Below the pieces are notes generated by a model that was given only the letters and a program-made list of their open reading frames with translations, was not told where the DNA came from and made no database searches. From Bryobacterales bacterium (lineage in GTDB: Bacteria > Acidobacteriota > Terriglobia > Bryobacterales > UBA6623), in assembly GCA_965205445.1 (NCBI GenBank), contig CBDBHC010000002.1, forward strand, positions 306,463-370,462: a DNA stretch of 64,000 nt, written 5' to 3'. Position 1 is the first letter of the stretch; each line of letters starts with the position of its first letter. This document shows positions 1-64,000 of this stretch, piece after piece. The position numbers and the translations under genes are program-made.

Positions 1-674
1 TCGCGAAGAAGTTCGTCAATCGCGGACTGCACTTGCTGGACTTGATCCAGGAGGGCAATATCGGCCTCGCCCGGGCCGTCGAGAAATTCGATTACCGACT
101 CGGGTTCAAGTTTTCCACCTATGCCACGTGGTGGATCCGGCAGGCGATCATGCGCTCGCTGGCAGACCAGTCAAGGACGGTTCGCATTCCCGTCCACATG
201 AACGAGCAGCTCAACAAGTTCAACCGGGCGTTGCGCGTACTTGAGAAGGAGCACGGCTACGCGCCCACCAATGAGCAGCTCGCGGAACATCTCGAGGTCG
301 ATACCGACAAGGTGGAGATGCTGCGGCTGATCTCACTGTCGCCGGTCTCGCTGGAAACCCGCGTCGGCCCGGACGGCGACTCCACTTTGGAGGAGATGGT
401 CGAGGACAAGAATGCCGTCTCGCCGGTCCAGGGCCTGGTCGATGTTGACCTGGAGAAGCGGACCGCCGAGATCCTTGCCGACCTGCCCGAGATGGAGCGC
501 GAGATCCTGCGTCTGCGGTTTGGCATTGGCTGCGATCGGATGCACACCCTCCAGGAGATCGGGAAGAGGTTCGACCTCACGCGGGAGCGCATCCGGCAGA
601 TCGAGCTCAAGGCGATCGAGACCTTGCGCGACCCGGAGCGAGCCGAGAAGCTTCGCTACCTGATGCCGAACTGA
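1..674 (+). CDS. rpoD: RNA polymerase sigma-70 family factor (group 1/2, RpoD-like), C-terminal part; 5' end lies outside the window
   Basis: The frame is open from the window edge ('[22 protein letters not shown]...'). Hallmark motifs are present: '[13 protein letters not shown]' (region 2.3/2.4), 'RIPVHM' (region 3) and the region 4.2 HTH '[24 protein letters not shown]'. Confidence 0.9.
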
Positions 675-762
675 GGCATCCCGCGCTCCTGCCACCACAG
701 GCGGGGCCGCTGCCTTTGTGCTACAGTCAGGCACGCCCCCGGAGGAGGGGTGCCGGATAGTC

Positions 763-1554
763 ATGGCAGGGGTTCGTTCCGGGGCTCGCTTGGTCGGTCT
801 GGCGCTGCTCGTTACGGCGCCCGTCCTCGTGGCCCTGCAGTTCTGGGGATGGCGTGACGGCGATCCCCGCGCGTGGGACTTCGACCCTGACGCGAGGTCC
901 GAGTTCCAGTTCGTGCGGTACGCCTACGGCTCCGAGGACGGGTGGGGCCGGCGGCGCGGCGGCTGGCGCACGGACTGGCCGGATGCCGAGTACCACCTGA
1001 CAAACGGCATCAGCCGCCTGACCATGATTGACACCGCCTACGGCGGCAGGTTCTTCGATCCGATGGACGAGGAGCTCTTCGACTACCCCTGGGTCTACGC
1101 GGTCGAGGTGGGCCGCTGGCACTTGAACGACCACGAGGCGGCGCGCCTGCGAGAGTACCTCCTTCGCGGTGGATTTCTCGTCGTTGACGACTTCCACGGA
1201 GCCTACGAATGGGCCGGCTTCGCGGCCAGCATGCAGCGCGTCTTTCCCGAAAGGTCGATCGTCGAGATCCCGGAAACCGACCCGCTGCTTCACACGCTGT
1301 ACGACCTCGACCACCGGACGCAGGTGCCTGGCATCCAGTACGTGTGGTCCGGAACGACTTGGGAGAAGGACGGCTACACGCCCCACTGGAGAGGAATCTA
1401 CGATGACAGCGGACGCCTGATGGTCGCCATCAATTTCAATATGGACCTCGGCGACGCATGGGAGCACGCCGACACGCCGGAATATCCGGAAAACATGACC
1501 GCCCTGGCGTATCGATTTGCCGTGAATTACGTCATTTACGCTATGACCCACTAG
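763..1554 (+). CDS. DUF4159 domain protein (Bat/MoxR-operon associated), N-terminal membrane anchor
   Basis: ATG at 763 follows a GGAGGAGGGG stretch, and a hydrophobic anchor 'LVGLALLVTAPVLVAL' is present. 'FQFVRYAYG...WRTDWPDAE', 'YPWVYAVEVGRWHLNDHEAARLREYLLRGGFLVVDDFHG' and 'VFPERSIVEIPETDPLL' match my recollection of the DUF4159 pattern. Genomic context is MoxR/DUF58/BatA genes. Confidence 0.75.
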   Translation: MAGVRSGARLVGLALLVTAPVLVALQFWGWRDGDPRAWDFDPDARSEFQFVRYAYGSEDGWGRRRGGWRTDWPDAEYHLTNGISRLTMIDTAYGGRFFDPMDEELFDYPWVYAVEVGRWHLNDHEAARLREYLLRGGFLVVDDFHGAYEWAGFAASMQRVFPERSIVEIPETDPLLHTLYDLDHRTQVPGIQYVWSGTTWEKDGYTPHWRGIYDDSGRLMVAINFNMDLGDAWEHADTPEYPENMTALAYRFAVNYVIYAMTH

Positions 1555-1565
1555 AGTGGCAGAAG

Positions 1566-3818
1566 GTGTTCGAGTTCTTCTTCAAGTACCCTCTGGCGGC
1601 GTACCGCAAGGGCGAGTTCCTCTTCGCCAGCGGCTGGCCCGGCTGGCTTCTGCCCGTCCTCGCCCTGCTGGCCGCTGCAGGCCTGCTGTGGCATGCGCGC
1701 CGCGTGCGGAGCCGTCTTTCCGGCCCGGCGCTGTGGGCCGTCTGGGCCTTGCAGAGCGTGTCCGCAGCGCTCGTCCTGGCGCTGGTCTGGCAGCCGGCGC
1801 TGGCGATCCAGTCGCTCAAGAACAGGCAGAACGCGGTCGCTGTGCTGCTGGACACCTCCCGCAGCATGTCGTTCGGCCAGGACGGCGTGTCTCGGCTCGC
1901 CGTGGCGACCAAGGCCCTGTCCGAGCAGGTGATGCCGGGCCTGGACGGAAAGTTCCGGGTGCGGCTGTTCGGATTCTCCGACAAGCCCGCACGGCTTCCT
2001 TCCCTGCAGTCCGAGGACTTGCCAGTTCCGGGAGCCAGCAGCGGCATCGGCGAGTCCGTGCTGGGCGTCCTGCGCGAGTCGACGGCCCTGCCACTCGGGG
2101 CGGTCCTGGTCGTCAGCGACGGCGTGGACAACACCGAGCGGTTCGGCAGGGACATGATGGCCGAGATCCGCAAGTACAACGTTCCCGTTCACACGATCGG
2201 GGTCGGACGCGAACGCATCGAGGACGACATCGAGCTGGCCGAAGTGTCGGTTGCCGCCCGATCACTGCCGCGATCGAGGGTCAGCGCGCAGATCACGCTC
2301 CGGCACGACGGAGAGGAGGAGCGGCAGACCAGGATCACGGTACGGGACGGCTCCAGTATCCTTGCCAGCAAGTCCGTCACGTTGCGTGCCGGCGAGCCCG
2401 TGCAGCGCGAATGGATCGATTTCGGTGCCGGTGACGCCGGGGTGCGGAACCTTGCGTTCGCCGCCGAACCGCTAGCTGGCGAAGAGATTCACGGCAACAA
2501 CTCCCGTCGCAGCATCCTCGACGTGCCGCGCCGCCGCCGCCGGATCCTCTACGCCGAGGGGGAGCCGCGCTGGCAGTACAAGTTCATGCGCAGGGCCGTG
2601 CACAAGGACGCCAGCGTGCAGCTGGTCACGATGCTCCGGACCTCGACGAACAAGTTCTATCGCCAGGGCGTGGACACTCCGGAAGAGCTGGAAGACGGGT
2701 TTCCCGCCGAGGAAGAAGATCTGTTCGAGTATGACGCGCTGATCATCGGAAGCTTCGAGGCCGCGTACTTCACGCCCAAGCAGCAGGTCGCGATCCGGGA
2801 GTTCGTGAGCCGCAGGGGCGGGACGCTGATGATGCTCGCCGGCCGCAACGGCCTCGGCGCCGGCGGCTGGCAGCATTCCGAAATCGTGGATGTCCTTCCT
2901 GCCGCGCTCGAGCCCGGCGCGGCATCGTTCCTCAGGGAACGGGTGAGTGTCGAGCTCGCCCCGCAGGGACGCGATTCCCTGGTTTGTCGCCTGGCCTCAG
3001 ATCCGGCCAGGAACGCAGAGCTGTGGGAGGAGATGCCGCAGCTGGCGGACTTCCAGCTCCTGGGAAACCTCAAGCCCGCGGCCTTGACCTTGCTGAGCGT
3101 GCGGCGAGGCCGGGACGCGCTGCCCTTGCTGGTGCGCCAGAATTACGGGCGGGGCCGCGCCGCGATCTTCGCCACGGGCGGAAGCTGGCGCTGGCGCATG
3201 GGGCTGCCGAGCGACGACGAGCGGCACGACACCTTCTGGAGACAGCTGCTGCGAAGCTTGGTTGCCAACACCGAGGGGACGGTTCGACTGGCAAGCGGCC
3301 GGTCGAACTACGCGGACGAGTCGCGCATCCTGCTGCGCGCCGAGGTGCGCGCCATGGACTACACGCATGCCAACAACGCACAGGTCACGGCCGTTGTGAC
3401 GCCCGAGGACGGGCCCGCCATCTCGCTCGATCTTCTGCCGTCCGCCACGGATTCCGGCATCTACGAAGGGGAGGTCGATGCCCCGCTGCCCGGCGTCTAT
3501 CGGATCGAGACAGTCGCGCGCCTGGGCGACGAGCGTCTCGGCGCGGACTCCATGCATGTGCGCAGGGAGGACGGAGTCGCCGAGTACTTCCACCCGGAGC
3601 GGAACGCCAGCCTGCTGTCGCGTCTGGCAAGCCAGACCGGGGGCCGGTACTGGGAGCTGGACGAGCTGGACGGCCTGCCTGGCGAGATCCGATTCTCTGA
3701 AGCGGGCATCACGGCACGCGAGATCCTCGACTTGTGGGACATGCCCGCGCTATTCCTCTTCCTGCTCCTGCTGCGGGGGTCGGAATGGATGGTGCGGAAG
3801 CGCGGGGGGATCGTGTGA
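1566..3818 (+). CDS. Membrane protein with a BatA-like double-TM N-terminus, a VWA-like domain and a class-I glutamine-amidotransferase-like (DUF1355-type) C-terminal region
   Basis: The N-terminus 'FEFFFKYPLAAY..' is followed by two hydrophobic helices. A MIDAS-like 'VAVLLDTSRSMSF' is present, and 'RRILYAEGEPRWQYKFMRRA' plus 'YDALIIGSFEA' are typical of this family. The start is uncertain: GTG at 1566 was chosen just after the upstream stop at 1552-1554, while the ORF is open from 1458. Confidence 0.72.
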   Translation: MFEFFFKYPLAAYRKGEFLFASGWPGWLLPVLALLAAAGLLWHARRVRSRLSGPALWAVWALQSVSAALVLALVWQPALAIQSLKNRQNAVAVLLDTSRSMSFGQDGVSRLAVATKALSEQVMPGLDGKFRVRLFGFSDKPARLPSLQSEDLPVPGASSGIGESVLGVLRESTALPLGAVLVVSDGVDNTERFGRDMMAEIRKYNVPVHTIGVGRERIEDDIELAEVSVAARSLPRSRVSAQITLRHDGEEERQTRITVRDGSSILASKSVTLRAGEPVQREWIDFGAGDAGVRNLAFAAEPLAGEEIHGNNSRRSILDVPRRRRRILYAEGEPRWQYKFMRRAVHKDASVQLVTMLRTSTNKFYRQGVDTPEELEDGFPAEEEDLFEYDALIIGSFEAAYFTPKQQVAIREFVSRRGGTLMMLAGRNGLGAGGWQHSEIVDVLPAALEPGAASFLRERVSVELAPQGRDSLVCRLASDPARNAELWEEMPQLADFQLLGNLKPAALTLLSVRRGRDALPLLVRQNYGRGRAAIFATGGSWRWRMGLPSDDERHDTFWRQLLRSLVANTEGTVRLASGRSNYADESRILLRAEVRAMDYTHANNAQVTAVVTPEDGPAISLDLLPSATDSGIYEGEVDAPLPGVYRIETVARLGDERLGADSMHVRREDGVAEYFHPERNASLLSRLASQTGGRYWELDELDGLPGEIRFSEAGITAREILDLWDMPALFLFLLLLRGSEWMVRKRGGIV

Positions 3819-4765
3819 ACGGGGTTTCCCGAAGAGTCCTGCCCGCATTCCTGCCGGGCGTCGCCCTCGCCGTCTGGACTGCTGCTGCGGCGGGTCCCGT
3901 GCCGGCAAAGACGCACTTCCTCGTCGTCGAGGGCCTCGGCGGCACGCAGAAATACGCCGAGCGGTTCCGCGACCAGGTCACCGAAATGCTGCCCGCTCTC
4001 CGCCGTTTGGCCGGCACCGACGACCTGGTCCGCGTGCTGGCGGGCACGGAAGCGACTGCGGATCGGATCGAGGCGGCGTTTGGGGAGTTCGCGCGGACGG
4101 TGGCTCCGGGCGACTCGTTGGCCGTGTTCCTTGTCGGTCACGGTTCGCACGACGGCAAGGTCTACAAGCTGAACATCCCCGGTCCGGACATTACTGACCG
4201 GCAGCTCAAGCTGTGGCTGGACTCGGTTCCGGCCGCGCGGCAGCTCGTCGTCAGCACCACGAGTTCCAGCGGCGGTGCTCTTGAAACGCTCAAGTCCGCC
4301 CGTCGCGTTGTCATCACCGCCACCAAGAGCGGGCGCGAGCGGACCGCTACGGTATTCGGGGACTATTGGGCGGACGCGTTTGAGGATCCCTCTGCGGACA
4401 CCGACAAGAACGAGAGCATTTCCGCCCTCGAGGCGTTCCGCTACGCCGAGAGCAAGGTTGCCGCCCATTTCGAGGACAACAAGCGCCTCGCCACCGAGCA
4501 TCCGCAGATTCAGGGCGACAGGCCGGACAGCTTCCTGCTTGCGCGCCTCGGCAGCGCCGCTCAGCTGGCCGAGGACCCCGCGAAGCGGTCCCTCCTGCTC
4601 CAGCGCGAGGAGCTCGAACGCAAGGTCGCCGATCTGACGGTCCGCAAGCAGGACATCCCCCAGGACGAGTACCTGGAAGCCCTGCAGTCGCTGCTCCTCG
4701 AGTTAGCCGAATTGCAGCAGCGGATCGACGGCGCGACGGACGCGCCCGAGGGAGGCGAGCCGTGA
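3815..4765 (+). CDS. Peptidase C13/caspase-fold-like protein with a C-terminal coiled coil; the catalytic Cys position is not conserved
   Basis: The GTG start overlaps the upstream stop by 4 nt (GTGA). A signal/anchor 'VLPAFLPGVALAVWTAAAAG' is present. 'DSLAVFLVGHGSHDG' resembles the His-Gly block of clan CD peptidases, but the expected 'xACxSG' block reads 'VVSTTSSSGG'. The C-terminal segment 'LLLQREELERKVADL...LQSLLLELAELQQRI' is heptad-like. Confidence 0.6.
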   Translation: MNGVSRRVLPAFLPGVALAVWTAAAAGPVPAKTHFLVVEGLGGTQKYAERFRDQVTEMLPALRRLAGTDDLVRVLAGTEATADRIEAAFGEFARTVAPGDSLAVFLVGHGSHDGKVYKLNIPGPDITDRQLKLWLDSVPAARQLVVSTTSSSGGALETLKSARRVVITATKSGRERTATVFGDYWADAFEDPSADTDKNESISALEAFRYAESKVAAHFEDNKRLATEHPQIQGDRPDSFLLARLGSAAQLAEDPAKRSLLLQREELERKVADLTVRKQDIPQDEYLEALQSLLLELAELQQRIDGATDAPEGGEP

Positions 4766-7020
4766 TCCGCCGCGGTCCGGCAACGCTCGCAGCGTTGATG
4801 CTGCTCGCCGTCGCTCCGGCCGCGTGGAGCCAGCGTGGCAACGAGCGCGGAGCCCGCCCGGCCGAGCTGGAGCCGTGCGACGGGCACTATGACCGCGGCC
4901 GGATTGCCGAGGCTTCCGAATGCTATCGGGGCGTCCTCCGGGCTGGGAGACCGTCGGCCCAGGCCGAGGCCTACTGGATGCTCGGAGATCTCAAGGCAGC
5001 CAACGAGAGGTTTCGGGAGGCCGTCCAGCTGGAACCCGAGAATCCCGATTTGCGAGTGCGATGGGGCCATCTCTACATCGATTCCCATCAGGACCAGGAG
5101 GCCGCAGCGCTGTTCCAGGAGGCATTGGAAATCGAGGACAGTCACATTCCCGCGACACTGGGCATGGCAAGGGTGCTGGCGACGCGCTTCGACGGCAAGG
5201 CGATCGAGGCCGCTCGGGAAGCGCTCGACGCCCGCCCTCGGCAGGCGGAGGGCCACTTGCTGCTGGCGCGGATGGCGTTGGAAGAGGGCGATCTCGAGGA
5301 GGCGCGCGGTGCGCTCGAGACCGCACTGCGCGAGGCTGTCGACCTGAAGATTGCCCCTCTGGAAGCCTATGCATTGCTGGCCTCCCTCGAGATGCTGGAA
5401 GGCAATCGCGATAACGAATGGGTTCGCAAGGCGCTTGAGTACAACCCGCGATATGGCGAGGTGTTCGCCGAGCAGGCGCATTTCTACGTCATTACGCGCC
5501 GGTACCGCGATGCGACCGAGCGCCTGCGCAAGGCGGTGCGTGTCAACCCGCGATTGTGGAGAGCGCACGCGGAACTCGGCGTCAACCTGATGCGAGAGGG
5601 CTTTGACGCGGAGGGCAGCCGCCACCTTGAGATCGCTTACGAAGGCGACCCTTACAGCGCCAAGACGGTCAACACCCTGCGGCTGCTCGACAAGTACGAC
5701 CGCTTCGAGTCGTTCTCGAGCACCCAGCGCGAAGGAGGGGACGAGCCGCGGGTGGTTGTCAGGCTCGACCGGGACGAGTCGGAGCTGTTGCGACCGTACG
5801 TCCTTGACCTTGCCGAGCGGGCGATCGAGGTGTTCTCGAAGAAATACGACTTCGAGCTGGAGAGGAGCGTCCGAGTCGAGCTGTACCCGAATCACGACGA
5901 CTTCGCCGTGCGCACGATGGCGATGCCGGGCATCGGATTGCTCGGCGTCACCTTCGGCTACGTGGTGGCAATGGACAGTCCCTCGGGGCGCCCGCCGGGC
6001 GAGTTCCACTGGGGGACAACCCTGTGGCACGAGCTGGCGCATGTCTTCACACTGGAATCCACCGAGCACCTGGTCCCGCGCTGGTACTCGGAAGGGATCT
6101 CCATGTACGAGGAATGGATGGCGGACCCCCGCTGGGGCGAGAGCGTGACCCCTGACTTCGTCTCCGCAGTGCGAAAGAAGGAGCTGCTGCCGGTCGGCGA
6201 GCTGGACCGTGGCTTCATCCGTCCGCGGTACCCCGGGCAGGTTGCCGTCTCCTACATGCAGGCCGGCTACGCCTGCCGCTTCATCGCCGAGGATTGGGGC
6301 GAGCGGAAGCTGGTCGAACTTCTGAAAGGGTTCGCGGCCAACGAGCCCACGGAATCCAATATCCGGGCGGTGCTGGGGATTGACACCGAGGAATTCGACC
6401 GGCGGTTCGACGCGTACTTGAGGGACTCCCTGGGCCCGGTGCTTGATGGCATGCCTCGCTGGCGCCGCAACCTGAAGCAGGCGCTGGAAGCTGCCAGGGA
6501 GGAAGACTGGGAGGCCGTGTTCGACCCGGCCCGCGCTGCCAAGGAAGCCTATCCCCAGCATGTCGGTGCCGGCTGCTCCTACGTGCTTCTCGCGACGGCT
6601 TACGAGAAGTCGGGCGACATGGACTCGGCGATCGGCGAGCTCCAGACCTACGAGCGGTTGGGCGGGCGCCGGCCCGACACGCTCAAGAAGCTGGCTCGCT
6701 GGCTCGAGGACGAGGATCGCCGCGCGGAAGCGGCATACACCTACGAGGGACTCATCTACAACTGGCCGCAGGACGAGGAAATCCACGCGCGGCTTGGCGA
6801 ACTCTACCTCGACGAGGGCAGGGCGGAGCCGGCGATGCGCGAATTCAAGGCCGTCCTGGCCCTGGACCCCCTGGACCGGGCGGCCGCCGAGTATAACGTC
6901 GCGCGAGCCTACGTTAAGATAGGCGATCTTGCCAAGGCGCGTTTACATGTCCTGCAGGCTCTCGAGCGCGCTCCTACATTCCGCCCGGCCCTGCAGCTGC
7001 TGATGCGGGTCAAGCGATAG
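4762..7020 (+). CDS. Secreted TPR-repeat protein with a central gluzincin-like (HEXXH...E) metallopeptidase domain
   Basis: The GTG start overlaps the upstream stop by 4 nt. The signal peptide is 'LAALMLLAVAPAAWSQ'. TPR-like repeats lie at both ends ('AEAYWMLGDLKAANERFREAVQLEPENP', 'AEYNVARAYVKIGDLAKARLHVLQALERAP'). The central motif is 'WHELAHVFTLESTEHLVPRWYSEGISMYEE' (nt ~6028-6110). Confidence 0.7.
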   Translation: MIRRGPATLAALMLLAVAPAAWSQRGNERGARPAELEPCDGHYDRGRIAEASECYRGVLRAGRPSAQAEAYWMLGDLKAANERFREAVQLEPENPDLRVRWGHLYIDSHQDQEAAALFQEALEIEDSHIPATLGMARVLATRFDGKAIEAAREALDARPRQAEGHLLLARMALEEGDLEEARGALETALREAVDLKIAPLEAYALLASLEMLEGNRDNEWVRKALEYNPRYGEVFAEQAHFYVITRRYRDATERLRKAVRVNPRLWRAHAELGVNLMREGFDAEGSRHLEIAYEGDPYSAKTVNTLRLLDKYDRFESFSSTQREGGDEPRVVVRLDRDESELLRPYVLDLAERAIEVFSKKYDFELERSVRVELYPNHDDFAVRTMAMPGIGLLGVTFGYVVAMDSPSGRPPGEFHWGTTLWHELAHVFTLESTEHLVPRWYSEGISMYEEWMADPRWGESVTPDFVSAVRKKELLPVGELDRGFIRPRYPGQVAVSYMQAGYACRFIAEDWGERKLVELLKGFAANEPTESNIRAVLGIDTEEFDRRFDAYLRDSLGPVLDGMPRWRRNLKQALEAAREEDWEAVFDPARAAKEAYPQHVGAGCSYVLLATAYEKSGDMDSAIGELQTYERLGGRRPDTLKKLARWLEDEDRRAEAAYTYEGLIYNWPQDEEIHARLGELYLDEGRAEPAMREFKAVLALDPLDRAAAEYNVARAYVKIGDLAKARLHVLQALERAPTFRPALQLLMRVKR

Positions 7021-7028
7021 GAACACCG

Positions 7029-8060
7029 ATGGAAACCACCTTGCTCCCCGAACAGGATACTGCCTCGACCCAGGATCTCGTCGCCTCGTTCGGCGCTTCC
7101 ATGGACCGCATCCGGGAGCAGGTCGGACTGATCATCGTGGGCCAGGACGAGGTCATTGACAATCTGCTGATGACGCTCCTGGTCGGGGGGCACTGCCTGA
7201 TCACGGGCATGCCGGGAACCGCCAAGACCCTGCTGGTGAGCACCTTGGCGTCGGCGCTCGGGCTGAAGTTCAAGCGAATTCAGTTCACGCCCGACCTGAT
7301 GCCGACCGACATCACCGGCACCGACATTCTCGAGGACGACCAAACGACTGGCCGCCGCAGCTGGACCTTCGTTCAGGGACCGCTGTTCACGAACGTGCTC
7401 CTGGCTGACGAGGTCAATCGCACTCCGCCCAAGACCCAGGCCGCCCTGCTCGAGGCGATGCAGGAGCATTCCGTCACGGTTCGCGGCAACAGCTACAAGC
7501 TGACATTGCCGTTCTTCGTGCTGGCGACGCAGAATCCAATCGAGCTGGAGGGCACCTATCCGCTCCCCGAGGCCCAGCTCGACCGGTTCCTGTTCAATGT
7601 CGTGCTGGACTACCTGTCTCCGGAGCAGGAGGTGGAGGTCGTCGATCGCAACACGGCCGGCACGCCGCTGCCCACGGTCGAGCCGGTCACGACCGCGGAA
7701 GACATCCTTCGATTCCAGTGGCTGGTGCGCCAGGTCCCGGTTTCCGAGCCGGTGGCGGGCCACGCGGTTTCGCTCATTCGATCCACCCGTCCCACCGATT
7801 CCGAGGCCCCGGACATCGTTCGGAAGTACGTCAACTACGGCGCGAGCGTGAGGGCGACCCAGTTCCTCGTGCTGGCCTCGAAAGCCAGGGCCCTGCTGGC
7901 CGGACGCTACCATGTCACCTCGGACGACCTTCGGGCTCTCGCTCTGCCGATCCTGCGTCACCGCGTCCTGACGAACTTTTACGCCGAATCCGACCGGGTG
8001 ACGGTAGACGACGTTCTCCGGGGGATGCTCGAGGCCAAGCCGGCGCCCGCGGAAGGATAG
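7029..8060 (+). CDS. MoxR-family AAA+ ATPase
   Basis: 'IVGQDEVIDNLLMTLLVGGHCLITGMPGTAKT' gives the Walker A, 'VLLADEVNRTPPKTQAALLEAMQE' gives the Walker B/sensor region, and 'ATQNPIELEGTYPLPEAQLDRF' completes the canonical MoxR signature. Confidence 0.93.
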   Translation: METTLLPEQDTASTQDLVASFGASMDRIREQVGLIIVGQDEVIDNLLMTLLVGGHCLITGMPGTAKTLLVSTLASALGLKFKRIQFTPDLMPTDITGTDILEDDQTTGRRSWTFVQGPLFTNVLLADEVNRTPPKTQAALLEAMQEHSVTVRGNSYKLTLPFFVLATQNPIELEGTYPLPEAQLDRFLFNVVLDYLSPEQEVEVVDRNTAGTPLPTVEPVTTAEDILRFQWLVRQVPVSEPVAGHAVSLIRSTRPTDSEAPDIVRKYVNYGASVRATQFLVLASKARALLAGRYHVTSDDLRALALPILRHRVLTNFYAESDRVTVDDVLRGMLEAKPAPAEG

Positions 8061-8118
8061 GGAGCCGTGCCGCAACGGTGGTCCAGGAGGGGGAGACCCG
8101 GGCGAGGCGGTTGATCCG

Positions 8119-9009
8119 ATGGCAACCCAGCAGCTCCTCGATCCAGCGGTGCTACAGCGCCTCGCAAACATCGAGGTTGTCGCGAAAACGGTCGTGGACG
8201 GCTTCCTGCACGGGTCGCATCGCTCGCCCCTCTTCGGGTTCAGCCAGGAGTTCGCCGAGTACCGCGCGTACACGGAGGGCGACGACCCGCGCTACATCGA
8301 CTGGAACGTGCTGTCGCGCACGGACCGGGTGTACATCAAGAGGTTTCTCGGCGAGACGAACACGCACCTGATGATCCTCGTCGATTGCAGCGCTTCGATG
8401 GGCTACGGATCCGGCGACCTGACGAAACTCGAGTACGCTCGCTACCTGGCGGCCTCCCTTGCGTACCTGTCCACGCGCCAGCACGACGCGGTCGGCTTGG
8501 TGCTCTTTGACGAGAAGATTCGGGAAGTGCGTCCCGCGGTCTACCGCCCACGCCATCTGCAGGGCCTCCTGCACCTGCTGGAACGCGCCGAGGCGGCGAC
8601 CGGCACGGACCTCCACGTGCCCCTGCAATCCCTGGGCCGGCTCCTGCGTCGGCGAGGGCTCGTGGCGATGATCTCGGACTTCTTCGTCGACGCCGACGAG
8701 ATCGTCAGTTCGATGCGTGCCGTGGCGTACCAAGGGCAGGACCTCGTGTTCTTCCATGTCCTCGACCCGAAGGAGCTGAAGCCCGATCTCGACACCGCCG
8801 CCCTGATCGAGGACATGGAGACCGGGGAAGAGATGGAGGTCTCGTCCGAATTCTCCCGCAGGATTTACCCGAGCCTGATCGATGCCCATGTCGAGGAAAT
8901 GAGAAGGCGCGTGAACGGCGAAGGCGCCGACTACGTCCTGCTGAACACGGCGGAGCCGCTGGACCTGGCGCTTCGCGAGTATTTGCTGTTCCGCAAGAGG
9001 AGGCGCTGA
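8119..9009 (+). CDS. DUF58 domain protein (VWA-like partner of MoxR)
   Basis: 'EYRAYTEGDDPRYIDWNVLSRTDRVYIKRFLGETNTHLMILVDCSASMGYG' is the characteristic DUF58 core. The gene lies immediately downstream of MoxR. Confidence 0.87.
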   Translation: MATQQLLDPAVLQRLANIEVVAKTVVDGFLHGSHRSPLFGFSQEFAEYRAYTEGDDPRYIDWNVLSRTDRVYIKRFLGETNTHLMILVDCSASMGYGSGDLTKLEYARYLAASLAYLSTRQHDAVGLVLFDEKIREVRPAVYRPRHLQGLLHLLERAEAATGTDLHVPLQSLGRLLRRRGLVAMISDFFVDADEIVSSMRAVAYQGQDLVFFHVLDPKELKPDLDTAALIEDMETGEEMEVSSEFSRRIYPSLIDAHVEEMRRRVNGEGADYVLLNTAEPLDLALREYLLFRKRRR

Positions 9010-9013
9010 AACC

Positions 9014-11029
9014 GTGGATCTCCTGTCGCCTTGGTTCCTCGCTGGAGGTCTGGCGGTCGGGCTGCCGCTCTGGCTCCACCTGATGCGCCAGCGCAATCCG
9101 GTCCGCTTGCCGTTCAGTTCGCTGATGTTCTTCCGCAAGCGAACCGAGACCACCATCCGGGAGCGGCGTCTGCAATACCTGCTGCTGCTTGCGCTTCGGC
9201 TTGCCCTGTTCCTGTTACTCGCCCTGGCATTCGCCAAGCCGATCTGGGAGCGCCCTCCGGCGGCCATTGCGGGCGAGGTGCCGAAACTCCACATCGTCGT
9301 GGTGGACACCTCGCTGAGCATGCAGCACGGTGGTCGGTGGGAGGCAGCGCTCGACGAGGCGGAGCGTGTCTTGGGAGGCCTGCGGGACATCGACCGCGCG
9401 CAGATCATGGCGAACGGGCCCTCGGTTCGCGTGCTGACCGCGGCCACCGGGGACCCCACGGCCTTGCGCCGGGCGCTGGCCGGGCTGGTCCCAACCCACG
9501 CCCGCAACAACTTCGGGGATGCCATCGAGGCCGTCCGCACCCTTGTCGCTGACGAACCAGGCCCGGTCGAGGTCCATCTGGTTTCCGACTTGCAGAACTC
9601 GGCCATGCCCGCGCGGTTCCAGGACCTGGTACTGCCCGGCTCGGCCGAGCTGGTCGTTCACGACGTGTCCGGCGGCGAGTCCCCCAACTGGGCGATCGAC
9701 AGCGTGAAGGGCTCGTATCGTCTCTATGGCGAGGAGCGCCCCAGGCTCGAGGTGACCGTCGCCAGCTTCGCCCAGTCGGATGCCTCCAGAACCGTTTCGA
9801 TGTGGATTGACGGCCGCCCTGCGGGCAGCGTCAGCAAGGAAGTTCCAGCTGGCGGCCGGGCGGCGTTCGCGTTCGAAATTGCCGGTCCGCCACGGGGCTT
9901 CAGCCGCGCGGAGTTCCGTCTCGAGCCGTCCGACGATCTGGCTGCCGACGACATTCGCAGGGTGGCGTTGGACAACACCGAGCCCGACCCGATCCTGTTC
10001 GTGTCGCAGGATCCGCGCAAGCGGGATATTCTGTACTACGGCGAAGCGCTCGAGGCGAGTGCTTCGGCCCGCTTCAGCCTTGCGAGCGTCTCGCCCGCCA
10101 ACGTCGAGCGTATCGACCTGAGCCAGTACGTCCTCGTTGTCCTTTCAGACGTCCCGCGCCTCAGTTCGGGGTTCCAGACGCGGCTGCAGGGCTGGATGGA
10201 GGCTGGCGGCGCGCTGTTCGTGGCGCTCGGCCCGAATAGCGCCCTCTCCCGTCGAACCGCTCTGACGGGACACCAGGTGGACCAGCCGCTCGCGTCGGAG
10301 CGCGGCGACGTCCCGTTCCAGGTGGCGGGCGAAGTGGACGGCTCCCACTGGGTCGCCAGCGCGGCCGAGGGCCTCCGTCCCGCCAAGTTCTTCCTGTACG
10401 CAAGGGTGCGCACGATGGCGGGCGACACGGTGCCCCTGCGGCTGGGCAATGGCGATCCGCTTCTGGTCGAGCGCGAGATCGGCAACGGGCGCGCCATGAT
10501 CTTTGCGTCCACGCTGGACAACGTATGGAACGACATGCCGCTCACTCCGGTGTTTGTCCCCTTTGTGACGGAAGCGGCCCGGAGCCTGACAGGAGCGGAA
10601 TCCGCTCGCGGGCACGCTATCCTTGGCGACGTGCTCGAGCTGGGCACGCGTCGCGGCGCCGGTGCCACCGTGCAGGTATTCGATCCGGCGGGAAATCCCG
10701 TCCTGAACCTCTCGGACTCGGTCAGTCGCGAGGCCCTCGCGCTAGATTCGGTCGGCTTCTACGAAATCGGTGCCGGAAGCCATCCCGAGCTGTTGGCGGT
10801 CAATCCCGATCCGCGCGAATCGAACCTCCGTGCGATCGAAGAGGATACATTGGCCCTGTGGCGCTCGACCGGAGACTCCGAATCGAGGCAGACGGCTACG
10901 GCGGGCGTTCCGCCGCCAGACTCTCCGCCATGGCGGATCTGGCGCCTGTTGCTGGGCCTGCTGCTTCTAGCGGCACTGCTAGAATCATTCGTGGGCAATC
11001 GGCACTTGGATGCCGCCAGGGGGGACTGA
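9014..11029 (+). CDS. BatA-domain (aerotolerance-regulator N-terminal double-TM) / VWA-like membrane protein
   Basis: The N-terminus 'MDLLSPWFLAGGLAVGLPLWLHLMRQRNPVRLPFSSLMFF' is followed by a second TM helix. A MIDAS-like 'HIVVVDTSLSMQHG' is present, and there is a C-terminal TM 'WRLLLGLLLLAALLESFV'. Confidence 0.82.
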   Translation: MDLLSPWFLAGGLAVGLPLWLHLMRQRNPVRLPFSSLMFFRKRTETTIRERRLQYLLLLALRLALFLLLALAFAKPIWERPPAAIAGEVPKLHIVVVDTSLSMQHGGRWEAALDEAERVLGGLRDIDRAQIMANGPSVRVLTAATGDPTALRRALAGLVPTHARNNFGDAIEAVRTLVADEPGPVEVHLVSDLQNSAMPARFQDLVLPGSAELVVHDVSGGESPNWAIDSVKGSYRLYGEERPRLEVTVASFAQSDASRTVSMWIDGRPAGSVSKEVPAGGRAAFAFEIAGPPRGFSRAEFRLEPSDDLAADDIRRVALDNTEPDPILFVSQDPRKRDILYYGEALEASASARFSLASVSPANVERIDLSQYVLVVLSDVPRLSSGFQTRLQGWMEAGGALFVALGPNSALSRRTALTGHQVDQPLASERGDVPFQVAGEVDGSHWVASAAEGLRPAKFFLYARVRTMAGDTVPLRLGNGDPLLVEREIGNGRAMIFASTLDNVWNDMPLTPVFVPFVTEAARSLTGAESARGHAILGDVLELGTRRGAGATVQVFDPAGNPVLNLSDSVSREALALDSVGFYEIGAGSHPELLAVNPDPRESNLRAIEEDTLALWRSTGDSESRQTATAGVPPPDSPPWRIWRLLLGLLLLAALLESFVGNRHLDAARGD

Positions 11030-11033
11030 GGCG

Positions 11034-14000
11034 ATGCTGTTAAGTCACGAGGGCCGAGGCGGCGTCACTCTCGACAGTTATCTGGCCTCGATTGCAAGGC
11101 GCCTTCGTGCCTCCGTGGCCTCCCGCGGAGCCGGTGCCATCGCCGCGACCGCGCTGCTTGCCACGGCAGCCGGCGTGTTCCTCGCCAACAGGGCGGCCTT
11201 CTCCTCGGCCAGCGTCGCCGGCTCGCGCGCCTTCCTGCTGGCTGCGATTGCAGCCGTCACCGTCATGCTGCTCGTGCTGCCCATGCGCCGGCTGCTGCGC
11301 AGCCCCGTCCTGCAGCGCGCCGCGGACGAGGCCGAGCGCCGCTCGCCCGAATTCGACGGACGGCTCCGGACCTGGGCCGACGAGCGGGCCCGGTCGGAAG
11401 CCCAGGGGCGCGCGCCGAGCCCGCTGCTGGCGCTGCTGGCTCGCGACACGGCCCAGGCGGCGGCCTCTGTGCCGCTGGACGCGGTCGTCAGCAGGGCAAT
11501 GACTCTCGCGTTCGCGTCTGCCGCCTGCCTGGCCATCCTGTCGCTGGTCTGGCTGGGCACTGCCGGGCCCGGTTACTGGCAGTACGGCACGGCGAGGCTC
11601 TGGGCCGGATGGTTCCTGACCCAGGATGAACCGCTCTACGAGCTGCTCGTCCAGCCGGGAGACACGACTATTCGCCAGGGCGGCCGCTTGGATGTCACAG
11701 CGCAGGTCGTCGGATTCGAGCCGGGTTCGGTAGAAATCCACGCCAAGTTCGAGAGCAGCGTCGACTGGGAACGCGCTCCGATGGGTCCCCAGCTGCAGGG
11801 CTCCGGATACGAATTCACATTCTCGACTGTGCGCGAGCCGCTCCGCTATTTCGTCGAGGCCGGCCGATTGCGCAGTCGAGAGTTCAACGTAGGTGTCGTC
11901 GAGATGCCGAACATCGAGAACATCAGGCTCGAGTACGACTACCCAGCCTGGAGCGGCTTGGATCCTGTGGTGCAGGACCCGGGCGGGGACATTGCCGCGG
12001 TTCCGGGCACTCGCGTCACGATCACGCTCACCACCGACAAGGATCTGGACGGAGGGTTGCTGATGGTCGGCGAGGAATCGGTCCGGCTGCGCGGGAACCG
12101 GGCCCAGATCGAGGTCGAGGAGGACTCGGCGTATCACGTCGCCGCGATGTACCGCGGCGAGCGCGTCAGGCTGACCGAAGACTACTTCATCACGGCCGTG
12201 CCGGACGAGAAGCCCACGGTGAAGATCCTCGAGCCCGGAAGGGATTGGCGGGCCAGCAGCATCGAAGAGGTATCTGTCAGCATCGAGGCCAGCGACGACT
12301 TCGGCCTGCGTGGACTCGAGCTGCGGTACGCGGTGAATGGAATCAACGAGCAGACTGTCGCTCTTGCGCCGCGGCGTGGCGCCAAGACGGTGTCGCGCGG
12401 CCACGTGTTCTATCTAGAGGATCTGGGTCCGCCGGGCGGTATCTCCATTCTGCCGGGTGCGGGAGCAACGGATGCCCTGCCGCCGCCGGCTCCGGAAGCA
12501 GCTCTTCTCCCCGGCGACCTGATCAGTTACTACTTGGTCGCCAAGGACGCGAAGCGCGAAGTCCGCAGCGACATGTACTTCATCAACGTCCAGCCGTACG
12601 AGCGCAGGTTCTCGCAGTCCCAGCAGGCGGGCGGGCAGGGCGGCCAGGGCCAGCGGCAGGACGAGATCTCGCGCCGCCAGAAGGAAATCATCCTGGCGAC
12701 GTGGAATCTGATCAAAGAGCGGGACGCCGAGGACGGCCGCGAAGAGAGCAAGCTGCGCGAGAGCGCGACGATGCTGTCCGAACTGCAAGGAACGCTGATG
12801 CAGCAGGCACAGACGCTGGCCCAGCGAACCCGGGCGCGCCAGCTGACTGACACGGACCCGATGTTCGCTCAGTTCGTCGAGTACTTGGAGCAGGCCGGTT
12901 CGTTCATGGAGCCGGCGGCTGAGGCGCTGCACGAATTCCGGCTCGAGGACGCCGTCGGTCCCGAGCAGCAGGCGCTGCAGTTCCTGCTTCGCGCGGAGAA
13001 CCTGTTTACCGACATCCAGATCTCCATGTCTCAGCGAGGAGGCGGCGGAGGCGGGGCCTCGCGCGACCTGGCCGAGATGTTCGAACTGGAGATGGACCTG
13101 GAAAAAAATCAATACGAGACCGGCGGAGGAGCGTCAGGACAGCAGATCGAGCAGGAGATCGACGAGGCGATGAAGAAGCTCGAGGAACTCGCGCGCCGCC
13201 AGGAGCAGCTCGCCGACCGAGCGCAGGACCGAACTCGCGCGAGCTTCGAGCAACGCTGGCAGCAGGAAATGCTGCGGCGCGAGGCCGAGGACCTGAAGCG
13301 CCAGCTGGAGCAGCTTCAGAGGCGGCAGGAAAGCCGGCAGCAGCAGGCAGGAGCGCAGGGGAGCCAGGGGTCGAGCTCTTCAGGTGGAGGCCCGGGCTCG
13401 CCCCAGCAGCTGGACCGGACGATCCAGCAGCTCGAGAGAGCTGCTCGCGAGATGGACCGAGGAGGCGAGGGCGGGGACCCGCGCACGGCCTCGGCAGGAG
13501 CTCTTCGCGAACTGCAGCGGGCCGTGGAGTCCATGCAGCAGCAACGGCAGCAACAAAGCGAGTCTGCGCTTGCCGAGCTGGCCCGGGAATCGACGAGGGT
13601 GGCTGAAGACCAGGAGCGGGCCGCGGCCAGGCTACAGGAGTCCCTCAAGGTCGCGCTCGAAGCACTCAAGGCGCAGGGGGGGAAGCAGAACGGTCCCCTG
13701 CCGACCGGCATGTCGAGGCAGGAGGAAATCGACCTTGCCGACCTGAAGACCGACATCGGCAACCGAGTCGCCGAAATCGAGAAGGGTTTGCAGCGGCAGG
13801 CGCGAGCGCTCCGCGGTCACAATGACGAGGCCTCCAGGGCGTTGCTGAACGCCCTCATGGAACTCCAGCAATCTGAGGCGTCTCCTACGATCCAGTACGC
13901 TGCGGAGCTGGTTCGCCGCGGCCTGGCTCCCTATGCTGCCAGCAACGAGGAGGCTGTCTCCCGGGCCCTGCGCCGACTGCGCGACGACATCAAGGAAGCT

Positions 14001-14696
14001 GGCCAGATTGCCAGGCAGGAGGCCACCGGCCAGGACCGCGGGCTCGCCGGGCTCCTCTCGGAAGTCGAGCGGCTCCGGCGAGGTCTGGAGGACGCGGCCG
14101 GCCAGGGCGAACGGCAGGAAGGGAATCCGGGCGAGGGGCAATCCCCCGGCAGGGGCCAGCGAGCCCCTGACGGAGAGCGCGCGCCGCAGTCGGGCCAGGA
14201 AGCGGGTGCCAGGGGAGGAAATCCGAGCCAGCAGGGCCCGGCAGCTGGCCCGGGCGGGGCCAGAGGCGACCGGCGAGGGGGTTGGAGCAACTGGGGAGCC
14301 CCCGGTGATCGCCAGTGGCGGGGCGGGTTTCCGCCGCTCGTACAAGATCCGATCGTTCGCGAGCGAATGGAACGCGCCCTGCGGGACAGCATTGCCGAGG
14401 TGCCTCGGCTGGCCCGTCGCGGTCGTGCCCAGGGCGAGTTCGATTCGCGGGATATCGCCGAACTGCGCCGCTTCGCGCAGGATCTGGGCGACGGAAGGTT
14501 CCGCGGCAATCCGGCATTGCTCGAGGAGGAATACCGCAAGATGCTGGCACTCCTCGAGCAACTCGAGGTCAAGCTGAGGAGGCAGGTCGAGCTCGACGAC
14601 AAGGAAGAGGTGCGCGCGATCGTTTCCGAGACAGTGCCCGAGCCGTACCGCGAGGCCGTAGCGGAGTACTATCGACGGCTTGGAGGCGCGCGCTAG
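11034..14696 (+). CDS. Very large membrane-anchored protein of unknown function with a long Q/E/R/G-rich coiled-coil / low-complexity C-terminal half
   Basis: A long ORF follows directly on the BatA gene (ATG at 11034, 5 nt after the upstream stop; the ORF is open from 11010). N-terminal hydrophobic segments include 'AIAATALLATAAGVFLA', 'LLAAIAAVTVMLLVL' and 'LAFASAACLAILSLVWL'. The middle region is beta-rich. The C-terminal ~600 aa are rich in Q/E/R with runs such as 'QRGGGGGGAS' and 'MQQQRQQQSES'. No family was recognised with confidence; it may be DUF4175-like. Confidence 0.7.
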   Translation: MLLSHEGRGGVTLDSYLASIARRLRASVASRGAGAIAATALLATAAGVFLANRAAFSSASVAGSRAFLLAAIAAVTVMLLVLPMRRLLRSPVLQRAADEAERRSPEFDGRLRTWADERARSEAQGRAPSPLLALLARDTAQAAASVPLDAVVSRAMTLAFASAACLAILSLVWLGTAGPGYWQYGTARLWAGWFLTQDEPLYELLVQPGDTTIRQGGRLDVTAQVVGFEPGSVEIHAKFESSVDWERAPMGPQLQGSGYEFTFSTVREPLRYFVEAGRLRSREFNVGVVEMPNIENIRLEYDYPAWSGLDPVVQDPGGDIAAVPGTRVTITLTTDKDLDGGLLMVGEESVRLRGNRAQIEVEEDSAYHVAAMYRGERVRLTEDYFITAVPDEKPTVKILEPGRDWRASSIEEVSVSIEASDDFGLRGLELRYAVNGINEQTVALAPRRGAKTVSRGHVFYLEDLGPPGGISILPGAGATDALPPPAPEAALLPGDLISYYLVAKDAKREVRSDMYFINVQPYERRFSQSQQAGGQGGQGQRQDEISRRQKEIILATWNLIKERDAEDGREESKLRESATMLSELQGTLMQQAQTLAQRTRARQLTDTDPMFAQFVEYLEQAGSFMEPAAEALHEFRLEDAVGPEQQALQFLLRAENLFTDIQISMSQRGGGGGGASRDLAEMFELEMDLEKNQYETGGGASGQQIEQEIDEAMKKLEELARRQEQLADRAQDRTRASFEQRWQQEMLRREAEDLKRQLEQLQRRQESRQQQAGAQGSQGSSSSGGGPGSPQQLDRTIQQLERAAREMDRGGEGGDPRTASAGALRELQRAVESMQQQRQQQSESALAELARESTRVAEDQERAAARLQESLKVALEALKAQGGKQNGPLPTGMSRQEEIDLADLKTDIGNRVAEIEKGLQRQARALRGHNDEASRALLNALMELQQSEASPTIQYAAELVRRGLAPYAASNEEAVSRALRRLRDDIKEAGQIARQEATGQDRGLAGLLSEVERLRRGLEDAAGQGERQEGNPGEGQSPGRGQRAPDGERAPQSGQEAGARGGNPSQQGPAAGPGGARGDRRGGWSNWGAPGDRQWRGGFPPLVQDPIVRERMERALRDSIAEVPRLARRGRAQGEFDSRDIAELRRFAQDLGDGRFRGNPALLEEEYRKMLALLEQLEVKLRRQVELDDKEEVRAIVSETVPEPYREAVAEYYRRLGGAR

Positions 14697-14737
14697 CGGT
14701 GGTCGGCTGGCGAGGGCAGGCGGCGGAGACGGCGAGG

Positions 14738-15118
14738 ATGGCGAGCCTGCATCCGACAGATCGGACCGGGACCCTCGCATTCCCGGCCTTGCGCGGGCTG
14801 GCCGGGGAAATCCGCGGGCGCATCGTCCGCTCCGAAATCGAGGGCGGGCTGCGGCTGGGCGCGCTGAAGAACGGCAGTCGCGTGCTGGTGGAGACCGTGA
14901 ACCGGCTCTACGAGCTCCAGGTCCGAAACGGCCAGACGTGGATTTCCGGCCACCCGGAATTCTGCCCGCAACCCGTGCCGGTGAGAGTCCGCGGGTCGAG
15001 CTGGGGCGGGTCGATGCTGAAGGTAGCTTACCTGGGTCGAGGGATGCACATGGAGTTCCAGCACCCGAATCATTCCACGGTGACCACCTCCCGCATTGTC
15101 TCCATCCGGCTGGATTGA
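14738..15118 (+). CDS. Small hypothetical protein (126 aa)
   Basis: The ATG at 14738 lies within the ORF 14315..15118, just after the stop of the giant gene. The sequence 'VLVETVNRLYELQVRNGQTWISGHPEFCPQPVPVRVRGSSWGGSML...' looks globular. No family was recognised. Confidence 0.5.
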   Translation: MASLHPTDRTGTLAFPALRGLAGEIRGRIVRSEIEGGLRLGALKNGSRVLVETVNRLYELQVRNGQTWISGHPEFCPQPVPVRVRGSSWGGSMLKVAYLGRGMHMEFQHPNHSTVTTSRIVSIRLD

Positions 15119-15138
15119 GCGCCGGGCCGCCTGGCCGG

Positions 15139-16161
15139 CTACTCAAGAAGCGCCGCGACATGGCTGGCGACGCCGGACGCAAGTCCCTCGAGGCTGTACC
15201 CACCCTCCAACGCTGACACCAGCCGGCCCTTGGCGTGCCTGTCAGCGACGTCGCGAAGCAGGAGCGTCAGTTCGCGAAAGTCGTCGTCTTCCAGCCGGAA
15301 CCGTCCCAGCGGGTCCCCGAGCCTGGAGTCGAAGCCGGCGGACACCATCACGAGGTCCGGCCGAAATGCGTCCGCCGCGGGCAGCAGCTGCTCCCGGAAC
15401 GCACCCAGGACCTGCTTGCGGCCGGACCCGGCCGGGAAGGGGCAGTTGATCGTCGAGCCCTCGCCCGCGCCTTGCCCGGTCTCGCCAGCGGCACCGGTGC
15501 CGGGGTACCACGGCGACTGGTGGGTGCTGAAGAACAGCACGTTCGGATCCGAGTAGAAGATGTCCTGCGTTCCGTTACCGTGATGCACGTCCCAGTCCGC
15601 GATCATCACCCGTTCCAGTCCGTGGCGACGGATCGCATGCCGCGCCGCGACAGCGACATTGTTGAAGATGCAGAATCCCATGCCGTGTTCTGGCCTTGCA
15701 TGGTGTCCTGGCGGCCGTAGCGCGCAGAACGCCTGGTCGGCGCCGCCCGAGACGACCTCGTCAACCGCCTTGCACACGGCTCCGGTCGCGGCCCGGGCGG
15801 CTTTCAGGGAACTGGGGCCGACATGCGTGTCACCAGTCGACAGCATGCGCCTGCCCGCCTCGATTTCGCGCTCGACGAGATCGATGTAGCCGGCTGCGTG
15901 GCAGAGCTGCAGGGTGTCATTCGCGGCCTCCCCGGACTCCAGGCGCTTCATGCGGTCGTCCAGCCCGGTCTCCGTGAGGACGCGCATCACCGCACTGAAC
16001 CGCTCCGTGCGCTCGGGATGCCCGTGAGGCGTCCGATGGGCAAGCGATGCCTCCGGAGCCAGGAATGCAAGATGCGTCACCGTAAGGATTCTATCCCGCC
16101 CCGATGAGCGAGCGCCGCTGCGAAGCGAGAGCACACTTCTTTCCGCGATCCAGGCCCGCAC
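15139..16161 (-). CDS. Histone deacetylase / acetoin-utilisation (AcuC-like) family deacetylase
   Basis: 'ALRPPGHHARPEHGMGFCIFNNVAVAA', 'IADWDVHHGNGTQDIF' and 'SAGFDSRLGDPLG' are the class I/II HDAC-family catalytic motifs. The true start may be the internal GTG at 16080. Confidence 0.88.
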   Translation of the reverse strand: MRAWIAERSVLSLRSGARSSGRDRILTVTHLAFLAPEASLAHRTPHGHPERTERFSAVMRVLTETGLDDRMKRLESGEAANDTLQLCHAAGYIDLVEREIEAGRRMLSTGDTHVGPSSLKAARAATGAVCKAVDEVVSGGADQAFCALRPPGHHARPEHGMGFCIFNNVAVAARHAIRRHGLERVMIADWDVHHGNGTQDIFYSDPNVLFFSTHQSPWYPGTGAAGETGQGAGEGSTINCPFPAGSGRKQVLGAFREQLLPAADAFRPDLVMVSAGFDSRLGDPLGRFRLEDDDFRELTLLLRDVADRHAKGRLVSALEGGYSLEGLASGVASHVAALLE

Positions 16162-16290
16162 CCGCGGCCGGATTGCGGGAGTAGCGAGACCCGACGCGCG
16201 CCTTGTCGGCGTGCTCCCGCTTTAAGGAGCCATTGGCTTTCGCCTGGCGGGTAGCGTGCCGTTTCGACGGCGCGCAATAATCAAGCTAAC

Positions 16291-18138
16291 GTGCTTCCCA
16301 CCAAGCTGCGCGCGAAATGGCCAGTCCTAGCCGTCATCCTTTGCGCCGCTATGGTTGCTGTGCTGGCCGCACTGCAGTTCGCCTGGACGGGCCAGCTGAG
16401 CCGGGCGCAGGAAGCAATGATGCAAAACGCCCTCTCGAACTCGATCCGGCAGTTCGAGCAGGCGATCCAGCGCGAGCTGGCATACCTGCTTTTTCTGTTC
16501 CAGCCGAGCGTCCGGGGCGGGCGCCAAGAGCGCTGGAACCGGTATGCGGAGGACTACGTGCTGTGGTCCGAGACCAGCGCACATCCGGCGATGCTCCGCC
16601 GGCTGCTCGTTTATGACAACGAGCCGGACGGCTCGCGCACCCTGCGCGAGTTGCCTCTCGAAGGCACCGAGCCGGTCCCCGTCGGCTGGGGCGAGGATCT
16701 CGCTGGGTTGAGGGTCAGTCTCGACGCGGCGGGCGAGAGGGCGGGGCGCACACGTGACTTGCGCCCGTTCGCATGGACGGTGTTTCCGGAGGCACGAGCT
16801 GTCGCGCGGCCCGAGCCGTCCTTCACGGGCTTCCGCCGGGGACCGGACCGTGCTCAGCGCCGCGTGGCGGCCGGCAGCGTCATTCTGGTCCTGAACTGGT
16901 CATACGTCACCGAGACGTTCTTGCCCGAGACCGTCCGGCGTCTGTTCACCGGCCCGGATGGCGAGCAGCTCTACGAAGTAGCGATTTCCACTGGGGATGA
17001 CGCCGGGTTCCTTTTCCGATCAGACCCGTCGATCGGACCCGGATGGCTGGCCGCGGCCGATAGCCGACGCCGATTCCGGCTGCTCAGGGACCCTCCGCCC
17101 CGCGGCCCGGGGCCCGGCCCGGGGCTGCCGCCGGAAAATAGCCGCAGGCCCGGGGCCGCTAGCGAAGCCAACGAGCGCCCGCGCGGCCCAGGCGGAGCGA
17201 CGGGGATCGCGAGACGTGGGTCGGCGAACGCCCGGTCGAGGATCTATTTGGCAGGGGGTGACCCTCTCCCTCCACTGGTGATTGCGGCTACACACATTTC
17301 CGGGTCGCTCGCGGGTGTGGTGGAGCGGCAGCGGGCCCGAAGCCTGGCGACCGGACTCGGCGTGCTGCTTGTGCTGGCTGGCGCCATGGCGCTCGTTCTT
17401 GTCGGCGCGAGGCGCGCTGAGCAGCTGGCCGGGATGCAGATGGAATTCATCGCCGGAGTGACGCACGAGCTTCGCACGCCCGTGTCCGTAATACGCTCCG
17501 TGGGAGAGAACCTGGCCGACGGCGTGGCGAGCGGAACAGAGAAGGTCCGTCGGTACGGAGAGCTAATCCGCGACCAGGGCGACCGTTTGAGCCGGATGGT
17601 GGAACAGACGCTCCAGTTCGCCGCTCTCGAATCGGGCAAGCGGCAGTTCCATATCGTCTGGCTGGATGCGGGCAGTGCCGTGAAGAGGGCGTTGGAGCAG
17701 GCCCGCCCGATGATCGAGCAGTCAGGATTTGCGCTCGAGCGCAGCGAGGGCAGACGCCTTCCACCCGCGAGGGGGGACGAGGAGGCGGTGCAGCAGATCC
17801 TCGCCAATCTCCTCAGCAACGCCGTGAAGTACGGGGAGCCGGGTCGTTGGGTGCGGGTGGAAACCGGCGCTGACGAGGCCGGGACCAGCGCGGAGGTTCA
17901 GATCCGCGTGCACGACGGGGGGAAGGGCATTCCGCCGTCGGAGCGACGTCGCATCTTTGACCCCTACTACCGCGGGTCGGCCGCCGGCGAGGGGAACATC
18001 CAGGGCTCGGGGCTGGGTCTCAAGCTGGCGCGCGACCTGGCACTGGGAATGGGCGGGAATCTGTCGTTTCGCAGCGATCCCGGCAAGGGCAGTGTCTTCA
18101 CCCTGCATCTGCCGACGCAAGCCGAGTCGGAGGCCTAG
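16291..18138 (+). CDS. Sensor histidine kinase (HisKA + HATPase_c) with an N-terminal TM and a Pro/Gly/Arg-rich insert
   Basis: The H-box is 'FIAGVTHELRTPVSVI', the N-box is 'LANLLSNAVKYG', and the G-boxes are 'VHDGGKGIP' and 'GSGLGLKLA'. The gene is followed by a response regulator. Confidence 0.92.
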   Translation: MLPTKLRAKWPVLAVILCAAMVAVLAALQFAWTGQLSRAQEAMMQNALSNSIRQFEQAIQRELAYLLFLFQPSVRGGRQERWNRYAEDYVLWSETSAHPAMLRRLLVYDNEPDGSRTLRELPLEGTEPVPVGWGEDLAGLRVSLDAAGERAGRTRDLRPFAWTVFPEARAVARPEPSFTGFRRGPDRAQRRVAAGSVILVLNWSYVTETFLPETVRRLFTGPDGEQLYEVAISTGDDAGFLFRSDPSIGPGWLAAADSRRRFRLLRDPPPRGPGPGPGLPPENSRRPGAASEANERPRGPGGATGIARRGSANARSRIYLAGGDPLPPLVIAATHISGSLAGVVERQRARSLATGLGVLLVLAGAMALVLVGARRAEQLAGMQMEFIAGVTHELRTPVSVIRSVGENLADGVASGTEKVRRYGELIRDQGDRLSRMVEQTLQFAALESGKRQFHIVWLDAGSAVKRALEQARPMIEQSGFALERSEGRRLPPARGDEEAVQQILANLLSNAVKYGEPGRWVRVETGADEAGTSAEVQIRVHDGGKGIPPSERRRIFDPYYRGSAAGEGNIQGSGLGLKLARDLALGMGGNLSFRSDPGKGSVFTLHLPTQAESEA

Positions 18139-18147
18139 GCTGTGAGC

Positions 18148-18837
18148 ATGTCGAGAATCCTGCTGGTCGAGGACGAAGTCGGAATCCGCCTGACCGTCAG
18201 TGACCGCCTCCAGGCCGAGGGATACGAACTGGAGACGGCCGAAGACGGGCAGGTCGGCTATGAGCGCGCCCTTCAAGGCGGCATTGATCTCATCGTGCTC
18301 GACTTGATGTTGCCCCGGAAGACGGGCCTCGAGGTCTGCCGGAACCTGCGCGAACAGGGAATCCCTACGCCCGTGCTGATGCTGACGGCCAAGGGTCAGC
18401 TGATGGACCGGGTGGAGGGGCTGCGAACGGGTGCCGACGACTACCTCGTCAAGCCGTTCGAGATGCTGGAGCTGGTGGCGCGTATCGAGGCGATCCTTCG
18501 ACGCGACAGGATGAAGGGTGGGGCGGGCACCGGCGCGATCCATCGGTTCGGAGACGTGCGACTCGATGCCAAGCAGGCCGCAGTGTTCCGCAACGGCAAG
18601 CAGCTGCAGCTGTCCGCAAAGGAGTACCAGCTGTTGCTCTACTTCGCCCAGCATCCCCGCGAGACGCTGACACGCGACGTGCTCCTGCGCGAGGTATGGA
18701 AGTACCGGGCGGGGCTTTCCACGCGGACCGTTGACGTGCACGTCGGCTGGCTCCGGCAGAAGATCGAGGCGGATCCCAAGAAGCCGAAATGGATCGTAAC
18801 CCGCCACGGAATCGGATACATCTTCGATCCCGAGTAG
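18148..18837 (+). CDS. OmpR/PhoB-family response regulator (receiver + winged-helix)
   Basis: 'RILLVEDE', 'DLIVLDLMLP' and 'LMLTAKG' mark the receiver domain. The C-terminal 'LSAKEYQLLLYFAQHP...TRTVDVHVGWLRQKIE' is a trans_reg_C domain. An alternative GTG start exists at 18142. Confidence 0.93.
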   Translation: MSRILLVEDEVGIRLTVSDRLQAEGYELETAEDGQVGYERALQGGIDLIVLDLMLPRKTGLEVCRNLREQGIPTPVLMLTAKGQLMDRVEGLRTGADDYLVKPFEMLELVARIEAILRRDRMKGGAGTGAIHRFGDVRLDAKQAAVFRNGKQLQLSAKEYQLLLYFAQHPRETLTRDVLLREVWKYRAGLSTRTVDVHVGWLRQKIEADPKKPKWIVTRHGIGYIFDPE

Positions 18838-18870
18838 TTCAATCGAACCGGCTGCTAGACGGAATAACTT

Positions 18871-18890
18871 CACGGCGGGTTCAAGCCGTG
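18871..18890 (+). terminator. Possible intrinsic terminator hairpin after the two-component operon
   Basis: A perfect 6-bp stem CACGGC/GCCGTG with an 8-nt loop lies 34 nt after the stop codon. The following T-tract is weak (TTGAT). Confidence 0.3.
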
Positions 18891-19869
18891 TTGATCGCGT
18901 TAACTTGTTGTGGTTTCGGGGTTTCGCCTGTTCCGGCATAGGTCTCAACTTGTCACTGTTATGGAAACAGTCTGCATCGCATCGACGCCGAGCCGGTCGA
19001 ACGCCCGGCGCTGCAGCTCGGTCGGCTTGGTGGCGATGGTGATGGCGGTCATTGCCTGAGTCGGCAGGTGTTGGGATTCAGACTAATTCGTGAGAATCGG
19101 GTGATTTTGCAACGCTACAATTTCGCCAGTGGATCGGTTGGAAAGCGGAATAGTCCGAGGTTCCTGACGAGGGAGTTGCAGTTTTATCAGTAGGCTTCAC
19201 AATCCACCAGGTGTCCTGCTCTCTCTTGCAGAAGCGAATCTGTTTGAGAAAACTCCGCCAGCGGAGCAGAAATATTCTGAGAATTCTCAATCGGAATAAT
19301 GTGAGCGCCAACACCGAGTCTCCAGAAGCCTGAACCGCGCCAACTTACGCTTCGACCTCAGCAGGTTGGAGCCGAAGTGATCTTGCCGTCGATGGATCAC
19401 ATCTCGAATTCCGAGGTCGCCTCATGCCTCAATCTCAAGCCCCTCCATTCAACTGCAGAGGGGTGATGGTCGAAACCATAGAGCCCGAGTCTGCAATTGT
19501 TGCTTGGAAACCCAGGATTTTCATTTGGGCCATCCTTTTGGCAGCCTGTCGGGCTTACGGGCGCAGAGCGTCGCCGAGTGCGGTAGGGCGAGATCGCGCC
19601 GGAGTTCCGAGCGAGCCGGGGAATTCGCAATGGAACCGTCCCAGAGCTCGTGTGGTCCCGGGCGATCGCCGAGCCGGCCGCGCTTCCTCGGGTCGCAAGC
19701 TCCGAGCCATTCCGCCCTCGCAACGGGTTCTCGGCTGGCGAAGGGGCGGGCGCTAGCAAATGAAGGCGGACACTTCAAAATTGCTCAGTCCGGACACTAC
19801 AACTCTGACGTAACAGACTGGTTGGACTGGCCGACTGTATTGATAAGATTGGTCGTTTCCTTGATCGCC

Positions 19870-20436
19870 ATGATGGGGCTGCGGGACTGGCTTGACGAGT
19901 GCGTTTTGAAGTACGCCTTTCCCCTGTGTTGCCGGCTGCGAGCGGCGGCCATTCTGGCGGCGCTTGCCGTTCCGACTGCGGCGGAAGCGGCCGAATTGGA
20001 CATCCGCATTCTCGGCGGCGATGGGATCGGATTGGAGGACACTCCGCCCGAGGCGTGGCTCGCGGGTGTGGCCTTGGGCATCGAGACGGGAAGGCGGCTG
20101 CGCGTCAGTCTCGAGTTCGTGCACGGCCAGATCTACGGGTGGGACTACTACGAGCGCCGGAGGATTCTGATCACCCCCGTTTTCGAGTACAGATTCTGGC
20201 CGGAACGGCGCGTCCAGCCGTATCTGGGCGGCGGGGTCGGGCTCGCTCTGGGATTCAATCAGTGGCCCACCGGCGAGAACGAGGAGTTGGAGTGGGAATG
20301 GGGTCCCGGAATCACGGTGACGTGGGGCGGCGGCGTACGACTGTTCCTGACAGAACGCCTGTTCATCGCGCCCGATATACGGATGGGCTTCTACCCGTTT
20401 CTCCAGTCCACGGTTGGCATCGGATACCGGTTCTGA
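19870..20436 (+). CDS. Small outer-membrane beta-barrel protein (OmpW/porin-like)
   Basis: A signal-like 'RLRAAAILAALAVPTAAEA' is present, and the sequence alternates in an amphipathic pattern. The C-terminal 'STVGIGYRF' ends in aromatic-x-Phe, as is typical of OMP beta-signals. The start within ORF 19504..20436 is uncertain. Confidence 0.55.
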   Translation: MMGLRDWLDECVLKYAFPLCCRLRAAAILAALAVPTAAEAAELDIRILGGDGIGLEDTPPEAWLAGVALGIETGRRLRVSLEFVHGQIYGWDYYERRRILITPVFEYRFWPERRVQPYLGGGVGLALGFNQWPTGENEELEWEWGPGITVTWGGGVRLFLTERLFIAPDIRMGFYPFLQSTVGIGYRF

Positions 20437-20442
20437 CGAGCA

Positions 20443-21114
20443 ATGCGCGTTCGCTGGGCACCTCTCGCGCTTCTAGTGGCGGCGATGGCGCCGGCGCAGC
20501 AAACCGAGCCTCGCCTCGAACTCTACGGCCTGTCCGGATTCTATAGCACGGGCACCCGCTGGGCCCCCTTCCAGCCGCAGGCCGGGGCGGGAGTGCTGGT
20601 TCCCCTCGGCCGGGACTGGGCGGTGCTGGTCGACGCGACCGCGGACACCCGGCAGACCGATCTGATCAAGTTGCATGCGGACAGCTACCGCCGCGAGTTC
20701 TACGAGCGGAACCCCGAGGCCGTGGACGACGACGTGCGGCTGCGACGATATGCCACCCTCCGACCCTCGCTCGTTTGGATGTTAAGGCAGCACCGTTTCT
20801 CGGTCTATGTGGGCGCGGGGGTGGGTTTCGAGTGGTACCACGCCCGGAGCCGCTTCCGCGAGGTTTACCATGCCCACGACGACAGCGGTTTCCTCTACGA
20901 GGATGCCGAGGAAACCGTCCCGGTCCTCGTACGCGACGAGCGGCATACGGAGTGGGATTTCTGGGGCCGCACCACAGTCCTGATCGCCCGGTTCGGCGTC
21001 ATCACAGACCTGACACCCCGCATCACCGTCCGGGCGGGCTATTCCTGCCTCATGGACGACCCCGACAATTCGCTGGCCGGGGCGGTCGAGTTCGGGGTGG
21101 GGTTCCGCTTCTAG
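20443..21114 (+). CDS. Small outer-membrane beta-barrel protein
   Basis: The signal peptide is 'MRVRWAPLALLVAAMAPAQQ' and the C-terminal beta-signal is 'AVEFGVGFRF'. The gene starts 6 nt downstream of the previous OMP gene. Confidence 0.62.
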   Translation: MRVRWAPLALLVAAMAPAQQTEPRLELYGLSGFYSTGTRWAPFQPQAGAGVLVPLGRDWAVLVDATADTRQTDLIKLHADSYRREFYERNPEAVDDDVRLRRYATLRPSLVWMLRQHRFSVYVGAGVGFEWYHARSRFREVYHAHDDSGFLYEDAEETVPVLVRDERHTEWDFWGRTTVLIARFGVITDLTPRITVRAGYSCLMDDPDNSLAGAVEFGVGFRF

Positions 21115-22080
21115 CAAGCTCGGCGGAGGGGCGCGACAGTGATCTGTCGGGGACCCAGAGGATCTCCGGCCGCCGGTCGAAGATCACTGCCATTCTCTGG
21201 CGAGCGGTCTGACGCGTCCCTCGGCTGTATCGAGTTGAGGATCCTACTATGGGTGAGTCGCGGTGTGAGCGTGGCAGGGCAGCGCGCGGATAATGGTGCT
21301 TGACGCGCGCTGCAATCCTACCCGCATGCCGCGTTCGGTCCTTCCCGCCGGCACGCTGACCCTATTCGTGCTCAGCTGGCCAGCGGCGAGAGGGGTCGTC
21401 ACCGGCTTCGTCGCCGACGAGGCCTAGATGCGCTCCGGCAAGGGCGCCGCGCCACACTGCGCCAGGCGCTGCATCGCGACCGGCTCCACTGCGGTACTGC
21501 TAGCCCGGACCGGGAAGGTCAACCGCGTCGACAACCAGGAACGTATCTGCTCGCTAGCGGGGTCGGGACTAAGCGCACATTGACCGGGGAACGCTCGTCG
21601 GAACGCCCTGTACAGCGCCCTTGAACGCCATTTTTTGTGGGCTTGAAGGCTTCGTGAATTGCCTCGATTTGCGACAAAGCAACTGTCAACTTCCAGCGCG
21701 GTCCGTTGCCGAAGTAACAGTTCGGGATAGGGCGGCCATACGGGATGCGGCGCAGGCAAGAGGCCATTGCCCACGAACCGCACCTCATGGGTGCACTCGT
21801 ACCGAGACGCGTGCACTCCGGAGGTTTGTGCATGGCAGAACCAACCATGTGTCGTTCGGTTTCCTGCCATCGGAAACCGCTATCCTTGCACCCGGGGAGC
21901 GTCACCTCAGCGGCTGCTGCGCACTGTTCCGGGAGGTGGAGAGGCGGTCGCCGTCAATGGGCTTTAGACTGAAACTATCTCTGGATTGGGCGATTGCGGA
22001 CGGTGACCCAAGTGAATCAGACGTCCTAGCAGCGGACACCTGCAAAGCAGTAAAAACAAGGTTTGAGGAGAGGAACTACC

Positions 22081-22689
22081 ATGATCAAAGCGCGAATTCT
22101 AGTTACAACGCTGTTGTGCTTCGGGATCTCCTTCAGTCAGGAGACTAACGTGACTGACAACGATGGAGCGCCGGAACTCCTATTCGGGGGAATCGAGGCG
22201 CTCCGGGCGGAGATTGGCCTGAACGAAAGGCAGCTCCAGAGGCTGAGGGAAATCGATTTCGCGCGCGAGGACGCGCTCTTTCCCTACGCTCAAGAGACGT
22301 TCGAGAAGGAATGGGCCTTACGGCGCGAATTGCGCGGCGAACAACCCAACGAGCAAGTGCTCCGGATGATCGGCGAGGATCTGGAACGGATCCATCGCGA
22401 GATCGAGCGGGTGAATTCCGAGTATCGGGTGGCAGCGCGCGCACTCCTGAGTTCTCACCAGAACGCCGCCTTGGATCGACTTGCGAGGGCCTTCGAGTCG
22501 GTGCAAGCTGCCCAGGAAGCCATTCGGGTCAATCTCATCGAACCGCCGCCAGGCTTCCCGATTGGTCTGTTGCCCTTCGGTCCCTTCGGTCTCGGCGGCT
22601 TCGGCCTGTTCGGCGGGCTCTTTGGGTTCCTTGCCGAGCAGCCCAGCACCTTGGAAACGGCCATGGAAAGGATCGGTGAAGGCCGCTAG
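22081..22689 (+). CDS. Periplasmic Spy/CpxP-like (LTXXQ-type) helical protein with a Gly/Phe/Pro-rich tail
   Basis: ATG at 22081 follows GAGGAGAGG. The signal peptide is 'MIKARILVTTLLCFGISFSQE'. Helical 'LNERQLQRLREI' and 'LSSHQNAALDRL' repeats are present. The tail reads 'PPPGFPIGLLPFGPFGLGGFGLFGGLFGF'. Confidence 0.55.
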   Translation: MIKARILVTTLLCFGISFSQETNVTDNDGAPELLFGGIEALRAEIGLNERQLQRLREIDFAREDALFPYAQETFEKEWALRRELRGEQPNEQVLRMIGEDLERIHREIERVNSEYRVAARALLSSHQNAALDRLARAFESVQAAQEAIRVNLIEPPPGFPIGLLPFGPFGLGGFGLFGGLFGFLAEQPSTLETAMERIGEGR

Positions 22690-22814
22690 GCGCTCCGCTG
22701 GCGCGAATTCCGCGGAATCGGCCATCGATTCGGCAGGCCGGCTACTGCTCGGGAGGATGCACCCTCATGGAAGGGATTGATCCCGGTCGCGAGCGACACT
22801 CTCCCGGGGCAGGC

Positions 22815-25652
22815 ATGCGGGACTTCACAAGGAATCCTTGGGTGCTCGGCGCCAGCCGATTGGTCACAGGCTTCGATTGGTCCGTCAGGCGATTTGGAGC
22901 GAGCAGCCGGCAGGCGGTTGATCGACCGGTTCCCTCTGCGCCATCAGTGATTGCCGGTCTGGCAGCCATGCTTTGCATTCCCGGCCTCGCGGCGCAATGC
23001 CTGGAGGTGAGAGTCCTTGACCCGGCTTCGACTCCAGTGCCCACCGCATTCGTCTCGACCGGCAGCAGGGAGATTCCGGTCGGCAGCGACGGAGTCGTGT
23101 TGATCTGCGACTTGGGCGACGGGCCGCACTCCCTGCTGATCACGGCGCCTGGATTCAATGCCGTGCAACTGACGGTCGATGGGCCGCCGGGAAGTGTGGA
23201 GGTCGTACTGGAAATCGAGACGCTGACGCAGGACTTGGTGGTCGTTGGAAGTCGCGCCGAAGCCAGGGCGGTCACGGAATCGATCGTCCCTGTCGACCTC
23301 CTTCCCGCTTCCGAGTTCGCTGAGCAGGGCGATCCGGACGTCCTCAACCAGCTCCGAAACGTCGTGCCGTCGTTCAACGTGAACGTTCAGCCGATCAGCG
23401 GCGGCGCGATGATCGTCCGCCCGGCGAACCTGCGCAACCTCGCACCGGACCATGTTCTGGTGCTGGTCAACGGAAAGCGTCGCCACCGGGCCGCACTGAT
23501 TGCCTGGCACGGCAACGGCGTATCGGACGGATCACAGGGCCCGGACATCTCGCCGATTCCTTCGATCGCTCTGCGACAGGTCGAGGTCCTCCGCGACGGC
23601 GCGTCCGCCCAGTATGGATCCGACGCCATTGCAGGAGTAATGAACTTCACGCTCAAGGACAGCCCGAGAGGCGGCTCCTTCGAGATTCGCACCGGTCAGT
23701 TCTACGAGGGCGACGGAAACCGCCTGGTGGTGGCCGGCAACGTCGGACTGCCGCTGGGCGAGGGCGGGTTTGCCAATCTTAGCCTCGAATACGGCAATGC
23801 AGAACCGACCAGCCGCAGCGTCCAGCGCGACGACGCGGCCGCACTGATCGCTGCCGGCAACCAGCACGTCCGCACTCCAGTCGTCCAGGTCTGGGGCTCG
23901 CCGGAGTTGAAGGACGACGTGAAGTTCTTCGGCAACTTCGGCAAGCTCCTCGGCGAATCGACCCAGGCCTACGGGCACACGAGCTATTCGAGCCGGAAGG
24001 CAACTGGCGGGTTCTTTTTCCGGAATCCGAATACCAGGGCCGGCGTGTACAGTATTGACCGCGGCAGGACGCTCCTGGTGGGCGACGCGCTCGATGCGCA
24101 AGATGGCATCTTCGACGGCTCGGCGAACTGCCCCGAGGTCCCGATCGTTGACCATGTGCCGAACGAAGCCGGGCTCGCCCGTGTGCTCGCTGACCCCAAT
24201 TGCTTCACGTTCCGGGAACTCTATCCAGGCGGCTTCACGCCGCAATTCGGCGGCTATTACACCGACAGCTCGCTCGTTGGCGGACTGCGAGGCCAGTTTG
24301 CCAGCGGGATCACATGGGACGCGAGCGTCGGGCTGGGATCGAGCGAAGTTGACTTTTTCATCTTTGACACGGTCAATGCGTCACTCGGCCCGGAGTCTCC
24401 GACGGCGTTCAGGCCGGGAATCTACCGCCAGGAAGAGTTCACCCTCAACCTCGACTTCGCCTACGCCGCAAGTGAAGTGATTCACCTGGCCGCGGGCGGG
24501 GAGTTCCGGAATGAGGAATTCACGATCGTGCAGGGCGATCAGCCCTCCTGGGAGCTCGGGCCATACCTTCGTCAGGGATTCAGTGCGGGATCGAACGGGT
24601 TCGCCGGCTTCAGCCCGCTCGCGGCTGGTAGCTGGGACCGGCCCAACGGCGCCGTGTATGGCGATATCGAGATCTCGGATGCACTGGACAGGTATACCCT
24701 TGACGGCGCGATCCGCGCCGAGCGGTTCGCTGGGTTCGGTGGAACGGTCAACGGCAAGATCGCGGGTCGCGTCGAGCTGGGCAGGGGGCTCGCGTTGCGG
24801 ACCAGCTGGAGCACCGGGTTCCGTGCGCCGACGCCCGGGCAGCAGAATGCCTACAACCTCTCATCGCAATGGGATCCGGATCTGATGGACCTGGTCAACG
24901 TCGGCACGATCCCGTCGACCACCGCGGTCGCGGCTCTCCGGGGCGGCAAGGCTCTCGAACCGGAGACGTCCGTCAACTTCACCGTCGGCGCAGTGGCGCA
25001 GGCCGGTGCGCTGTCGCTGACGTCTGACTATTTCCGCATCGCAATTAGCGACCGGCTGGCTCTGGCCAGCGATTTCGTCTTGACGACAGACGAGGTGCGT
25101 GACCTCCTTGCCGAGGGGGTGACCAGCGCGAGGAACCTGAATGAATTCCGGTTTTTCACGAACGACTTCGACACGCTGACGCAAGGAATCGACATTGTGG
25201 CCACGCTGGTTCCGGCACCGCAGACAGAGGTCACGTTTCTCTTCAACCGAACGGACACCACGGTCGTCCAATTCAACCCGGAGATCGTGTCCGCTCTTCG
25301 CATCAAGCAGCTCCAGGAGAGTCTCCCGAAGACCCGTTGGAATGCGGCCTTGAGCCGGGAGTTCGGGCGCTTCAGCGTGCTTGCCCGCGTGAGCTACTAC
25401 GGCGGGTGGTTCGACGACGACGACAACCAGAACTACACAGGCAAGCATCTAGCGGACTTCGAATTCTCATTCAAGCTTCGTCCCGACTTGAAGCTCGCCG
25501 CAGGCGCACAGAACGCGTTCAACACGTTCACCGACCGGAGCAGGCTCGGGTCTGCGGGGCCGGGAAACCTCTACAGCCAGTTCTCTCCGTACGGATTCGA
25601 CGGGGGTTACTACTACCTTCGCCTCAACTACAGCTGGGGCACGACCTTTTGA
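22815..25652 (+). CDS. TonB-dependent receptor with an N-terminal carboxypeptidase-regulatory-like domain
   Basis: 'LEVRVLDPASTPVPTAFV' marks the CarbopepD_reg-like domain. The plug motifs are 'LRNLAPDHVLVLVNGKR' and 'IALRQVEVLRDGASAQYGSDAIAGVMNF'. The C-terminal 'YYLRLNYSWGTTF' ends in a terminal Phe. The start is uncertain (the ORF is open from 22767). Confidence 0.9.
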   Translation: MRDFTRNPWVLGASRLVTGFDWSVRRFGASSRQAVDRPVPSAPSVIAGLAAMLCIPGLAAQCLEVRVLDPASTPVPTAFVSTGSREIPVGSDGVVLICDLGDGPHSLLITAPGFNAVQLTVDGPPGSVEVVLEIETLTQDLVVVGSRAEARAVTESIVPVDLLPASEFAEQGDPDVLNQLRNVVPSFNVNVQPISGGAMIVRPANLRNLAPDHVLVLVNGKRRHRAALIAWHGNGVSDGSQGPDISPIPSIALRQVEVLRDGASAQYGSDAIAGVMNFTLKDSPRGGSFEIRTGQFYEGDGNRLVVAGNVGLPLGEGGFANLSLEYGNAEPTSRSVQRDDAAALIAAGNQHVRTPVVQVWGSPELKDDVKFFGNFGKLLGESTQAYGHTSYSSRKATGGFFFRNPNTRAGVYSIDRGRTLLVGDALDAQDGIFDGSANCPEVPIVDHVPNEAGLARVLADPNCFTFRELYPGGFTPQFGGYYTDSSLVGGLRGQFASGITWDASVGLGSSEVDFFIFDTVNASLGPESPTAFRPGIYRQEEFTLNLDFAYAASEVIHLAAGGEFRNEEFTIVQGDQPSWELGPYLRQGFSAGSNGFAGFSPLAAGSWDRPNGAVYGDIEISDALDRYTLDGAIRAERFAGFGGTVNGKIAGRVELGRGLALRTSWSTGFRAPTPGQQNAYNLSSQWDPDLMDLVNVGTIPSTTAVAALRGGKALEPETSVNFTVGAVAQAGALSLTSDYFRIAISDRLALASDFVLTTDEVRDLLAEGVTSARNLNEFRFFTNDFDTLTQGIDIVATLVPAPQTEVTFLFNRTDTTVVQFNPEIVSALRIKQLQESLPKTRWNAALSREFGRFSVLARVSYYGGWFDDDDNQNYTGKHLADFEFSFKLRPDLKLAAGAQNAFNTFTDRSRLGSAGPGNLYSQFSPYGFDGGYYYLRLNYSWGTTF

Positions 25653-25899
25653 TCCGAAAGGGTGGCGTGCTGGCAAGCGTAGGGGCGCAGGTGAGCTTCC
25701 GCGTCTTCATCGAACGCGGTTCGATTCCGGCACATTCGATTCCACCCTCGTGGGCCCAACCCCGGTCTTCTCGGCCGGGATGCCGGCATGCACGAAGCGG
25801 ATTCTCGGACTCATCAGACCAAAGGAACGTCGCTCGGAGCTTCCCACGAGGCCGGCGACGGCGAAGATTCAATCTGCGTTGGCAACATCCGAATTCGAG

Positions 25900-26397
25900 T
25901 TACCAGGAGATTCTCACCCCTTGAGAGCCGTCGGGGAGACTCTCGCTTGGCGAATTCCACGATTCGCGCCATTCCCGTGCAGACGCTCGTGATTTCTCGT
26001 CAGCCTTTACCCACCATGCATCGCATTCCGGTCGGACGCAGCTTGCCTTCCGAATCTCCCCGGGCGCGCCGCGCCGCAAGCACCCGAACGAACTCATTGC
26101 CTCAACTAAGAAGACGGCCCCCTCTTGAATTAGCGTAGACCTCGTCGTGCGCACGTCCAGCTCGCCGGACTTCTCCTTAATCCAGCGCAGACGCCACTCT
26201 ACGTGTTCGGGGTCCGCAGGGCGTTCGTCCTGTTCCGCTCTCAACGTCAGGAACAATGCGCGGATCAGTCCGCCCCAGCCCGCCCGTCCGGCCCAGAGGC
26301 GCATTGCGTACTCATCGTTCATAGCCTCCATTAGCAGCACTACCTCCCTGCCGCAGTGGTTCTCCAGCTGGCCGTAATTCCTCCAATCGTACGTGTC
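25900..26397 (-). CDS. Hypothetical protein, or the distal part of a TGA-interrupted 324-codon frame
   Basis: This ORF is in the same reading frame as 26398..26871 and begins directly after that ORF's TGA. Possible independent starts are GTG at 26340 and ATG at 26331. Third-codon positions are mostly G/C by eye. No family was recognised. Confidence 0.35.
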   Translation of the reverse strand, partial: DTYDWRNYGQLENHCGREVVLLMEAMNDEYAMRLWAGRAGWGGLIRALFLTLRAEQDERPADPEHVEWRLRWIKEKSGELDVRTTRSTLIQEGAVFLVEAMSSFGCLRRGAPGEIRKASCVRPECDAWWVKADEKSRASAREWRESWNSPSESLPDGSQGVRISW

Positions 26398-26871
26398 TCA
26401 ATCGGGTCCACCGGTCCTGCTGCGAATACCCTGCGTCCACTGCCCTGGCGATACCATCCTTGGAGCACGTTTCCCGCTCGGCTCTGGCCAGTTCTTGGCA
26501 AGGCGCACCGACTGCGAGCCCCGACACAGTCTGCATCGGCAGCCGACCGGCCGCAAGCGTGCGTCTCCTACGGGATCACCCTTGCCGCCGCACAGTTCAC
26601 ACGGCTTGGCACTGAGGGCCCGCGCTGCCATGGGGAGCCCTGCGGATGAATCCGGAGGGTCGGCAACCTCGAAAAGCAGACGACCCGCTTGAACGGTTAC
26701 GGCCCGAAGGTCCCGTTCGTCCTCGTCAAGGCACCTCGCTTCCCCGGTAAGGTTCGAAGCGGGTTCCACGATCGTGGCCCATCCCGGAAGAACCGAAGCG
26801 TCGTGTGGCTGGTCGGTGGTGACTGCCGATGGTCCCATGGCCGCAGCATAGGGCCGAGCCGGCATCTGCAA
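26398..26871 (-). CDS. Hypothetical protein with a Cys-rich segment, divergent from the primase-helicase gene
   Basis: A 157-aa ORF starts 115 bp from the divergent gene at 26987. It contains 'KPCELCGGKGDPVGDARLRPVGCRCRLC', a possible zinc ribbon. No family was recognised. Confidence 0.35.
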   Translation of the reverse strand: MQMPARPYAAAMGPSAVTTDQPHDASVLPGWATIVEPASNLTGEARCLDEDERDLRAVTVQAGRLLFEVADPPDSSAGLPMAARALSAKPCELCGGKGDPVGDARLRPVGCRCRLCRGSQSVRLAKNWPEPSGKRAPRMVSPGQWTQGIRSRTGGPD

Positions 26872-26986
26872 GCTTCAGAGCAGAGAGGTTTGGTGCGTGA
26901 CACGAGGCAACTCTCATCCCAAGTGTCGTCTGCCTTACAATCCACAGTGCTCAGTAGCTGGGCTGTAGACCGGAGAGCTGACTCGG

Positions 26987-29440
26987 ATGGCCGGTTCGAC
27001 ATCAGAAAGAAACAAGGAGGCCCTCCGCGACGCCATTTCACGGAAGGCTGCGGAACTGAGGGTCATAGACCAACGCCGGGTATCCGCCCAACACGAGTTG
27101 CGGCGCCTCAATGAGGAACTTGAGAGCTTGAAGGATTGGACTGCAGGGTCCCTGAACCAAAGGGCAGCCCGCGACGGGGATGTCCCGTCGACACCGGCTC
27201 AAAAGATCGCATTGTTCCGCTCCTTGTTTCGCGGCCGAGAGGACGTGTACCCCAAGTTCTGGACCAACATCGGCACCGGGCGCAGTGGCTACGCGCCAGC
27301 ATGCGAGAACGAATGGGTCCGAGGGATCTGCGAAAAGCCCCGCGTTAAGTGCGGCGATTGCCGGCATCAGCGGTTCCTGCCTGTCCAGGACCGCGTATTG
27401 CTGGATCACTTCCAGGGAAGGCACGTTGTCGGCGTCTATCCGCTTCTGGCTGACGACACGTGCTGGCTTCTGGCTGCCGACTTTGACAAGCAGGATTGGA
27501 TGGGAGATGTCGCCGCATTCCGTGAGGTGTGCGACAGCGAGGGACTGCCCGTCGCGGTCGAGCGCTCACGCTCGGGTGAGGGAGCGCATGCCTGGTTTTT
27601 CTTCGACCGGGCCCTGCCGGCCGTGCAGGCTCGCCAGATGGGCTGCTTCCTGATTACAAAGGCCATGCGAAATCGCCATAATCTCGACGTAGGGTCATAT
27701 GACCGGCTGTTCCCTAGCCAGGACACGCTGCCCCGCGGCGGCTTCGGCAACTTGATAGCGTTGCCGCTACAGCGCGAAGCGCGGTTGCGAGGCAACACGG
27801 TATTCGTTGACGGTGAATTCCGAGCGCATCCGGATCAGTGGGCATACATTGCCGGAGTGCGGCGAATCCCGGCTGCGACTGTCGAGCAGGTCGCATCGGA
27901 AGCCTTTGGCAGAGGATGCGTGCTGAGTGTCCGTCGATACGGTCGCAACCAGCACGGATCCCCTGCAATGCATCTGGCGGAATCAAGTGCAGCGACTCGC
28001 GATGGCGCGCATCAGCAGATTCCGCTTCCAGAGCAAGTCGAAGCCACGCTCGCGAACGGCCTTCGTGTCGACAAGGAGGGCCTTCCGTCCCCAGTCCTCA
28101 GTGCCCTCAAAGGAGTTGCTTCCTTTCAGAATCCGGAATTCTACAAGAGGCAGAGGATGCGGCTCTCCACGGCCCTGACACCGCGCGTGATCGCGTGTGC
28201 CGAAGATCTTGAGGCCGAAATGGTGCTGCCACGCGGGTGTGCCGAAGACGTCTCAGCCCTGCTGCGCTCGATGGGCACGAGACTCGAAGTCAAGGATCTC
28301 CGAGAGCGGGGTCGAGAACTCGATGTCGAGTTCCAAGGCACCCTGCGAGGGTTCCAGGAAGACGCGGTTGTCGCTCTCCTGGCGAACGACACTGGCGTAC
28401 TGGTCGCCCCACCGGGAACCGGCAAGACGGTGATGGGCATCGCGTTGATGGCTCGACGGGGTCGCAGCACCCTGGTGCTTGTCCACCGTCAACCGCTCTT
28501 GGATCAATGGAAAGCGCACCTTGCCGCGTTTCTTGACGTCGATCCGAAATCGATCGGATGCCTCGGCGGCGGCAAGCGCTCGCTGACGGGCCTCATTGAT
28601 GTGGCGATGATTCAGAGCCTGGCGCGCGGGAACCAGGCTGCCGAACTCATGGACCGCTACGGTCATGTAGTCGTCGACGAGTGCCATCACGTTCCCGCGT
28701 TTTCGTTCGAGCGAGTCGTCGCAAGGTCCCAGGCGCGATACCTGACTGGACTCACGGCATCGCCCCGCCGTCGTGACGGGTTGCATCCGATCCTCGAGAT
28801 GCAGCTGGGACCGGTGCGATTCGGGGCTGACGACGGCTTGGTGTCGAGCCGGCCCCCCTTCGCACGTCGGCTGATTGTCCGAGAGACAGGCTTCGAGCTA
28901 CCTAGTTCGGAGGCCGATCCTCCGATTCAGCGGATCTACAAGTCGCTTGCCTGCGACGAGCACCGCAACTCGATGATCTTGAACGACATCATCGGCTCTC
29001 TCGACGAGGGACGCTCCCCCATCGTTTTGACGGAACGAAGGGACCATCTCGAATTCCTTGCCGAGCGGCTTACGGGATTCGCAAAGAACCTGATCGTGCT
29101 TCGTGGCGGGGTCTCGGCGAAGCGGCGTGGCACAATGCTCCGGGCGTTGAAGGCCGTTCCAGATGGCGAGGAGCGTCTCGTCCTGGCGACGGGCCGCTAT
29201 ATCGGCGAGGGCTTCGACGATCCGAGGCTTGACACGCTTTTCCTTACGATGCCCGTGTCGTGGCGGGGCACGATCGTGCAGTATGCAGGTCGCCTGCATC
29301 GCATGCATCCCGGAAAACAGGAAGTTCGGATTTTCGATTACGCAGACCGAAGGGTTCCGGTCCTCGCCCGCATGTTCGCCAGGCGCGTCGCCGGTTATCG
29401 ATCACTCGGATACAAGGACATCGGCGGTCCGGCACTTTGA
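26987..29440 (+). CDS. Fusion protein: N-terminal coiled coil + archaeo-eukaryotic primase (AEP/PrimPol)-like domain + SF2 DEAD/DEAH (DECH) helicase
   Basis: AEP motifs are 'WLLAADFDKQDW' (DxD), 'SGEGAHAWFFF' (sxH) and 'YDRLFPSQDTLPRGGFGNLIALPL'. There is a Cys cluster 'CENEWVRGICEKPRVKCGDC'. Helicase motifs are I 'APPGTGKT', II 'VVVDECHH', III 'LTGLTASP', V 'LATGRYIGEGFD' and VI 'QYAGRLHR'. Confidence 0.85.
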   Translation: MAGSTSERNKEALRDAISRKAAELRVIDQRRVSAQHELRRLNEELESLKDWTAGSLNQRAARDGDVPSTPAQKIALFRSLFRGREDVYPKFWTNIGTGRSGYAPACENEWVRGICEKPRVKCGDCRHQRFLPVQDRVLLDHFQGRHVVGVYPLLADDTCWLLAADFDKQDWMGDVAAFREVCDSEGLPVAVERSRSGEGAHAWFFFDRALPAVQARQMGCFLITKAMRNRHNLDVGSYDRLFPSQDTLPRGGFGNLIALPLQREARLRGNTVFVDGEFRAHPDQWAYIAGVRRIPAATVEQVASEAFGRGCVLSVRRYGRNQHGSPAMHLAESSAATRDGAHQQIPLPEQVEATLANGLRVDKEGLPSPVLSALKGVASFQNPEFYKRQRMRLSTALTPRVIACAEDLEAEMVLPRGCAEDVSALLRSMGTRLEVKDLRERGRELDVEFQGTLRGFQEDAVVALLANDTGVLVAPPGTGKTVMGIALMARRGRSTLVLVHRQPLLDQWKAHLAAFLDVDPKSIGCLGGGKRSLTGLIDVAMIQSLARGNQAAELMDRYGHVVVDECHHVPAFSFERVVARSQARYLTGLTASPRRRDGLHPILEMQLGPVRFGADDGLVSSRPPFARRLIVRETGFELPSSEADPPIQRIYKSLACDEHRNSMILNDIIGSLDEGRSPIVLTERRDHLEFLAERLTGFAKNLIVLRGGVSAKRRGTMLRALKAVPDGEERLVLATGRYIGEGFDDPRLDTLFLTMPVSWRGTIVQYAGRLHRMHPGKQEVRIFDYADRRVPVLARMFARRVAGYRSLGYKDIGGPAL

Positions 29441-29879
29441 TGCATGAAATGGCCAATGACCGGAGAATCCCTTCCAGAGACGCCCAGTTGGAGCGAAGCT
29501 CTGCGGACGCTCCGCCTTCGAGCGAATCGCCCAGTCGATCGAATCCTTGTGCCTTGTCTTCTTGAAGGCCTCCCACGGTCTGGACTCCGTTGGAGGTTCG
29601 GAGATGCTCGAGATCGAGTCAGCCCCAGCGGACACCGAGACAAAGCAACTCGATCGACCGTCTTCTCCGAACACAGCGCAGATTCCATGAAGGGGCTTTG
29701 GCATGCGCGTTATTGCCGGAACTTCAACTCGTCACTGATGCGTGGCCCTCGACGTGCCCCCCGCGAAGGCAGCGGCCTTCCCGGCTTCCGCTCGCTCTTC
29801 CGGTGCGTGTCCGCAACGCAGCGTTCCCCTATCCACCGGGACGAGCGGCCCAGAGCGAAGTTGCTTAGCCGAAGAATCC

Positions 29880-29949
29880 GAGTCACAATCACGCGAATAG
29901 AGATGATAATAAGAATAAATCTCCATTATAGTAAGAATATTGAAGAAAA
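29880..29949 (+). promoter_or_regulatory. AT-rich putative promoter/leader region of the two-gene module
   Basis: About 70 bp of strikingly AT-rich sequence ('GATGATAATAAGAATAAATCTCCATTATAGTAAGAATATTGAAGAAAA') sits in an otherwise GC-rich genome. It includes a TATAGT -10-like hexamer at 29927-29932. A homologous AT-rich block precedes the second copy (about 31905-31943). Confidence 0.3.
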
Positions 29950-30552
29950 ATGATTGCCAATCGCGATAATCCGTGTTTCAATTACAGGGTAATGCCCAGT
30001 TCCAGCTCAGACGACCTGATGCCGACCTACTGGTATCCGGGGCTGGGAAAGTACCACCAAGCTGTCCGGATTCCCGTGACGAGCCCGACTCGATACGTCT
30101 CGTATGAGGCCGCCCTCAATCTCCGTCTGCCGGGCGAGGACACCGGCGACTGGCACGGCGATGTGCCGTTCGTCACGTCAGTTGACAATCCCCGGACACT
30201 AACGCTCGCCGGACCTGGGGGCGTGTCCGACACCACTCCAAGTCTCGGTAGCAAGGGCGTTCGAGACATGGCCCAAGTCCTTGAGGGCCAGTATATCCCT
30301 CCTGGCTGCGGCCCGGTCTGGGTGGCTAATCACTATCGCGCGATTGCGGACTACGTGCTCATTGACACACACGCGTGCTGGTGTGCGAAGCATCCGAGAC
30401 ACGTCCCGGTCTACAACATCAACCAGTGGCTTGAGACTCCTGAGCAGATCGAACATCTGGTCGAGGTGTACCTCAAGCCGCTTCGGAACCAGCTCTCGCC
30501 TGAGGAAAGGGCACTCCACGACGCATGGCTACCGACCGTAGTATTCGGCTGA
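29950..30552 (+). CDS. Uncharacterised 200-aa Cys/Trp/His-rich protein, upstream partner (putative antitoxin/regulator) of the AbiEii-like NTase
   Basis: The ORF has an ATG start and overlaps the downstream NTase gene by 28 nt. A paralogue about 80% identical lies 2015 bp downstream. Conserved blocks are 'WYPGLG', 'TGDWHGD.PFVTSVDNPRTL', 'GCGPVWVANHYRAIADYVL' and 'CWCA...PRHVPV.NINQWL'. No known family was recognised. Confidence 0.75.
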   Translation: MIANRDNPCFNYRVMPSSSSDDLMPTYWYPGLGKYHQAVRIPVTSPTRYVSYEAALNLRLPGEDTGDWHGDVPFVTSVDNPRTLTLAGPGGVSDTTPSLGSKGVRDMAQVLEGQYIPPGCGPVWVANHYRAIADYVLIDTHACWCAKHPRHVPVYNINQWLETPEQIEHLVEVYLKPLRNQLSPEERALHDAWLPTVVFG

Positions 30553-31655
30553 CGCCAGAACAAGCACTCCACGAGCGCGTGATGAGAGCGGTCGCTCTCC
30601 GCATGTACGACACCCCGTTCGTGCTGAAGGGAGGGACTGCACTAGCGCTCCTGTACGGGCTGGACCGTCATTCTGTCGACCTCGACTTCGATTGTGGTAG
30701 CGCCAAGCGCTTGTCCATCGAGAACCACGTTCGCGATGGCCTGCGACAGGCCAATGTACCGATGTCGGCATTCAACCGAGGCCGTCCAATGTGGAAGGGA
30801 CGGCGGTTCAGGGTCCGATACATCAATCCGGACAACCACAAACAACGACTCCTGACGGTGGAATTGAGTTTCAGGACTCAGCCACGAGCTCACGACGTCG
30901 AAGTCGTGGATGGCATTCGCACCTACAAGATTCCGACCTTGTTTGATCAGAAGTTGAATGCCGCTGCTGACCGGACGAAGGCACGGGACCTGTATGATCT
31001 CGGGTTCTTGGCGGAATCCTATGGAGATAGCTTTTCGACCGAGCAGATCTCCAGAGCTGACGAATTCAATCGAGACTGGGAAGTCCTGGCAGGTCGGTAT
31101 CGCCGAGCATTCCAAACGGATGAGCTACTAAAGGACATTACCACTGCCGACGATCGGGCGCTGTTGTTCAGGATCGCGATTCTCGAACAGATGCACCGCC
31201 GAGGGCAGGTGGTCGCAGAGCAAGCCGTTCCTGCTGCGAGGTCGCTAGCGGACGAACTTGCCCTGCACAAAATCTGGCTCGAATCGAATGGGCGGACTGG
31301 TTTCCGTGCGGACCTCAGCGACAGGGGGTTTGCTGGGTCCGTCTTGTGTGGCGTCAACTTCGAGAGAGCGGACCTACGACGGGCCGACTTTTCGGGTGCG
31401 GACCTACGCAACGCGAACTTTCGGAACAGCGACCTGACCGAGGCAGTGTTCGACAAGACCGACCTAAGGGGGGCCGACTTCTCCGGCGCAGACCTCACGG
31501 ATGTGTCGTTGCGCAGTAGCATGCTCGGACCCACCACCAAGGGCTTCGCTGAGGCGCTCATGAAAGTTGCCACGTCTGATCGATCTCGCTACATCCCCTA
31601 CAGGCGAGCCCCAGCTCAGGCGGAACTCGAGAGGGACTTCGGCCCGTCACGGTAG
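30525..31655 (+). CDS. AbiEii/AbiGii (DUF1814, MenT-like) nucleotidyltransferase toxin-family protein fused to a C-terminal pentapeptide-repeat domain
   Basis: NTase motifs are 'FVLKGGTALALLY', 'RHSVDLDFD' and 'DRTKARDLYDLGFL'. The C-terminal residues ~258-332 (nt ~31296-31520) are tandem A(D/N)LXX pentapeptides: 'ADLRRADFSGADLRNANFRNSDLTEAVFDKTDLRGADFSGADLTD'. Confidence 0.85.
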   Translation: MATDRSIRLTPEQALHERVMRAVALRMYDTPFVLKGGTALALLYGLDRHSVDLDFDCGSAKRLSIENHVRDGLRQANVPMSAFNRGRPMWKGRRFRVRYINPDNHKQRLLTVELSFRTQPRAHDVEVVDGIRTYKIPTLFDQKLNAAADRTKARDLYDLGFLAESYGDSFSTEQISRADEFNRDWEVLAGRYRRAFQTDELLKDITTADDRALLFRIAILEQMHRRGQVVAEQAVPAARSLADELALHKIWLESNGRTGFRADLSDRGFAGSVLCGVNFERADLRRADFSGADLRNANFRNSDLTEAVFDKTDLRGADFSGADLTDVSLRSSMLGPTTKGFAEALMKVATSDRSRYIPYRRAPAQAELERDFGPSR

Positions 31656-31943
31656 TCCCGAGCACAGCGGGCTGCCAACACGCTGAGAATGCGCCCGAAA
31701 TTCTCCTGAACCGCTAGACTGGTTCGCCCCGTGGTCTGATTTCGCCGCACCGCACTCCGCGGAAGCACTCAACCATGCGGCTAGACCACATTTCGGTTTT
31801 GTGTCGCGTTCCGGCTCGGTCTGAATTCTTGCTCGATGTGCCTAGACCGTGCGGTCCCGGACGAACTTGTTTAGCCGAGTAATCTGATCCGCAGGGCAAC
31901 GTTCAAGCAGTATGGCAATGAAAGTACGATAAATAAAAGATTA

Positions 31944-32567
31944 TTGTACAAATATCGAAGCAAAACGATTGCTAATCAGGATGGCCCGTGCTTGAATGAT
32001 GAAGTCGTGCCAGAGCCCAGTTCAGACGATCTCCTGCCGACCTTTTGGTATCCCGGGTTGGGAGAGCACCACCGAGCTGTTCGGATTCCTGTAACGACGC
32101 CGACCCGCCATCTGTCCTACCTGACGGCCCTCAACCTTCGGCTGCCCGGGGAGGAAACCGGAGACTGGCACGGCGATCTGCCGTTCGTAACATCCGTTGA
32201 TAATCCGCGCACTCTACGACCCGCCGGTCCGGGCGGCTGGTCGGATACGACTCCTAGCCTCGGGAGCAAGGGCGTGCGAAACATGGCGCATCTCCTTGAG
32301 GGAAAGTATATTCCTCACGGCTGTGGGCCCGTCTGGGTGGCGAACCATTACCGCGCCATAGCGGACTATGTTCTTGTTGACACTCAAGGGTGCTGGTGCG
32401 CTCAGTTTCCGAGGCACGTTCCGGTCTGCAACATCAATCAGTGGCTGGACACTCCTGAGCAGGTTGAACAATTGGTGGAGGAGTACCTCAAGCCGCTTAG
32501 ACAACAGCTCTCGCCCGACGAAAAGGAGCTCCACGACGCATGGCTTCCGACCGTCGTATTCGGCTGA
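31944..32567 (+). CDS. Paralogue of the 200-aa uncharacterised partner protein (second copy)
   Basis: It is about 80% identical in amino acids to 29950..30552 over the whole length. The ATG of copy 1 is ACG here, so the start would be TTG at 31944 or another non-ATG codon. The same 28-nt overlap with the downstream ORF is present. Confidence 0.65.
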   Translation: MYKYRSKTIANQDGPCLNDEVVPEPSSDDLLPTFWYPGLGEHHRAVRIPVTTPTRHLSYLTALNLRLPGEETGDWHGDLPFVTSVDNPRTLRPAGPGGWSDTTPSLGSKGVRNMAHLLEGKYIPHGCGPVWVANHYRAIADYVLVDTQGCWCAQFPRHVPVCNINQWLDTPEQVEQLVEEYLKPLRQQLSPDEKELHDAWLPTVVFG

Positions 32568-32986
32568 CGCCGGAACAAGCACTTCACGAACGCGTGATGA
32601 GAGCGGTCGCGCTTCGGATGCAGAACCTTCCTTACGTGCTGAAGGGAGGCACTGCACTTGCGCTCCTATACCAGCTGGACCGTCACTCCGTCGACCTCGA
32701 CTTCGATTGTGGCAGCGGCAAGCGGGGCTCGATCGAGAACCACATTCGAGATGGCCTGCAGGACGCCGAGGTCTCGATGTCCTACTGCAAGCCGGAGCGC
32801 CGCACGTGGAAGGGCCAACGATTCGAGGCACATTACATAGATCCTGGCAGCAGGGAAGACCGACTCTTGAGGGTGGAATTGAGTTTCAGGACAGAGCCAC
32901 GAGCAGACGACGTCGTGATCGTGGATAGGATTCGCGGCCGAAATTGTCAGCGGCGACCCGCCGTGGATCGATCCGTCGGTCCTTAG
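32540..32986 (+). pseudogene. Truncated AbiEii-like NTase (second copy), lacking the KxRDxYD motif region and the pentapeptide domain
   Basis: The first ~132 aa align with 30525..31655 ('LKGGTALALLY', 'RHSVDLDFD' retained). Homology stops at about 32936, and the frame runs into unrelated sequence with a stop at 32984-32986. Confidence 0.65.
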
Positions 32987-33199
32987 CGCCGAACGTTTCG
33001 GCGACCAGTACGCAACCGATCGAATCTTGAGGGCTCGCTGTGAGGAGATCTATTCGCATCACTATCACGAGGTCTACTGACGTCGGGCCAAGTTGGTTGG
33101 CCGGACGGCGCTGGCTCTCAGACCCGTCCTAACAGCCAAGCTCCGGTTCAAGAGACCCAGATGGCCGGAACGCCCCCCAACAGGTGTGGTGGAACGAAT

Positions 33200-33550
33200 C
33201 TACCTTGCGCTCTCAGGCACAGCTTCCGGGACCAGCGTCAAGGCATTCTTGAGGCGCTCGTCGCCTGGGCTTGAGCCCTTGTGGTGTCCCTGCCGCCCGG
33301 CGACTGGGTCGTGGAATGGAGTGATGAGGGCCTTCTGGCTTCCGGCTTCCGCCATGTAGTACTCGTCTTGCGGAATCGGGAAGGCGTGCATGCTGTTGAT
33401 CCAGAAAAAGCAGCCAACGGTGCGACGGCCATCGGCCCCCACGCGGGTGCCGGAGTGCTGACGAACTCCACGAAGCCTTTCGGAAGGATGTGCTCGCCCC
33501 CCAGCACCGTCTTGGAGATACATTCCCGTCATCGACCGGATTCGATTCAC
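33200..33550 (-). CDS. Hypothetical protein downstream of purH (weak call)
   Basis: This 116-aa ORF lies on the same strand as purH. The segment 'VGCFFWINSMHAFPIPQDEYYMAEAGSQKALITPFHDP' looks protein-like. No family was recognised, and competing ORFs exist in other frames. Confidence 0.3.
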   Translation of the reverse strand: MNRIRSMTGMYLQDGAGGRAHPSERLRGVRQHSGTRVGADGRRTVGCFFWINSMHAFPIPQDEYYMAEAGSQKALITPFHDPVAGRQGHHKGSSPGDERLKNALTLVPEAVPESAR

Positions 33551-33682
33551 CGCGACGGGCCGGGATCAAGCGGGCGATTCGGAAAACGGCCTGAACGATG
33601 ATTCGGGCGCACCCAGTGGCCTGCGGTTGGCCTGCACAATCACCTCGGAGCAGGGTGTCAAGAGACTCCGGTTCGGCCTGGC

Positions 33683-35233
33683 CTAATGTCGGAAATGGCG
33701 CACTCCCGTACAGACCATCGCAAGTCCCAACCGGTCAGCAGCTTCGATGACCTCGCCGTCCCGCCGGGATCCGCCCGGCTGGATCACGGCAGTCGCGCCG
33801 TGTTTCGCGAGTTCTTCGATCCCGTCTGCAAATGGAAAGAAAGCGTCGGATGCCACGACGCTGCCCTCCAGCGGCAGCACCGCTTTCATTGCTCCCAGCC
33901 GTGCCGAGTCGACACGGCTCATCTGACCCGCCCCCACGCCGACCGACTGACCGTTCTTGGCGTAAAGGATGGCGTTCGACTTGACGTGCTTCACCACTTT
34001 CCAGGCAAACCGTAGCGAGTCGGCCTCCTCTGCAGTCGGTTCGCGGCTTGTGACGACGTCGAATCGCTCGGGACTCGTCTCGGCCCGGTCCTCGGATTGG
34101 ATGAGGTAGCCGCCTGAAACGCTCTTCAGAACTGTACCCGGGGCGCATCGGGCGATCTCCAGCAGGCGGAGGTTCTTCTTCCTCGTGAGGATGTCGAGCG
34201 CGTCCGCCGTGAACCCCGGGGCGGCGATTGCCTCGACGAAGAGCTTGGACATCTCGGTTGCGGTTTCCCCGTCTACGGATTCACTTGTCGCGATGACCGA
34301 ACCGAATGCCGAGACGGGATCGCACTCCAGTGCCTTGCGATAGGCTTCCGCGAGAGTCGTTCCCTCCGCGCAGCCGCAAGGGTTGGTGTGCTTGATGATC
34401 GCCACGGCCGGCCGGTCGAACTCCAGGGCGAGCTGCCACGAGGCGTCCAGGTCCACGAGGTTGTTGTAGGAAAGCGCCTTGCCGTGAAGCTGTCGAGCAC
34501 CGCCCACGCCCTGGCGGCCGTCGGTGTAGAGGGCTGCCTCCTGGTGGGGGTTCTCGCCGTACCGGAGCACTGTGGCGCGAGGGATCCGGAGATCGAGGTG
34601 TGCTGGCAACGTACCTTCTGCAATGGTTGCGGGTGCCTGCCCCACAGCGAGGAAAGCAAGCGTTCCGCTGATCGCGCGGTCGTACGCAGCGGTTGCCTCG
34701 AATGCCTTCTGGGCCAGCCTCCAGCACGTGTCCTGAGAGAGCTCGCCCTGTTCGGCGAGCTCTCTCGCGATCACCGGGTAGTCGGACGGGTTCGTCACGA
34801 CCGCCACGTCGCCAAAGTTCTTCGCGGCGGCTCGGATCAAGGACGGTCCGCCGATGTCGATGTTCTCGATCAGTTCCCCGAACGTTGCTCCCTCACGGGC
34901 AGCAGTGGCTTCGAAGGCGTACAGGTTCACGACGACCATGTCGACCGGAGCGATCGCGTGCCGCTCCAGGGCGCTCATGTGCTCGGCATTGGATCGGACA
35001 GCGAGGATTCCGCCCGCTATTCGTGGATGCAGCGTCTTGACACGACCGTCCAGCATTTCCGGGAAACCGGTGACATCGGACACGTCCTCGACCTCCAGCC
35101 CCGCCTCGCGGAGGACTCGGGCCGTGCCCCCCGTCGAAATGAGGGACACCCCGCAAGAGGCTAATTGGAGAGCGAAATCCGCTAGGCCTGACTTGTCGGT
35201 AACGCTGAGCAGCGCACGCCGGATCCTCGGCAT
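33683..35233 (-). CDS. purH: Bifunctional AICAR formyltransferase / IMP cyclohydrolase
   Basis: The N-terminal MGS-like 'ALLSVTDKSGLADFALQL...LISTGGTARVL...VTGFPEMLDGRVKTLHP' and the C-terminal 'VIQPGGSRRDGEVIEAADRLGLAMVCTGVRHFRH' are canonical PurH. Confidence 0.96.
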   Translation of the reverse strand: MPRIRRALLSVTDKSGLADFALQLASCGVSLISTGGTARVLREAGLEVEDVSDVTGFPEMLDGRVKTLHPRIAGGILAVRSNAEHMSALERHAIAPVDMVVVNLYAFEATAAREGATFGELIENIDIGGPSLIRAAAKNFGDVAVVTNPSDYPVIARELAEQGELSQDTCWRLAQKAFEATAAYDRAISGTLAFLAVGQAPATIAEGTLPAHLDLRIPRATVLRYGENPHQEAALYTDGRQGVGGARQLHGKALSYNNLVDLDASWQLALEFDRPAVAIIKHTNPCGCAEGTTLAEAYRKALECDPVSAFGSVIATSESVDGETATEMSKLFVEAIAAPGFTADALDILTRKKNLRLLEIARCAPGTVLKSVSGGYLIQSEDRAETSPERFDVVTSREPTAEEADSLRFAWKVVKHVKSNAILYAKNGQSVGVGAGQMSRVDSARLGAMKAVLPLEGSVVASDAFFPFADGIEELAKHGATAVIQPGGSRRDGEVIEAADRLGLAMVCTGVRHFRH

Positions 35234-35322
35234 AAACGACCATTCTACTGGCCATGGGGCCAGTTGGTTCGGCTCTCTCCAGCAGCGGTGCCGGGGGAGC
35301 CTCGAGTGCGTGGATCGCGCCC

Positions 35323-38541
<3,219 letters not shown>

Positions 38542-38580
38542 GGTCAGCTCAATCCGGTAGCAGGTACCGCACGAGGGGTC

Positions 38581-39711
38581 TCAAGCGGCGGCTCGCATCA
38601 TGTCGCGGAACTCCTCGAACAGGTAGCGCGAATCGTGAGGCCCGGGAGCCGCCTCCGGGTGGTATTGCACGCAGAAGAGGGGATCCCTGCGGCTCCGGAA
38701 GCCCTCGACGGTCCGGTCATTGAGATTGACGTGGGTCAGTTCGATCGCCGCGGGATCGAGCGTGTCGGGGTCGAGCGCGAAACCGTGGTTCTGGGACGTG
38801 ATCTCGACCTTGCCGCTCAGCAGATTCAGCACAGGGTGGTTGCATCCGTGATGCCCGAATTTCAGCTTGTAGGTCTTGCCGCCGAGGGCCTGGCCGAGGA
38901 CCTGCAGGCCCAGGCAGATCCCGAAGATCGGAACGCGCCCCGCAAGCTTGCGAATCTCCGCCGCTGGCCCGCCCAGCGGTTCCGGATCACCCGGACCGTT
39001 CGATACGAATATGCCGTCTGGCCTGAGTGCCATTGCATCCTCGGCAGGCGTGCCGCACGGGACCACCGTCACGCGCGCGCCGATGGCCGCGAGCTGTCGC
39101 AGGATGTTGCGCTTGATCCCGAAATCGTAGGCGACGACGTGAAACGAGTCGTCCGCGACCGCCTCTGGCAGGGACGAGGGAAGGCAGTCCGGCGGACCCT
39201 CTGTCCATGAGTAGCGCTCGGTGGTGGAAACCCCGCTTGCCAGGTCCAGACCGGCCATGCTGGGAAGTGCCCGGGCCCTCTCGACCAGTCGGGACTCGTC
39301 GGATTCGAGCGAGGAGATCACTCCTCGCAAGGAGCCATGCTTGCGGATGTGGCGCACGAGCGCGCGGGTGTCGATCTCCGTGAGGATCGGGATGCCGCGC
39401 GATGCGAGGAACTCATCAGCCGACTGCGAGGAGCGCCAGTTGCTGGCCACTTGCGAGAACTCGCGCACGATCAGGCCCTCGATGTACGGGCGGGCCGACT
39501 CGCTGTCGTCCGGATTGGTCCCGTAGTTCCCGATGTGCGGATAGGTCAGGATGACGATTTGCCCGCTGTAAGAGGGGTCAGTAAAGATCTCCTGGTAGCC
39601 GGTCAGCCCTGTGTTGAAGACGACCTCTCCCGACGCTTCTCCCCGGGCTCCCGCGCCACGACCGTGGAAGCAGCGCCCGTCTTCAAGTGCGAGCGTGGCT
39701 GGAAACCCCAT
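38581..39711 (-). CDS. carA: Carbamoyl-phosphate synthase small (glutaminase) subunit
   Basis: 'EVVFNTGLTGYQEIFTDPSYSGQIV' is present, with GATase motifs 'PIFGICLGLQVL' and 'GHHGCNHPV' and the C-terminal 'QYHPEAAPGPHD'. Confidence 0.96.
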   Translation of the reverse strand: MGFPATLALEDGRCFHGRGAGARGEASGEVVFNTGLTGYQEIFTDPSYSGQIVILTYPHIGNYGTNPDDSESARPYIEGLIVREFSQVASNWRSSQSADEFLASRGIPILTEIDTRALVRHIRKHGSLRGVISSLESDESRLVERARALPSMAGLDLASGVSTTERYSWTEGPPDCLPSSLPEAVADDSFHVVAYDFGIKRNILRQLAAIGARVTVVPCGTPAEDAMALRPDGIFVSNGPGDPEPLGGPAAEIRKLAGRVPIFGICLGLQVLGQALGGKTYKLKFGHHGCNHPVLNLLSGKVEITSQNHGFALDPDTLDPAAIELTHVNLNDRTVEGFRSRRDPLFCVQYHPEAAPGPHDSRYLFEEFRDMMRAAA

Positions 39712-39729
39712 CTGTCGATGAATCTCGGC

Positions 39730-40305
39730 TCAGCGAACCACGCCGAACCTGTCCGGCGGCCAGTAGGCGAATACAGCCTTCCCCGAAATCAGTGCCTCGG
39801 CAACGGCTCCCCAAGTGCGGCTGTCGTTCGAAGTGTTCCGGTGATCGCCGAGGACATAGTAGGTTCCCTGCTCGACCAACACCGGCGGGTGGCTCATAGG
39901 GTCTCGGTAGCGTGGCGGAACGTACGGCTCAGGGTAGGCCGCGCCGTCGATGTGGACCACGCCCTTGCGGATTTCGACCGTCTCGCCCGGCAGGCCGACC
40001 ACGCGCTTGATGTACGAGCGAGAAGGGTCCTCGGGAAACCGGAAGACGACCACGTCTCCGCGCTCGATGCTGTCCAAGCGGTAGGCGATCTTGCTGACGA
40101 AGATCCGCTGCTCGTCGGCCAGCTGCGGGAGCATGCTCGTGCCTTCGACCTTGACGGGTTGGCACAGGAAGACGATCACGACGGCCGCGATCGAAAGCGA
40201 CAGCAGGATGTCGCGGATCCAGACACCCAGATCCATCCGAAGCTTCCGGCGGAACTCCGAGCCTTTCTGACTGGAGTCCGGGCCTGTCCGTGGAGCGGTT
40301 TCCAT
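39730..40305 (-). CDS. lepB: Signal peptidase I
   Basis: 'GTSMLPQL' carries the catalytic Ser box. 'RGDVVVFRFP', 'YIKRVVGLPGETVEI' and 'YYVLGDHRNTSNDSRTWG' complete the type I signal peptidase signature. Confidence 0.9.
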   Translation of the reverse strand: METAPRTGPDSSQKGSEFRRKLRMDLGVWIRDILLSLSIAAVVIVFLCQPVKVEGTSMLPQLADEQRIFVSKIAYRLDSIERGDVVVFRFPEDPSRSYIKRVVGLPGETVEIRKGVVHIDGAAYPEPYVPPRYRDPMSHPPVLVEQGTYYVLGDHRNTSNDSRTWGAVAEALISGKAVFAYWPPDRFGVVR

Positions 40306-40713
40306 GACAGTTTCGACGGATATCGGGCCGGACCGTGCCAGCCTGCTCCCATTCTAGCGATCCTGGGCAGGCCTTGATCGACCAGATTGCGGAGCACCGT
40401 CAGTCTTCGCATGCGACTGGGAGGGCGCGGCGTGCTCAGCGACGGCCGCGGCCGGATCTCTTCAGCCGACGAAATGTAACAAATATGCAATTACTTTCGA
40501 CACTGGTCCCGGGGCCGGGCAGGATGGACGAACTGGATTGGAGGACTAAATCTATTAAATTCAACAAGATATATGCACATGAACAAGGATGCTTGATCTC
40601 GCGAGTCAAATCCATACTTGAAATACTGTTGCATTAGATGGTACGATGCAAATCCTCAGGCAACGGGAACCGCGTGTCAGACAAGGGTTTGTCGGGATAG
40701 TTGGGGACATCAA

Positions 40714-41505
40714 ATGCCACATCAGCCAGCAAAACTGTTTCAAAAACCGATTCCAAAGATGCAAGACCGATACTGCCAGGGAGTGTCCCGGGCCGTTGCT
40801 CTGGCGTTGCTTGCGACGGTTTCTCTTTTCGCAGCAAGTTTTCTCCACTCTGTCCTGGCGGGAGAGCATGTACCTGTCGATCCTGTAGACGCTGTGCAGC
40901 TCTTGCAACAGGCTCGCGAAAACAGGGAGGTTCTTGCCGAGACCTTCCCCGGGTTTCGGAGCAAGCTGACAGTCCGGTTCGACGGCGAGGTTTATCGCGG
41001 AACCTGCCTGTTCCGACTGCCCGGGAACGTCCAAGTCACGATGCAGGGAACCAAGGACCTGCCTGACGTCACCGCCACGGTCCGCTCAATGCTCATGCAC
41101 CGGGCTCCATCGAGCCGGACGTCGCCTCAGCAGGCGAGATTCGGTGAGGTGGACGGAAGCCCGCTCGGCCGCGAGGTCCTGCTTTCCGACCGCCATCAGT
41201 CGGCCTACCGCATCCGTAACGGTCAGATCATCCAGATCGATCGCCGGCTGAGCGATCCCCGATTCGTCCTGACGGTCCTCGAGACTCGTGCGACGGAGTC
41301 CGGGAGGTATCTGCCCAGGCATGTCTTCGCCGTGCGATTCGATCCGGACACCGGATCCGTGCTGGAGGCCTGGACGTACATCAGCGAGTTCCAGCGGGTC
41401 GGCGGCGAGTACCTGCCGAAGTCCCGTCAGGTCATTCGGACTGGCCAGGGACGCACGACCGCGCTGCTCATCGAGTGGAGCGACATCGAATTGCTCGAGC
41501 CCTAG
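40714..41505 (+). CDS. Secreted/lipid-anchored hypothetical protein upstream of a TonB-dependent receptor (possibly DUF3386-like)
   Basis: A signal-like 'AVALALLATVSLFAASFLHSVLA' is present. The remainder is globular ('FRSKLTVRFDGEVYRGTCLF..'). Candidate starts are ATG at 40714 or 40759. The family assignment is only a weak recollection. Confidence 0.55.
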   Translation: MPHQPAKLFQKPIPKMQDRYCQGVSRAVALALLATVSLFAASFLHSVLAGEHVPVDPVDAVQLLQQARENREVLAETFPGFRSKLTVRFDGEVYRGTCLFRLPGNVQVTMQGTKDLPDVTATVRSMLMHRAPSSRTSPQQARFGEVDGSPLGREVLLSDRHQSAYRIRNGQIIQIDRRLSDPRFVLTVLETRATESGRYLPRHVFAVRFDPDTGSVLEAWTYISEFQRVGGEYLPKSRQVIRTGQGRTTALLIEWSDIELLEP

Positions 41506-41567
41506 GGCGAGAGCTGGGTTGCGGGCGAATCCCGCCCGCGCATGCCAATCAATCGGGAGGAACACTC

Positions 41568-43841
41568 ATGAGAGTCAGAGACGTCAACCCTGCCTGGACT
41601 TGGCGCGTTTGGGCATTGATCGTGGCAATCACCGCGTCAGCCTTCGCGCAGGAGCGGGTTGCCCTCGAGGGCCGGGTCATCGACCAGACGGGCATTCCGA
41701 TACCGGGGGCATCCGTCTTCATTCGTGATCTTGCAACAGGGCTCGAGACGGCGCAGAGCTCGGGTTCGCGCGGCGACTTCTCGCTTGAGGTGCGACCGGG
41801 CACCTACCGCGTCAGCGCCGCCGAAAACGACTTCCAAACCGTGTCTGAGGACGTCGAGGTCGTCGACCGGACACCCGACCCGGTGGTATTGACGCTCCGT
41901 CCGGCCATCCTGACGCAGTCCATCGTCGTGACTGGATCGCGCGAGCAGGAACTGGTGGAGGATTCGGTCGCGAAGGTAGAGATGATCGCTCGCAGCCAGC
42001 TGCGTGACTCCGGTTACGAAAGCGTGAGCGACATACTTTCCGAGGAGCCAGGCGTGGTGACGCGCACGAGCAGGTCGCCCGGCAGCCGGGCCGGGACGCA
42101 GATTCACGGGATCGATTCGCGGCAGTCACTCATCTTGATCGACGGGTTTCCCATCGTCGGTGCGCGCGGCGTGAAGGGTGGCATTCTCAACATGAACCGG
42201 CAATCGACCAATCGCTTGGAGCGGGTGGAGATCGTCAAGGGTGCCTCGTCAGCACTGTACGGTTCGGACGCCATCGGCGGCGTGATCAACATGATCACCC
42301 GCGAACCGCGCCAGCGCTTTGACGCGGACGTCACGGCGTCTGCAGCGTCGCTGGGAGGGGTCGACCTGCGCGCCGACTCGGGCTTCGTTCATGGCCGTTG
42401 GTCGGGATTCCTCGCGGCCGAGCGGCACAAGCGCAACCCGTACGATCTGACCCCCCAGGACTTTGACACGACCGGACCCGGCTTTCGCCGGTACGACTAC
42501 ATGGCTAAGGTCAGTCGCGAGTTTTCCGAGAACCTCAAGGTCGGCCTCCTCGCGAACGCATTCGACAATCGCCAGGTCAGCGTGTACGCCGGTCGCACGG
42601 GCGGACAGGTGACGACCACCAACGACAGTGCCCAGAACTACGGAGCGACGCTGAACGCGGGCCTTTCCGCTGTGACGCAATTGCAAGCGCGCGGGTACTA
42701 CGGCAAGTACGACGAGAACTCCGAGGTCGACATCCTCACGATTCCGGGCCCGTTCGAGGGCAAGGCTAACCTCAACGAGCGTCTCTATCGGTTCGACACC
42801 AGCCTGTCGCACGTACTCGGAAGCCGACAGTTGCTTCAAGGCGGACTCGACTGGACGAGCAACGAATACCGCGGATATAACCGGCTCGTAGGCGACAACA
42901 ACGGCCAGTCGATTCGCATGGTCGACGCGTGGTTCCAAGACCGGATCCAAGCGCATCCGCGGCTGAGCCTGACCATCGGTGGCCGGGCCACCAACCACTC
43001 GGCCTACGGTTCCCAGATGGTTCCCCGATTCGGTCTCATGTACCGTGCGGCGGACAGCTTCCGTGTGAGGGCCTCGTTCGGCCAAGGATTCCGCGCTCCC
43101 GATCTCGGCCAGCTGTACTATCGATTCCTCACGACATCCGGGATCTACCAGATCATCGGCAATCCGAGTCTCCGGCCCGAGGTCTCGTCGACTACCCAGG
43201 TAGGTTTCGACAGCAACGTGGGACGTCTCCGTTTCGGCGTGACCTACTTCCGGAACGACATCAGGAACCTCATCCAGACACAGCTGCTAGGAAGGCCGCG
43301 GACCCCGGAACAGCTCGGAGCGATACTGACGGAGTTCGGTATCGAGTCCGCATTCAGTCCCGGGCTGAACCGATTCACGTATCTGTACCGCAACATCGAC
43401 AACGTATTCACCGCCGGGCTCGAGAGTCGGGCCCAAGTGCGACTGACGGAGAACCTGATCGTCACCAGCGGATACACGTACCTCGATGCCAGGGACAAGG
43501 CGACGGGTGGTTTCCTGAGCCAGCGGCACAAGCACCACGGGAACTTCCGCATCTGGTGGTCGACCAACCGCTTTGGCGGTCTCCGCACGAACTTCCGGGG
43601 AACATATTTGGGGAAGTGGCCGATCGTTGGCCGACGCGCCACCCTGATCGCCGACAGTTACCAGCTGTGGGACTGGTACATCGCAAAGCCGATCCGATCC
43701 GGGTTCGAAATGTACGGCGTGATCGATAACCTCTTCGATTCCATCGATTCGAATCTTGACAGCGCAGACCCGACGTTCTACCGAGCCGATCCGGGCAGGA
43801 CCTTCCGGGTCGGACTCCGCTGGACATTCGGCGTGGAGTAG
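41568..43841 (+). CDS. TonB-dependent receptor with an N-terminal carboxypeptidase-regulatory-like domain
   Basis: ATG at 41568 follows GGGAGG. The signal peptide is 'WRVWALIVAITASAFAQE'. 'LEGRVIDQTGIPIPGASVFI' marks the CarbopepD_reg-like domain. The plug motif is 'LERVEIVKGASSALYGSDAIGGVINMI'. The C-terminus is 'FRVGLRWTFGVE'. Confidence 0.9.
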   Translation: MRVRDVNPAWTWRVWALIVAITASAFAQERVALEGRVIDQTGIPIPGASVFIRDLATGLETAQSSGSRGDFSLEVRPGTYRVSAAENDFQTVSEDVEVVDRTPDPVVLTLRPAILTQSIVVTGSREQELVEDSVAKVEMIARSQLRDSGYESVSDILSEEPGVVTRTSRSPGSRAGTQIHGIDSRQSLILIDGFPIVGARGVKGGILNMNRQSTNRLERVEIVKGASSALYGSDAIGGVINMITREPRQRFDADVTASAASLGGVDLRADSGFVHGRWSGFLAAERHKRNPYDLTPQDFDTTGPGFRRYDYMAKVSREFSENLKVGLLANAFDNRQVSVYAGRTGGQVTTTNDSAQNYGATLNAGLSAVTQLQARGYYGKYDENSEVDILTIPGPFEGKANLNERLYRFDTSLSHVLGSRQLLQGGLDWTSNEYRGYNRLVGDNNGQSIRMVDAWFQDRIQAHPRLSLTIGGRATNHSAYGSQMVPRFGLMYRAADSFRVRASFGQGFRAPDLGQLYYRFLTTSGIYQIIGNPSLRPEVSSTTQVGFDSNVGRLRFGVTYFRNDIRNLIQTQLLGRPRTPEQLGAILTEFGIESAFSPGLNRFTYLYRNIDNVFTAGLESRAQVRLTENLIVTSGYTYLDARDKATGGFLSQRHKHHGNFRIWWSTNRFGGLRTNFRGTYLGKWPIVGRRATLIADSYQLWDWYIAKPIRSGFEMYGVIDNLFDSIDSNLDSADPTFYRADPGRTFRVGLRWTFGVE

Positions 43842-43869
43842 TACCGGGCATTCCCGCATGCCCGCCATG

Positions 43870-43906
43870 ATGCCGGCCGCCGGGCCCCACTGCCCGAGGC
43901 CGGCAT
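43870..43906 (+). terminator. GC-rich hairpin after the TonB receptor gene (possible terminator)
   Basis: A 9-bp stem ATGCCGGCC / GGCCGGCAT encloses a 19-nt loop, 29 nt after the stop codon. There is no clear U-tract. Confidence 0.25.
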
Positions 43907-43994
43907 GCGGCGGTCCAGTTTGCGGCTCGCACCCCAGCATGCCGGGTCAATTGAGGCAGTCGATCGACTTGCGATCTGTGGGACCTTCCTACCG

Positions 43995-44240
43995 TTAGAG
44001 GCGGAAGGGAGTTCCGGCATGCTCGGAGTGCACCGGCAGCGAAGGCAGGACTGTAGCGCGTGCTAGCAATCGGCGGGGATCGCGCGAATGCCGCCTGTTG
44101 CGGGTGCCAGCCAGCACTTCCATTCGAACGGAGTCGCAAGTCGCGGTTTCCGCCCGAAGCAAGTCCTCGACGCGGTCAGATTTCGCCGCACCCGTATCGC
44201 GCGGAAACGCGACCCGGGTGGAAGTGTCGGCCCAAATCAC
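43995..44240 (-). pseudogene. Truncated PIN-domain (VapC-like) toxin remnant
   Basis: '(M)IWADTSTRVAF...DSVRMEVLAGTR' retains the first PIN acidic residue (hhhDTS) and the conserved Glu. The ORF stops after 81 aa, before the distal Asp motifs. The GTG start overlaps the stop of an upstream 66-aa ORF by 4 nt (GTGA). Confidence 0.4.
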
Positions 44241-44470
44241 CGCGAGCTACCGGTACGCAGTTCGTCGAGGTCCCCCTGCCAGCCTGCGAAGCGCGAATCT
44301 GACCGGCTCGCCCGGTCGAGAGGCGGCTCCGTACCGTCAGGGTCGCAGTCGGTTGGAGTTGTTGAGCAACCGCTCCCGGCTTCGTCGTCGCAACTCCGCA
44401 GATTCGCGCAAACCAGCTTCGCGTGGCGCTCCGCCACCCAAGTCTCCTACACTGACAACGGAGGCAATTC

Positions 44471-45415
44471 GTGGAGCGCATTACTCGCAGGGATCTCGGA
44501 AGGACGGCCGCCGTTGCTGGCGCCCTAGCCGTCGGAGCGACGGCCGCCCGCGCCGACCGAGTCGGAAAGCGGCCATTCGGCAAGACAGGGCTTGAAGTGG
44601 GCCTGCTCGGCATAGGCACGGGGCCACTGGGCAGCGAAGGCGTCAGCCAGGGCGTAGTCAACGATGTCATCGCCGCGGCGGCGGACTACGGAGTGAACTA
44701 CCTTGACACGGCGCCGATCTACGGGCAAGCCGAGCGAAGGCTTGGACCTGCCCTGAAAGGCAAGCGCGACAAGTTCGTGCTGGTCACCAAGGTCGAGGCC
44801 ACCTCCAAGCAGGACGCCACTTGGCAGGTGAAGGAGAGCCTGCAGAAGACGCGCGCCGAGTACTTCGACCTCGTCCACATTCACAACGTCGGGCGGACAG
44901 ACCGCTTCCCGAGCCTCGACATCCTGTTGGGAGAGGACGGGGCGCTGGCAGCCCTGGAGGCTCTGAAGGAAAAGGGCCTGGTCCGCCACGTGGGCATGAC
45001 CTGCCACTTGAGACCGCGCCGGGCGCTGCCCATTCTTCGTTCCGGGCGGGTCGAAGCCGTCATGGCCGCCGTCAACCCGATCGATCGCCACATCTACGAC
45101 TTCGAGGGGACCGTCTTCGAGGAGGCCGCGGACCGCGGCATGGGCATCGTCGCCATGAAGGTTCTCGGAGGCACGCAGGGCGACGGTGCGATCCTCTCGG
45201 ATGAGCCCCATTACGGGCGCGCAGTACGCTACGCGATGGGCATCCCCGGACTCTCGGTGGCGATCATGGGCATGAAGTCGGTTGCCGAACTCGATAAGGC
45301 GGTGGCTACGGTACGCGCCTACAAGCCTCTGGAGGGCAGGGAACTCACCGAGGCGATGGAGGACGGCAAGCTGAGGGCCGCCAAGCTGGGCGAGCACCGC
45401 GGACCGGCGGTCTGA
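44471..45415 (+). CDS. Aldo/keto reductase with a Tat-type signal peptide
   Basis: The twin-arginine leader is 'ITRRDLGRTAAVAGALAVGATAARA'. AKR blocks are 'NYLDTAPIYGQAERRLG', 'DLVHIHNV' and 'GLVRHVGMTCH'. Confidence 0.88.
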   Translation: MERITRRDLGRTAAVAGALAVGATAARADRVGKRPFGKTGLEVGLLGIGTGPLGSEGVSQGVVNDVIAAAADYGVNYLDTAPIYGQAERRLGPALKGKRDKFVLVTKVEATSKQDATWQVKESLQKTRAEYFDLVHIHNVGRTDRFPSLDILLGEDGALAALEALKEKGLVRHVGMTCHLRPRRALPILRSGRVEAVMAAVNPIDRHIYDFEGTVFEEAADRGMGIVAMKVLGGTQGDGAILSDEPHYGRAVRYAMGIPGLSVAIMGMKSVAELDKAVATVRAYKPLEGRELTEAMEDGKLRAAKLGEHRGPAV

Positions 45416-45436
45416 CCGCCCGGGCGGCGGGACAGG

Positions 45437-45928
45437 TCACATCTTGTACTGGCCGAGATCTTCTTCGCCGAGATTCTCGAGCCACTTGCGCAGCTCATCG
45501 CTGTTGGCCTTGTCGTTGAGTGTCGGCGACAGCTTCGACGAGGTGATCACCTGCTCGCTGACGTAGATCGGGCAGTCCAGCCGCAATGCCAGGGCCAGGG
45601 CGTCGCTCGGCCGGGAATCGATCGACATCATCTGGCCGTCCTTCTGCTCGACCCAAATGACCGCGAAGAACGTGTCGTCCTTCAGCTCGCTGACCACGAC
45701 ACGCTGGATCCATGCGTCGCAGCCCATTAGGAGGCTCCGGAAGAGATCGTGGGTCATGGGCCGCGGCGTCGCGACCTTCTCGATTTCCAAGGCAATCGCG
45801 TTCGCCTCGTAGACGCCGATCCAGATCGGCAGGACGGTCTTGTTGGACCGGTCCTTGAGGACCACGATGGGCATGTTCGTGATCGGGTCCATCATCAGGC
45901 CGCAAATTCTCATCTCGACATCCGCCAT
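45437..45928 (-). CDS. Bifunctional nuclease family protein (DUF151/BFN)
   Basis: The start is ATG at 45928, preceded by AAGGAGA. 'PIVVLKDRSNKTVLPIWIGVYEANAIALEIEKVATPRPMTHDL' and 'IDSRPSDALALALRLDCPIYV' match the DUF151 pattern. The longer ORF upstream overlaps miaB and was rejected. Confidence 0.88.
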   Translation of the reverse strand: MADVEMRICGLMMDPITNMPIVVLKDRSNKTVLPIWIGVYEANAIALEIEKVATPRPMTHDLFRSLLMGCDAWIQRVVVSELKDDTFFAVIWVEQKDGQMMSIDSRPSDALALALRLDCPIYVSEQVITSSKLSPTLNDKANSDELRKWLENLGEEDLGQYKM

Positions 45929-45939
45929 CCTTGTCTCCT

Positions 45940-47301
45940 TCAGTTCAGTACATGGAGCCCCTGGAATGCGGGCTCGGCCTCGGCGGACGCGAGTTCGCCG
46001 ACCAGAGAATTGGGTCCCGACGCGGTGACTTCCACCTGGCAGTAGGTTCCGCGGAGGTCCCGCGCCCCGGCGAGTGCCGAGGGATCGGTGAAGTTCAGCA
46101 CGCGATTCTGGGAAGTGCGCCCCACCCACTGGTTGAACTTCTCCTTGCGGCCTTCGACGAGCGCTTCCTCGCGCCGGCCGATCAATTCGGCGTTCCGGCG
46201 CAGCTGGATCCGGCGCTGGCGCTCTTGCAACTCTCGGAGTCGCCGCCCCTTCTCCCCTTCCGGGAGCTGAGGCATCTCGGCTGCCGGCGTTCCCCTGCGT
46301 GGCGAGTACTTGAATGAGAACACGGACGCGTACTCGACCGTGTCCAGCAGCGAGAGCGTTAGCTGAAAGTCCTTCTCGGTCTCTCCCGGAAACCCCACGA
46401 TGATGTCCGTGCTGAGCTCGATCGTCCGGTCTGCGCGTTTCAGCAGTTCGATGCAACGCAGGTACTGGTCCCGGGTATAGGTGCGATGCATCGTCCGGAG
46501 CACGCGTGTCGAACCCGACTGAACCGGAAGATGCACCCAGTCGCAGAGCGATTCGTTGCGATCGATCGCCTCGACAATGTCCGGAGTGAAATCCGCTGGA
46601 TGCGACGTGGTAAACCGGACTCGCCGTATGCGCGGCAGCCGGCCGATTTCGTCGAGCAGCCGGGCGAAGCTCCAGCCCGCCGGCGAGGGGTCCCGGTAGC
46701 TGTTGACGGTCTGGCCAAGCAGAGTGATCTCCGTGTAGCCTCGGTTCGCCAAGTCCCGGGCCTCTCGCATCACAGCCTCGCTGTTGCGGCTCCGTTCGGG
46801 ACCGCGCGTGAATGGCACGACGCAGTAGGTGCAGGCCTTGTCGCAGCCCTCGATGATGGTGATGTATGCGCTGAAGGGGCGGTCGCGCTCGACGCGCGGC
46901 ACGTCGAACGTCTCGTCCGTCTCGAGTTCAAGGCCCGTAACGCGCGACTCCCCGGCTTCGACCCTGTCGAGAAGCGCAGGCAGGGCGCTATAGCTCGCAG
47001 AGCCGCAGACAAAGTCTACGTGCGGCGCTCTCTCGAAGATGTCCTCGCCGTTGTGCTGGGCGACACAGCCCAGCACGCCGATCGTCTTTCCCGAAGCGCC
47101 GCGCTTGACGCCGCCCAGCCGAGAGAACACCTTCTGCTCTGCCTTGTCCCGGATGCTGCAAGTGTTGTACAGCAGCATTCCTGCATCCTCGGGAGACGCC
47201 ACCTGACTGTACCCGCGGGATTCGAGCAGACCGCGGACCTTCTCGCTGTCGTGAACGTTCATCTGACAGCCGAAGGTCTCTATGTAGAAGGTCTTGGACA
47301 C
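45940..47301 (-). CDS. miaB: tRNA-2-methylthio-N6-dimethylallyladenosine synthase (radical SAM methylthiotransferase)
   Basis: The N-terminus is 'FYIETFGCQMNVHDSE', the radical-SAM motif is 'GCDKACTYCVVP', and a C-terminal TRAM-like region is present. The length is 453 aa. Confidence 0.93.
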   Translation of the reverse strand: MSKTFYIETFGCQMNVHDSEKVRGLLESRGYSQVASPEDAGMLLYNTCSIRDKAEQKVFSRLGGVKRGASGKTIGVLGCVAQHNGEDIFERAPHVDFVCGSASYSALPALLDRVEAGESRVTGLELETDETFDVPRVERDRPFSAYITIIEGCDKACTYCVVPFTRGPERSRNSEAVMREARDLANRGYTEITLLGQTVNSYRDPSPAGWSFARLLDEIGRLPRIRRVRFTTSHPADFTPDIVEAIDRNESLCDWVHLPVQSGSTRVLRTMHRTYTRDQYLRCIELLKRADRTIELSTDIIVGFPGETEKDFQLTLSLLDTVEYASVFSFKYSPRRGTPAAEMPQLPEGEKGRRLRELQERQRRIQLRRNAELIGRREEALVEGRKEKFNQWVGRTSQNRVLNFTDPSALAGARDLRGTYCQVEVTASGPNSLVGELASAEAEPAFQGLHVLN

Positions 47302-47426
47302 GGCGGGAACGTGCCGCGCTAACGTCCGTCTCGCAATACCGCGAATCGTCCCTTCGGCGGCGAAAATACGTTAAGCGCAGTATAGCAACGGGTTGAGCGG
47401 CCCGACGCCCCCGCCCGGGCCCGCAC

Positions 47427-50400
47427 CTAGCGCAACCGCCGCCATCCCAGCCAGAACACGCCGAACAGGATTCCGAGCGCGGCAATGCCGGCGGCCGGAC
47501 GCGGATCGGCGACGCCGGGTTCCTGTCGCGGCGCCTGCTCGACAAGCCTCTTTCCTTCGACCTGCGGAGCGCTCCCGTCGCGCAGTTCGTCCCGCAGCAC
47601 CGAGACCAGTTCTGGTCGAGCCGAGGCGGCGACGCGGACTTCGACGAACCCTTCGAACGGGCGGTTGCCGGACGTGCGAGCGCTCCCCGACGCGCCGTTT
47701 CGCTCCAGGGATGCCGCGTAGTCGACAGCAAGGTTCTCCAACGTTTGTGCGTCAGGTGCCCAGAATCCCTTGCGCGCCGACTCGATCAGCACGGCGGCCA
47801 TTTCCTGGTAAGCGAAGGGATTCTCGGATTCGAACCAGTCTCGCAGGCCGATCCCGAGGGAGTCTGTCACGTAGATCTCGTGGACTCGGTCCCAGACTTC
47901 CGGGTCGACCGCCTCGGGCTTGGTGACCTGCCAGCCGAAAAGATTGGTGGCGGTTTGCGCTATCTCCACTGCACCGGAGAAGCCCTCCGCCTTGAGCTCC
48001 CTGATCCACTTGGGGTTCCAGAACTTGCCCCGAAGGCCGCGCGCGAGCGCTTCGCGAGCCGTTTCCATTCGCGCCTGTCCTGGGCTTCGGACATCGGCCA
48101 GATAGGTCTCCGGTGCCGCGCCGGTCGTGTCGCGGATCGCCATCGTCATGCCGCCCAGGTACTCGAAATAATGGTCGAGCGTCAGCGCCCCGACGACATT
48201 GGTCGAACGACTGAGCGTGACGGCATCGGTGTGCCTGAGGTGCGCCCGGTACGCTTCCGGCACGGGCCTGCCCCATTCGAAGCCCGCCGTGTATACCGCC
48301 CCGGTTCGCGCGAGGTACGCTTCCGTGAGTCCCGCGGAGGAGGTGTAGTTTCCGCTGCGCTCGATCGAAGCGACGAGACCGGTTCCGTATCCGCCGGCCG
48401 AGTTGCTGAAGACCCGCGCCCCCGCCAGGATCCGTGCGTCGGCGGCGGCCATGCCTGCCGTCTTGAGTTCGCGTTCGGTCTCGGTGACGTGCTCGGCGAC
48501 GTAGTTCTCCCCGTCCTTCGCTGTGGCGGCGAGCCGGGCAGCTCGGTCCAGCAGCTTCATCCGGTCCGGAAACGTATCGCGGAACAGCGAAGCTGCCTGG
48601 ATCACGACATCGATGCGCGGGCGGCCGAGATCTTCCGCGGGAATCAGCTCCACGTCCTCTACCACGTTGCGGTGATCCCAGACGGGACGCACGCCCATCA
48701 AGTGCATGGCATGCGCCAGATCGGTGCCGTGCTGGCGGATCAGCTCGGTGTTCCAGAGGGTGAAGCCGATCTTCCTCGGCCAGCGCCGCAGCCTCGTCCG
48801 CTCCGCATCCACCTGCTGCTCTGCAAGTGCAGTTCCGAGTTCCCACGCCGCCCGCGTCGGGATTTCGGCGGGGTTGATGCCATACAGGTTGCGGCCTGTC
48901 GGCAGGGCCTGCGGGTTGCGCACGGGATCGCCGCCCCCTCCGGGCGGAACATACCTGCCTGCGAGCGCGTCGAGGGTGTGGTCGATTTCGTCCGGCGCTC
49001 GGGCAAGAGCTTGCACGATCCGGTCGAATTCGCTGGAATGCGACCTGGCCGAGCTGGGAAGCCTGCCCCCGTTCAGTGCGCGACGCACGGCCTCGGTGGC
49101 GCGCCTTCTGGATTCGCTAGAACAATCCGGGGCTTCCATCCCCTCCGGGCACCCGAACGACTCCAGGAACCCTTTTCCCAGCATCGCGGCGACCATGGGC
49201 GCGATTTCACCGGCACCCCCCCTCTCGCCATGGACGTGCAACCCGACTGGAATGCGATCCTCCTCAATGAGATGGATGTGGCGCCCCAGGCTGTCGATTT
49301 CGCGGTCTCCGGGACTGGCCGCCTCCCAGTCCTTGCCCAAGTCACGGTCAAATCCCTGCTCGCGAGCCATCGACCGGATCTGGTCGCGGAGCCGCTCCTT
49401 GAGGGCGCCGTCCGCCGCTGACCGGAACTGTCGGATCGCCCGGTAGAGGGCCGCGACCCGTGGTTCTTCGCGGGTGATTTCCGCCGCGTCGACCGGTGGG
49501 ATCTGGTGGCTCACCGTGACGGCCGCACCGCGGCGCTTGGCGATCAGGGCCTCGCCCACGTTGTCCATGACGTAGACGTACAGATTGGGCAGCGCGCCAA
49601 TGGTCCGGTCCGACCAGTCGTCCGACAGCTGGCCCAGCGGTCTCCCGGGCAGGAATTCGTGGGTCCCGTGGGTCCCGTAGTTGACGATGGCGTCCGCTTT
49701 CCAGCCCTCTCGAAGCCACCAATAGACGGCGAGGTACTGATGCGGGGGCGGGACGCTGTCGTCGTGCTGCAGCTTTGCGTCCATATGCGCCCCGCGGACC
49801 GGCTGCGGCAGAAGGATGACATTGCCATAGTCGAGCTTCGGCACGACGAAAACCTGCTCATCACCGCTACCTAGCACCATCAGGTTTCCCGGCGGAGGCC
49901 CGAACGCAGCGACGACCTCGTTCCTCATGGATTCCGGCAATCCTGCGAACCAGCGCTTGTACCCCTCCACTGGCAGGAGCACGACACCGCTGCCCTCGGC
50001 CAGACGTCGGAGCTCTCGGGGGCGCCCGTGGCTGACGTTGCGTCCCTTTTCCAGCATTTCTTCCAGCAGCGCCTTCTCGCTTCCCGGGACCCCACCCATC
50101 TCGTAGCCCTCGCTTTGCAACGCCGACAGGAATCGCATCAGGCTCCGCGGCACGTTCAGTCCGGCCGCCGTGATGCGGCCCTTGCCGATACCGGAAACGT
50201 AGAAGACTGCAATCCTCTTCTCGGCGTTCGGCTTGATGCGGAGCCGGATCCACCTCTTCGCGCGCTCGACCAACAGTCCAATCCGCTCTTCGCGAAACGC
50301 CTCGAAGCGCCTTCCGTACCAAACCGAATCGAGACCTTCGATCAGCGTTGGCTGGATCGCCCCGTCGAGTTCCGGGACCATCGCCCCCATGATCAGTCCC

Positions 50401-51335
50401 GCGTCTCGGATCCCCGCACGGGTCTGCTGGTAGGCGTCGAACGACTCCCCCGTGAACAGGAGGGACAGGCCGCGCAGCACGGGCACGTCCAGCTTCGCGT
50501 CAAGAACCTCCACTCCCTGCTGCCCCAGCCACCACCGGCCGTGCTTGCGGGAGATGAGAATGTCCGGACGGAATTCGACGGCGAACGGACCCGCCTGGGC
50601 GGTGCCGAAGATCGAAGCCGTGTTGAAGCCTTCCCGTTCGAAAGCGCGAATCACGGCGTCGGTGCCTTGGCTCATCCCGAGCCTCCACCCGTCCGCGAAA
50701 TCGATCAGCACCTTGGGCGCGTCCTGCACGGTCCGCCCGGACGCCTCATACCACCGCTCGTATTGCTCGGTCGACGTGAACAGGGAAGGCGCGTCCGGGT
50801 GATAGTAGCCATCATCCGGAGTGGGCTCGGGCGGTTGCTCCTCGAAGTTCCCCCCGAGATACCGGGATCCTGCCGTCTGAAGCAGGCGGGTCATGTTCGT
50901 TAAACCGCCGAATCGCCAGTAGTCGTCGATCCATCGGTCCAGGCCCTCGAAGTCCGCGTTCCCGACCCCTAGGCGGGGCGCGTCATGGGCGGGCAGGACG
51001 ATCACCCGGGCACCTGCCGCCCCGGCCTCCTCCAATGCTTGCCGAACCGGCCTGCTCAGCGGGTCGGAGCGGCGGCCGCTGACGAAGATAGCCTTGTAGC
51101 GGCCGAAATCCGGCTTGCCCAGTTCGGGATCGTCCAGCTTTTCCGGACTCCAGTATGCATAGCGCACACCGCTTTCCTGCGAGCTCTCGGCTAGCAGGAA
51201 CCGGTACATGCTCGGGAATCCAAGGAACAGGATTCCAGGCCTAGACCCCACGTAGAGCGGGACCGATGCAATGGTGCCGAGCACCAGCCCGCATAGGCAC
51301 AGGGCCTTGCGTGTCTTTGGGAAGGAGAGTGGCAT
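47427..51335 (-). CDS. CobN/Mg-chelatase large-subunit family protein with N- and C-terminal hydrophobic anchors
   Basis: The product is 1302 aa. 'NYGTHGTHEFLPGRP', 'PTGRNLYGINP' and 'LDHYFEYLGGM' resemble conserved CobN blocks. The N-terminal 'ALCLCGLVLGTIASVPLYV' and C-terminal 'AAGIAALGILFGVFWLGW' look like TM segments. Confidence 0.85.
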   Translation of the reverse strand: MPLSFPKTRKALCLCGLVLGTIASVPLYVGSRPGILFLGFPSMYRFLLAESSQESGVRYAYWSPEKLDDPELGKPDFGRYKAIFVSGRRSDPLSRPVRQALEEAGAAGARVIVLPAHDAPRLGVGNADFEGLDRWIDDYWRFGGLTNMTRLLQTAGSRYLGGNFEEQPPEPTPDDGYYHPDAPSLFTSTEQYERWYEASGRTVQDAPKVLIDFADGWRLGMSQGTDAVIRAFEREGFNTASIFGTAQAGPFAVEFRPDILISRKHGRWWLGQQGVEVLDAKLDVPVLRGLSLLFTGESFDAYQQTRAGIRDAGLIMGAMVPELDGAIQPTLIEGLDSVWYGRRFEAFREERIGLLVERAKRWIRLRIKPNAEKRIAVFYVSGIGKGRITAAGLNVPRSLMRFLSALQSEGYEMGGVPGSEKALLEEMLEKGRNVSHGRPRELRRLAEGSGVVLLPVEGYKRWFAGLPESMRNEVVAAFGPPPGNLMVLGSGDEQVFVVPKLDYGNVILLPQPVRGAHMDAKLQHDDSVPPPHQYLAVYWWLREGWKADAIVNYGTHGTHEFLPGRPLGQLSDDWSDRTIGALPNLYVYVMDNVGEALIAKRRGAAVTVSHQIPPVDAAEITREEPRVAALYRAIRQFRSAADGALKERLRDQIRSMAREQGFDRDLGKDWEAASPGDREIDSLGRHIHLIEEDRIPVGLHVHGERGGAGEIAPMVAAMLGKGFLESFGCPEGMEAPDCSSESRRRATEAVRRALNGGRLPSSARSHSSEFDRIVQALARAPDEIDHTLDALAGRYVPPGGGGDPVRNPQALPTGRNLYGINPAEIPTRAAWELGTALAEQQVDAERTRLRRWPRKIGFTLWNTELIRQHGTDLAHAMHLMGVRPVWDHRNVVEDVELIPAEDLGRPRIDVVIQAASLFRDTFPDRMKLLDRAARLAATAKDGENYVAEHVTETERELKTAGMAAADARILAGARVFSNSAGGYGTGLVASIERSGNYTSSAGLTEAYLARTGAVYTAGFEWGRPVPEAYRAHLRHTDAVTLSRSTNVVGALTLDHYFEYLGGMTMAIRDTTGAAPETYLADVRSPGQARMETAREALARGLRGKFWNPKWIRELKAEGFSGAVEIAQTATNLFGWQVTKPEAVDPEVWDRVHEIYVTDSLGIGLRDWFESENPFAYQEMAAVLIESARKGFWAPDAQTLENLAVDYAASLERNGASGSARTSGNRPFEGFVEVRVAASARPELVSVLRDELRDGSAPQVEGKRLVEQAPRQEPGVADPRPAAGIAALGILFGVFWLGWRRLR

Positions 51336-51527
51336 GGGGCCCGGAACGCACTGTCCCGCCGGGATGCCGACTAGCTTCCATCTTATTCCTTCAGGCCCTT
51401 CCCAGTTGCGGCTGCTCGCCCTTGCACGCCCGCCTCGGTTCCAAGGGTCACGTGCTGCCTCGGCGCGCCCGCAAGTCCCGCCTCGGGAGAAGTTTCTTCC
51501 GACGGTGGTCGAATGCGTGCCCGGTGA

Positions 51528-53504
51528 TCAGGCTTCCGGCTCAGCGGACTGGTAGGTAAGCCCAAGGCCCAGTTCGTACAGCGGGCTCTCGGTGTCACGT
51601 GGAACGTCGGTCCGGCTGGCCTCGACCGCTGCCATCGAAGACGGCAGATCCACGGGCAGCCTACCCGTTGGAGAGAACTCCCCGAACACGGCGTCCAGCA
51701 GCACCTCGTCGTTGCATCCGAACGAGACGAGAACCGCCGAGGCGCCCCTTGCGATCTCGGGGAAGATCGCTGGCCGGTCCAGACGCACGTCGACCACTGT
51801 CGGTACGTCGCGGCAGCACGCGAGGATCCTGGCGAGACGCCTGGGCTTGAACGCAAGCGAACCTTGCGGCACAAAGTACTCGAGCACGTGCCTGCTCCAT
51901 TTGAACCGGCGTGGCGAGGCAAGTCGCAGCACCGCGATGTCGGCGAGGCCTGGTGACGAAACCACAGTTCCGTAGCGCCGGGCCACGGTCGGATCAATGC
52001 CCTCGACATACAGTGCCACGGGTCCGGAGACTGGCAGTCGCGGTCGGCTTCCGAGAGCCGGACCGGACTTGTTGCTGAGAAGAACCAGGCTCCGGCGCTG
52101 TGCCTGGACCCCCATTTCGACGAATTCGTCGGTTCCTGTCGCGGAAGCTGCAGTGTCCTCGTCCACATAGGGATTGTCGAACAGACCGAGCTCGAACTTT
52201 ACTCGCAGGATCCGACGCGCCGACTCGTCGATTCGCGACCCGGTAATGCGGCCGGCGCGAACGAGCCGTGCGATGGCTGCCGGATCGCACTCCCCGCCGA
52301 ACTGGTCCACTCCCGCCTCGATAGCCCGGGCGTACCTCTCCGGGACCTCCAAGTGCTCGACTCCCCATGCCGATGCATCCTTCAGCTTCAGGACGCCCAG
52401 CACTCGGTGTGAATCCACGGTCAGCCAGTCCGTGCAGACGACGCCATCAAATCCGAGTCGCTCGCGAAGAAGGCCAGTAACGATTTCCGGATTGAACGCC
52501 ATCGCGACTTCCGCGGTGGTCTGACCAGCCGGGATTCCGTACGACAGCATGATCTGCTGGGTGCCGGCAGCGATTGCCGTACGGAAGGGCCCGAGATGGT
52601 ATTCGAAGTGATCGCCCGGATAGAGCTGGCGTTTGCCCGTCGCGAAATGAGGGTCCAGGCCGTTGCCTGCCGGGCCGCCGCCCGGAAAGTGCTTCACCAT
52701 GGCCGCGACGCTTGACGAGCCAATCCCGGACGGCCCGCCTTGGAGCCCCCGGATGAATGCGCCGGCAAGTCTCCCCGCAAGCTCCGCGTCCTCTCCAAAC
52801 GTCGCCCCGGACCTCCCCCACCGTGGCTCCGTCGCGACATCAGCCATCGGGCCCAGAAGGGTTCGAAGGCCGATTGCGCCGAACTCGCGGCGAACGGTGT
52901 CGCCAAAGCCCTCCGCCATCTCCTCGTCAGCTGCCGCTGCGAGGCCCAATTGCGAGGGCCACTGGCTGAAGCCTTCCTGCTTGATCCCGGTCGCAGGATT
53001 GAAGCCGGCCGCATGCCGAGGGTCTGAGCTGAGGGTGATCGGAATTCCGTGCGGGGTGCGCTCGGCCATCCGCTGCAAGGAGTTATGCCAGCGCGCCACC
53101 GCTCCGGGGCCAGGAGCCGTGAGGATGTTGAAGTGCGACACATGTCGTTCGACGATCAGTTCGGTGGTTGGGCCGACGCTCAGCGGGTGGATACCATCCA
53201 CTACCGCCCCCTTGCGTCCGATCGCGATCGGCGGATGGAACAGCAGCCCGGCCTTCTCCTCGAGGGACATCCGTCCCAAGAGGTCTTCGACTCGGCCGAC
53301 CACCGGGGCGCTTGGATCCTCGTAGGGATCCATCCTCCCGTTCCCGTTGAGATCTCGGTAGCGGACGCCGCGCTCAACAAGCCGGCGAACCGGGCTCCGG
53401 GGCTCCCTCTCCCCGCCGCTAGCAGTCCTCGTCAGCACCGCATCCACTCCGATGTGTCCAAGGGAGCTAGGACAAGCGTTTCGCGACAGCCCGCACTGAA
53501 GCAT
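51528..53504 (-). CDS. Glycoside hydrolase family 3 (beta-glucosidase/BglX-like)
   Basis: 'MSLEEKAGLL', 'GIPITLSSDPRHA', 'VKHFPGGG' and 'GFDGVVCTDW' (nucleophile Asp region) are present, followed by the C-terminal GH3 domain. The start is uncertain: ATG at 53504 was chosen, while the ORF is open to 53834, where it would overlap the divergent sulfatase gene. Confidence 0.87.
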   Translation of the reverse strand: MLQCGLSRNACPSSLGHIGVDAVLTRTASGGEREPRSPVRRLVERGVRYRDLNGNGRMDPYEDPSAPVVGRVEDLLGRMSLEEKAGLLFHPPIAIGRKGAVVDGIHPLSVGPTTELIVERHVSHFNILTAPGPGAVARWHNSLQRMAERTPHGIPITLSSDPRHAAGFNPATGIKQEGFSQWPSQLGLAAAADEEMAEGFGDTVRREFGAIGLRTLLGPMADVATEPRWGRSGATFGEDAELAGRLAGAFIRGLQGGPSGIGSSSVAAMVKHFPGGGPAGNGLDPHFATGKRQLYPGDHFEYHLGPFRTAIAAGTQQIMLSYGIPAGQTTAEVAMAFNPEIVTGLLRERLGFDGVVCTDWLTVDSHRVLGVLKLKDASAWGVEHLEVPERYARAIEAGVDQFGGECDPAAIARLVRAGRITGSRIDESARRILRVKFELGLFDNPYVDEDTAASATGTDEFVEMGVQAQRRSLVLLSNKSGPALGSRPRLPVSGPVALYVEGIDPTVARRYGTVVSSPGLADIAVLRLASPRRFKWSRHVLEYFVPQGSLAFKPRRLARILACCRDVPTVVDVRLDRPAIFPEIARGASAVLVSFGCNDEVLLDAVFGEFSPTGRLPVDLPSSMAAVEASRTDVPRDTESPLYELGLGLTYQSAEPEA

Positions 53505-53610
53505 TGAGGTGCGCAGGGGGTTGCCGCGGAAGGCTGGAGGGGAAGCGTCACGACAGTTAGTTAGGCTAGAGGATTCTCGCGGGGCCATTGGAGATCGTGT
53601 CGGATCTCGA

Positions 53611-55101
53611 ATGGTCCCGCCTAACGGAAATGAGCGGATAGTCGCGGTGAAATCGGGTCCAAGCGCGTTAGCATCCTGGGCCAGGAACCTGGCAATCGTA
53701 CTGGCGTGCATCCTGGCGATTCCCGTTGGATGCGCCCTGTGGGTGGCGAGAGGCGATCCCGACGTCCGCGTCGACCAGCATCGGGAATACCTTGAAACCA
53801 TCGAACCGCGTGCCTCCGGCACGGTCCCGAACATCGTCCTTGTTCTTGCCGATGATCTGGGGCACGGCGACCTCTCGAGCTACGGTTCCGAGGCCGTTCG
53901 AACGCCTCATCTGGACGCTCTCGCCCGGGAAGGTGTCAGGCTGGTCAACTTCTATTCGGCGAGTCCGGTGTGCTCACCCTCCCGCTTCAGCTGCCTGACC
54001 GGTCGCTATCCCACTCGCGGATTCATCCATTCAGTCTTCTTCCCGTCCGGCACCCTGATGGGCTTGCTCGTGAACACGTTCAGCTTTCCTCGCGGCGTGC
54101 GAGGAATCCCGCCGGACGAGGTGACAGTTGCAGAAGCCCTCCAGGCCGGCGGCTACACGACTGCGATGTTCGGGAAGTGGCATCTGGGCGACCGCAGTCC
54201 CCATCTGCCGACCGAGAAGGGCTTCGACTACTTCTTCGGCAGCTATTGCTCAAACGACATGGAACCCTATGCCATGTACCGCAATGGGGAGGTGGCGATA
54301 GAGGCCCCGGCGGACCAGACCACGCTCACGCAGACGTTCACGAAGGAGATCCTCAGCTTCATCGACCGGAATTCCGCACGGCCCTTTTTCGTCTACTATG
54401 CCTCCCCCTTCCCGCATGAGCCTGTCCACTCCAGCGACCAGTTCGCAGGTACGTCCAAGGCCGGCTCGTACGGCGACTGTGTCGAGGAGCTCGACTGGAG
54501 CGTAGGGCAAATCCAGGCGCAGCTTTCCGAGCATGGACTGGCTCAGAACACGCTCTTGGTGTTCACCAGCGACAACGGTCCCTGGCACCAGGGATCGCCC
54601 GGGCCCCACCGGGGTCGCAAGGCCAACAGCTTCGACGGCGGACAGGCGGTACCATTCATTGCATCATGGCCCGGGACCATTCCTCCGTCGACGGAGATCG
54701 AGACGCCAGCCATGAACATCGATCTCTTTCCCACGTTCCTCAAGGCGGCCGGGATCCCGGTTCCCGAGGACCGGATCGTCGACGGTGTCGATCTGTCGCC
54801 AATGCTGCAAGGGCGGGCGCATGTGACTCCGGAACGGCGGCTCTTTTTTGCCCGCGGCGGTGGCTTCGTAGGACTCCGCAGCGCGGACAACTTCAAGTAC
54901 GTCGCCCGGCACCGCAGCGAGAACAGCGCCTACTGGATCGCGAATCACGGCCCTTTCCTGTTTGACCTTGAGCACGACCCGACAGAGTCGTACGACGTGG
55001 CGGAGCGGCTGCCCCGGGTTCGAGCGGATCTTGCCGGCGCGGTAGAGGATATGAACCGGCAGCGCGAGGAGGATCCTCGCGGATGGCGAACAGGGCGTTG
55101 A
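53611..55101 (+). CDS. Cys-type sulfatase (arylsulfatase family)
   Basis: 'PNIVLVLADDLGHGDLSSYG', the formylglycine motif 'SPVCSPSRFSCLTGRYP' and 'TAMFGKWHLG' are present. An N-terminal TM/signal 'LAIVLACILAIPVGCALW' is also present. The start at ATG 53611 is provisional. Confidence 0.9.
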   Translation: MVPPNGNERIVAVKSGPSALASWARNLAIVLACILAIPVGCALWVARGDPDVRVDQHREYLETIEPRASGTVPNIVLVLADDLGHGDLSSYGSEAVRTPHLDALAREGVRLVNFYSASPVCSPSRFSCLTGRYPTRGFIHSVFFPSGTLMGLLVNTFSFPRGVRGIPPDEVTVAEALQAGGYTTAMFGKWHLGDRSPHLPTEKGFDYFFGSYCSNDMEPYAMYRNGEVAIEAPADQTTLTQTFTKEILSFIDRNSARPFFVYYASPFPHEPVHSSDQFAGTSKAGSYGDCVEELDWSVGQIQAQLSEHGLAQNTLLVFTSDNGPWHQGSPGPHRGRKANSFDGGQAVPFIASWPGTIPPSTEIETPAMNIDLFPTFLKAAGIPVPEDRIVDGVDLSPMLQGRAHVTPERRLFFARGGGFVGLRSADNFKYVARHRSENSAYWIANHGPFLFDLEHDPTESYDVAERLPRVRADLAGAVEDMNRQREEDPRGWRTGR

Positions 55102-55166
55102 AGGCGGACGCTTCGGGGTTCCGGCCCGTTAGGTGCCCGTCCGCCTCAGAGACCTGCTAGTCGGTT

Positions 55167-56342
55167 CTAATCTGCGAGTTCTGCGAGTTCGGCTGCCAGT
55201 TTCCGCAGGCCGATGACTTCCACCTCGGCCGTTCTCGGGTATCGCGCTTCTCCTGGGTACACGACGAATGAACGTGCAGGTGACAGATCCGCAATTGCGT
55301 GGTGGAATCCCTTGGTCAACGACGGCGCCATGCTGCGCTTCACCTCGATTGCCCAGCGCTTGCCGTCCGGCAGGTCGAGAATCAGGTCGGCCTCGGCCCC
55401 AGCCACCGTCCTGTAGAAGCTCGCAAGAGTCCGGTCTGGCGCGGCAGCTAGCAGGTTCTCGATCACGAATCCCTCCCAGCTCTGTCCCACGACCGGGTGA
55501 CCGGCTAGGGTCTCGAAGTCGCTGATGGAGAGCAGCGAATGGACTAGGCCGCTGTCGCGCACGTACACCTTGGGCGACTTGACGAGACGCTTTCCCACGT
55601 TTGCGAGCAGAGGAGGAAGCCGCCGAACGAGTAACAGCCCGACGAGCACATCCACGTAGCGGGTAATGGTTTGGGGGCTGGTTCCGAGAGCGCTCGCGAG
55701 CCGGGACGCATTTAGGATGCCGCCCTGACGATGGGCCAGCATCGTCCAGAGCCGCTCGACGGCCGCCGGCGGCAAGCGGGGCCCGAACAGTGCGACGTCA
55801 CGCTCCAGGTACGTCCGGATGAAGTGCCGCCTGATCTTCGAACTGGTTGCGCTGTTCCGCGCGAGGAGGCTTTCCGGGTATCCGCCCCGAACCCAGAGCT
55901 CCACCAGGGTGTCAGTTCCCGGGTTCAGCTCGAGAACATCCAGCGGACCCATCTCGACATAGGCGATCCGTCCGGCGAGGCTCTCGCCGGACTGGCGCAG
56001 CAGATCGACGGAGGCCGATCCGAGGACGAGAAACCGTCCCGTCCCGCGTCCCGTTCGGCGGCCCCGATCCACGATTCCACGCAGATCGCCAAACAGATCC
56101 GGAATGCGATGGATCTCATCCAGGATGACCAGGCGGTCCTCGTATCGTTCGAGGAAGATCTTCGGGTCCTCTAGCTTCTTCCGGTCAGTGCGGTCCTCAA
56201 GGTCCAGGTAAAGGGCGTTCGATTCGTCGGCGATCTCGCATGCGAGGGTGGTCTTTCCAACCTGGCGGGGCCCAATGATCGCGACCGTGGCTTGGAACGA
56301 GAGTGCTTCCAAGACCACTTCCTTTGCCCTTCGGGCAATCAT
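55167..56342 (-). CDS. AAA-type ATP-binding protein with a DUF4143-like C-terminal region (COG1373-like)
   Basis: The Walker A is 'IIGPRQVGKTTL' and the Walker B is 'LVILDEIHR'. The region 'ASRLASALGTSPQTITRYVDVL' is HTH-like. The C-terminal 'AEADLILD...WAIEVK' is restriction-endonuclease-like. Confidence 0.85.
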   Translation of the reverse strand: MIARRAKEVVLEALSFQATVAIIGPRQVGKTTLACEIADESNALYLDLEDRTDRKKLEDPKIFLERYEDRLVILDEIHRIPDLFGDLRGIVDRGRRTGRGTGRFLVLGSASVDLLRQSGESLAGRIAYVEMGPLDVLELNPGTDTLVELWVRGGYPESLLARNSATSSKIRRHFIRTYLERDVALFGPRLPPAAVERLWTMLAHRQGGILNASRLASALGTSPQTITRYVDVLVGLLLVRRLPPLLANVGKRLVKSPKVYVRDSGLVHSLLSISDFETLAGHPVVGQSWEGFVIENLLAAAPDRTLASFYRTVAGAEADLILDLPDGKRWAIEVKRSMAPSLTKGFHHAIADLSPARSFVVYPGEARYPRTAEVEVIGLRKLAAELAELAD

Positions 56343-56611
56343 CCTTGTATTTTATCTATATTATGGACAATATACAAGGATAAACAATGAGAGATACGTG
56401 CGGAGCCGAGTTCTCGGGATCCATGAGGGCTCGACATTCGAACCGCGTTACAGGGTCGAGCAGCAGCAAAGGGGTGCGAGCCGCCCGCCACTTCTCTCTG
56501 CAGGCCCAGGTCGCGGACCGTGCTTCCGGCATTTCGTCGTCTTTGGCGAGACCTGGGGGCGCAGCCATTCACCAGGCGAGGCTGGCTCATGCTGGACCTA
56601 GCGACGGGACC

Positions 56612-58099
56612 ATGCTGCGATTCCCACGCATCGAACAGGCTTGCGGGACCGGCGCCGGCCGGGGTTGGAGCGGGTACAATCACGCCGTGCGTTGGACCGC
56701 AAATTCGGCCCTGCTGCTGGTCTTGATGGTGGCGATCCCTTCGGCTGCTTACGCGATGCCGAATTTCGTTTTCATTCTGGTCGACGACCTGGGGTGGTCC
56801 GATCTCGGTGTCTATGGCTCTGATCTTCACGAGACGCCCCGGATTGACGAGTTTGCTGCGGGTGCCCTTAGATTCACGAATGCGTACGCCGCCTCGCCTG
56901 TCTGCAGTCCCACACGGGCGTCGATCCTGACGGGCAAGCACCCGGCGAAGCTGCGCATGACGGTCTGGCGGGAAGCCGCCAGGAACCCCCCGCTGCAACG
57001 CAGGCTCCTGCCTCCCGTCACTGCAGACAGCCTTCCCCACGAAGAAGTGACGGTCGCAGAGGTGCTGCGGGGGGCTGGCTACGTCACTGCGCACGTCGGG
57101 AAATGGCACCTGGGCACTGCGGAGTACTATCCCCAGACCCAAGGATTCGACTACAACGTTGGCGGGACTCTATGGGGTGCTCCCCAGACGTTCTTCTTTC
57201 CTTACAGCGGCTCTCGCCCGTTCTCCGGGCTGCGCTACGTTCCGCATCTCGGGGGTGGCGATGAAGGCGAGTACCTCACGGACCGGCTGACGACCGAGGC
57301 CATCCGAATCCTGCGACGCGAGCGCGGAAGGCCGTTCTTCCTGCATCTGGCCTTCCACACAGTTCACACGCCGATCGAGGGAAAGCCGGCGGTTGCTGAG
57401 CGCTACCGTGCGAGGATTCGCGCTGATACGAGGCACCGCAACCCGAACCTCGCCGCCATGGTGCATTCGCTGGACGAGAACGTCGGCCGAGTGCTGGACG
57501 CTCTTGAGGACCTGGAGGTCGCGGACAACACGGTTGTCTTCCTGACCTCCGACAACGGCGGCTATGTCAACAAGTATGACGGTCTGCAGGTTACCGACAA
57601 CTCTCCGCTGAGGTCGGGGAAGGGCTCGCTGTACGAAGGCGGTATCCGAGTCCCGGCGATGATTCGTTGGCCGGGAGTCACGGTGCCGGGGGCAGTCTTG
57701 GACACTCCGGTCAGCAGCGTCGACTACTACCGCACGATTCTCTCCATCGCGGGTCTCGAGGGAGACCGGGACCATAACAGGAATGTGGACGGCATCGACC
57801 TGACTCCGTTGCTTCGGGACAACGAGCATGTGCCCGACCGGGCCGCGCTCTTCTTCCACTACCCGCACTACTACGCCACGACATCTCCCGTCAGCGCCGT
57901 CAGAGCGGGGGATTGGAAGCTGTTGCGGTATTACGAGGACTCCCGATTGGAGCTCTATGACCTCGGGGAAGACATCGGGGAGCGCCGGATCCGGTCCACG
58001 GAGCGGCCACGGATCGCGGCGGCAATGCTGGAACGCCTGGAAGCCTGGCTGGGCCGGGTGGATGCCCAGCATCCCTCGCTTCATGCGGGCGGCGAGTAG
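56612..58099 (+). CDS. Cys-type sulfatase
   Basis: 'PNFVFILVDDLGWSDLGVYG', the FGly motif 'SPVCSPTRASILTGKHP', 'TAHVGKWHLG' and 'FLTSDNGG' are present. The start is provisional (ATG at 56612; a GTG further in is possible). Confidence 0.9.
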   Translation: MLRFPRIEQACGTGAGRGWSGYNHAVRWTANSALLLVLMVAIPSAAYAMPNFVFILVDDLGWSDLGVYGSDLHETPRIDEFAAGALRFTNAYAASPVCSPTRASILTGKHPAKLRMTVWREAARNPPLQRRLLPPVTADSLPHEEVTVAEVLRGAGYVTAHVGKWHLGTAEYYPQTQGFDYNVGGTLWGAPQTFFFPYSGSRPFSGLRYVPHLGGGDEGEYLTDRLTTEAIRILRRERGRPFFLHLAFHTVHTPIEGKPAVAERYRARIRADTRHRNPNLAAMVHSLDENVGRVLDALEDLEVADNTVVFLTSDNGGYVNKYDGLQVTDNSPLRSGKGSLYEGGIRVPAMIRWPGVTVPGAVLDTPVSSVDYYRTILSIAGLEGDRDHNRNVDGIDLTPLLRDNEHVPDRAALFFHYPHYYATTSPVSAVRAGDWKLLRYYEDSRLELYDLGEDIGERRIRSTERPRIAAAMLERLEAWLGRVDAQHPSLHAGGE

Positions 58100-58105
58100 C
58101 GGGGT

Positions 58106-58795
58106 TTAGCGCCAGTCGAACCGATTGGCAATCTCCAGGACGCCGCCCTCCCCGATAATCTGCCCGTCTGCAAAGAAGACCGCCCTGTCAGCTAGGGCTT
58201 CCGCGAGGGCGACTTCGTGTGTGACCACTACTTTCGCCTGTGGCAGGGATTTTAGGGTTTCGACCAATACATTTCTCCCTGGCGGGTCTAGGAACGTCGC
58301 AGGTTCGTCGAGCAGGAGGATTTCCGGTTCCACCGCGAGGATCCCGGCCAGCGCTGCGCGACGGCGTTCGCCAGCGCTGAGACGGTGGGGTGGCCTCGTG
58401 CGCTCCCCGTTGAGCCCTACCAGGGCCAGGGCGCGGTCCACCCGCGCTCGCACAAGTTCCGCGTCCAGGCCCATGTTGAGGGGGCCGAACGCGACGTCCT
58501 CCTCGATCGTCGGCATGAAGATCTGGTCGTCGGAGTCCTGGAACAGCATCCCGACTCGTCGGCGCACCTCGGTGAGGCTGGAAGCGTTGACCCGCATGCC
58601 GCAGACATCGACCGTGCCCTCACCCTGGAGAAGCCCGACCAAGTGGCTCAGAAACGTGGTCTTGCCGGAGCCATTGGCCCCGAAGACAGCCACGGTCTCG
58701 TCGCGCCGTAAGGCGAAGCTCACGTCCCGGAGGGCCTGGACGCCGTCTGGATAGCGGAATGTCAGGTTCCGCACTTCGATGAGCAGGTCGCTCAC
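58106..58795 (-). CDS. ABC-type ATP-binding protein, ECF/cobalt (CbiO/EcfA)-like, with no adjacent transmembrane partners
   Basis: The Walker A is 'GANGSGKTT', the signature motif is 'LSAGERRRAALAG' and the Walker B is 'LLLDEP'. The N-terminal 'IEVRNLTFRYPDG' is typical of EcfA/CbiO. The start codon is GTG. Confidence 0.87.
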   Translation of the reverse strand: MSDLLIEVRNLTFRYPDGVQALRDVSFALRRDETVAVFGANGSGKTTFLSHLVGLLQGEGTVDVCGMRVNASSLTEVRRRVGMLFQDSDDQIFMPTIEEDVAFGPLNMGLDAELVRARVDRALALVGLNGERTRPPHRLSAGERRRAALAGILAVEPEILLLDEPATFLDPPGRNVLVETLKSLPQAKVVVTHEVALAEALADRAVFFADGQIIGEGGVLEIANRFDWR

Positions 58796-59154
58796 GTCAT
58801 GCCCATTGTATGGAGTTCGACTGCCAATCGGTGAGTTCCGCGAAATGACCGATTGCAGGCGGTGCTGGAGCTTCAGTTGGCATGCTAGCCCCCAGGACTT
58901 CCCGGCAGGCTCTCAGCGAAGCGTCCATGACCGCTTCAGCGTGCCCAGTCTCTGCGACCGGACAGCGAATTCCGGTGGCCAGAAGCTGTGATAGGCTTCG
59001 CGTAAAGGGAGTCCAACACCGAATCGCCCATTCGCCTCGCCGTGCGGGCGGGGAAGGGTTGGACAGGGGACTCGCGAAAGCCGATGGGAAGGCTCGCGGG
59101 TGCCGGAAGCTCTGTAGAGTCAGGGTGGCTGGGTAACGCGGCTGGATCGATCAG

Positions 59155-61653
59155 ATGACCGCACCGGTGGCACGCTGGCGGCGGGGAGCCGCCGAGCTGG
59201 GCCTTGATTTGCGGTGGGCCGCGCGGCTGCTCCGGACACGTCCGGCTTTCGCAGCTGGGGCAGTCGTGACGCTTGCACTCGGGATCGGGGCGACGACCGT
59301 CGTGTTCAGCGTGAGCTATGCACTGTTTCTCCGGCCTCTCGGCTACCACCATGCCGACCGTCTCGTCTCCGTCCAATGCCGGAGCATCTTGCAGGAGGTT
59401 CCGAATGCTCGAGCGTCAGCCGGCGCGCTGGCCGAGTGGCAAGATGCCGCCAGGTCGTTCGAGTCGCTCGCAGGCTACCGCTGGACGACTGCGGACCTCC
59501 CCGGCTCCGGATCGGGCGCACGAATGACACGGCTCAAGGGCCTCGCGGTGACACCGGAGTTCTTTGACGTGTTCGGCATCTCCGTGCACGGACGCACCTT
59601 CCGTCCCGAGGACCGGGGCGACCGCGTCTTGGTGCTGAGCGACCGCGTCTGGCGACACCTGCTTGATGCGGACGAGTCGACGATCGGGGGCACGGTCGAC
59701 ATCTCCATACGCAACTTCGACCGCGTCGGCCCCACCCGTCACACGATCCTCGGTGTGGCGGCGACGCCAGTAAGGTTTCCGCCCCTGACCGGCGGCTTCC
59801 ACCTCGACGTTGCGAGCGTCATCGATACCGTCGACTTCTGGGAGCCGCGATTTGTTTCGCCGTCCGAGGAACGGGAGGGTCGCTGGTACGACGTAGTCGG
59901 GCGCCTCCGTCCCGGCCTGACTGTCGCGGAGGCCCAGTCGGAAATGGAGGCAATCGTGCGGCGACAGGCCGAGCAATTCCCCGACACCGACGGTGGCTGG
60001 GACGTCCGGGTACTTGCACTGCGGGATCGCGTCGTCGGCGAGAGATCCCGCGGGGTCTGGCTCCTGGGATTCGGAACGGGGCTGCTGCTGCTCATCGCAT
60101 GCGCAAATGTCGCCACACTGCTCATCGCGCGCGGGACGGCCCGTCGAGGCGAGGTCGTGGTCCGGGGCGCCCTTGGAGCCCCGCGCTGGCGAATCGTCCG
60201 GCAGTTCCTGACCGAAGCTGCCGTGATTGCGTCGCTGGCCGGCGCTCTGGGAATTGTCTTGGCCGTCTGTACCATCGCGCTCGGCAGGCCTTGGTTTCCA
60301 GCGAGCCTACCGCTGCTGCAGACGATCGAGGTGAACCTCACGGTTGCCATGTTCGCCGTGCTCTGCGCAGGGTTTTCCGCTTGTGCCTCCGGGATCGTTC
60401 CGGCGTTCCGCAACGCAGACGCCGTTGGCTTGAGCCAAGCCGGAGGGGAAGGACGCACGATCACGGCCCATCGTGGCCAGAGGCGGCTCACTAGCACGCT
60501 CCTCGCGACCGAAGTCGCGCTAACGCTGGTCCTGTTCGTTAGCACGGTGCTGCTGACAAGCAGTGCGATTCGCGTGTTTCAGGTTGACCCGGGCTTCAAT
60601 CCGAGCCGGCTGCTGACAATGACCACCTCGCTCCCGGAGAACAAATTCGCTTGGAATCGCAACGCAGCGTTCGCCAGCGACGTCATCGATGCCGTCCGGT
60701 CGCTCCCTTCGGTAACGCAGGCGGCGGTCGTGCAGGGGCTCCCGATGGGGAGCGGCGGCTTCTACGATTCGGGAGAGGTGGAAGGCTACGTCCCGCCGAC
60801 TCCGGCCGAGGCACCGGTCTGGCGGCTGCGTGTCGTCAGCCCCGAGTATTTCGACGTAATGCAGATTCCGGTCGTCGCCGGCCGCACGCTGGAACCGCAG
60901 GACGGCCAAGGTGAGATCGGTCGGCCGCGGGTCGCGGTCGTAAGCCGATCGTTCGCGGAACGGTTCTGGCCCGGTCAGGACCCGATCGGCAAGCACATCG
61001 GACCAAGGGGGGTCTGGCGCCCAGTAGTCGGCGTTGTGGGCGATGTGCGCTACTCCGGTCTCGAGACAGACCCGACCGTGGATGTTTACCTGCCGCAGCG
61101 GCTGTTCCCCCAGGCGGCGATCACACTGGTGGCACGCACGACAACCGATCCACTGGATGCAGTCTCCGAGGTGCGTGCGGCGGTTCGTGGAATCGACGCC
61201 GAAGCCTTCATCAATGACGTCCGAACAATGGGACAAGTGGTCTCGGGGTCGCAGGCCGAAAGGCGTGCTACCGCGCTCCTCGTGACCGCGTTCGGGGTGC
61301 TCGCATTGGTGCTCGCAATCGCTGGCATTTGCAGCATGGTCTCGCAAGCGGTTGTCCGGCAGCGACGGGAAATGGCGGTCCGTGCAGCGCTCGGAGCGAA
61401 CCCACTTCGCATCCTGGGGCTCCAGATGCGAACTGTCCTGCAACCGGTCCTGATCGGCCTGGGACTCGGAATAGCCGGCGCGCTGGCGGCGGCGCGACTG
61501 CTGGAGTCGTCGCTGTTCGGTATCGAATCGACGGACGTGCTGTCTTGGTCGGTCGCCTGTGGGATCGTCATCGCCGGGTGCGTTGGCGCCAGTTACCTGC
61601 CGGCGCGGCAGGCTGTCAACGCCGATCCGGTGACCGGTCTCAAATCCGAGTAG
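59155..61653 (+). CDS. ADOP-family duplicated FtsX/MacB-type ABC permease
   Basis: The product is 832 aa with two MacB_PCD + FtsX halves. The N-terminal 'DLRWAARLLRTRPAFAAGAVVTLALGIGATTVVFSV' and the repeated 'LLIACANVATLLIARG' / 'RRREMAVRAALGA' blocks match the Acidobacterial duplicated orphan permease pattern as I recall it. Confidence 0.87.
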   Translation: MTAPVARWRRGAAELGLDLRWAARLLRTRPAFAAGAVVTLALGIGATTVVFSVSYALFLRPLGYHHADRLVSVQCRSILQEVPNARASAGALAEWQDAARSFESLAGYRWTTADLPGSGSGARMTRLKGLAVTPEFFDVFGISVHGRTFRPEDRGDRVLVLSDRVWRHLLDADESTIGGTVDISIRNFDRVGPTRHTILGVAATPVRFPPLTGGFHLDVASVIDTVDFWEPRFVSPSEEREGRWYDVVGRLRPGLTVAEAQSEMEAIVRRQAEQFPDTDGGWDVRVLALRDRVVGERSRGVWLLGFGTGLLLLIACANVATLLIARGTARRGEVVVRGALGAPRWRIVRQFLTEAAVIASLAGALGIVLAVCTIALGRPWFPASLPLLQTIEVNLTVAMFAVLCAGFSACASGIVPAFRNADAVGLSQAGGEGRTITAHRGQRRLTSTLLATEVALTLVLFVSTVLLTSSAIRVFQVDPGFNPSRLLTMTTSLPENKFAWNRNAAFASDVIDAVRSLPSVTQAAVVQGLPMGSGGFYDSGEVEGYVPPTPAEAPVWRLRVVSPEYFDVMQIPVVAGRTLEPQDGQGEIGRPRVAVVSRSFAERFWPGQDPIGKHIGPRGVWRPVVGVVGDVRYSGLETDPTVDVYLPQRLFPQAAITLVARTTTDPLDAVSEVRAAVRGIDAEAFINDVRTMGQVVSGSQAERRATALLVTAFGVLALVLAIAGICSMVSQAVVRQRREMAVRAALGANPLRILGLQMRTVLQPVLIGLGLGIAGALAAARLLESSLFGIESTDVLSWSVACGIVIAGCVGASYLPARQAVNADPVTGLKSE

Positions 61654-62026
61654 GTACCGCGGGCAGCGGTTTCAGGAAGACCGCACGGTATCGCGCCCCG
61701 CCAGACTGAATCCCAGCGGATCGCTCTTTCCCGGGCTTGCGCTCGGCGCCTTGGCCATGCTCGTGGAGCGGCTGTCGTGCTGCAGCCCGGCCCCTTCCGG
61801 TTCGGAACGTTACAAGCGTTGTCCTCGCGTGCCCAACGTAGTTCGCGTGGAGGCCTGTGCCAGCCGTCGCTGAAGTGCCTCTGGGACCGTCTCTTGCTTC
61901 CAGATGCGGAGCCCAGCCCGCACTCCCCACGTTTCGGGGCAAGCCTTTCCTTCGCGTTCACCGAAACCCGTCGCCGGAAATCTCTTGCTGCGGCCGGCAA
62001 TAAAGGGGCAACGCCAGTCCGTTAGA

Positions 62027-63571
62027 ATGCACTCTGTGACGCGCTTGCTCGCAACGACTGCCCTTCTGTTCGCCTCGACGGTGGCTGCCGCTTCCGACAA
62101 GCCGAACATCCTCTTCGTCTTCACCGATGATCACGCCTACCAGGCGATCAGCGCCTACGGTTCGATGATCAATCACACTCCGAACATCGACCTGATCGCA
62201 CGCGAAGGCATGCGGTTCGACCGGGCGCTCGTGACAAATTCCATCTGTGCGCCCAGCCGCGCGGTGATTCTCACGGGGAAGTACAGCCATCTCAACGGCG
62301 TGCTTGACAACCGGCTCCGGTTCGACGGCTCCCAGCAGACCTTCCCCAAGCTCCTCCAGGCCGCCGGATACCAGACGGCGATCTTCGGCAAGTGGCACCT
62401 CAAGACGGCTCCCACCGGCTTCGACGCCTGGGAGGTGCTGCCAGGGCAGGGGGCCTATTACAACCCCGACATGCGGATTGGCCCCGACGACACCCGGCGC
62501 CGGCACGAAGGCTATACCACGGACCTCATCACGGACCTGTCGCTGGACTGGCTGAGGAACCGGCGAGACCCGGACAAGCCCTTCATGCTGATGAGCCAGC
62601 ACAAGGCGCCGCATCGAAACTGGATGCCGGGCCCGGAGCACCTCACCCTATACGACGGCCAGCACATCTGGGAGCCGCCGACGCTGTTCGATGACTACTC
62701 GGGGAGGGCCTCGCCGGCAGCGCGGAACCGTATGGAGATCGGGCGGCACATGGTGTCGGCTCACGATCTGAAGATCAACCCGCCTCCGGACACGCCTGAG
62801 GGTGATCGCGCGCTGCGGCAATGGATGAATAGCTACGGACGGCTTAACCCGGCCCAAAAAGCGGTCTGGGACGCCGTCTACGGGCCCAAGAACACGGCGT
62901 TTCTCGAGGCAAACCTGCAGGGCAAGGAGCTGATTCGCTGGAAATACCAGCGCTACATCAAGGACTATCTGCGATGCATCGCCTCGGTCGACGACAACAT
63001 CGGGCGCCTGCTGCGGTATCTCGACGAGACCGGGCTGGCCGAGAACACGGTCTTTGTCTACAGTTCTGACCAGGGCTTCTATCTCGGCGAGCACGGTTGG
63101 TTCGACAAGCGCTGGATGTACCGGGAGTCGCTGCGCACGCCCCTGGTGGTGCGGTGGCCGGGAACTGTCGAACCGGGATCGACCAATCGCGACCTGGTGT
63201 CGAACCTTGACTACGCCGAGACGTTCCTGGAAATCGCCGGCGTCGAAGTGCCACCTGACATGCAAGGGCGCAGCCTGGTTCCGATCCTGAAGGGAGAGAC
63301 GCCGCGCAACTGGCGCAAGTCGTTCTACTACCACTACTACGAGAGCCAGGTCGCTCACGGAGTGCCTGCGCACGAAGGCGTGCGCACGGATCGGTACAAG
63401 CTGATCCGCTTCTACGAAAGTGACGAGTGGGAGCTCTACGACACGGAGCGCAATCCGGAGGAAACGCTGAGCGTATATGGACAGCCGGGCACGGAAGCGG
63501 TCACTGCCGAACTGATGGCGGAACTCAAGCGTCTACGGAAAATGTACGGCGTCACGGAGCCGGCCCTGTAG
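62027..63571 (+). CDS. Cys-type sulfatase (N-sulfoglucosamine / GlcNAc-6-sulfatase-like)
   Basis: The signal peptide is '[18 protein letters not shown]'. '[20 protein letters not shown]', the FGly motif '[18 protein letters not shown]', 'TAIFGKWHL' and '[15 protein letters not shown]' are present. Confidence 0.9.
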
Positions 63572-64000
63572 CCGCGTTCGCGCAGGCCCTCGACTCGTGC
63601 CCGGTGTAGCGGCCACTGCGAGCCATTGTCGTTCGCTCTCCGGCGTCTGGTTGGTCGGGCCGACGAACAGCATCGGGCGCCAAGACTTCGCGGGTCGGAC
63701 TTGGCAGGCACGCGGAATCCGAGGAATGCATTGCCCAGCGGCTGGATGAAGTGGATGCCGCGGACGGACTTGCATGTCAGGCGGTCATCATTGGCAATGA
63801 ACAGATCGATGCCGGCCGAGGCCGCGCAAGCCAGCTGAATTGCGTCGGGAGGCCGAATCGACCGGACTTGCTGGATTTCCGCATAGTGCGATGCTGCATC
63901 GATGTCGAACGGCAGCACCGTCGCGCCCGTGCTGAGAGCCTGCTCCCAGCGTCCTCGATCAAGTAGAAAAATAGGCTTGTATCCCGGAACACCCGAGTCA
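63436..64000 (-). CDS. PIN-domain (VapC-like) protein; the 5' end lies outside the window and there is an unusually long Arg-rich C-terminal extension
   Basis: The frame is open to the window edge. '[14 protein letters not shown]' and '[25 protein letters not shown]' resemble the distal PIN motifs. The ORF then continues about 85 aa and overlaps the convergent sulfatase 3' end by 136 nt. Confidence 0.55.

Follow-up and report, generated by a model that had tools for sequence, protein, structure and literature searches.

A decaying, lower-G+C AEP-helicase/AbiE module in a variable chromosomal hotspot beside purH in a Bryobacterales bacterium

What kind of region is the segment of lower G+C content that separates a TonB-dependent receptor gene from purH (positions 25653–33199) in a 64,000-nucleotide stretch of a Bryobacterales genome (GCA_965205445.1, CBDBHC010000002.1:306463-370462; hereafter the window)? 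A sequence-only reading had described it as an accessory island of conflict-type and unknown genes, remodelled by recombination at a hotspot rather than brought in by a classical integrative element. The analysis presented here makes it highly probable that the region is a variable hotspot in a Bryobacterales (Acidobacteriota) chromosome, whose cargo has been turned over without a dedicated integrase and is now decaying. The hotspot would lie between the carA-carB-purH block and a block formed by a two-component system and a 208-aa gene. Its cargo in the window is a long-resident, lower-G+C module that combines the genes of a double zinc-ribbon protein and an AEP-TOTE/SF2-helicase with an AbiE system duplicated in tandem. 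Some strains and species carry this module, while in others it is missing, incomplete, or exchanged for other genes.

The drop in base composition noted earlier between the stop codon of the TonB receptor gene and the purH side was clearly recovered. G+C content was 0.602 (60.2%) in 25653–33199 vs. 0.647 (64.7%) across the remaining window, and all of 415 non-overlapping windows of equal length lay above the island (lowest value 0.625, mean 0.649, standard deviation 0.014; island z approximately −3.3). The many codons ending in A or T were reflected in the GC3 of seven island coding segments (0.65–0.70, mean 0.68), which was lower than in 29 flanking genes, each 190 aa or longer (mean 0.79; one-sided Mann–Whitney test, p = 4.3e-5). 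The k-mer comparison suggested together with that reading, performed with base-composition-normalised tetranucleotides, did not mark the island as foreign: 16 of 83 other windows were as far or farther from the window average, indicating that the compositional offset is confined to G+C content and third codon positions. Because the depressed GC3 was common to the orthologs of island genes in three other species, the offset could stem from weak codon selection rather than from foreign origin. The two AT-rich stretches singled out earlier are real, and each lies immediately upstream of an AbiEi start codon. The one upstream of the first AbiE operon (29880–29950, plus strand) is promoter-like, with two sigma-70-like matches at 29882–29932; the other, recognised from its sequence, precedes the second AbiE copy (31900–31965, plus strand).

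Eight loci were compared, namely the window and loci L018, L019, L023, L024, L025, L109, and L110. Homologs of the TonB receptor (76–86% identity) were found in unrelated contexts in nine other Bryobacterales metagenome-assembled genomes (MAGs; one genome per species searched), which makes this gene a poor synteny anchor, and homologs of purH were therefore used as anchors instead. The comparison genomes are all metagenome assemblies, some with approximately 5x long-read coverage, and small frameshifts in them are possibly sequencing errors. The eight loci showed eight different architectures at the purH site. Adjacency of the TonB receptor and purH without the insert, set beforehand as the synteny test, was found in the conspecific L023 (purH 99.6% identical to that of the window at the amino acid level). 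Alignment of the window to L023 by blastn covered 21694–26081 at 96.8% and 32932–45233 at 99.1% with nothing between, so that 26082–32931 (6,850 bp) is a segment present or absent at the strain level. In L023, the TonB receptor gene lies about 2.1 kb from purH, and 932 bp encoding most of a DAO-family gene fragment stand in place of this segment. The 3′ end of the zinc-ribbon gene survives as a remnant in L023, and that of the DAO gene of L023 survives likewise in the window; these reciprocal remnants point to overlapping deletions from a fuller ancestor. Two other species, represented by L018 and L019 (purH 89–91% identical), carried the same module in the same gene order with different extras, indicating that the module is an old resident and not a recent import. 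The remaining four loci (L024, L025, L109, and L110) had partial or wholly different cargo, or nothing.

On the right, the site is bounded by purH (33683–35233, minus strand; MGS and AICARFT_IMPCHas domains) in all eight loci, followed by carB and carA in every contig long enough to include them. The carA-carB-purH block was kept in six of the eight loci; two loci at contig edges kept purH and, in L018, also part of carB. The other border consisted of a histidine kinase/response regulator (HK/RR) pair and/or the 208-aa gene in the window and in L018, L019, L023, L024, L025, and L110. According to the positions of its homologs, this gene of unknown function (22063–22689, plus strand) is the left anchor across the closer relatives: in L018, L019, L023, and L024 they mark where the variable zone begins on the left, and in L025 the homolog lies directly beside purH, about 290 bp away. 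Its comparison to Pfam gave sub-threshold matches only, the best being a very weak Metal_resist-like one. The TonB-dependent receptor gene (22767–25652, plus strand; 961 aa, Plug and TonB_dep_Rec_b-barrel domains) had a host-like composition (GC3 0.78) and was present in L018, L019, and L023; it was not beside purH in L024, L025, L109, and L110. At deeper divergence this gene is itself variable cargo, and its absence from four of the eight loci places the start of the variable zone near 22.7 kb. The island was correctly recognised as variable, with the qualification that the receptor gene does not mark a constant boundary on the left.

Across the eight loci, cargo at this site included AbiE (recognised by PADLOC), the AEP-TOTE helicase and VapB/PIN-like genes, eight loci being too few for enrichment statistics. 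Genes for a TonB receptor, MerR-VIT/VWA, DAO, sulfatase, and PQQ proteins were found as non-defence cargo, and the site is therefore a general hotspot of variable cargo, not a specialised defence site. The proposal that all genes of the island were of conflict or unknown type applied to most of them, the exception being the remnant at the right end, which derives from a DAO-family oxidoreductase gene. The assumed defence content was likewise borne out in part: PADLOC recognised AbiE only, and the AEP-helicase is a predicted conflict protein. It is from family membership that we infer defence activity for any gene of the island.

The pseudogene of an uncharacterised double zinc-ribbon protein (25900–26871, minus strand) is the feature that had been read as a split Cys-rich ORF. 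The gene is indeed split; its two halves share one reading frame (approximately 300–320 aa in all) with a single in-frame TGA between them, at 26398–26400, so the cause is not a frameshift. L018 has TGG at this position, and most homologs have W. A nonsense mutation (TGG>TGA) inactivated the gene in this genome, and the C-terminal CxxC...CxxC motif of the window copy has also lost two of its four Cys, and with them zinc ligands. The family is small (52 representative clusters, mostly 290–310 aa) and gave no match in Pfam, PADLOC, or PHROG.

The AEP-helicase gene (26987–29440, plus strand) is intact and, according to Pfam, PADLOC, and PDB matches, encodes an AEP-TOTE primase-polymerase fused to an XPB/Rad25-like SF2 helicase. 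The AEP domain (residues 72–301) matched PF22548 'AEP-TOTE' with an E-value of 2e-92, covering positions 1–229 of the 230 in the model, and the helicase occupies residues about 450–790. Further Pfam matches of the protein were ResIII, DEAD, and Helicase_C; PADLOC PrimPol PDLC01465 matched with an E-value of 1e-86, and PDB relatives were XPBII and the CRISPR-associated PrimPol 7nqd (E 5e-10). The DxD, sGxGxH, Walker A (GTGKT), and DECH motifs are readable in the translation. Homologs formed at least 8000 clusters. The protein is a predicted single-protein conflict effector, whose helicase part would load onto foreign nucleic acid or unwind it, with the AEP part synthesising or extending a strand there. 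In our literature search, no paper was found describing a tested AEP-TOTE helicase.

As far as the account of a 2022 study cited in PMC12458937 goes, TOTE conflict systems likewise have an AEP-TOTE domain, here a full-length, high-scoring PF22548 match, fused to a helicase. Those systems, however, also comprise TPR-OB/CSD (S1/CSD) and TBP-like partner proteins, neither of which adjoins the AEP-helicase here. No TPR or OB match was obtained for any ORF from 19.5 to 35.2 kb, no such recurring neighbour occurred at 80 homologous loci, and the same ORFs and loci gave no TBP-like protein adjoining the AEP-helicase. The gene is a stand-alone gene of the effector type and not a TOTE operon. CRISPR-associated primase-polymerases (CAPP; PDB 7nqd/7nqf; NCBIfam NF040561; PADLOC PDLC01465) have a homologous AEP domain, but the NCBIfam score was 82 bits here, far under the 200-bit cut-off, and their partner is Cas1 or a reverse transcriptase, whereas the fusion partner here is the XPB-like helicase. 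No cas genes or CRISPR array-like repeats were found in 24.5–35.5 kb. Homologs with 65–66% identity sit beside IS66 or near CRISPR-cas, one of them (65% identity) having a type I cas cluster approximately 3.7 kb away. About a quarter of the distant AEP-helicase loci have a CcbP-like partner gene downstream, a remnant of which was sought in the window and not found. That the AEP-helicase, the zinc-ribbon protein, and AbiE form one linked system was rejected, since in none of 80 metagenomic loci did the AEP-helicase have a homolog of AbiE or of the zinc-ribbon protein as a neighbour; the linkage is confined to this lineage. The ORF at 29444–29953 was rejected as a gene (GC3 0.56; 59–65% amino acid identity to L018 where nucleotide identity is approximately 89%).

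The first AbiE copy begins with a short-form AbiEi-type antitoxin gene (29950–30552, plus strand; PADLOC AbiEi PDLC02280, E 1.5e-32). Its conserved core begins near 29992, and its orthologs in L018 and L019, both 186 aa, start at the equivalent of residue 15; no sequence match was found in Pfam or the PDB. The gene of the AbiEii nucleotidyltransferase (NTase) toxin (30525–31655, plus strand), whose start overlaps the upstream abiEi by 28 bp, is intact. Its product matched PF08843 (E 1e-22, above the gathering score), Pentapeptide (E 1e-20), and PADLOC AbiEii (E 3e-46), contains the GG...DLDFD motif, and combines the NTase (residues about 10–220) with a pentapeptide-repeat domain (residues about 260–340). 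PDB matches were 4ok0/4o8s at the N-terminal part and pentapeptide-repeat proteins at the C-terminal part. Approximately 85 clusters with at least 45% identity were listed for this fusion family, and those named by source were all Bryobacterales; several copies per genome are possible. No paper describing an AbiEii-pentapeptide fusion was found in the literature.

AbiE systems function as type IV toxin-antitoxins, and MenT relatives of their toxins modify tRNA (PMC3985639, PMC7450476, PMC11375011). As in these systems, with their DUF1814/MenT NTase toxins, the pair in the window is bicistronic, the antitoxin gene preceding that of the toxin and overlapping it; the toxin likewise has a PF08843 NTase domain with a GG...DxD motif, and both proteins match PADLOC AbiE models. 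In contrast to characterised AbiEii/MenT proteins, which are without a pentapeptide-repeat domain, the toxin has one of approximately 100 aa at its C-terminus. The antitoxin differs in its short form (approximately 186 aa), without the Pfam AbiEi domain and with no winged helix-turn-helix (wHTH) recognisable by sequence, and the pair differs from known AbiE in being tandemly duplicated, with the second toxin truncated. Judged by family, the intact pair would act as a type IV toxin-antitoxin and abortive-infection module; by analogy with MenT relatives, the NTase would stall translation through tRNA modification. The pair may also stabilise its segment against loss.

The tandem AbiE duplication is the sole long repeat within the island (spacing 2015 bp, approximately 74% nucleotide identity). 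Its second copy comprises an intact AbiEi antitoxin gene (31944–32567, plus strand; PADLOC AbiEi, E 1.5e-28; 79% identical to copy 1) and an AbiEii gene (32540–32934, plus strand) truncated after residue 132, with 72% identity to residues 1–132 of copy 1 and none beyond. The truncated ORF continues out of frame to 32986 through sequence derived from a DAO-family FAD oxidoreductase gene, of which the last 49 codons remain (32931–33077, plus strand); by tblastn, the window matches only residues 257–305 of the 305-aa DAO fragment of L023, at 90%. Homology of the window to L018 stops at 32934, and the deletion junction between AbiEii copy 2 and the DAO remnant shows a 3 bp TCG microhomology at 32932–34. 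In L018 the second AbiEii is intact (334 aa, pentapeptide domain kept), with VapB/PIN-like genes after it, and in L024 a PIN gene lies beside purH, indicating that the truncation in the window is derived. L019 also carries a remnant of the second AbiEii, which adjoins purH, with Y1-transposase, PQQ, and DUF3386 genes between this remnant and copy 1. An illegitimate deletion in the window removed the 3′ part of the second toxin gene, anything beyond it, and most of the DAO gene. The surviving AbiEi copy 2 would be an orphan antitoxin after toxin loss.

The hallmarks of mobility that the sequence-only reading had failed to see (integrase, transposase, flanking tRNA, and border repeats) were not recovered by dedicated searches either. 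ARAGORN found no tRNA or tmRNA within the whole 64 kb, no island ORF matched integrase, transposase, or recombinase families in Pfam, NCBIfam, or PADLOC, the search for direct repeats at the borders gave only chance-level matches (18–28 nt at 70–80% identity), and an Rfam scan of 25–34 kb returned nothing meaningful. The window thus has neither the recombinase gene nor the tRNA/tmRNA target nor the flanking repeats by which classical islands, prophages, and ICEs are recognised. It is nevertheless conceivable that the island is an eroded integrative element (plasmid-, satellite-, or ICE-like), with the AEP-helicase as its replication primase-helicase and its integrase and att sites deleted. Integrated plasmids and satellites typically replicate by means of AEP primase-polymerase/helicase fusions, and toxin-antitoxin modules are common on integrated elements. 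Extensive deletion is documented at this locus, IS-type transposases are present at the purH site in relatives (Y1_Tnp in L019, IS1595 in L110), and a tyrosine-recombinase-like ORF lies near AEP-helicase homologs in three of 80 metagenomic loci. We consider this origin unlikely: the helicase is of the SF2, XPB/Rad25-like type, unlike the SF3 and DnaB helicases of replication, Pfam defines the family of the AEP domain from TOTE conflict systems, and the AEP-helicase gene stands alone in diverse chromosomal settings. Moreover, none of the five island-bearing loci (the window, L018, and L019–L022) had an integrase or att-like repeats, and 2.9 million viral contigs yielded a single weak (45%) homolog.

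An ordinary, vertically inherited stretch of chromosome, with a low G+C content arising from weakly expressed genes under relaxed codon selection, would agree with the unremarkable tetranucleotide signature and with the same genes, order, and depressed GC3 in two other species. The divergence of the AEP-helicase in these species (91% and 73% identity) also broadly tracks that of purH (91% and 89%), though it exceeds it. Such inheritance is very unlikely given the presence or absence of the module within one species, its absent or partial state in four of the loci, the much faster divergence of island proteins than of the flanks, and the occurrence of 65–66% identical AEP-helicase homologs in wholly different contexts. 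An assembly or binning artefact is extremely improbable. The source does appear to be a MAG, and the 100% identical AEP-helicase and AbiEii on record come from a single contig; against this, independent assemblies of other samples have their genes in the same order (L018, and L019–L022 on four contigs), and the window is collinear with L018 across both flank junctions, over 9.7 kb and 4.2 kb.

The hotspot with decaying cargo therefore remains the preferred explanation, in agreement with the earlier view that recombination rather than a classical integrative element had shaped the site: varied cargo, a tandem duplication, a deletion junction with microhomology, a nonsense mutation, and deletions that overlap between two strains all fit it. 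Turnover would proceed by homologous recombination through the conserved flanks together with local duplication and deletion, as suggested by the pattern among loci, and probably involves no dedicated integrase.

A more far-reaching joint proposal is possible, albeit doubtful: that the AbiEii-pentapeptide fusion with its short, Pfam-negative AbiEi represents a lineage-specific AbiE subtype, and that the very widespread AEP-TOTE/XPB-helicase is a complete single-gene immune system. In such a subtype, the repeat domain would mimic DNA and serve to tether the NTase toxin or to gate it, e.g., by sensing a phage DNA-binding protein. The AEP-TOTE/XPB-helicase, for its part, would need neither of the partners by which TOTE is defined, TPR-OB and TBP. 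The stand-alone AEP-TOTE helicase, the AbiEii-pentapeptide fusion, and the rare double zinc-ribbon family are candidates for experiments. The locus documents an integrase-free, core-gene-bounded variable hotspot in a phylum that has received little study (marine or host-associated Bryobacterales) and shows how its cargo erodes, with a toxin lost before its antitoxin, microhomology deletions, and one gene killed by a point mutation. The practical value is modest, and no major question is overturned or opened.

Among known systems, the site most closely recalls the core defence hotspots cDHS1 and cDHS2 of Pseudomonas aeruginosa (Johnson et al., NAR 2023, PMC10250203) and the MGE-free hotspots of the E. 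coli pan-genome (PMC10121019), which likewise occupy fixed sites with core-gene borders, carry genome-specific cargo including defence systems, and have no obvious mobile-element machinery. In cDHS1, G+C content is 58.9% vs. 65.3% of its genome (PMC10250203), compared to 60.2% vs. 64.7% for the island described here. Unlike those hotspots, this one lies in Acidobacteria (Bryobacterales) and is known from eight loci; its cargo is small (0–14 kb), mixed with non-defence genes, and in part conserved across species while visibly decaying. With these differences, the region is a real and fairly ordinary example of an already known type of hotspot.

Related genomes, whose synteny the sequence-only reading had proposed to check, revealed that the interval beside purH (33683–35233, minus strand; carB and then carA beyond) varies down to the strain level. 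The conspecific contig L023 (purH 99.6% identical; flanks 96.8 and 99.1% at the nucleotide level) has a receptor–purH interval from which the 6850 bp of window positions 26082–32931 are missing. Its order is a gene for a 208-aa protein (window 22063–22689, plus strand), the TonB receptor gene (window 22767–25652, plus strand), window 25653–26081 including the 3′ end of a zinc-ribbon gene, 932 bp of a 5′-truncated DAO gene, and window sequence from 32932 onward to purH. This was one of seven related loci found with the AEP-helicase gene (primase-polymerase plus SF2 helicase) and purH as handles. L018 (purH 91%) has the gene order of the window, with an intact second AbiEii (334 aa), and VapB/PIN-like genes and a 196-aa gene where the window has a DAO remnant. 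In L019–L022 (89%), the receptor gene is followed by MerR, VIT/VWA, the zinc-ribbon gene, the AEP-helicase, one AbiE pair, Y1 transposase, PQQ, DUF3386, a second-AbiEii remnant and purH. L024 (88%) has the 208-aa gene, AbiEi, a disrupted AbiEii, a PIN pair and purH, without receptor or AEP-helicase; in L025 (85%), an empty site, the homolog of the 208-aa gene lies approximately 290 bp from purH. MerR-VIT adjoins purH in L109 (82%), as do IS1595 and a sulfatase gene in L110 (80%). The eight loci, including the window, thus had eight architectures, with a constant carA-carB-purH side. The receptor had been taken as the left border; the stable left boundary lies farther left, near 22.7 kb. The receptor placed the organism in a Bryobacterales MAG lineage, but as a synteny anchor it was dropped, its 76–86% homologs in nine other MAGs occupying unrelated contexts.

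The island (25653–33199) had been described as low in G+C, and its 60.2% vs. 64.7% across the remaining 56 kb bore this out: in 415 windows of equal length elsewhere in the 64 kb, G+C never fell below 62.5% (mean 64.9%, sd 1.4). The drop sits mainly at third codon positions, GC3 being 0.65–0.70 in island coding segments vs. a mean of 0.79 in the flanks (29 genes, each 190 aa or longer; Mann–Whitney p = 4e-5). The tetranucleotide signature, corrected for base composition, was by contrast ordinary, with 16 of the 83 other windows equally or more deviant. Both AT-rich stretches noticed earlier exist, each directly upstream of one of the two abiEi start codons, and the first has sigma-70-like hexamers. 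No hallmark of mobility was found, in agreement with the sequence-only reading: tRNA and tmRNA genes were absent across the whole 64 kb, integrase and transposase domains were absent among island ORFs in domain and profile searches, and no border direct repeat exceeded chance level. An Rfam scan of 25–34 kb found nothing meaningful, and the sole long repeat in the island comes from a tandem duplication inside it, the copies being spaced 2015 bp apart. Because the module is common to two other species with identically depressed GC3, low G+C is a lasting trait of the island genes rather than a sign of recent import. The segment 26082–32931 is a strain-level indel; the module itself is an old resident.

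The zinc-ribbon gene (25900–26871, minus strand) is a single 323-codon reading frame with one internal TGA (26398–26400), which replaces a Trp codon: the close relative L018 has TGG at this place, and W is found in most homologs. The C-terminal motif has also lost two of its four cysteines, and the window copy is a pseudogene. The family is rare and unannotated (52 representative clusters in a set of 1.84 billion proteins; no match in Pfam, PADLOC or PHROG); members are usually 290–310 aa with two CxxC...CxxC motifs.

The AEP-helicase gene (26987–29440, plus strand) is intact and encodes 817 aa. The protein joins a full-length AEP-TOTE domain (PF22548, E 2e-92) to an SF2 helicase that resembles XPB/Rad25; catalytic motifs are readable in both halves. 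AbiE or zinc-ribbon homologs were near none of 80 metagenomic homologs (45–59% identity), homologs at 65–66% identity lie beside IS66 and DUF4143 fragments or have a type I cas cluster approximately 3.7 kb away, and viral contigs almost lack the gene. The AEP-helicase is therefore not mechanistically tied to its island neighbours; it may be a stand-alone effector directed at nucleic acid. In about a quarter of the distant loci L026–L105 (13 of the 50 with downstream sequence), a protein of approximately 95–120 aa with a Calci_bind_CcbP-like match (E 4e-7) is encoded directly downstream, followed in eight loci by a conserved protein of approximately 380 aa ("MSEYQYYEF..."; function not assigned), as at L077:5943–6299 and L077:7009–8145 or L063:3116–3523 and 3564–4706. 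The two may be a conserved partner set of one branch of the family; this set is absent from the window.

In the first AbiE operon (29950–31655, plus strand), an AbiEi-type gene (PADLOC match E 1.5e-32; no Pfam domain) overlaps by 28 bp the gene for an AbiEii NTase toxin with a C-terminal pentapeptide-repeat domain. This fusion (30525–31655; P0241–P0328) belongs to a compact family, with approximately 85 clusters at 45% identity or more and source-named clusters from Bryobacterales only, both among the matches listed; since at least two members can share one chromosome-size contig, the family is multi-copy within genomes. The second AbiE copy (31944–32986, plus strand) is 79% (AbiEi) and 72% (AbiEii) identical to the first. 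Its likeness to AbiEii ends after residue 132, with a switch at 32932–32934, via a shared TCG, into the DAO remnant (32931–33077, plus strand), where an oxidoreductase gene of the DAO family survives as its final 49 codons. Each window copy best matches its same-numbered counterpart in L018, so the tandem duplication predates the window/L018 split. By analogy with AbiEii and MenT NTases (PMC3985639, PMC7450476, PMC11375011), AbiE would be a type IV toxin–antitoxin and abortive-infection module whose toxin blocks translation; the pair might also slow segment loss, and the second AbiEi may survive as an orphan antitoxin once its toxin was truncated. In the 89%-purH relative, a degraded second AbiEii (L019:20242–21076; 41–63% identity, several frames) adjoins purH, and its separation from the intact pair by Y1-transposase, PQQ and DUF3386 genes suggests that this copy was hit by an insertion or replaced.

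The window and L023 each retain a fragment of what the other lost. The simplest account is a pair of overlapping deletions that started from one ancestor, whose cargo would have comprised the zinc-ribbon gene, AEP-helicase, two AbiE pairs and the DAO gene. A VapBC-like pair in L018 and L024 suggests even earlier cargo beside purH. Exchange presumably proceeded by homologous recombination in conserved flanks, together with local duplication and illegitimate deletion. The gene identities, presence/absence polymorphism and molecular lesions are shown. The region is a core-gene-bounded hotspot with cargo turnover, the cargo eroding in the window genome. The observation was confirmed and the proposed reading supported, with cargo that includes predicted defence genes, but as a site of variation the interval is of a general kind and not demonstrably a dedicated defence island. 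Among its components, those that most merit follow-up are the AEP-TOTE helicase as a predicted effector, the fusion of AbiEii with pentapeptide repeats, and the rare family of double zinc-ribbon proteins.

The receptor is a mosaic relative to L018:3067–5950 (residues 1–230 78%, 231–961 96% identical). In L018 the frame shifts from one block to the other, and the pattern reflects either an intragenic recombination breakpoint or a long-read indel error. In the nine MAGs (L001–L007, L009, L014; approximately 13.9–17 kb each), the receptor homolog precedes genes resembling those at window 53.8–58.1 and 62.1–63.3 kb, 30 kb from the window receptor; these are probably paralogous families, and they hint that the receptor's proper place is in a substrate-utilisation cluster at another site, which it left in the window lineage. 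A second variable patch (18861–22040; G+C down to 0.578 at 19–20 kb) lies between a response regulator gene (18142–18837) and the 208-aa gene. The patch has no alignment with L018, and its part 18861–21693 none with L023; its ORFs of 310 aa (19504–20436) and 223 aa (20443–21114) have no Pfam or PADLOC match, and their place is taken in relatives by an Oxidored_molyb gene and a 385-aa gene. The approximately 600 bp from the DAO remnant to the purH stop (33078–33682) are common to L023 only, L018 differing until 160 bp from purH; they contain a minus-strand ORF with non-coding-like GC3 (33200–33550; 0.53) and a terminator-like hairpin on the purH strand (33437–33412). A local G+C minimum (40001–41000; 0.569) between a signal-peptidase-like gene and a DUF3386/TonB-receptor pair recurs at the equivalent place in L023 and is hence a conserved intergenic or divergent-promoter feature, not an insertion.

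Among known systems, TOTE (TPR, OB, TBP, Effector) shares its effector domain with the AEP-helicase but was rejected as its class, as a search of the ORFs from 19.5 to 35.2 kb for TPR-OB and TBP, two components that define such systems, had no hit. CRISPR-associated PrimPol was likewise rejected (score under the cut-off, no cas genes at 24.5–35.5 kb). The island pair belongs to AbiE at sequence level, differing in the pentapeptide-repeat extension of the toxin and in a short antitoxin unrecognised by Pfam. As a whole, the region is comparable to two described kinds of locus, the P. aeruginosa core defence hotspots (PMC10250203) and the E. coli hotspots free of MGEs (PMC10121019), in that core flanks enclose variable cargo of lower G+C without obvious mobility genes.

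Follow-up and report, generated by a model that had tools for sequence, protein, structure and literature searches.

A stand-alone AEP-TOTE primase-polymerase fused to an XPB-like SF2 helicase in a chromosomal islet of a Bryobacterales bacterium

In a Bryobacterales genome, one gene joins an AEP primase-polymerase to an SF2 helicase, and the locus raises the question of whether such an enzyme serves a mobile element, repairs host DNA or acts against invading DNA. The stretch analysed (the window) is 64,000 nucleotides long. The initial annotation had read the gene as an AEP-SF2 helicase fusion with a suspected defence role; the fusion is supported in each of its testable elements, and the role is weighed below.

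Domain architecture of the fusion protein

The open reading frame has exactly the boundaries that were first proposed for it, and its length of 817 residues matches that of the homologues (810-835 aa). The domain order is a long N-terminal helix, a four-Cys insert, the AEP domain, a linker, and the XPB/Rad25-like SF2 helicase. The catalytic motifs of both the AEP and the helicase halves are all intact, as judged by conservation across 38 homologues. The features, by window position, are:

26987..29440, plus strand: complete open reading frame, 817 aa, ATG start; AEP primase-polymerase fused to XPB-like SF2 helicase
26996..27139, plus strand: long N-terminal helix, residues 4-51 (AF2, one helix, pLDDT about 88-90)
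27200..27889, plus strand: AEP-TOTE primase-polymerase domain, residues 72-301 (PF22548)
27302..27361, plus strand: four-Cys cluster, C106, C115, C122 and C125, invariant in 38 homologues
27470..27487, plus strand: AEP motif I, LAADFD (within LLAADFD), D165 and D167, invariant in 38 homologues
27575..27604, plus strand: AEP motif II, GEGAHAWFFF, H201; G197, G199, A200, H201, W203, F205 and F206 invariant
27695..27769, plus strand: motif III region, SYDRLFPSQD (D239, D246) followed by GGFGNLIALPLQ, with invariant residues
28019..28321, plus strand: pre-helicase domain, residues about 345-445, with the invariant segment FQNPEFYK..R.ST
28343..28771, plus strand: helicase lobe 1 (ResIII), residues 453-595, with GTGKT (K480), DECHH (564-568) and TAS (590-592)
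28979..29305, plus strand: helicase lobe 2 (Helicase_C), residues 665-773, with motifs V and VI (Q765..R769..R772)

The profile search suggested as a check on the AEP domain was clearly significant: Pfam PF22548, 'TOTE conflict system, AEP domain', matches over its full length, from position 1 to position 229 of a profile of 230, with 309 bits (cut-off 27) and an E value of 2.2e-92. This match, together with motifs I and II and an acidic residue for motif III, places the protein in the AEP superfamily and in the Pfam AEP-TOTE family. The PADLOC Cas-associated PrimPol model PDLC01465 matches the same domain at 1.4e-86, while the NCBIfam model PrimPol_Msp reaches 82 bits, under its 200-bit cut-off. 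The nearest solved AEP relative is the CRISPR-associated Prim-Pol CAPP, found by sequence (7nqd, 3e-12) and by Foldseek (7nqe, target-normalised TM 0.70); among the CAPPs, the closest kind is class CAPP_A, 'CAPP-Helicase' type, with its non-CRISPR homologues. The FxGREDV, DxD, GxH.W.FFD and GG.GNLI..PL segments are common to both proteins, although the identity is only about 20%. CAPP relatives are DNA-dependent DNA primases and polymerases (PMC8211822). The AF2 model of the whole protein is moderate (pLDDT 67.7, pTM 0.40) and was therefore applied to domain-level fold matches only.

Motif I aligns with the CAPP segment 'AAYDID', and the equivalent DxD pair of MpCAPP (D177/D179) is needed for activity (PMC8211822). 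Motifs I and II are those named in the initial annotation; its third, 'FGNLIALP', needs correction. This element is conserved and common to CAPP ('GGLGNLIKVPL'), but for want of an acidic residue it does not strictly qualify as AEP motif III. The GGFGNLIALPLQ region aligns with 'IDVEIFPKQTSLNGGLGNLIKVPL' of CAPP, and the candidate motif III carboxylate is D239 or D246, both of which are invariant.

In respect to the N-terminal region, MpCAPP carries a TPR domain, in place of which this protein has the long helix and, in addition, the four-Cys insert. The helix is probably a coiled-coil or dimerisation element, as judged from the model, and it coincides with the coiled coil expected at first. 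The segment is weakly conserved among the homologues, and in the plasmid-borne ones the match begins only from about residue 68. The Cys cluster, also noticed initially, is real; it lies within an insert of ~40 residues, with no counterpart in the CAPP alignment and with low AF2 confidence, and is probably Zn-binding.

The C-terminal roughly 470 residues match best to XPB/Rad25 (a TFIIH subunit, in archaea found as XPB-Bax1), both in sequence (6p4f, 3.8e-22) and in fold (6p4o, 1e-16), in agreement with the Rad25-like helicase first proposed. The closest solved helicases are XPB/Rad25, RadD and T4 UvsW. The Pfam profiles, a further suggested check, both match (ResIII 6e-20, Helicase_C 3.9e-5). 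The SF2 motifs listed initially (GTGKT, DECH, TAS and QxxGRxxR) are all present and shared with XPB/Rad25, with K480 of GTGKT, DECHH at 564-568, TA(S) at 590-591, motif V, and Q765, G768, R769 and R772 of motif VI invariant in the 38 homologues. The helicase thus is of the XPB/Rad25 type by its motifs and its closest similarity, but it is not an XPB orthologue, since it scores far under the NCBIfam cut-offs (71.9 bits vs 610 for NF045503, and 45.6 vs 328.7 for TIGR00603). The pre-helicase domain may correspond to the XPB N-terminal domain, in view of its conservation and of the Foldseek alignments to XPB, which extend over about 480-500 columns where the targets have 437-442 residues; the local pLDDT of the model is mixed. 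XPB-Bax1 has the Bax1 nuclease as its partner, whereas this helicase has no Bax1-like partner and is fused to a primase-polymerase instead.

As read from its sequence, the product is a stand-alone enzyme of the AEP-TOTE family, predicted to be catalytically intact, for which 'non-CRISPR CAPP-helicase' is an alternative label. The fusion is not novel; it is catalogued in Pfam and was noted by Zabrady et al. 2021.

The chromosomal islet and the wider family

The gene is chromosomal, between a TonB-dependent receptor and purH/carAB, and it belongs to a small acquired islet with a G+C content of 0.58-0.62, vs 0.65-0.69 in the flanking housekeeping DNA. There it lies beside two AbiE abortive-infection or toxin-antitoxin modules:

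25903..26595, minus strand: divergent upstream gene with no function assigned and an in-frame stop (tblastn)
29950-30552 and 30525-31655, plus strand: AbiEi variant and AbiEii NTase fused to pentapeptide repeats (Pfam, PADLOC)
31944..32986, plus strand: second, degenerate AbiE tandem copy, with AbiEi at 31944-32567 and a truncated AbiEii (148 aa) at 32540-32986

These two tandem AbiEi/AbiEii systems, identified by Pfam and PADLOC (AbiEi PDLC02280 1.5e-32 and AbiEii 3e-46 for the first), are what had been called NTase modules; they form a 2015-nt direct repeat of 74% identity. Between the helicase gene and the first module (29950..31655), which is adjacent yet separate, 510 nt intervene, and promoter-like sites lie within them at 29882-29932. 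The promoter and terminator scan gave background-level counts only. A 231-aa orthologue of the divergent upstream gene from a close relative (L002) aligns to it in tblastn with 62% identity and places the stop at about 26398-26400; this gene is kept beside the helicase gene in the closest relatives only (synteny of L001-L003). No integrase, replication initiator, capsid or partition gene is found within about 10 kb of the helicase gene, as first described, and no tRNA, Rfam family, flanking direct or inverted repeats, or tandem repeats mark the island boundaries in the window.

The close homologues in the family number more than 8000, span over 20 phyla and show 46-65% identity; the AEP domain by itself has 7657 cluster representatives. 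A search of 185,579 species genomes yielded at least 593 loci (more than 20 phyla, 46-58% identity), in a patchy distribution, and in the neighbour-joining tree loci of different phyla, as given by the record titles, are intermixed. The family is patchily distributed and has spread horizontally. In some of its variants a nuclease domain, of the PLD or the DUF559/Vsr-like type, is found at the C-terminus.

The gene stands alone in the window and in 80 related loci, with varying neighbours, and all-against-all ORF clustering of 85 loci gave no universal partner gene, the largest neighbour clusters covering 9 loci. Toxin-antitoxin genes, defence genes, mobile-element genes and IS elements abound in the surroundings. 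The commonest immediate neighbours (ranked by family from 146 neighbours of 78 related loci) are AbiEii, PDC-S01 (AAA_14/DUF4143), BrxA, SNF2/BrxH/DrmD-like helicases, and PIN, CopG, Zeta and HipA toxin-antitoxin genes. AbiEii is carried by 15 loci, in 13 of which (of 80 in total) it lies upstream within 900 nt in the same orientation; random placement in the flanks would put it there in 2.6 of the 15. These 13 loci (about 16%) are scattered over at least 8 places in the family tree, and in the lineage of the window AbiE is directly downstream, not upstream. An obligate AbiE linkage, or an AbiE-linked three-gene system, was rejected, with adjacency in 13/80 loci only and the window-type module present without the helicase in all three other genomes checked (L096-L098). 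TniQ linkage was likewise rejected as a general feature (2/95 loci).

Embedding in a replication module or a phage genome, as for a replicative primase-helicase, was seen neither in the window nor in the plasmid copies inspected, where no annotated replication-initiator gene adjoins the gene, and the search of 50,697 phage genome records gave no full-length homologue. Consistent embedding of the orthologues in replication modules, which would have spoken against the initial annotation, is thus not what the phage records and the 80 varying genomic loci show.

Known relatives and candidate functions

TOTE denotes TPR, OB, TBP and Effector (Aravind, Iyer and Burroughs 2022, as cited in PMC12458937). 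The conflict-system annotation mentioned initially does exist: PF22548 bears it, and NCBI has named a homologue 'TOTE conflict system archaeo-eukaryotic primase domain-containing protein'. Within Pfam AEP-TOTE the AEP domain takes a central place, and it has the PADLOC match given above, so the protein could be the effector of a complete TOTE system, or a CRISPR-associated CAPP acting in spacer acquisition. However, the TPR, OB/CSD and TBP components of a TOTE system are not encoded near the gene: none of the TPR, OB (cold-shock/S1) and TBP genes is found among the window ORFs of at least 150 aa across 11-44 kb, and these families are absent from the frequent ones in the 146 immediate neighbours of the 78 related loci. 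There is no CRISPR array, and the same scanned neighbourhood has no cas gene. This explanation is already contradicted at the window locus and is very improbable.

Other primase-polymerases are likewise functionally coupled to a helicase, namely Thermus ICETh2 Ppol-Hel, AgaPP with the PriCT-DUF3987 helicase, and the pRN1-type AEP-SF3 fusions. Their helicases are of the SF3/DUF3987 type, in separate genes or other fusions, and the likeness drawn here is one of function. In the all3500-like AEP family, the helicase fusions on record are mostly other ones (Kazlauskas et al. 2018). The non-CRISPR CAPP homologues have mostly the PrimPol-helicase architecture and occur in mobile elements (Zabrady et al. 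2021, PMC8211822), and for the pAgo-associated AgaPP a link to repair and replication was shown experimentally (PMC11724360).

The plasmid copies bring in the possibility that the fusion is an opening-and-priming module of a plasmid, an integrative element or a Tn7-like transposon, which would either prime the complementary strand once the element has entered by conjugation or act on transposition intermediates by filling and repairing them, the window copy being a chromosomal remnant. Full-length homologues are carried by 98 plasmids, and 110 of the 315 plasmid records with any match (most of the 315 matching part of the protein only) are typed conjugative. Of the 7 plasmid loci inspected, 5 have three tandem tyrosine recombinases no farther than about 1 kb from the gene, which is surrounded there by genes for DUF736, ArdC-like DUF1738, ParB-like and strawberry-notch proteins, the first three being conjugation-region genes. 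In Sphingobium pTB1 it overlaps the tniQ stop codon and shares an operon with a gene of 226 aa and with those for an rve/Mu-type transposase, TniB and TniQ; in S. meliloti pMl1 it comes after TniQ, with 132 nt between them. Integrases are found within 10 kb in 9/85 loci, and PrimPol and helicase pairs borne by mobile elements act in replication and repair (PMC11724360). Such carriage fits a function serving the element itself. Against it, neither the window nor its 73%-identical relative has an integrase, transposase ends, rep or tra around the gene, mobility genes are not adjacent in the majority of the 80 genomic loci, and TniQ-type genes occur in 2/95 loci only. The C-terminal nuclease fusions are hard to square with a replication helper, and the Thermus ICE PrimPol is dispensable for replication of its element and limited foreign DNA uptake (PMC7693054). 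A service to mobile elements is thus an unlikely, though by no means negligible, explanation. Host repair or damage tolerance, in which the helicase would find DNA that is damaged or stalled and unwind it, leaving repriming or gap filling to the PrimPol, draws on the closest solved helicases, which are repair factors, and on the repriming, translesion synthesis and end joining done by PrimPols of many lineages (PMC11724360). We consider it improbable in view of the patchy distribution, the mixing of phyla in the tree, contexts rich in IS elements and toxin-antitoxin genes, the low-G+C islet, and the lack of any ku, ligD, uvr or recA-type family among the most frequent neighbour families of the 78 loci.

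The best reading, to which we give an even chance, is a defence role through helicase-coupled unscheduled priming. Counted in its favour are the domain identity with intact catalytic residues, the patchy cross-phylum spread, the varied neighbourhoods without a universal partner, the defence and toxin-antitoxin neighbours, the position of AbiEii, the nuclease variants, the lack of a full-length homologue in the phage records and the low G+C of the islet. To these are added the filing of the domain under conflict systems by the Pfam curators and the precedent of DRT7/UG10, a validated anti-phage protein in which a PrimPol domain is catalytic and DNA synthesis is the defence output (bioRxiv 10.64898/2026.04.18.719102). 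The partner in DRT7/UG10 is a reverse transcriptase and synthesis is protein-primed, whereas here the partner is a helicase; the likeness drawn is a functional one. Counted against are the 98 plasmids with their recombinase trios, conjugation-region genes and TniB-TniQ operon, the lack of a PADLOC system centred on this protein, the occurrence of the window-type AbiE alone in 3/3 other genomes, and the moderate quality of the AF2 model. The defence reading rests on guilt by association, and toxin-antitoxin and defence genes are also ordinary mobile-element cargo. No experiment on any member of the family was found in the searchable literature.

XPB opens duplex DNA by ATP-driven translocation in TFIIH and in archaeal XPB-Bax1. 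In a defence role, the XPB-like SF2 motor would similarly translocate on duplex DNA with ATP and open it. The primase-polymerase, aided by the putative Zn-binding insert, would then prime the exposed strand de novo and extend with dNTPs, by analogy with CAPP biochemistry. Origin-independent priming on phage, plasmid or transforming DNA would disturb replication of the invader or, alternatively, would create aberrant DNA structures that are toxic or attacked by other nucleases; some family members have a C-terminal PLD or Vsr-like nuclease of their own. The protein may dimerise via its long N-terminal helix. A fuller proposal, which we hold as tentative and rather doubtful, is that the fusion is a widespread single-gene anti-invader system priming foreign DNA, which may cooperate with AbiE and of which a subclade was maybe recruited to Tn7-like operons after tniQ.

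Meaning for the family

For the window itself, what is gained is chiefly a clear annotation, that of a stand-alone representative of a catalogued family whose islet is small and also holds two AbiE modules. Members of the family number in the thousands and come from more than 20 phyla; they are conserved to an unusual degree across these phyla (46-65% identity), and their primase and helicase sites are intact. As it is already catalogued, has spread horizontally and has a predicted conflict role, it is less a new kind of system than a good candidate for testing. Should one polypeptide that both opens duplex DNA and primes on it turn out to act as a defence effector, DNA synthesis by a primase-helicase would join the known immune outputs, for which the DRT-type reverse transcriptases are the existing precedent, and this would account for the recurrence of CAPP-like PrimPols beside CRISPR, Argonaute and AbiE.

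Domain architecture and conserved residues

The AEP-helicase gene lies at 26987-29440 (+ strand, ATG start, 817 aa), exactly as delimited in the initial annotation, and both halves recognised there are found in Pfam: the primase-polymerase (AEP) domain PF22548 AEP-TOTE matches in full length at residues 72-301 (E 2.2e-92), and the SF2 helicase occupies residues 453-773 (ResIII 6e-20, Helicase_C 3.9e-5). Residues 67-364 also match the PADLOC model 'PrimPol, Cas-associated' (1.4e-86), and all NCBIfam matches (CRISPR-associated PrimPol_Msp, XPB, RadD, Rad25) are sub-threshold. The N-terminal coiled coil proposed earlier is modeled by AlphaFold2 as one long helix (residues 4-51, pLDDT near 90).

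Both active sites are intact. In an alignment of the window protein with 37 homologues (55-73% identity), the invariant positions of the AEP half are D165 and D167 (motif I), H201 (motif II), the segment S237-Y238-D239...Q245-D246, the GGFGNLIALP element and four cysteines (C106, C115, C122, C125); those of the helicase are G477, G479, K480 and T481 of Walker A, DECHH (564-568), motif III (T590, A591), motif V and motif VI (Q765, G768, R769, R772). The stretch FGNLIALP, initially taken as AEP motif III, is indeed conserved and common to the CRISPR-associated Prim-Pols (CAPP), but it has no acidic residue and is thus not motif III sensu stricto; the third carboxylate is likely D239 or D246. The four cysteines are held by a ~40-residue insert relative to CAPP, presumably a zinc-binding element.

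By sequence, the AEP domain is nearest to the Prim-Pol domain of the Marinitoga CAPP (7nqd/7nqf) and the helicase half to archaeal XPB (6p4f, 3.8e-22). The fold search, which rests on an AlphaFold2 model with pLDDT 67.7 and pTM 0.40, agrees on these relatives: CAPP 7nqe/7nqf (target-normalised TM 0.70-0.72) for the AEP domain, and XPB-Bax1 (6p4o, 1e-16), followed by TFIIH XPB and T4 UvsW, for the helicase half. A DNA-dependent DNA primase and polymerase, the Marinitoga protein MpCAPP needs its DxD pair for activity (PMC8211822).

The genomic islet

The gene belongs to an islet of G+C 0.58-0.62, compared with 0.65-0.69 in the flanking DNA, with four items between the flanks:

Upstream flank: two-component system, unknown ORFs and a TonB-dependent receptor (22767-25652)
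25903-26595, - strand: broken divergent gene without assigned function, Cys-rich, lineage-specific, in-frame stop near 26398-26400
26987-29440, + strand: AEP-helicase
29950-31655: complete AbiE module, an AbiEi variant (antitoxin-like) and an AbiEii (NTase toxin) fused to pentapeptide repeats
31944-32986: degenerate second AbiE copy in tandem (2015-nt repeat, 74% identity), AbiEii cut to 148 aa
Downstream flank, minus strand: purH, carB, carA

The closest relatives (L001-L003) have an unbroken version, 217-231 aa long, of the divergent gene, which has no match in Pfam or PADLOC; in the window several of its conserved cysteines are substituted as well. A 510-nt gap with promoter-like sites separates the AEP-helicase gene from the complete AbiE module, whose AbiEi variant matches PADLOC PDLC02280 (1.5e-32). 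In the second copy, the antitoxin-like gene is now paired with a decayed toxin. Searches for tRNAs, Rfam families, CRISPR-like arrays and flanking repeats gave no match.

Family, neighbours and mobile copies

A word-indexed search returned at least 8000 homologous proteins, the best 120 of which all show the AEP-TOTE + ResIII architecture (55-91% identity). The AEP domain alone gives 7657 cluster-50 representatives at E ≤1e-3 and 1362 at ≤1e-30. At least 593 loci emerged when one genome per species was scanned, and those retained (80, 46-58% identical) represent over 20 phyla. In the neighbour-joining tree, loci whose records name different phyla sit side by side, which points to horizontal transfer. 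Full-length homologues occur on 98 plasmid records, mostly large alphaproteobacterial plasmids, and in none of 50,697 phage genomes, where only the helicase half matches, to phage helicases. Some members carry an extra C-terminal nuclease domain, either DUF559/Vsr-like (P0141) or PLD-like (P0199, P0214). N-terminal fusions to GNAT (P0199) and FMN_red (P0251) are possibly gene-call artefacts.

Clustering of all ORFs from 85 loci revealed no universal partner gene, the largest neighbour clusters comprising 9 loci. Among 146 immediate neighbours at 78 loci, Pfam counts (members) are highest for AbiEii (8), AAA_14 (5), DUF4143 (4) and CcbP-like (4); toxin-antitoxin types (CopG 3, PIN 3, Zeta toxin 2, HipA 1), BrxA, SNF2, integrases and transposases are also present. 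PADLOC identifies AbiEii, PDC-S01, BrxA and BrxH/DrmD/HmaA-like helicases. The arrangement of the window recurs in a 73%-identical relative, and upstream of a 63% relative, amid IS elements, lies a divergent AbiEi_3/AbiEii pair; others adjoin either fragments of IS66 and DUF4143 or genes of the Metallophos and AAA_33 families.

A candidate second accessory module is a downstream pair, scattered over the tree in ~10 loci, of a CcbP-like protein (~117 aa) and a 260-450 aa protein (cluster 11) with no Pfam or PADLOC match. The CcbP-like gene is translationally coupled to the AEP-helicase, starting 4 nt before or just after its stop (L007, L011, L016, L021, L026, L042, L044, L045); the pair also occurs in L034, L058 and L075.

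By a dedicated profile search, 15 of the 80 loci have AbiEii; at 13 of these it is co-oriented with the AEP-helicase and no more than 900 nt upstream, against 2.6 expected by random placement within the flanks (0 of 200,000 simulations reached 13). These 13 loci occupy at least 8 separate places in the tree. The co-location is frequent but facultative, since the window-type AbiEi/AbiEii-pentapeptide module stands without the AEP-helicase in all three other genomes examined (L096-L098), where it is self-contained. The module is also present in L001 (12842-14499). Its non-canonical AbiEi (~186-200 aa, PDLC02280) has no Pfam match, and the C-terminal part of its unusual AbiEii toxin is replaced by pentapeptide repeats, whose fold is also that of DNA mimics like Qnr and MfpA. 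Homologues of this AbiEii form ~90 clusters at 90% identity, some named Bryobacterales.

In five of the seven plasmid loci inspected, on alphaproteobacterial plasmids, three tandem tyrosine recombinases lie close to the AEP-helicase, with DUF736, DUF1738, ParB-like and strawberry-notch genes around. The recombinase genes overlap, a layout that matches the 'recombinase in trio' elements; the AEP-helicase is convergent and ~40-70 nt away in L085, L088 and L090, and lies within ~1 kb in L089 and L091. Toxin-antitoxin genes also surround these loci, and L085 has a CBASS operon 5 kb away. TniQ linkage is limited to two of 95 loci:

Sphingobium yanoikuyae pTB1 (L087), 1185-9454: Tn7-like operon of a 226-aa gene, rve/Mu-type transposase, TniB, TniQ and AEP-helicase
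S. meliloti pMl1 (L086), 5625-9262: AEP-helicase after TniQ

On pTB1 the AEP-helicase, the last operon gene, overlaps the tniQ stop with its start; in Tn7 this position is held by TnsE. The two copies may be a subclade recruited by the transposon.

Possible functions

The AEP domain family is named after the TOTE system, composed of TPR, OB, TBP and Effector (Aravind et al. 2022, as summarised in PMC12458937). The locus was nevertheless not filed as such, because the TPR, OB and TBP components are missing here and around its relatives: the ORFs scanned over 11-44 kb of the window include no gene of the TPR, cold-shock or TBP type, and TPR, TBP and CSD are absent from the frequent neighbour families at the 78 loci. 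Integrase, rep, partition, capsid and cas genes were likewise not found among the scanned ORFs. That the protein is part of a full TOTE system or a CRISPR system is contradicted for this locus and highly improbable. The AEP-helicase fits the description of the non-CRISPR CAPP homologues, which mostly carry a helicase and are located in mobile elements (Zabrady et al. 2021, PMC8211822). That it serves the plasmids and transposons on which it resides is conceivable, if rather unlikely, and a role in host DNA repair is more doubtful still.

The best-supported reading, held with moderate confidence, is a stand-alone conflict effector. Domain identities, intact active sites and genomic associations are shown, whereas activities, target and phenotype are inferred: the XPB-like motor would open duplex DNA, and the fused CAPP-like primase-polymerase would synthesise DNA on the exposed strand, harming the invader. 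PrimPols in related settings include that of Thermus ICETh2, which limits environmental DNA uptake (PMC7693054), the Argonaute-associated AgaPP with its helicase (PMC11724360) and the RT-PrimPol defence protein DRT7 (bioRxiv 10.64898/2026.04.18.719102).

The fusion is already catalogued, and the window protein adds one member to a known family. Its interest lies in that family, which is large, highly conserved, without an experiment found in the searchable literature, and recurs beside AbiE.
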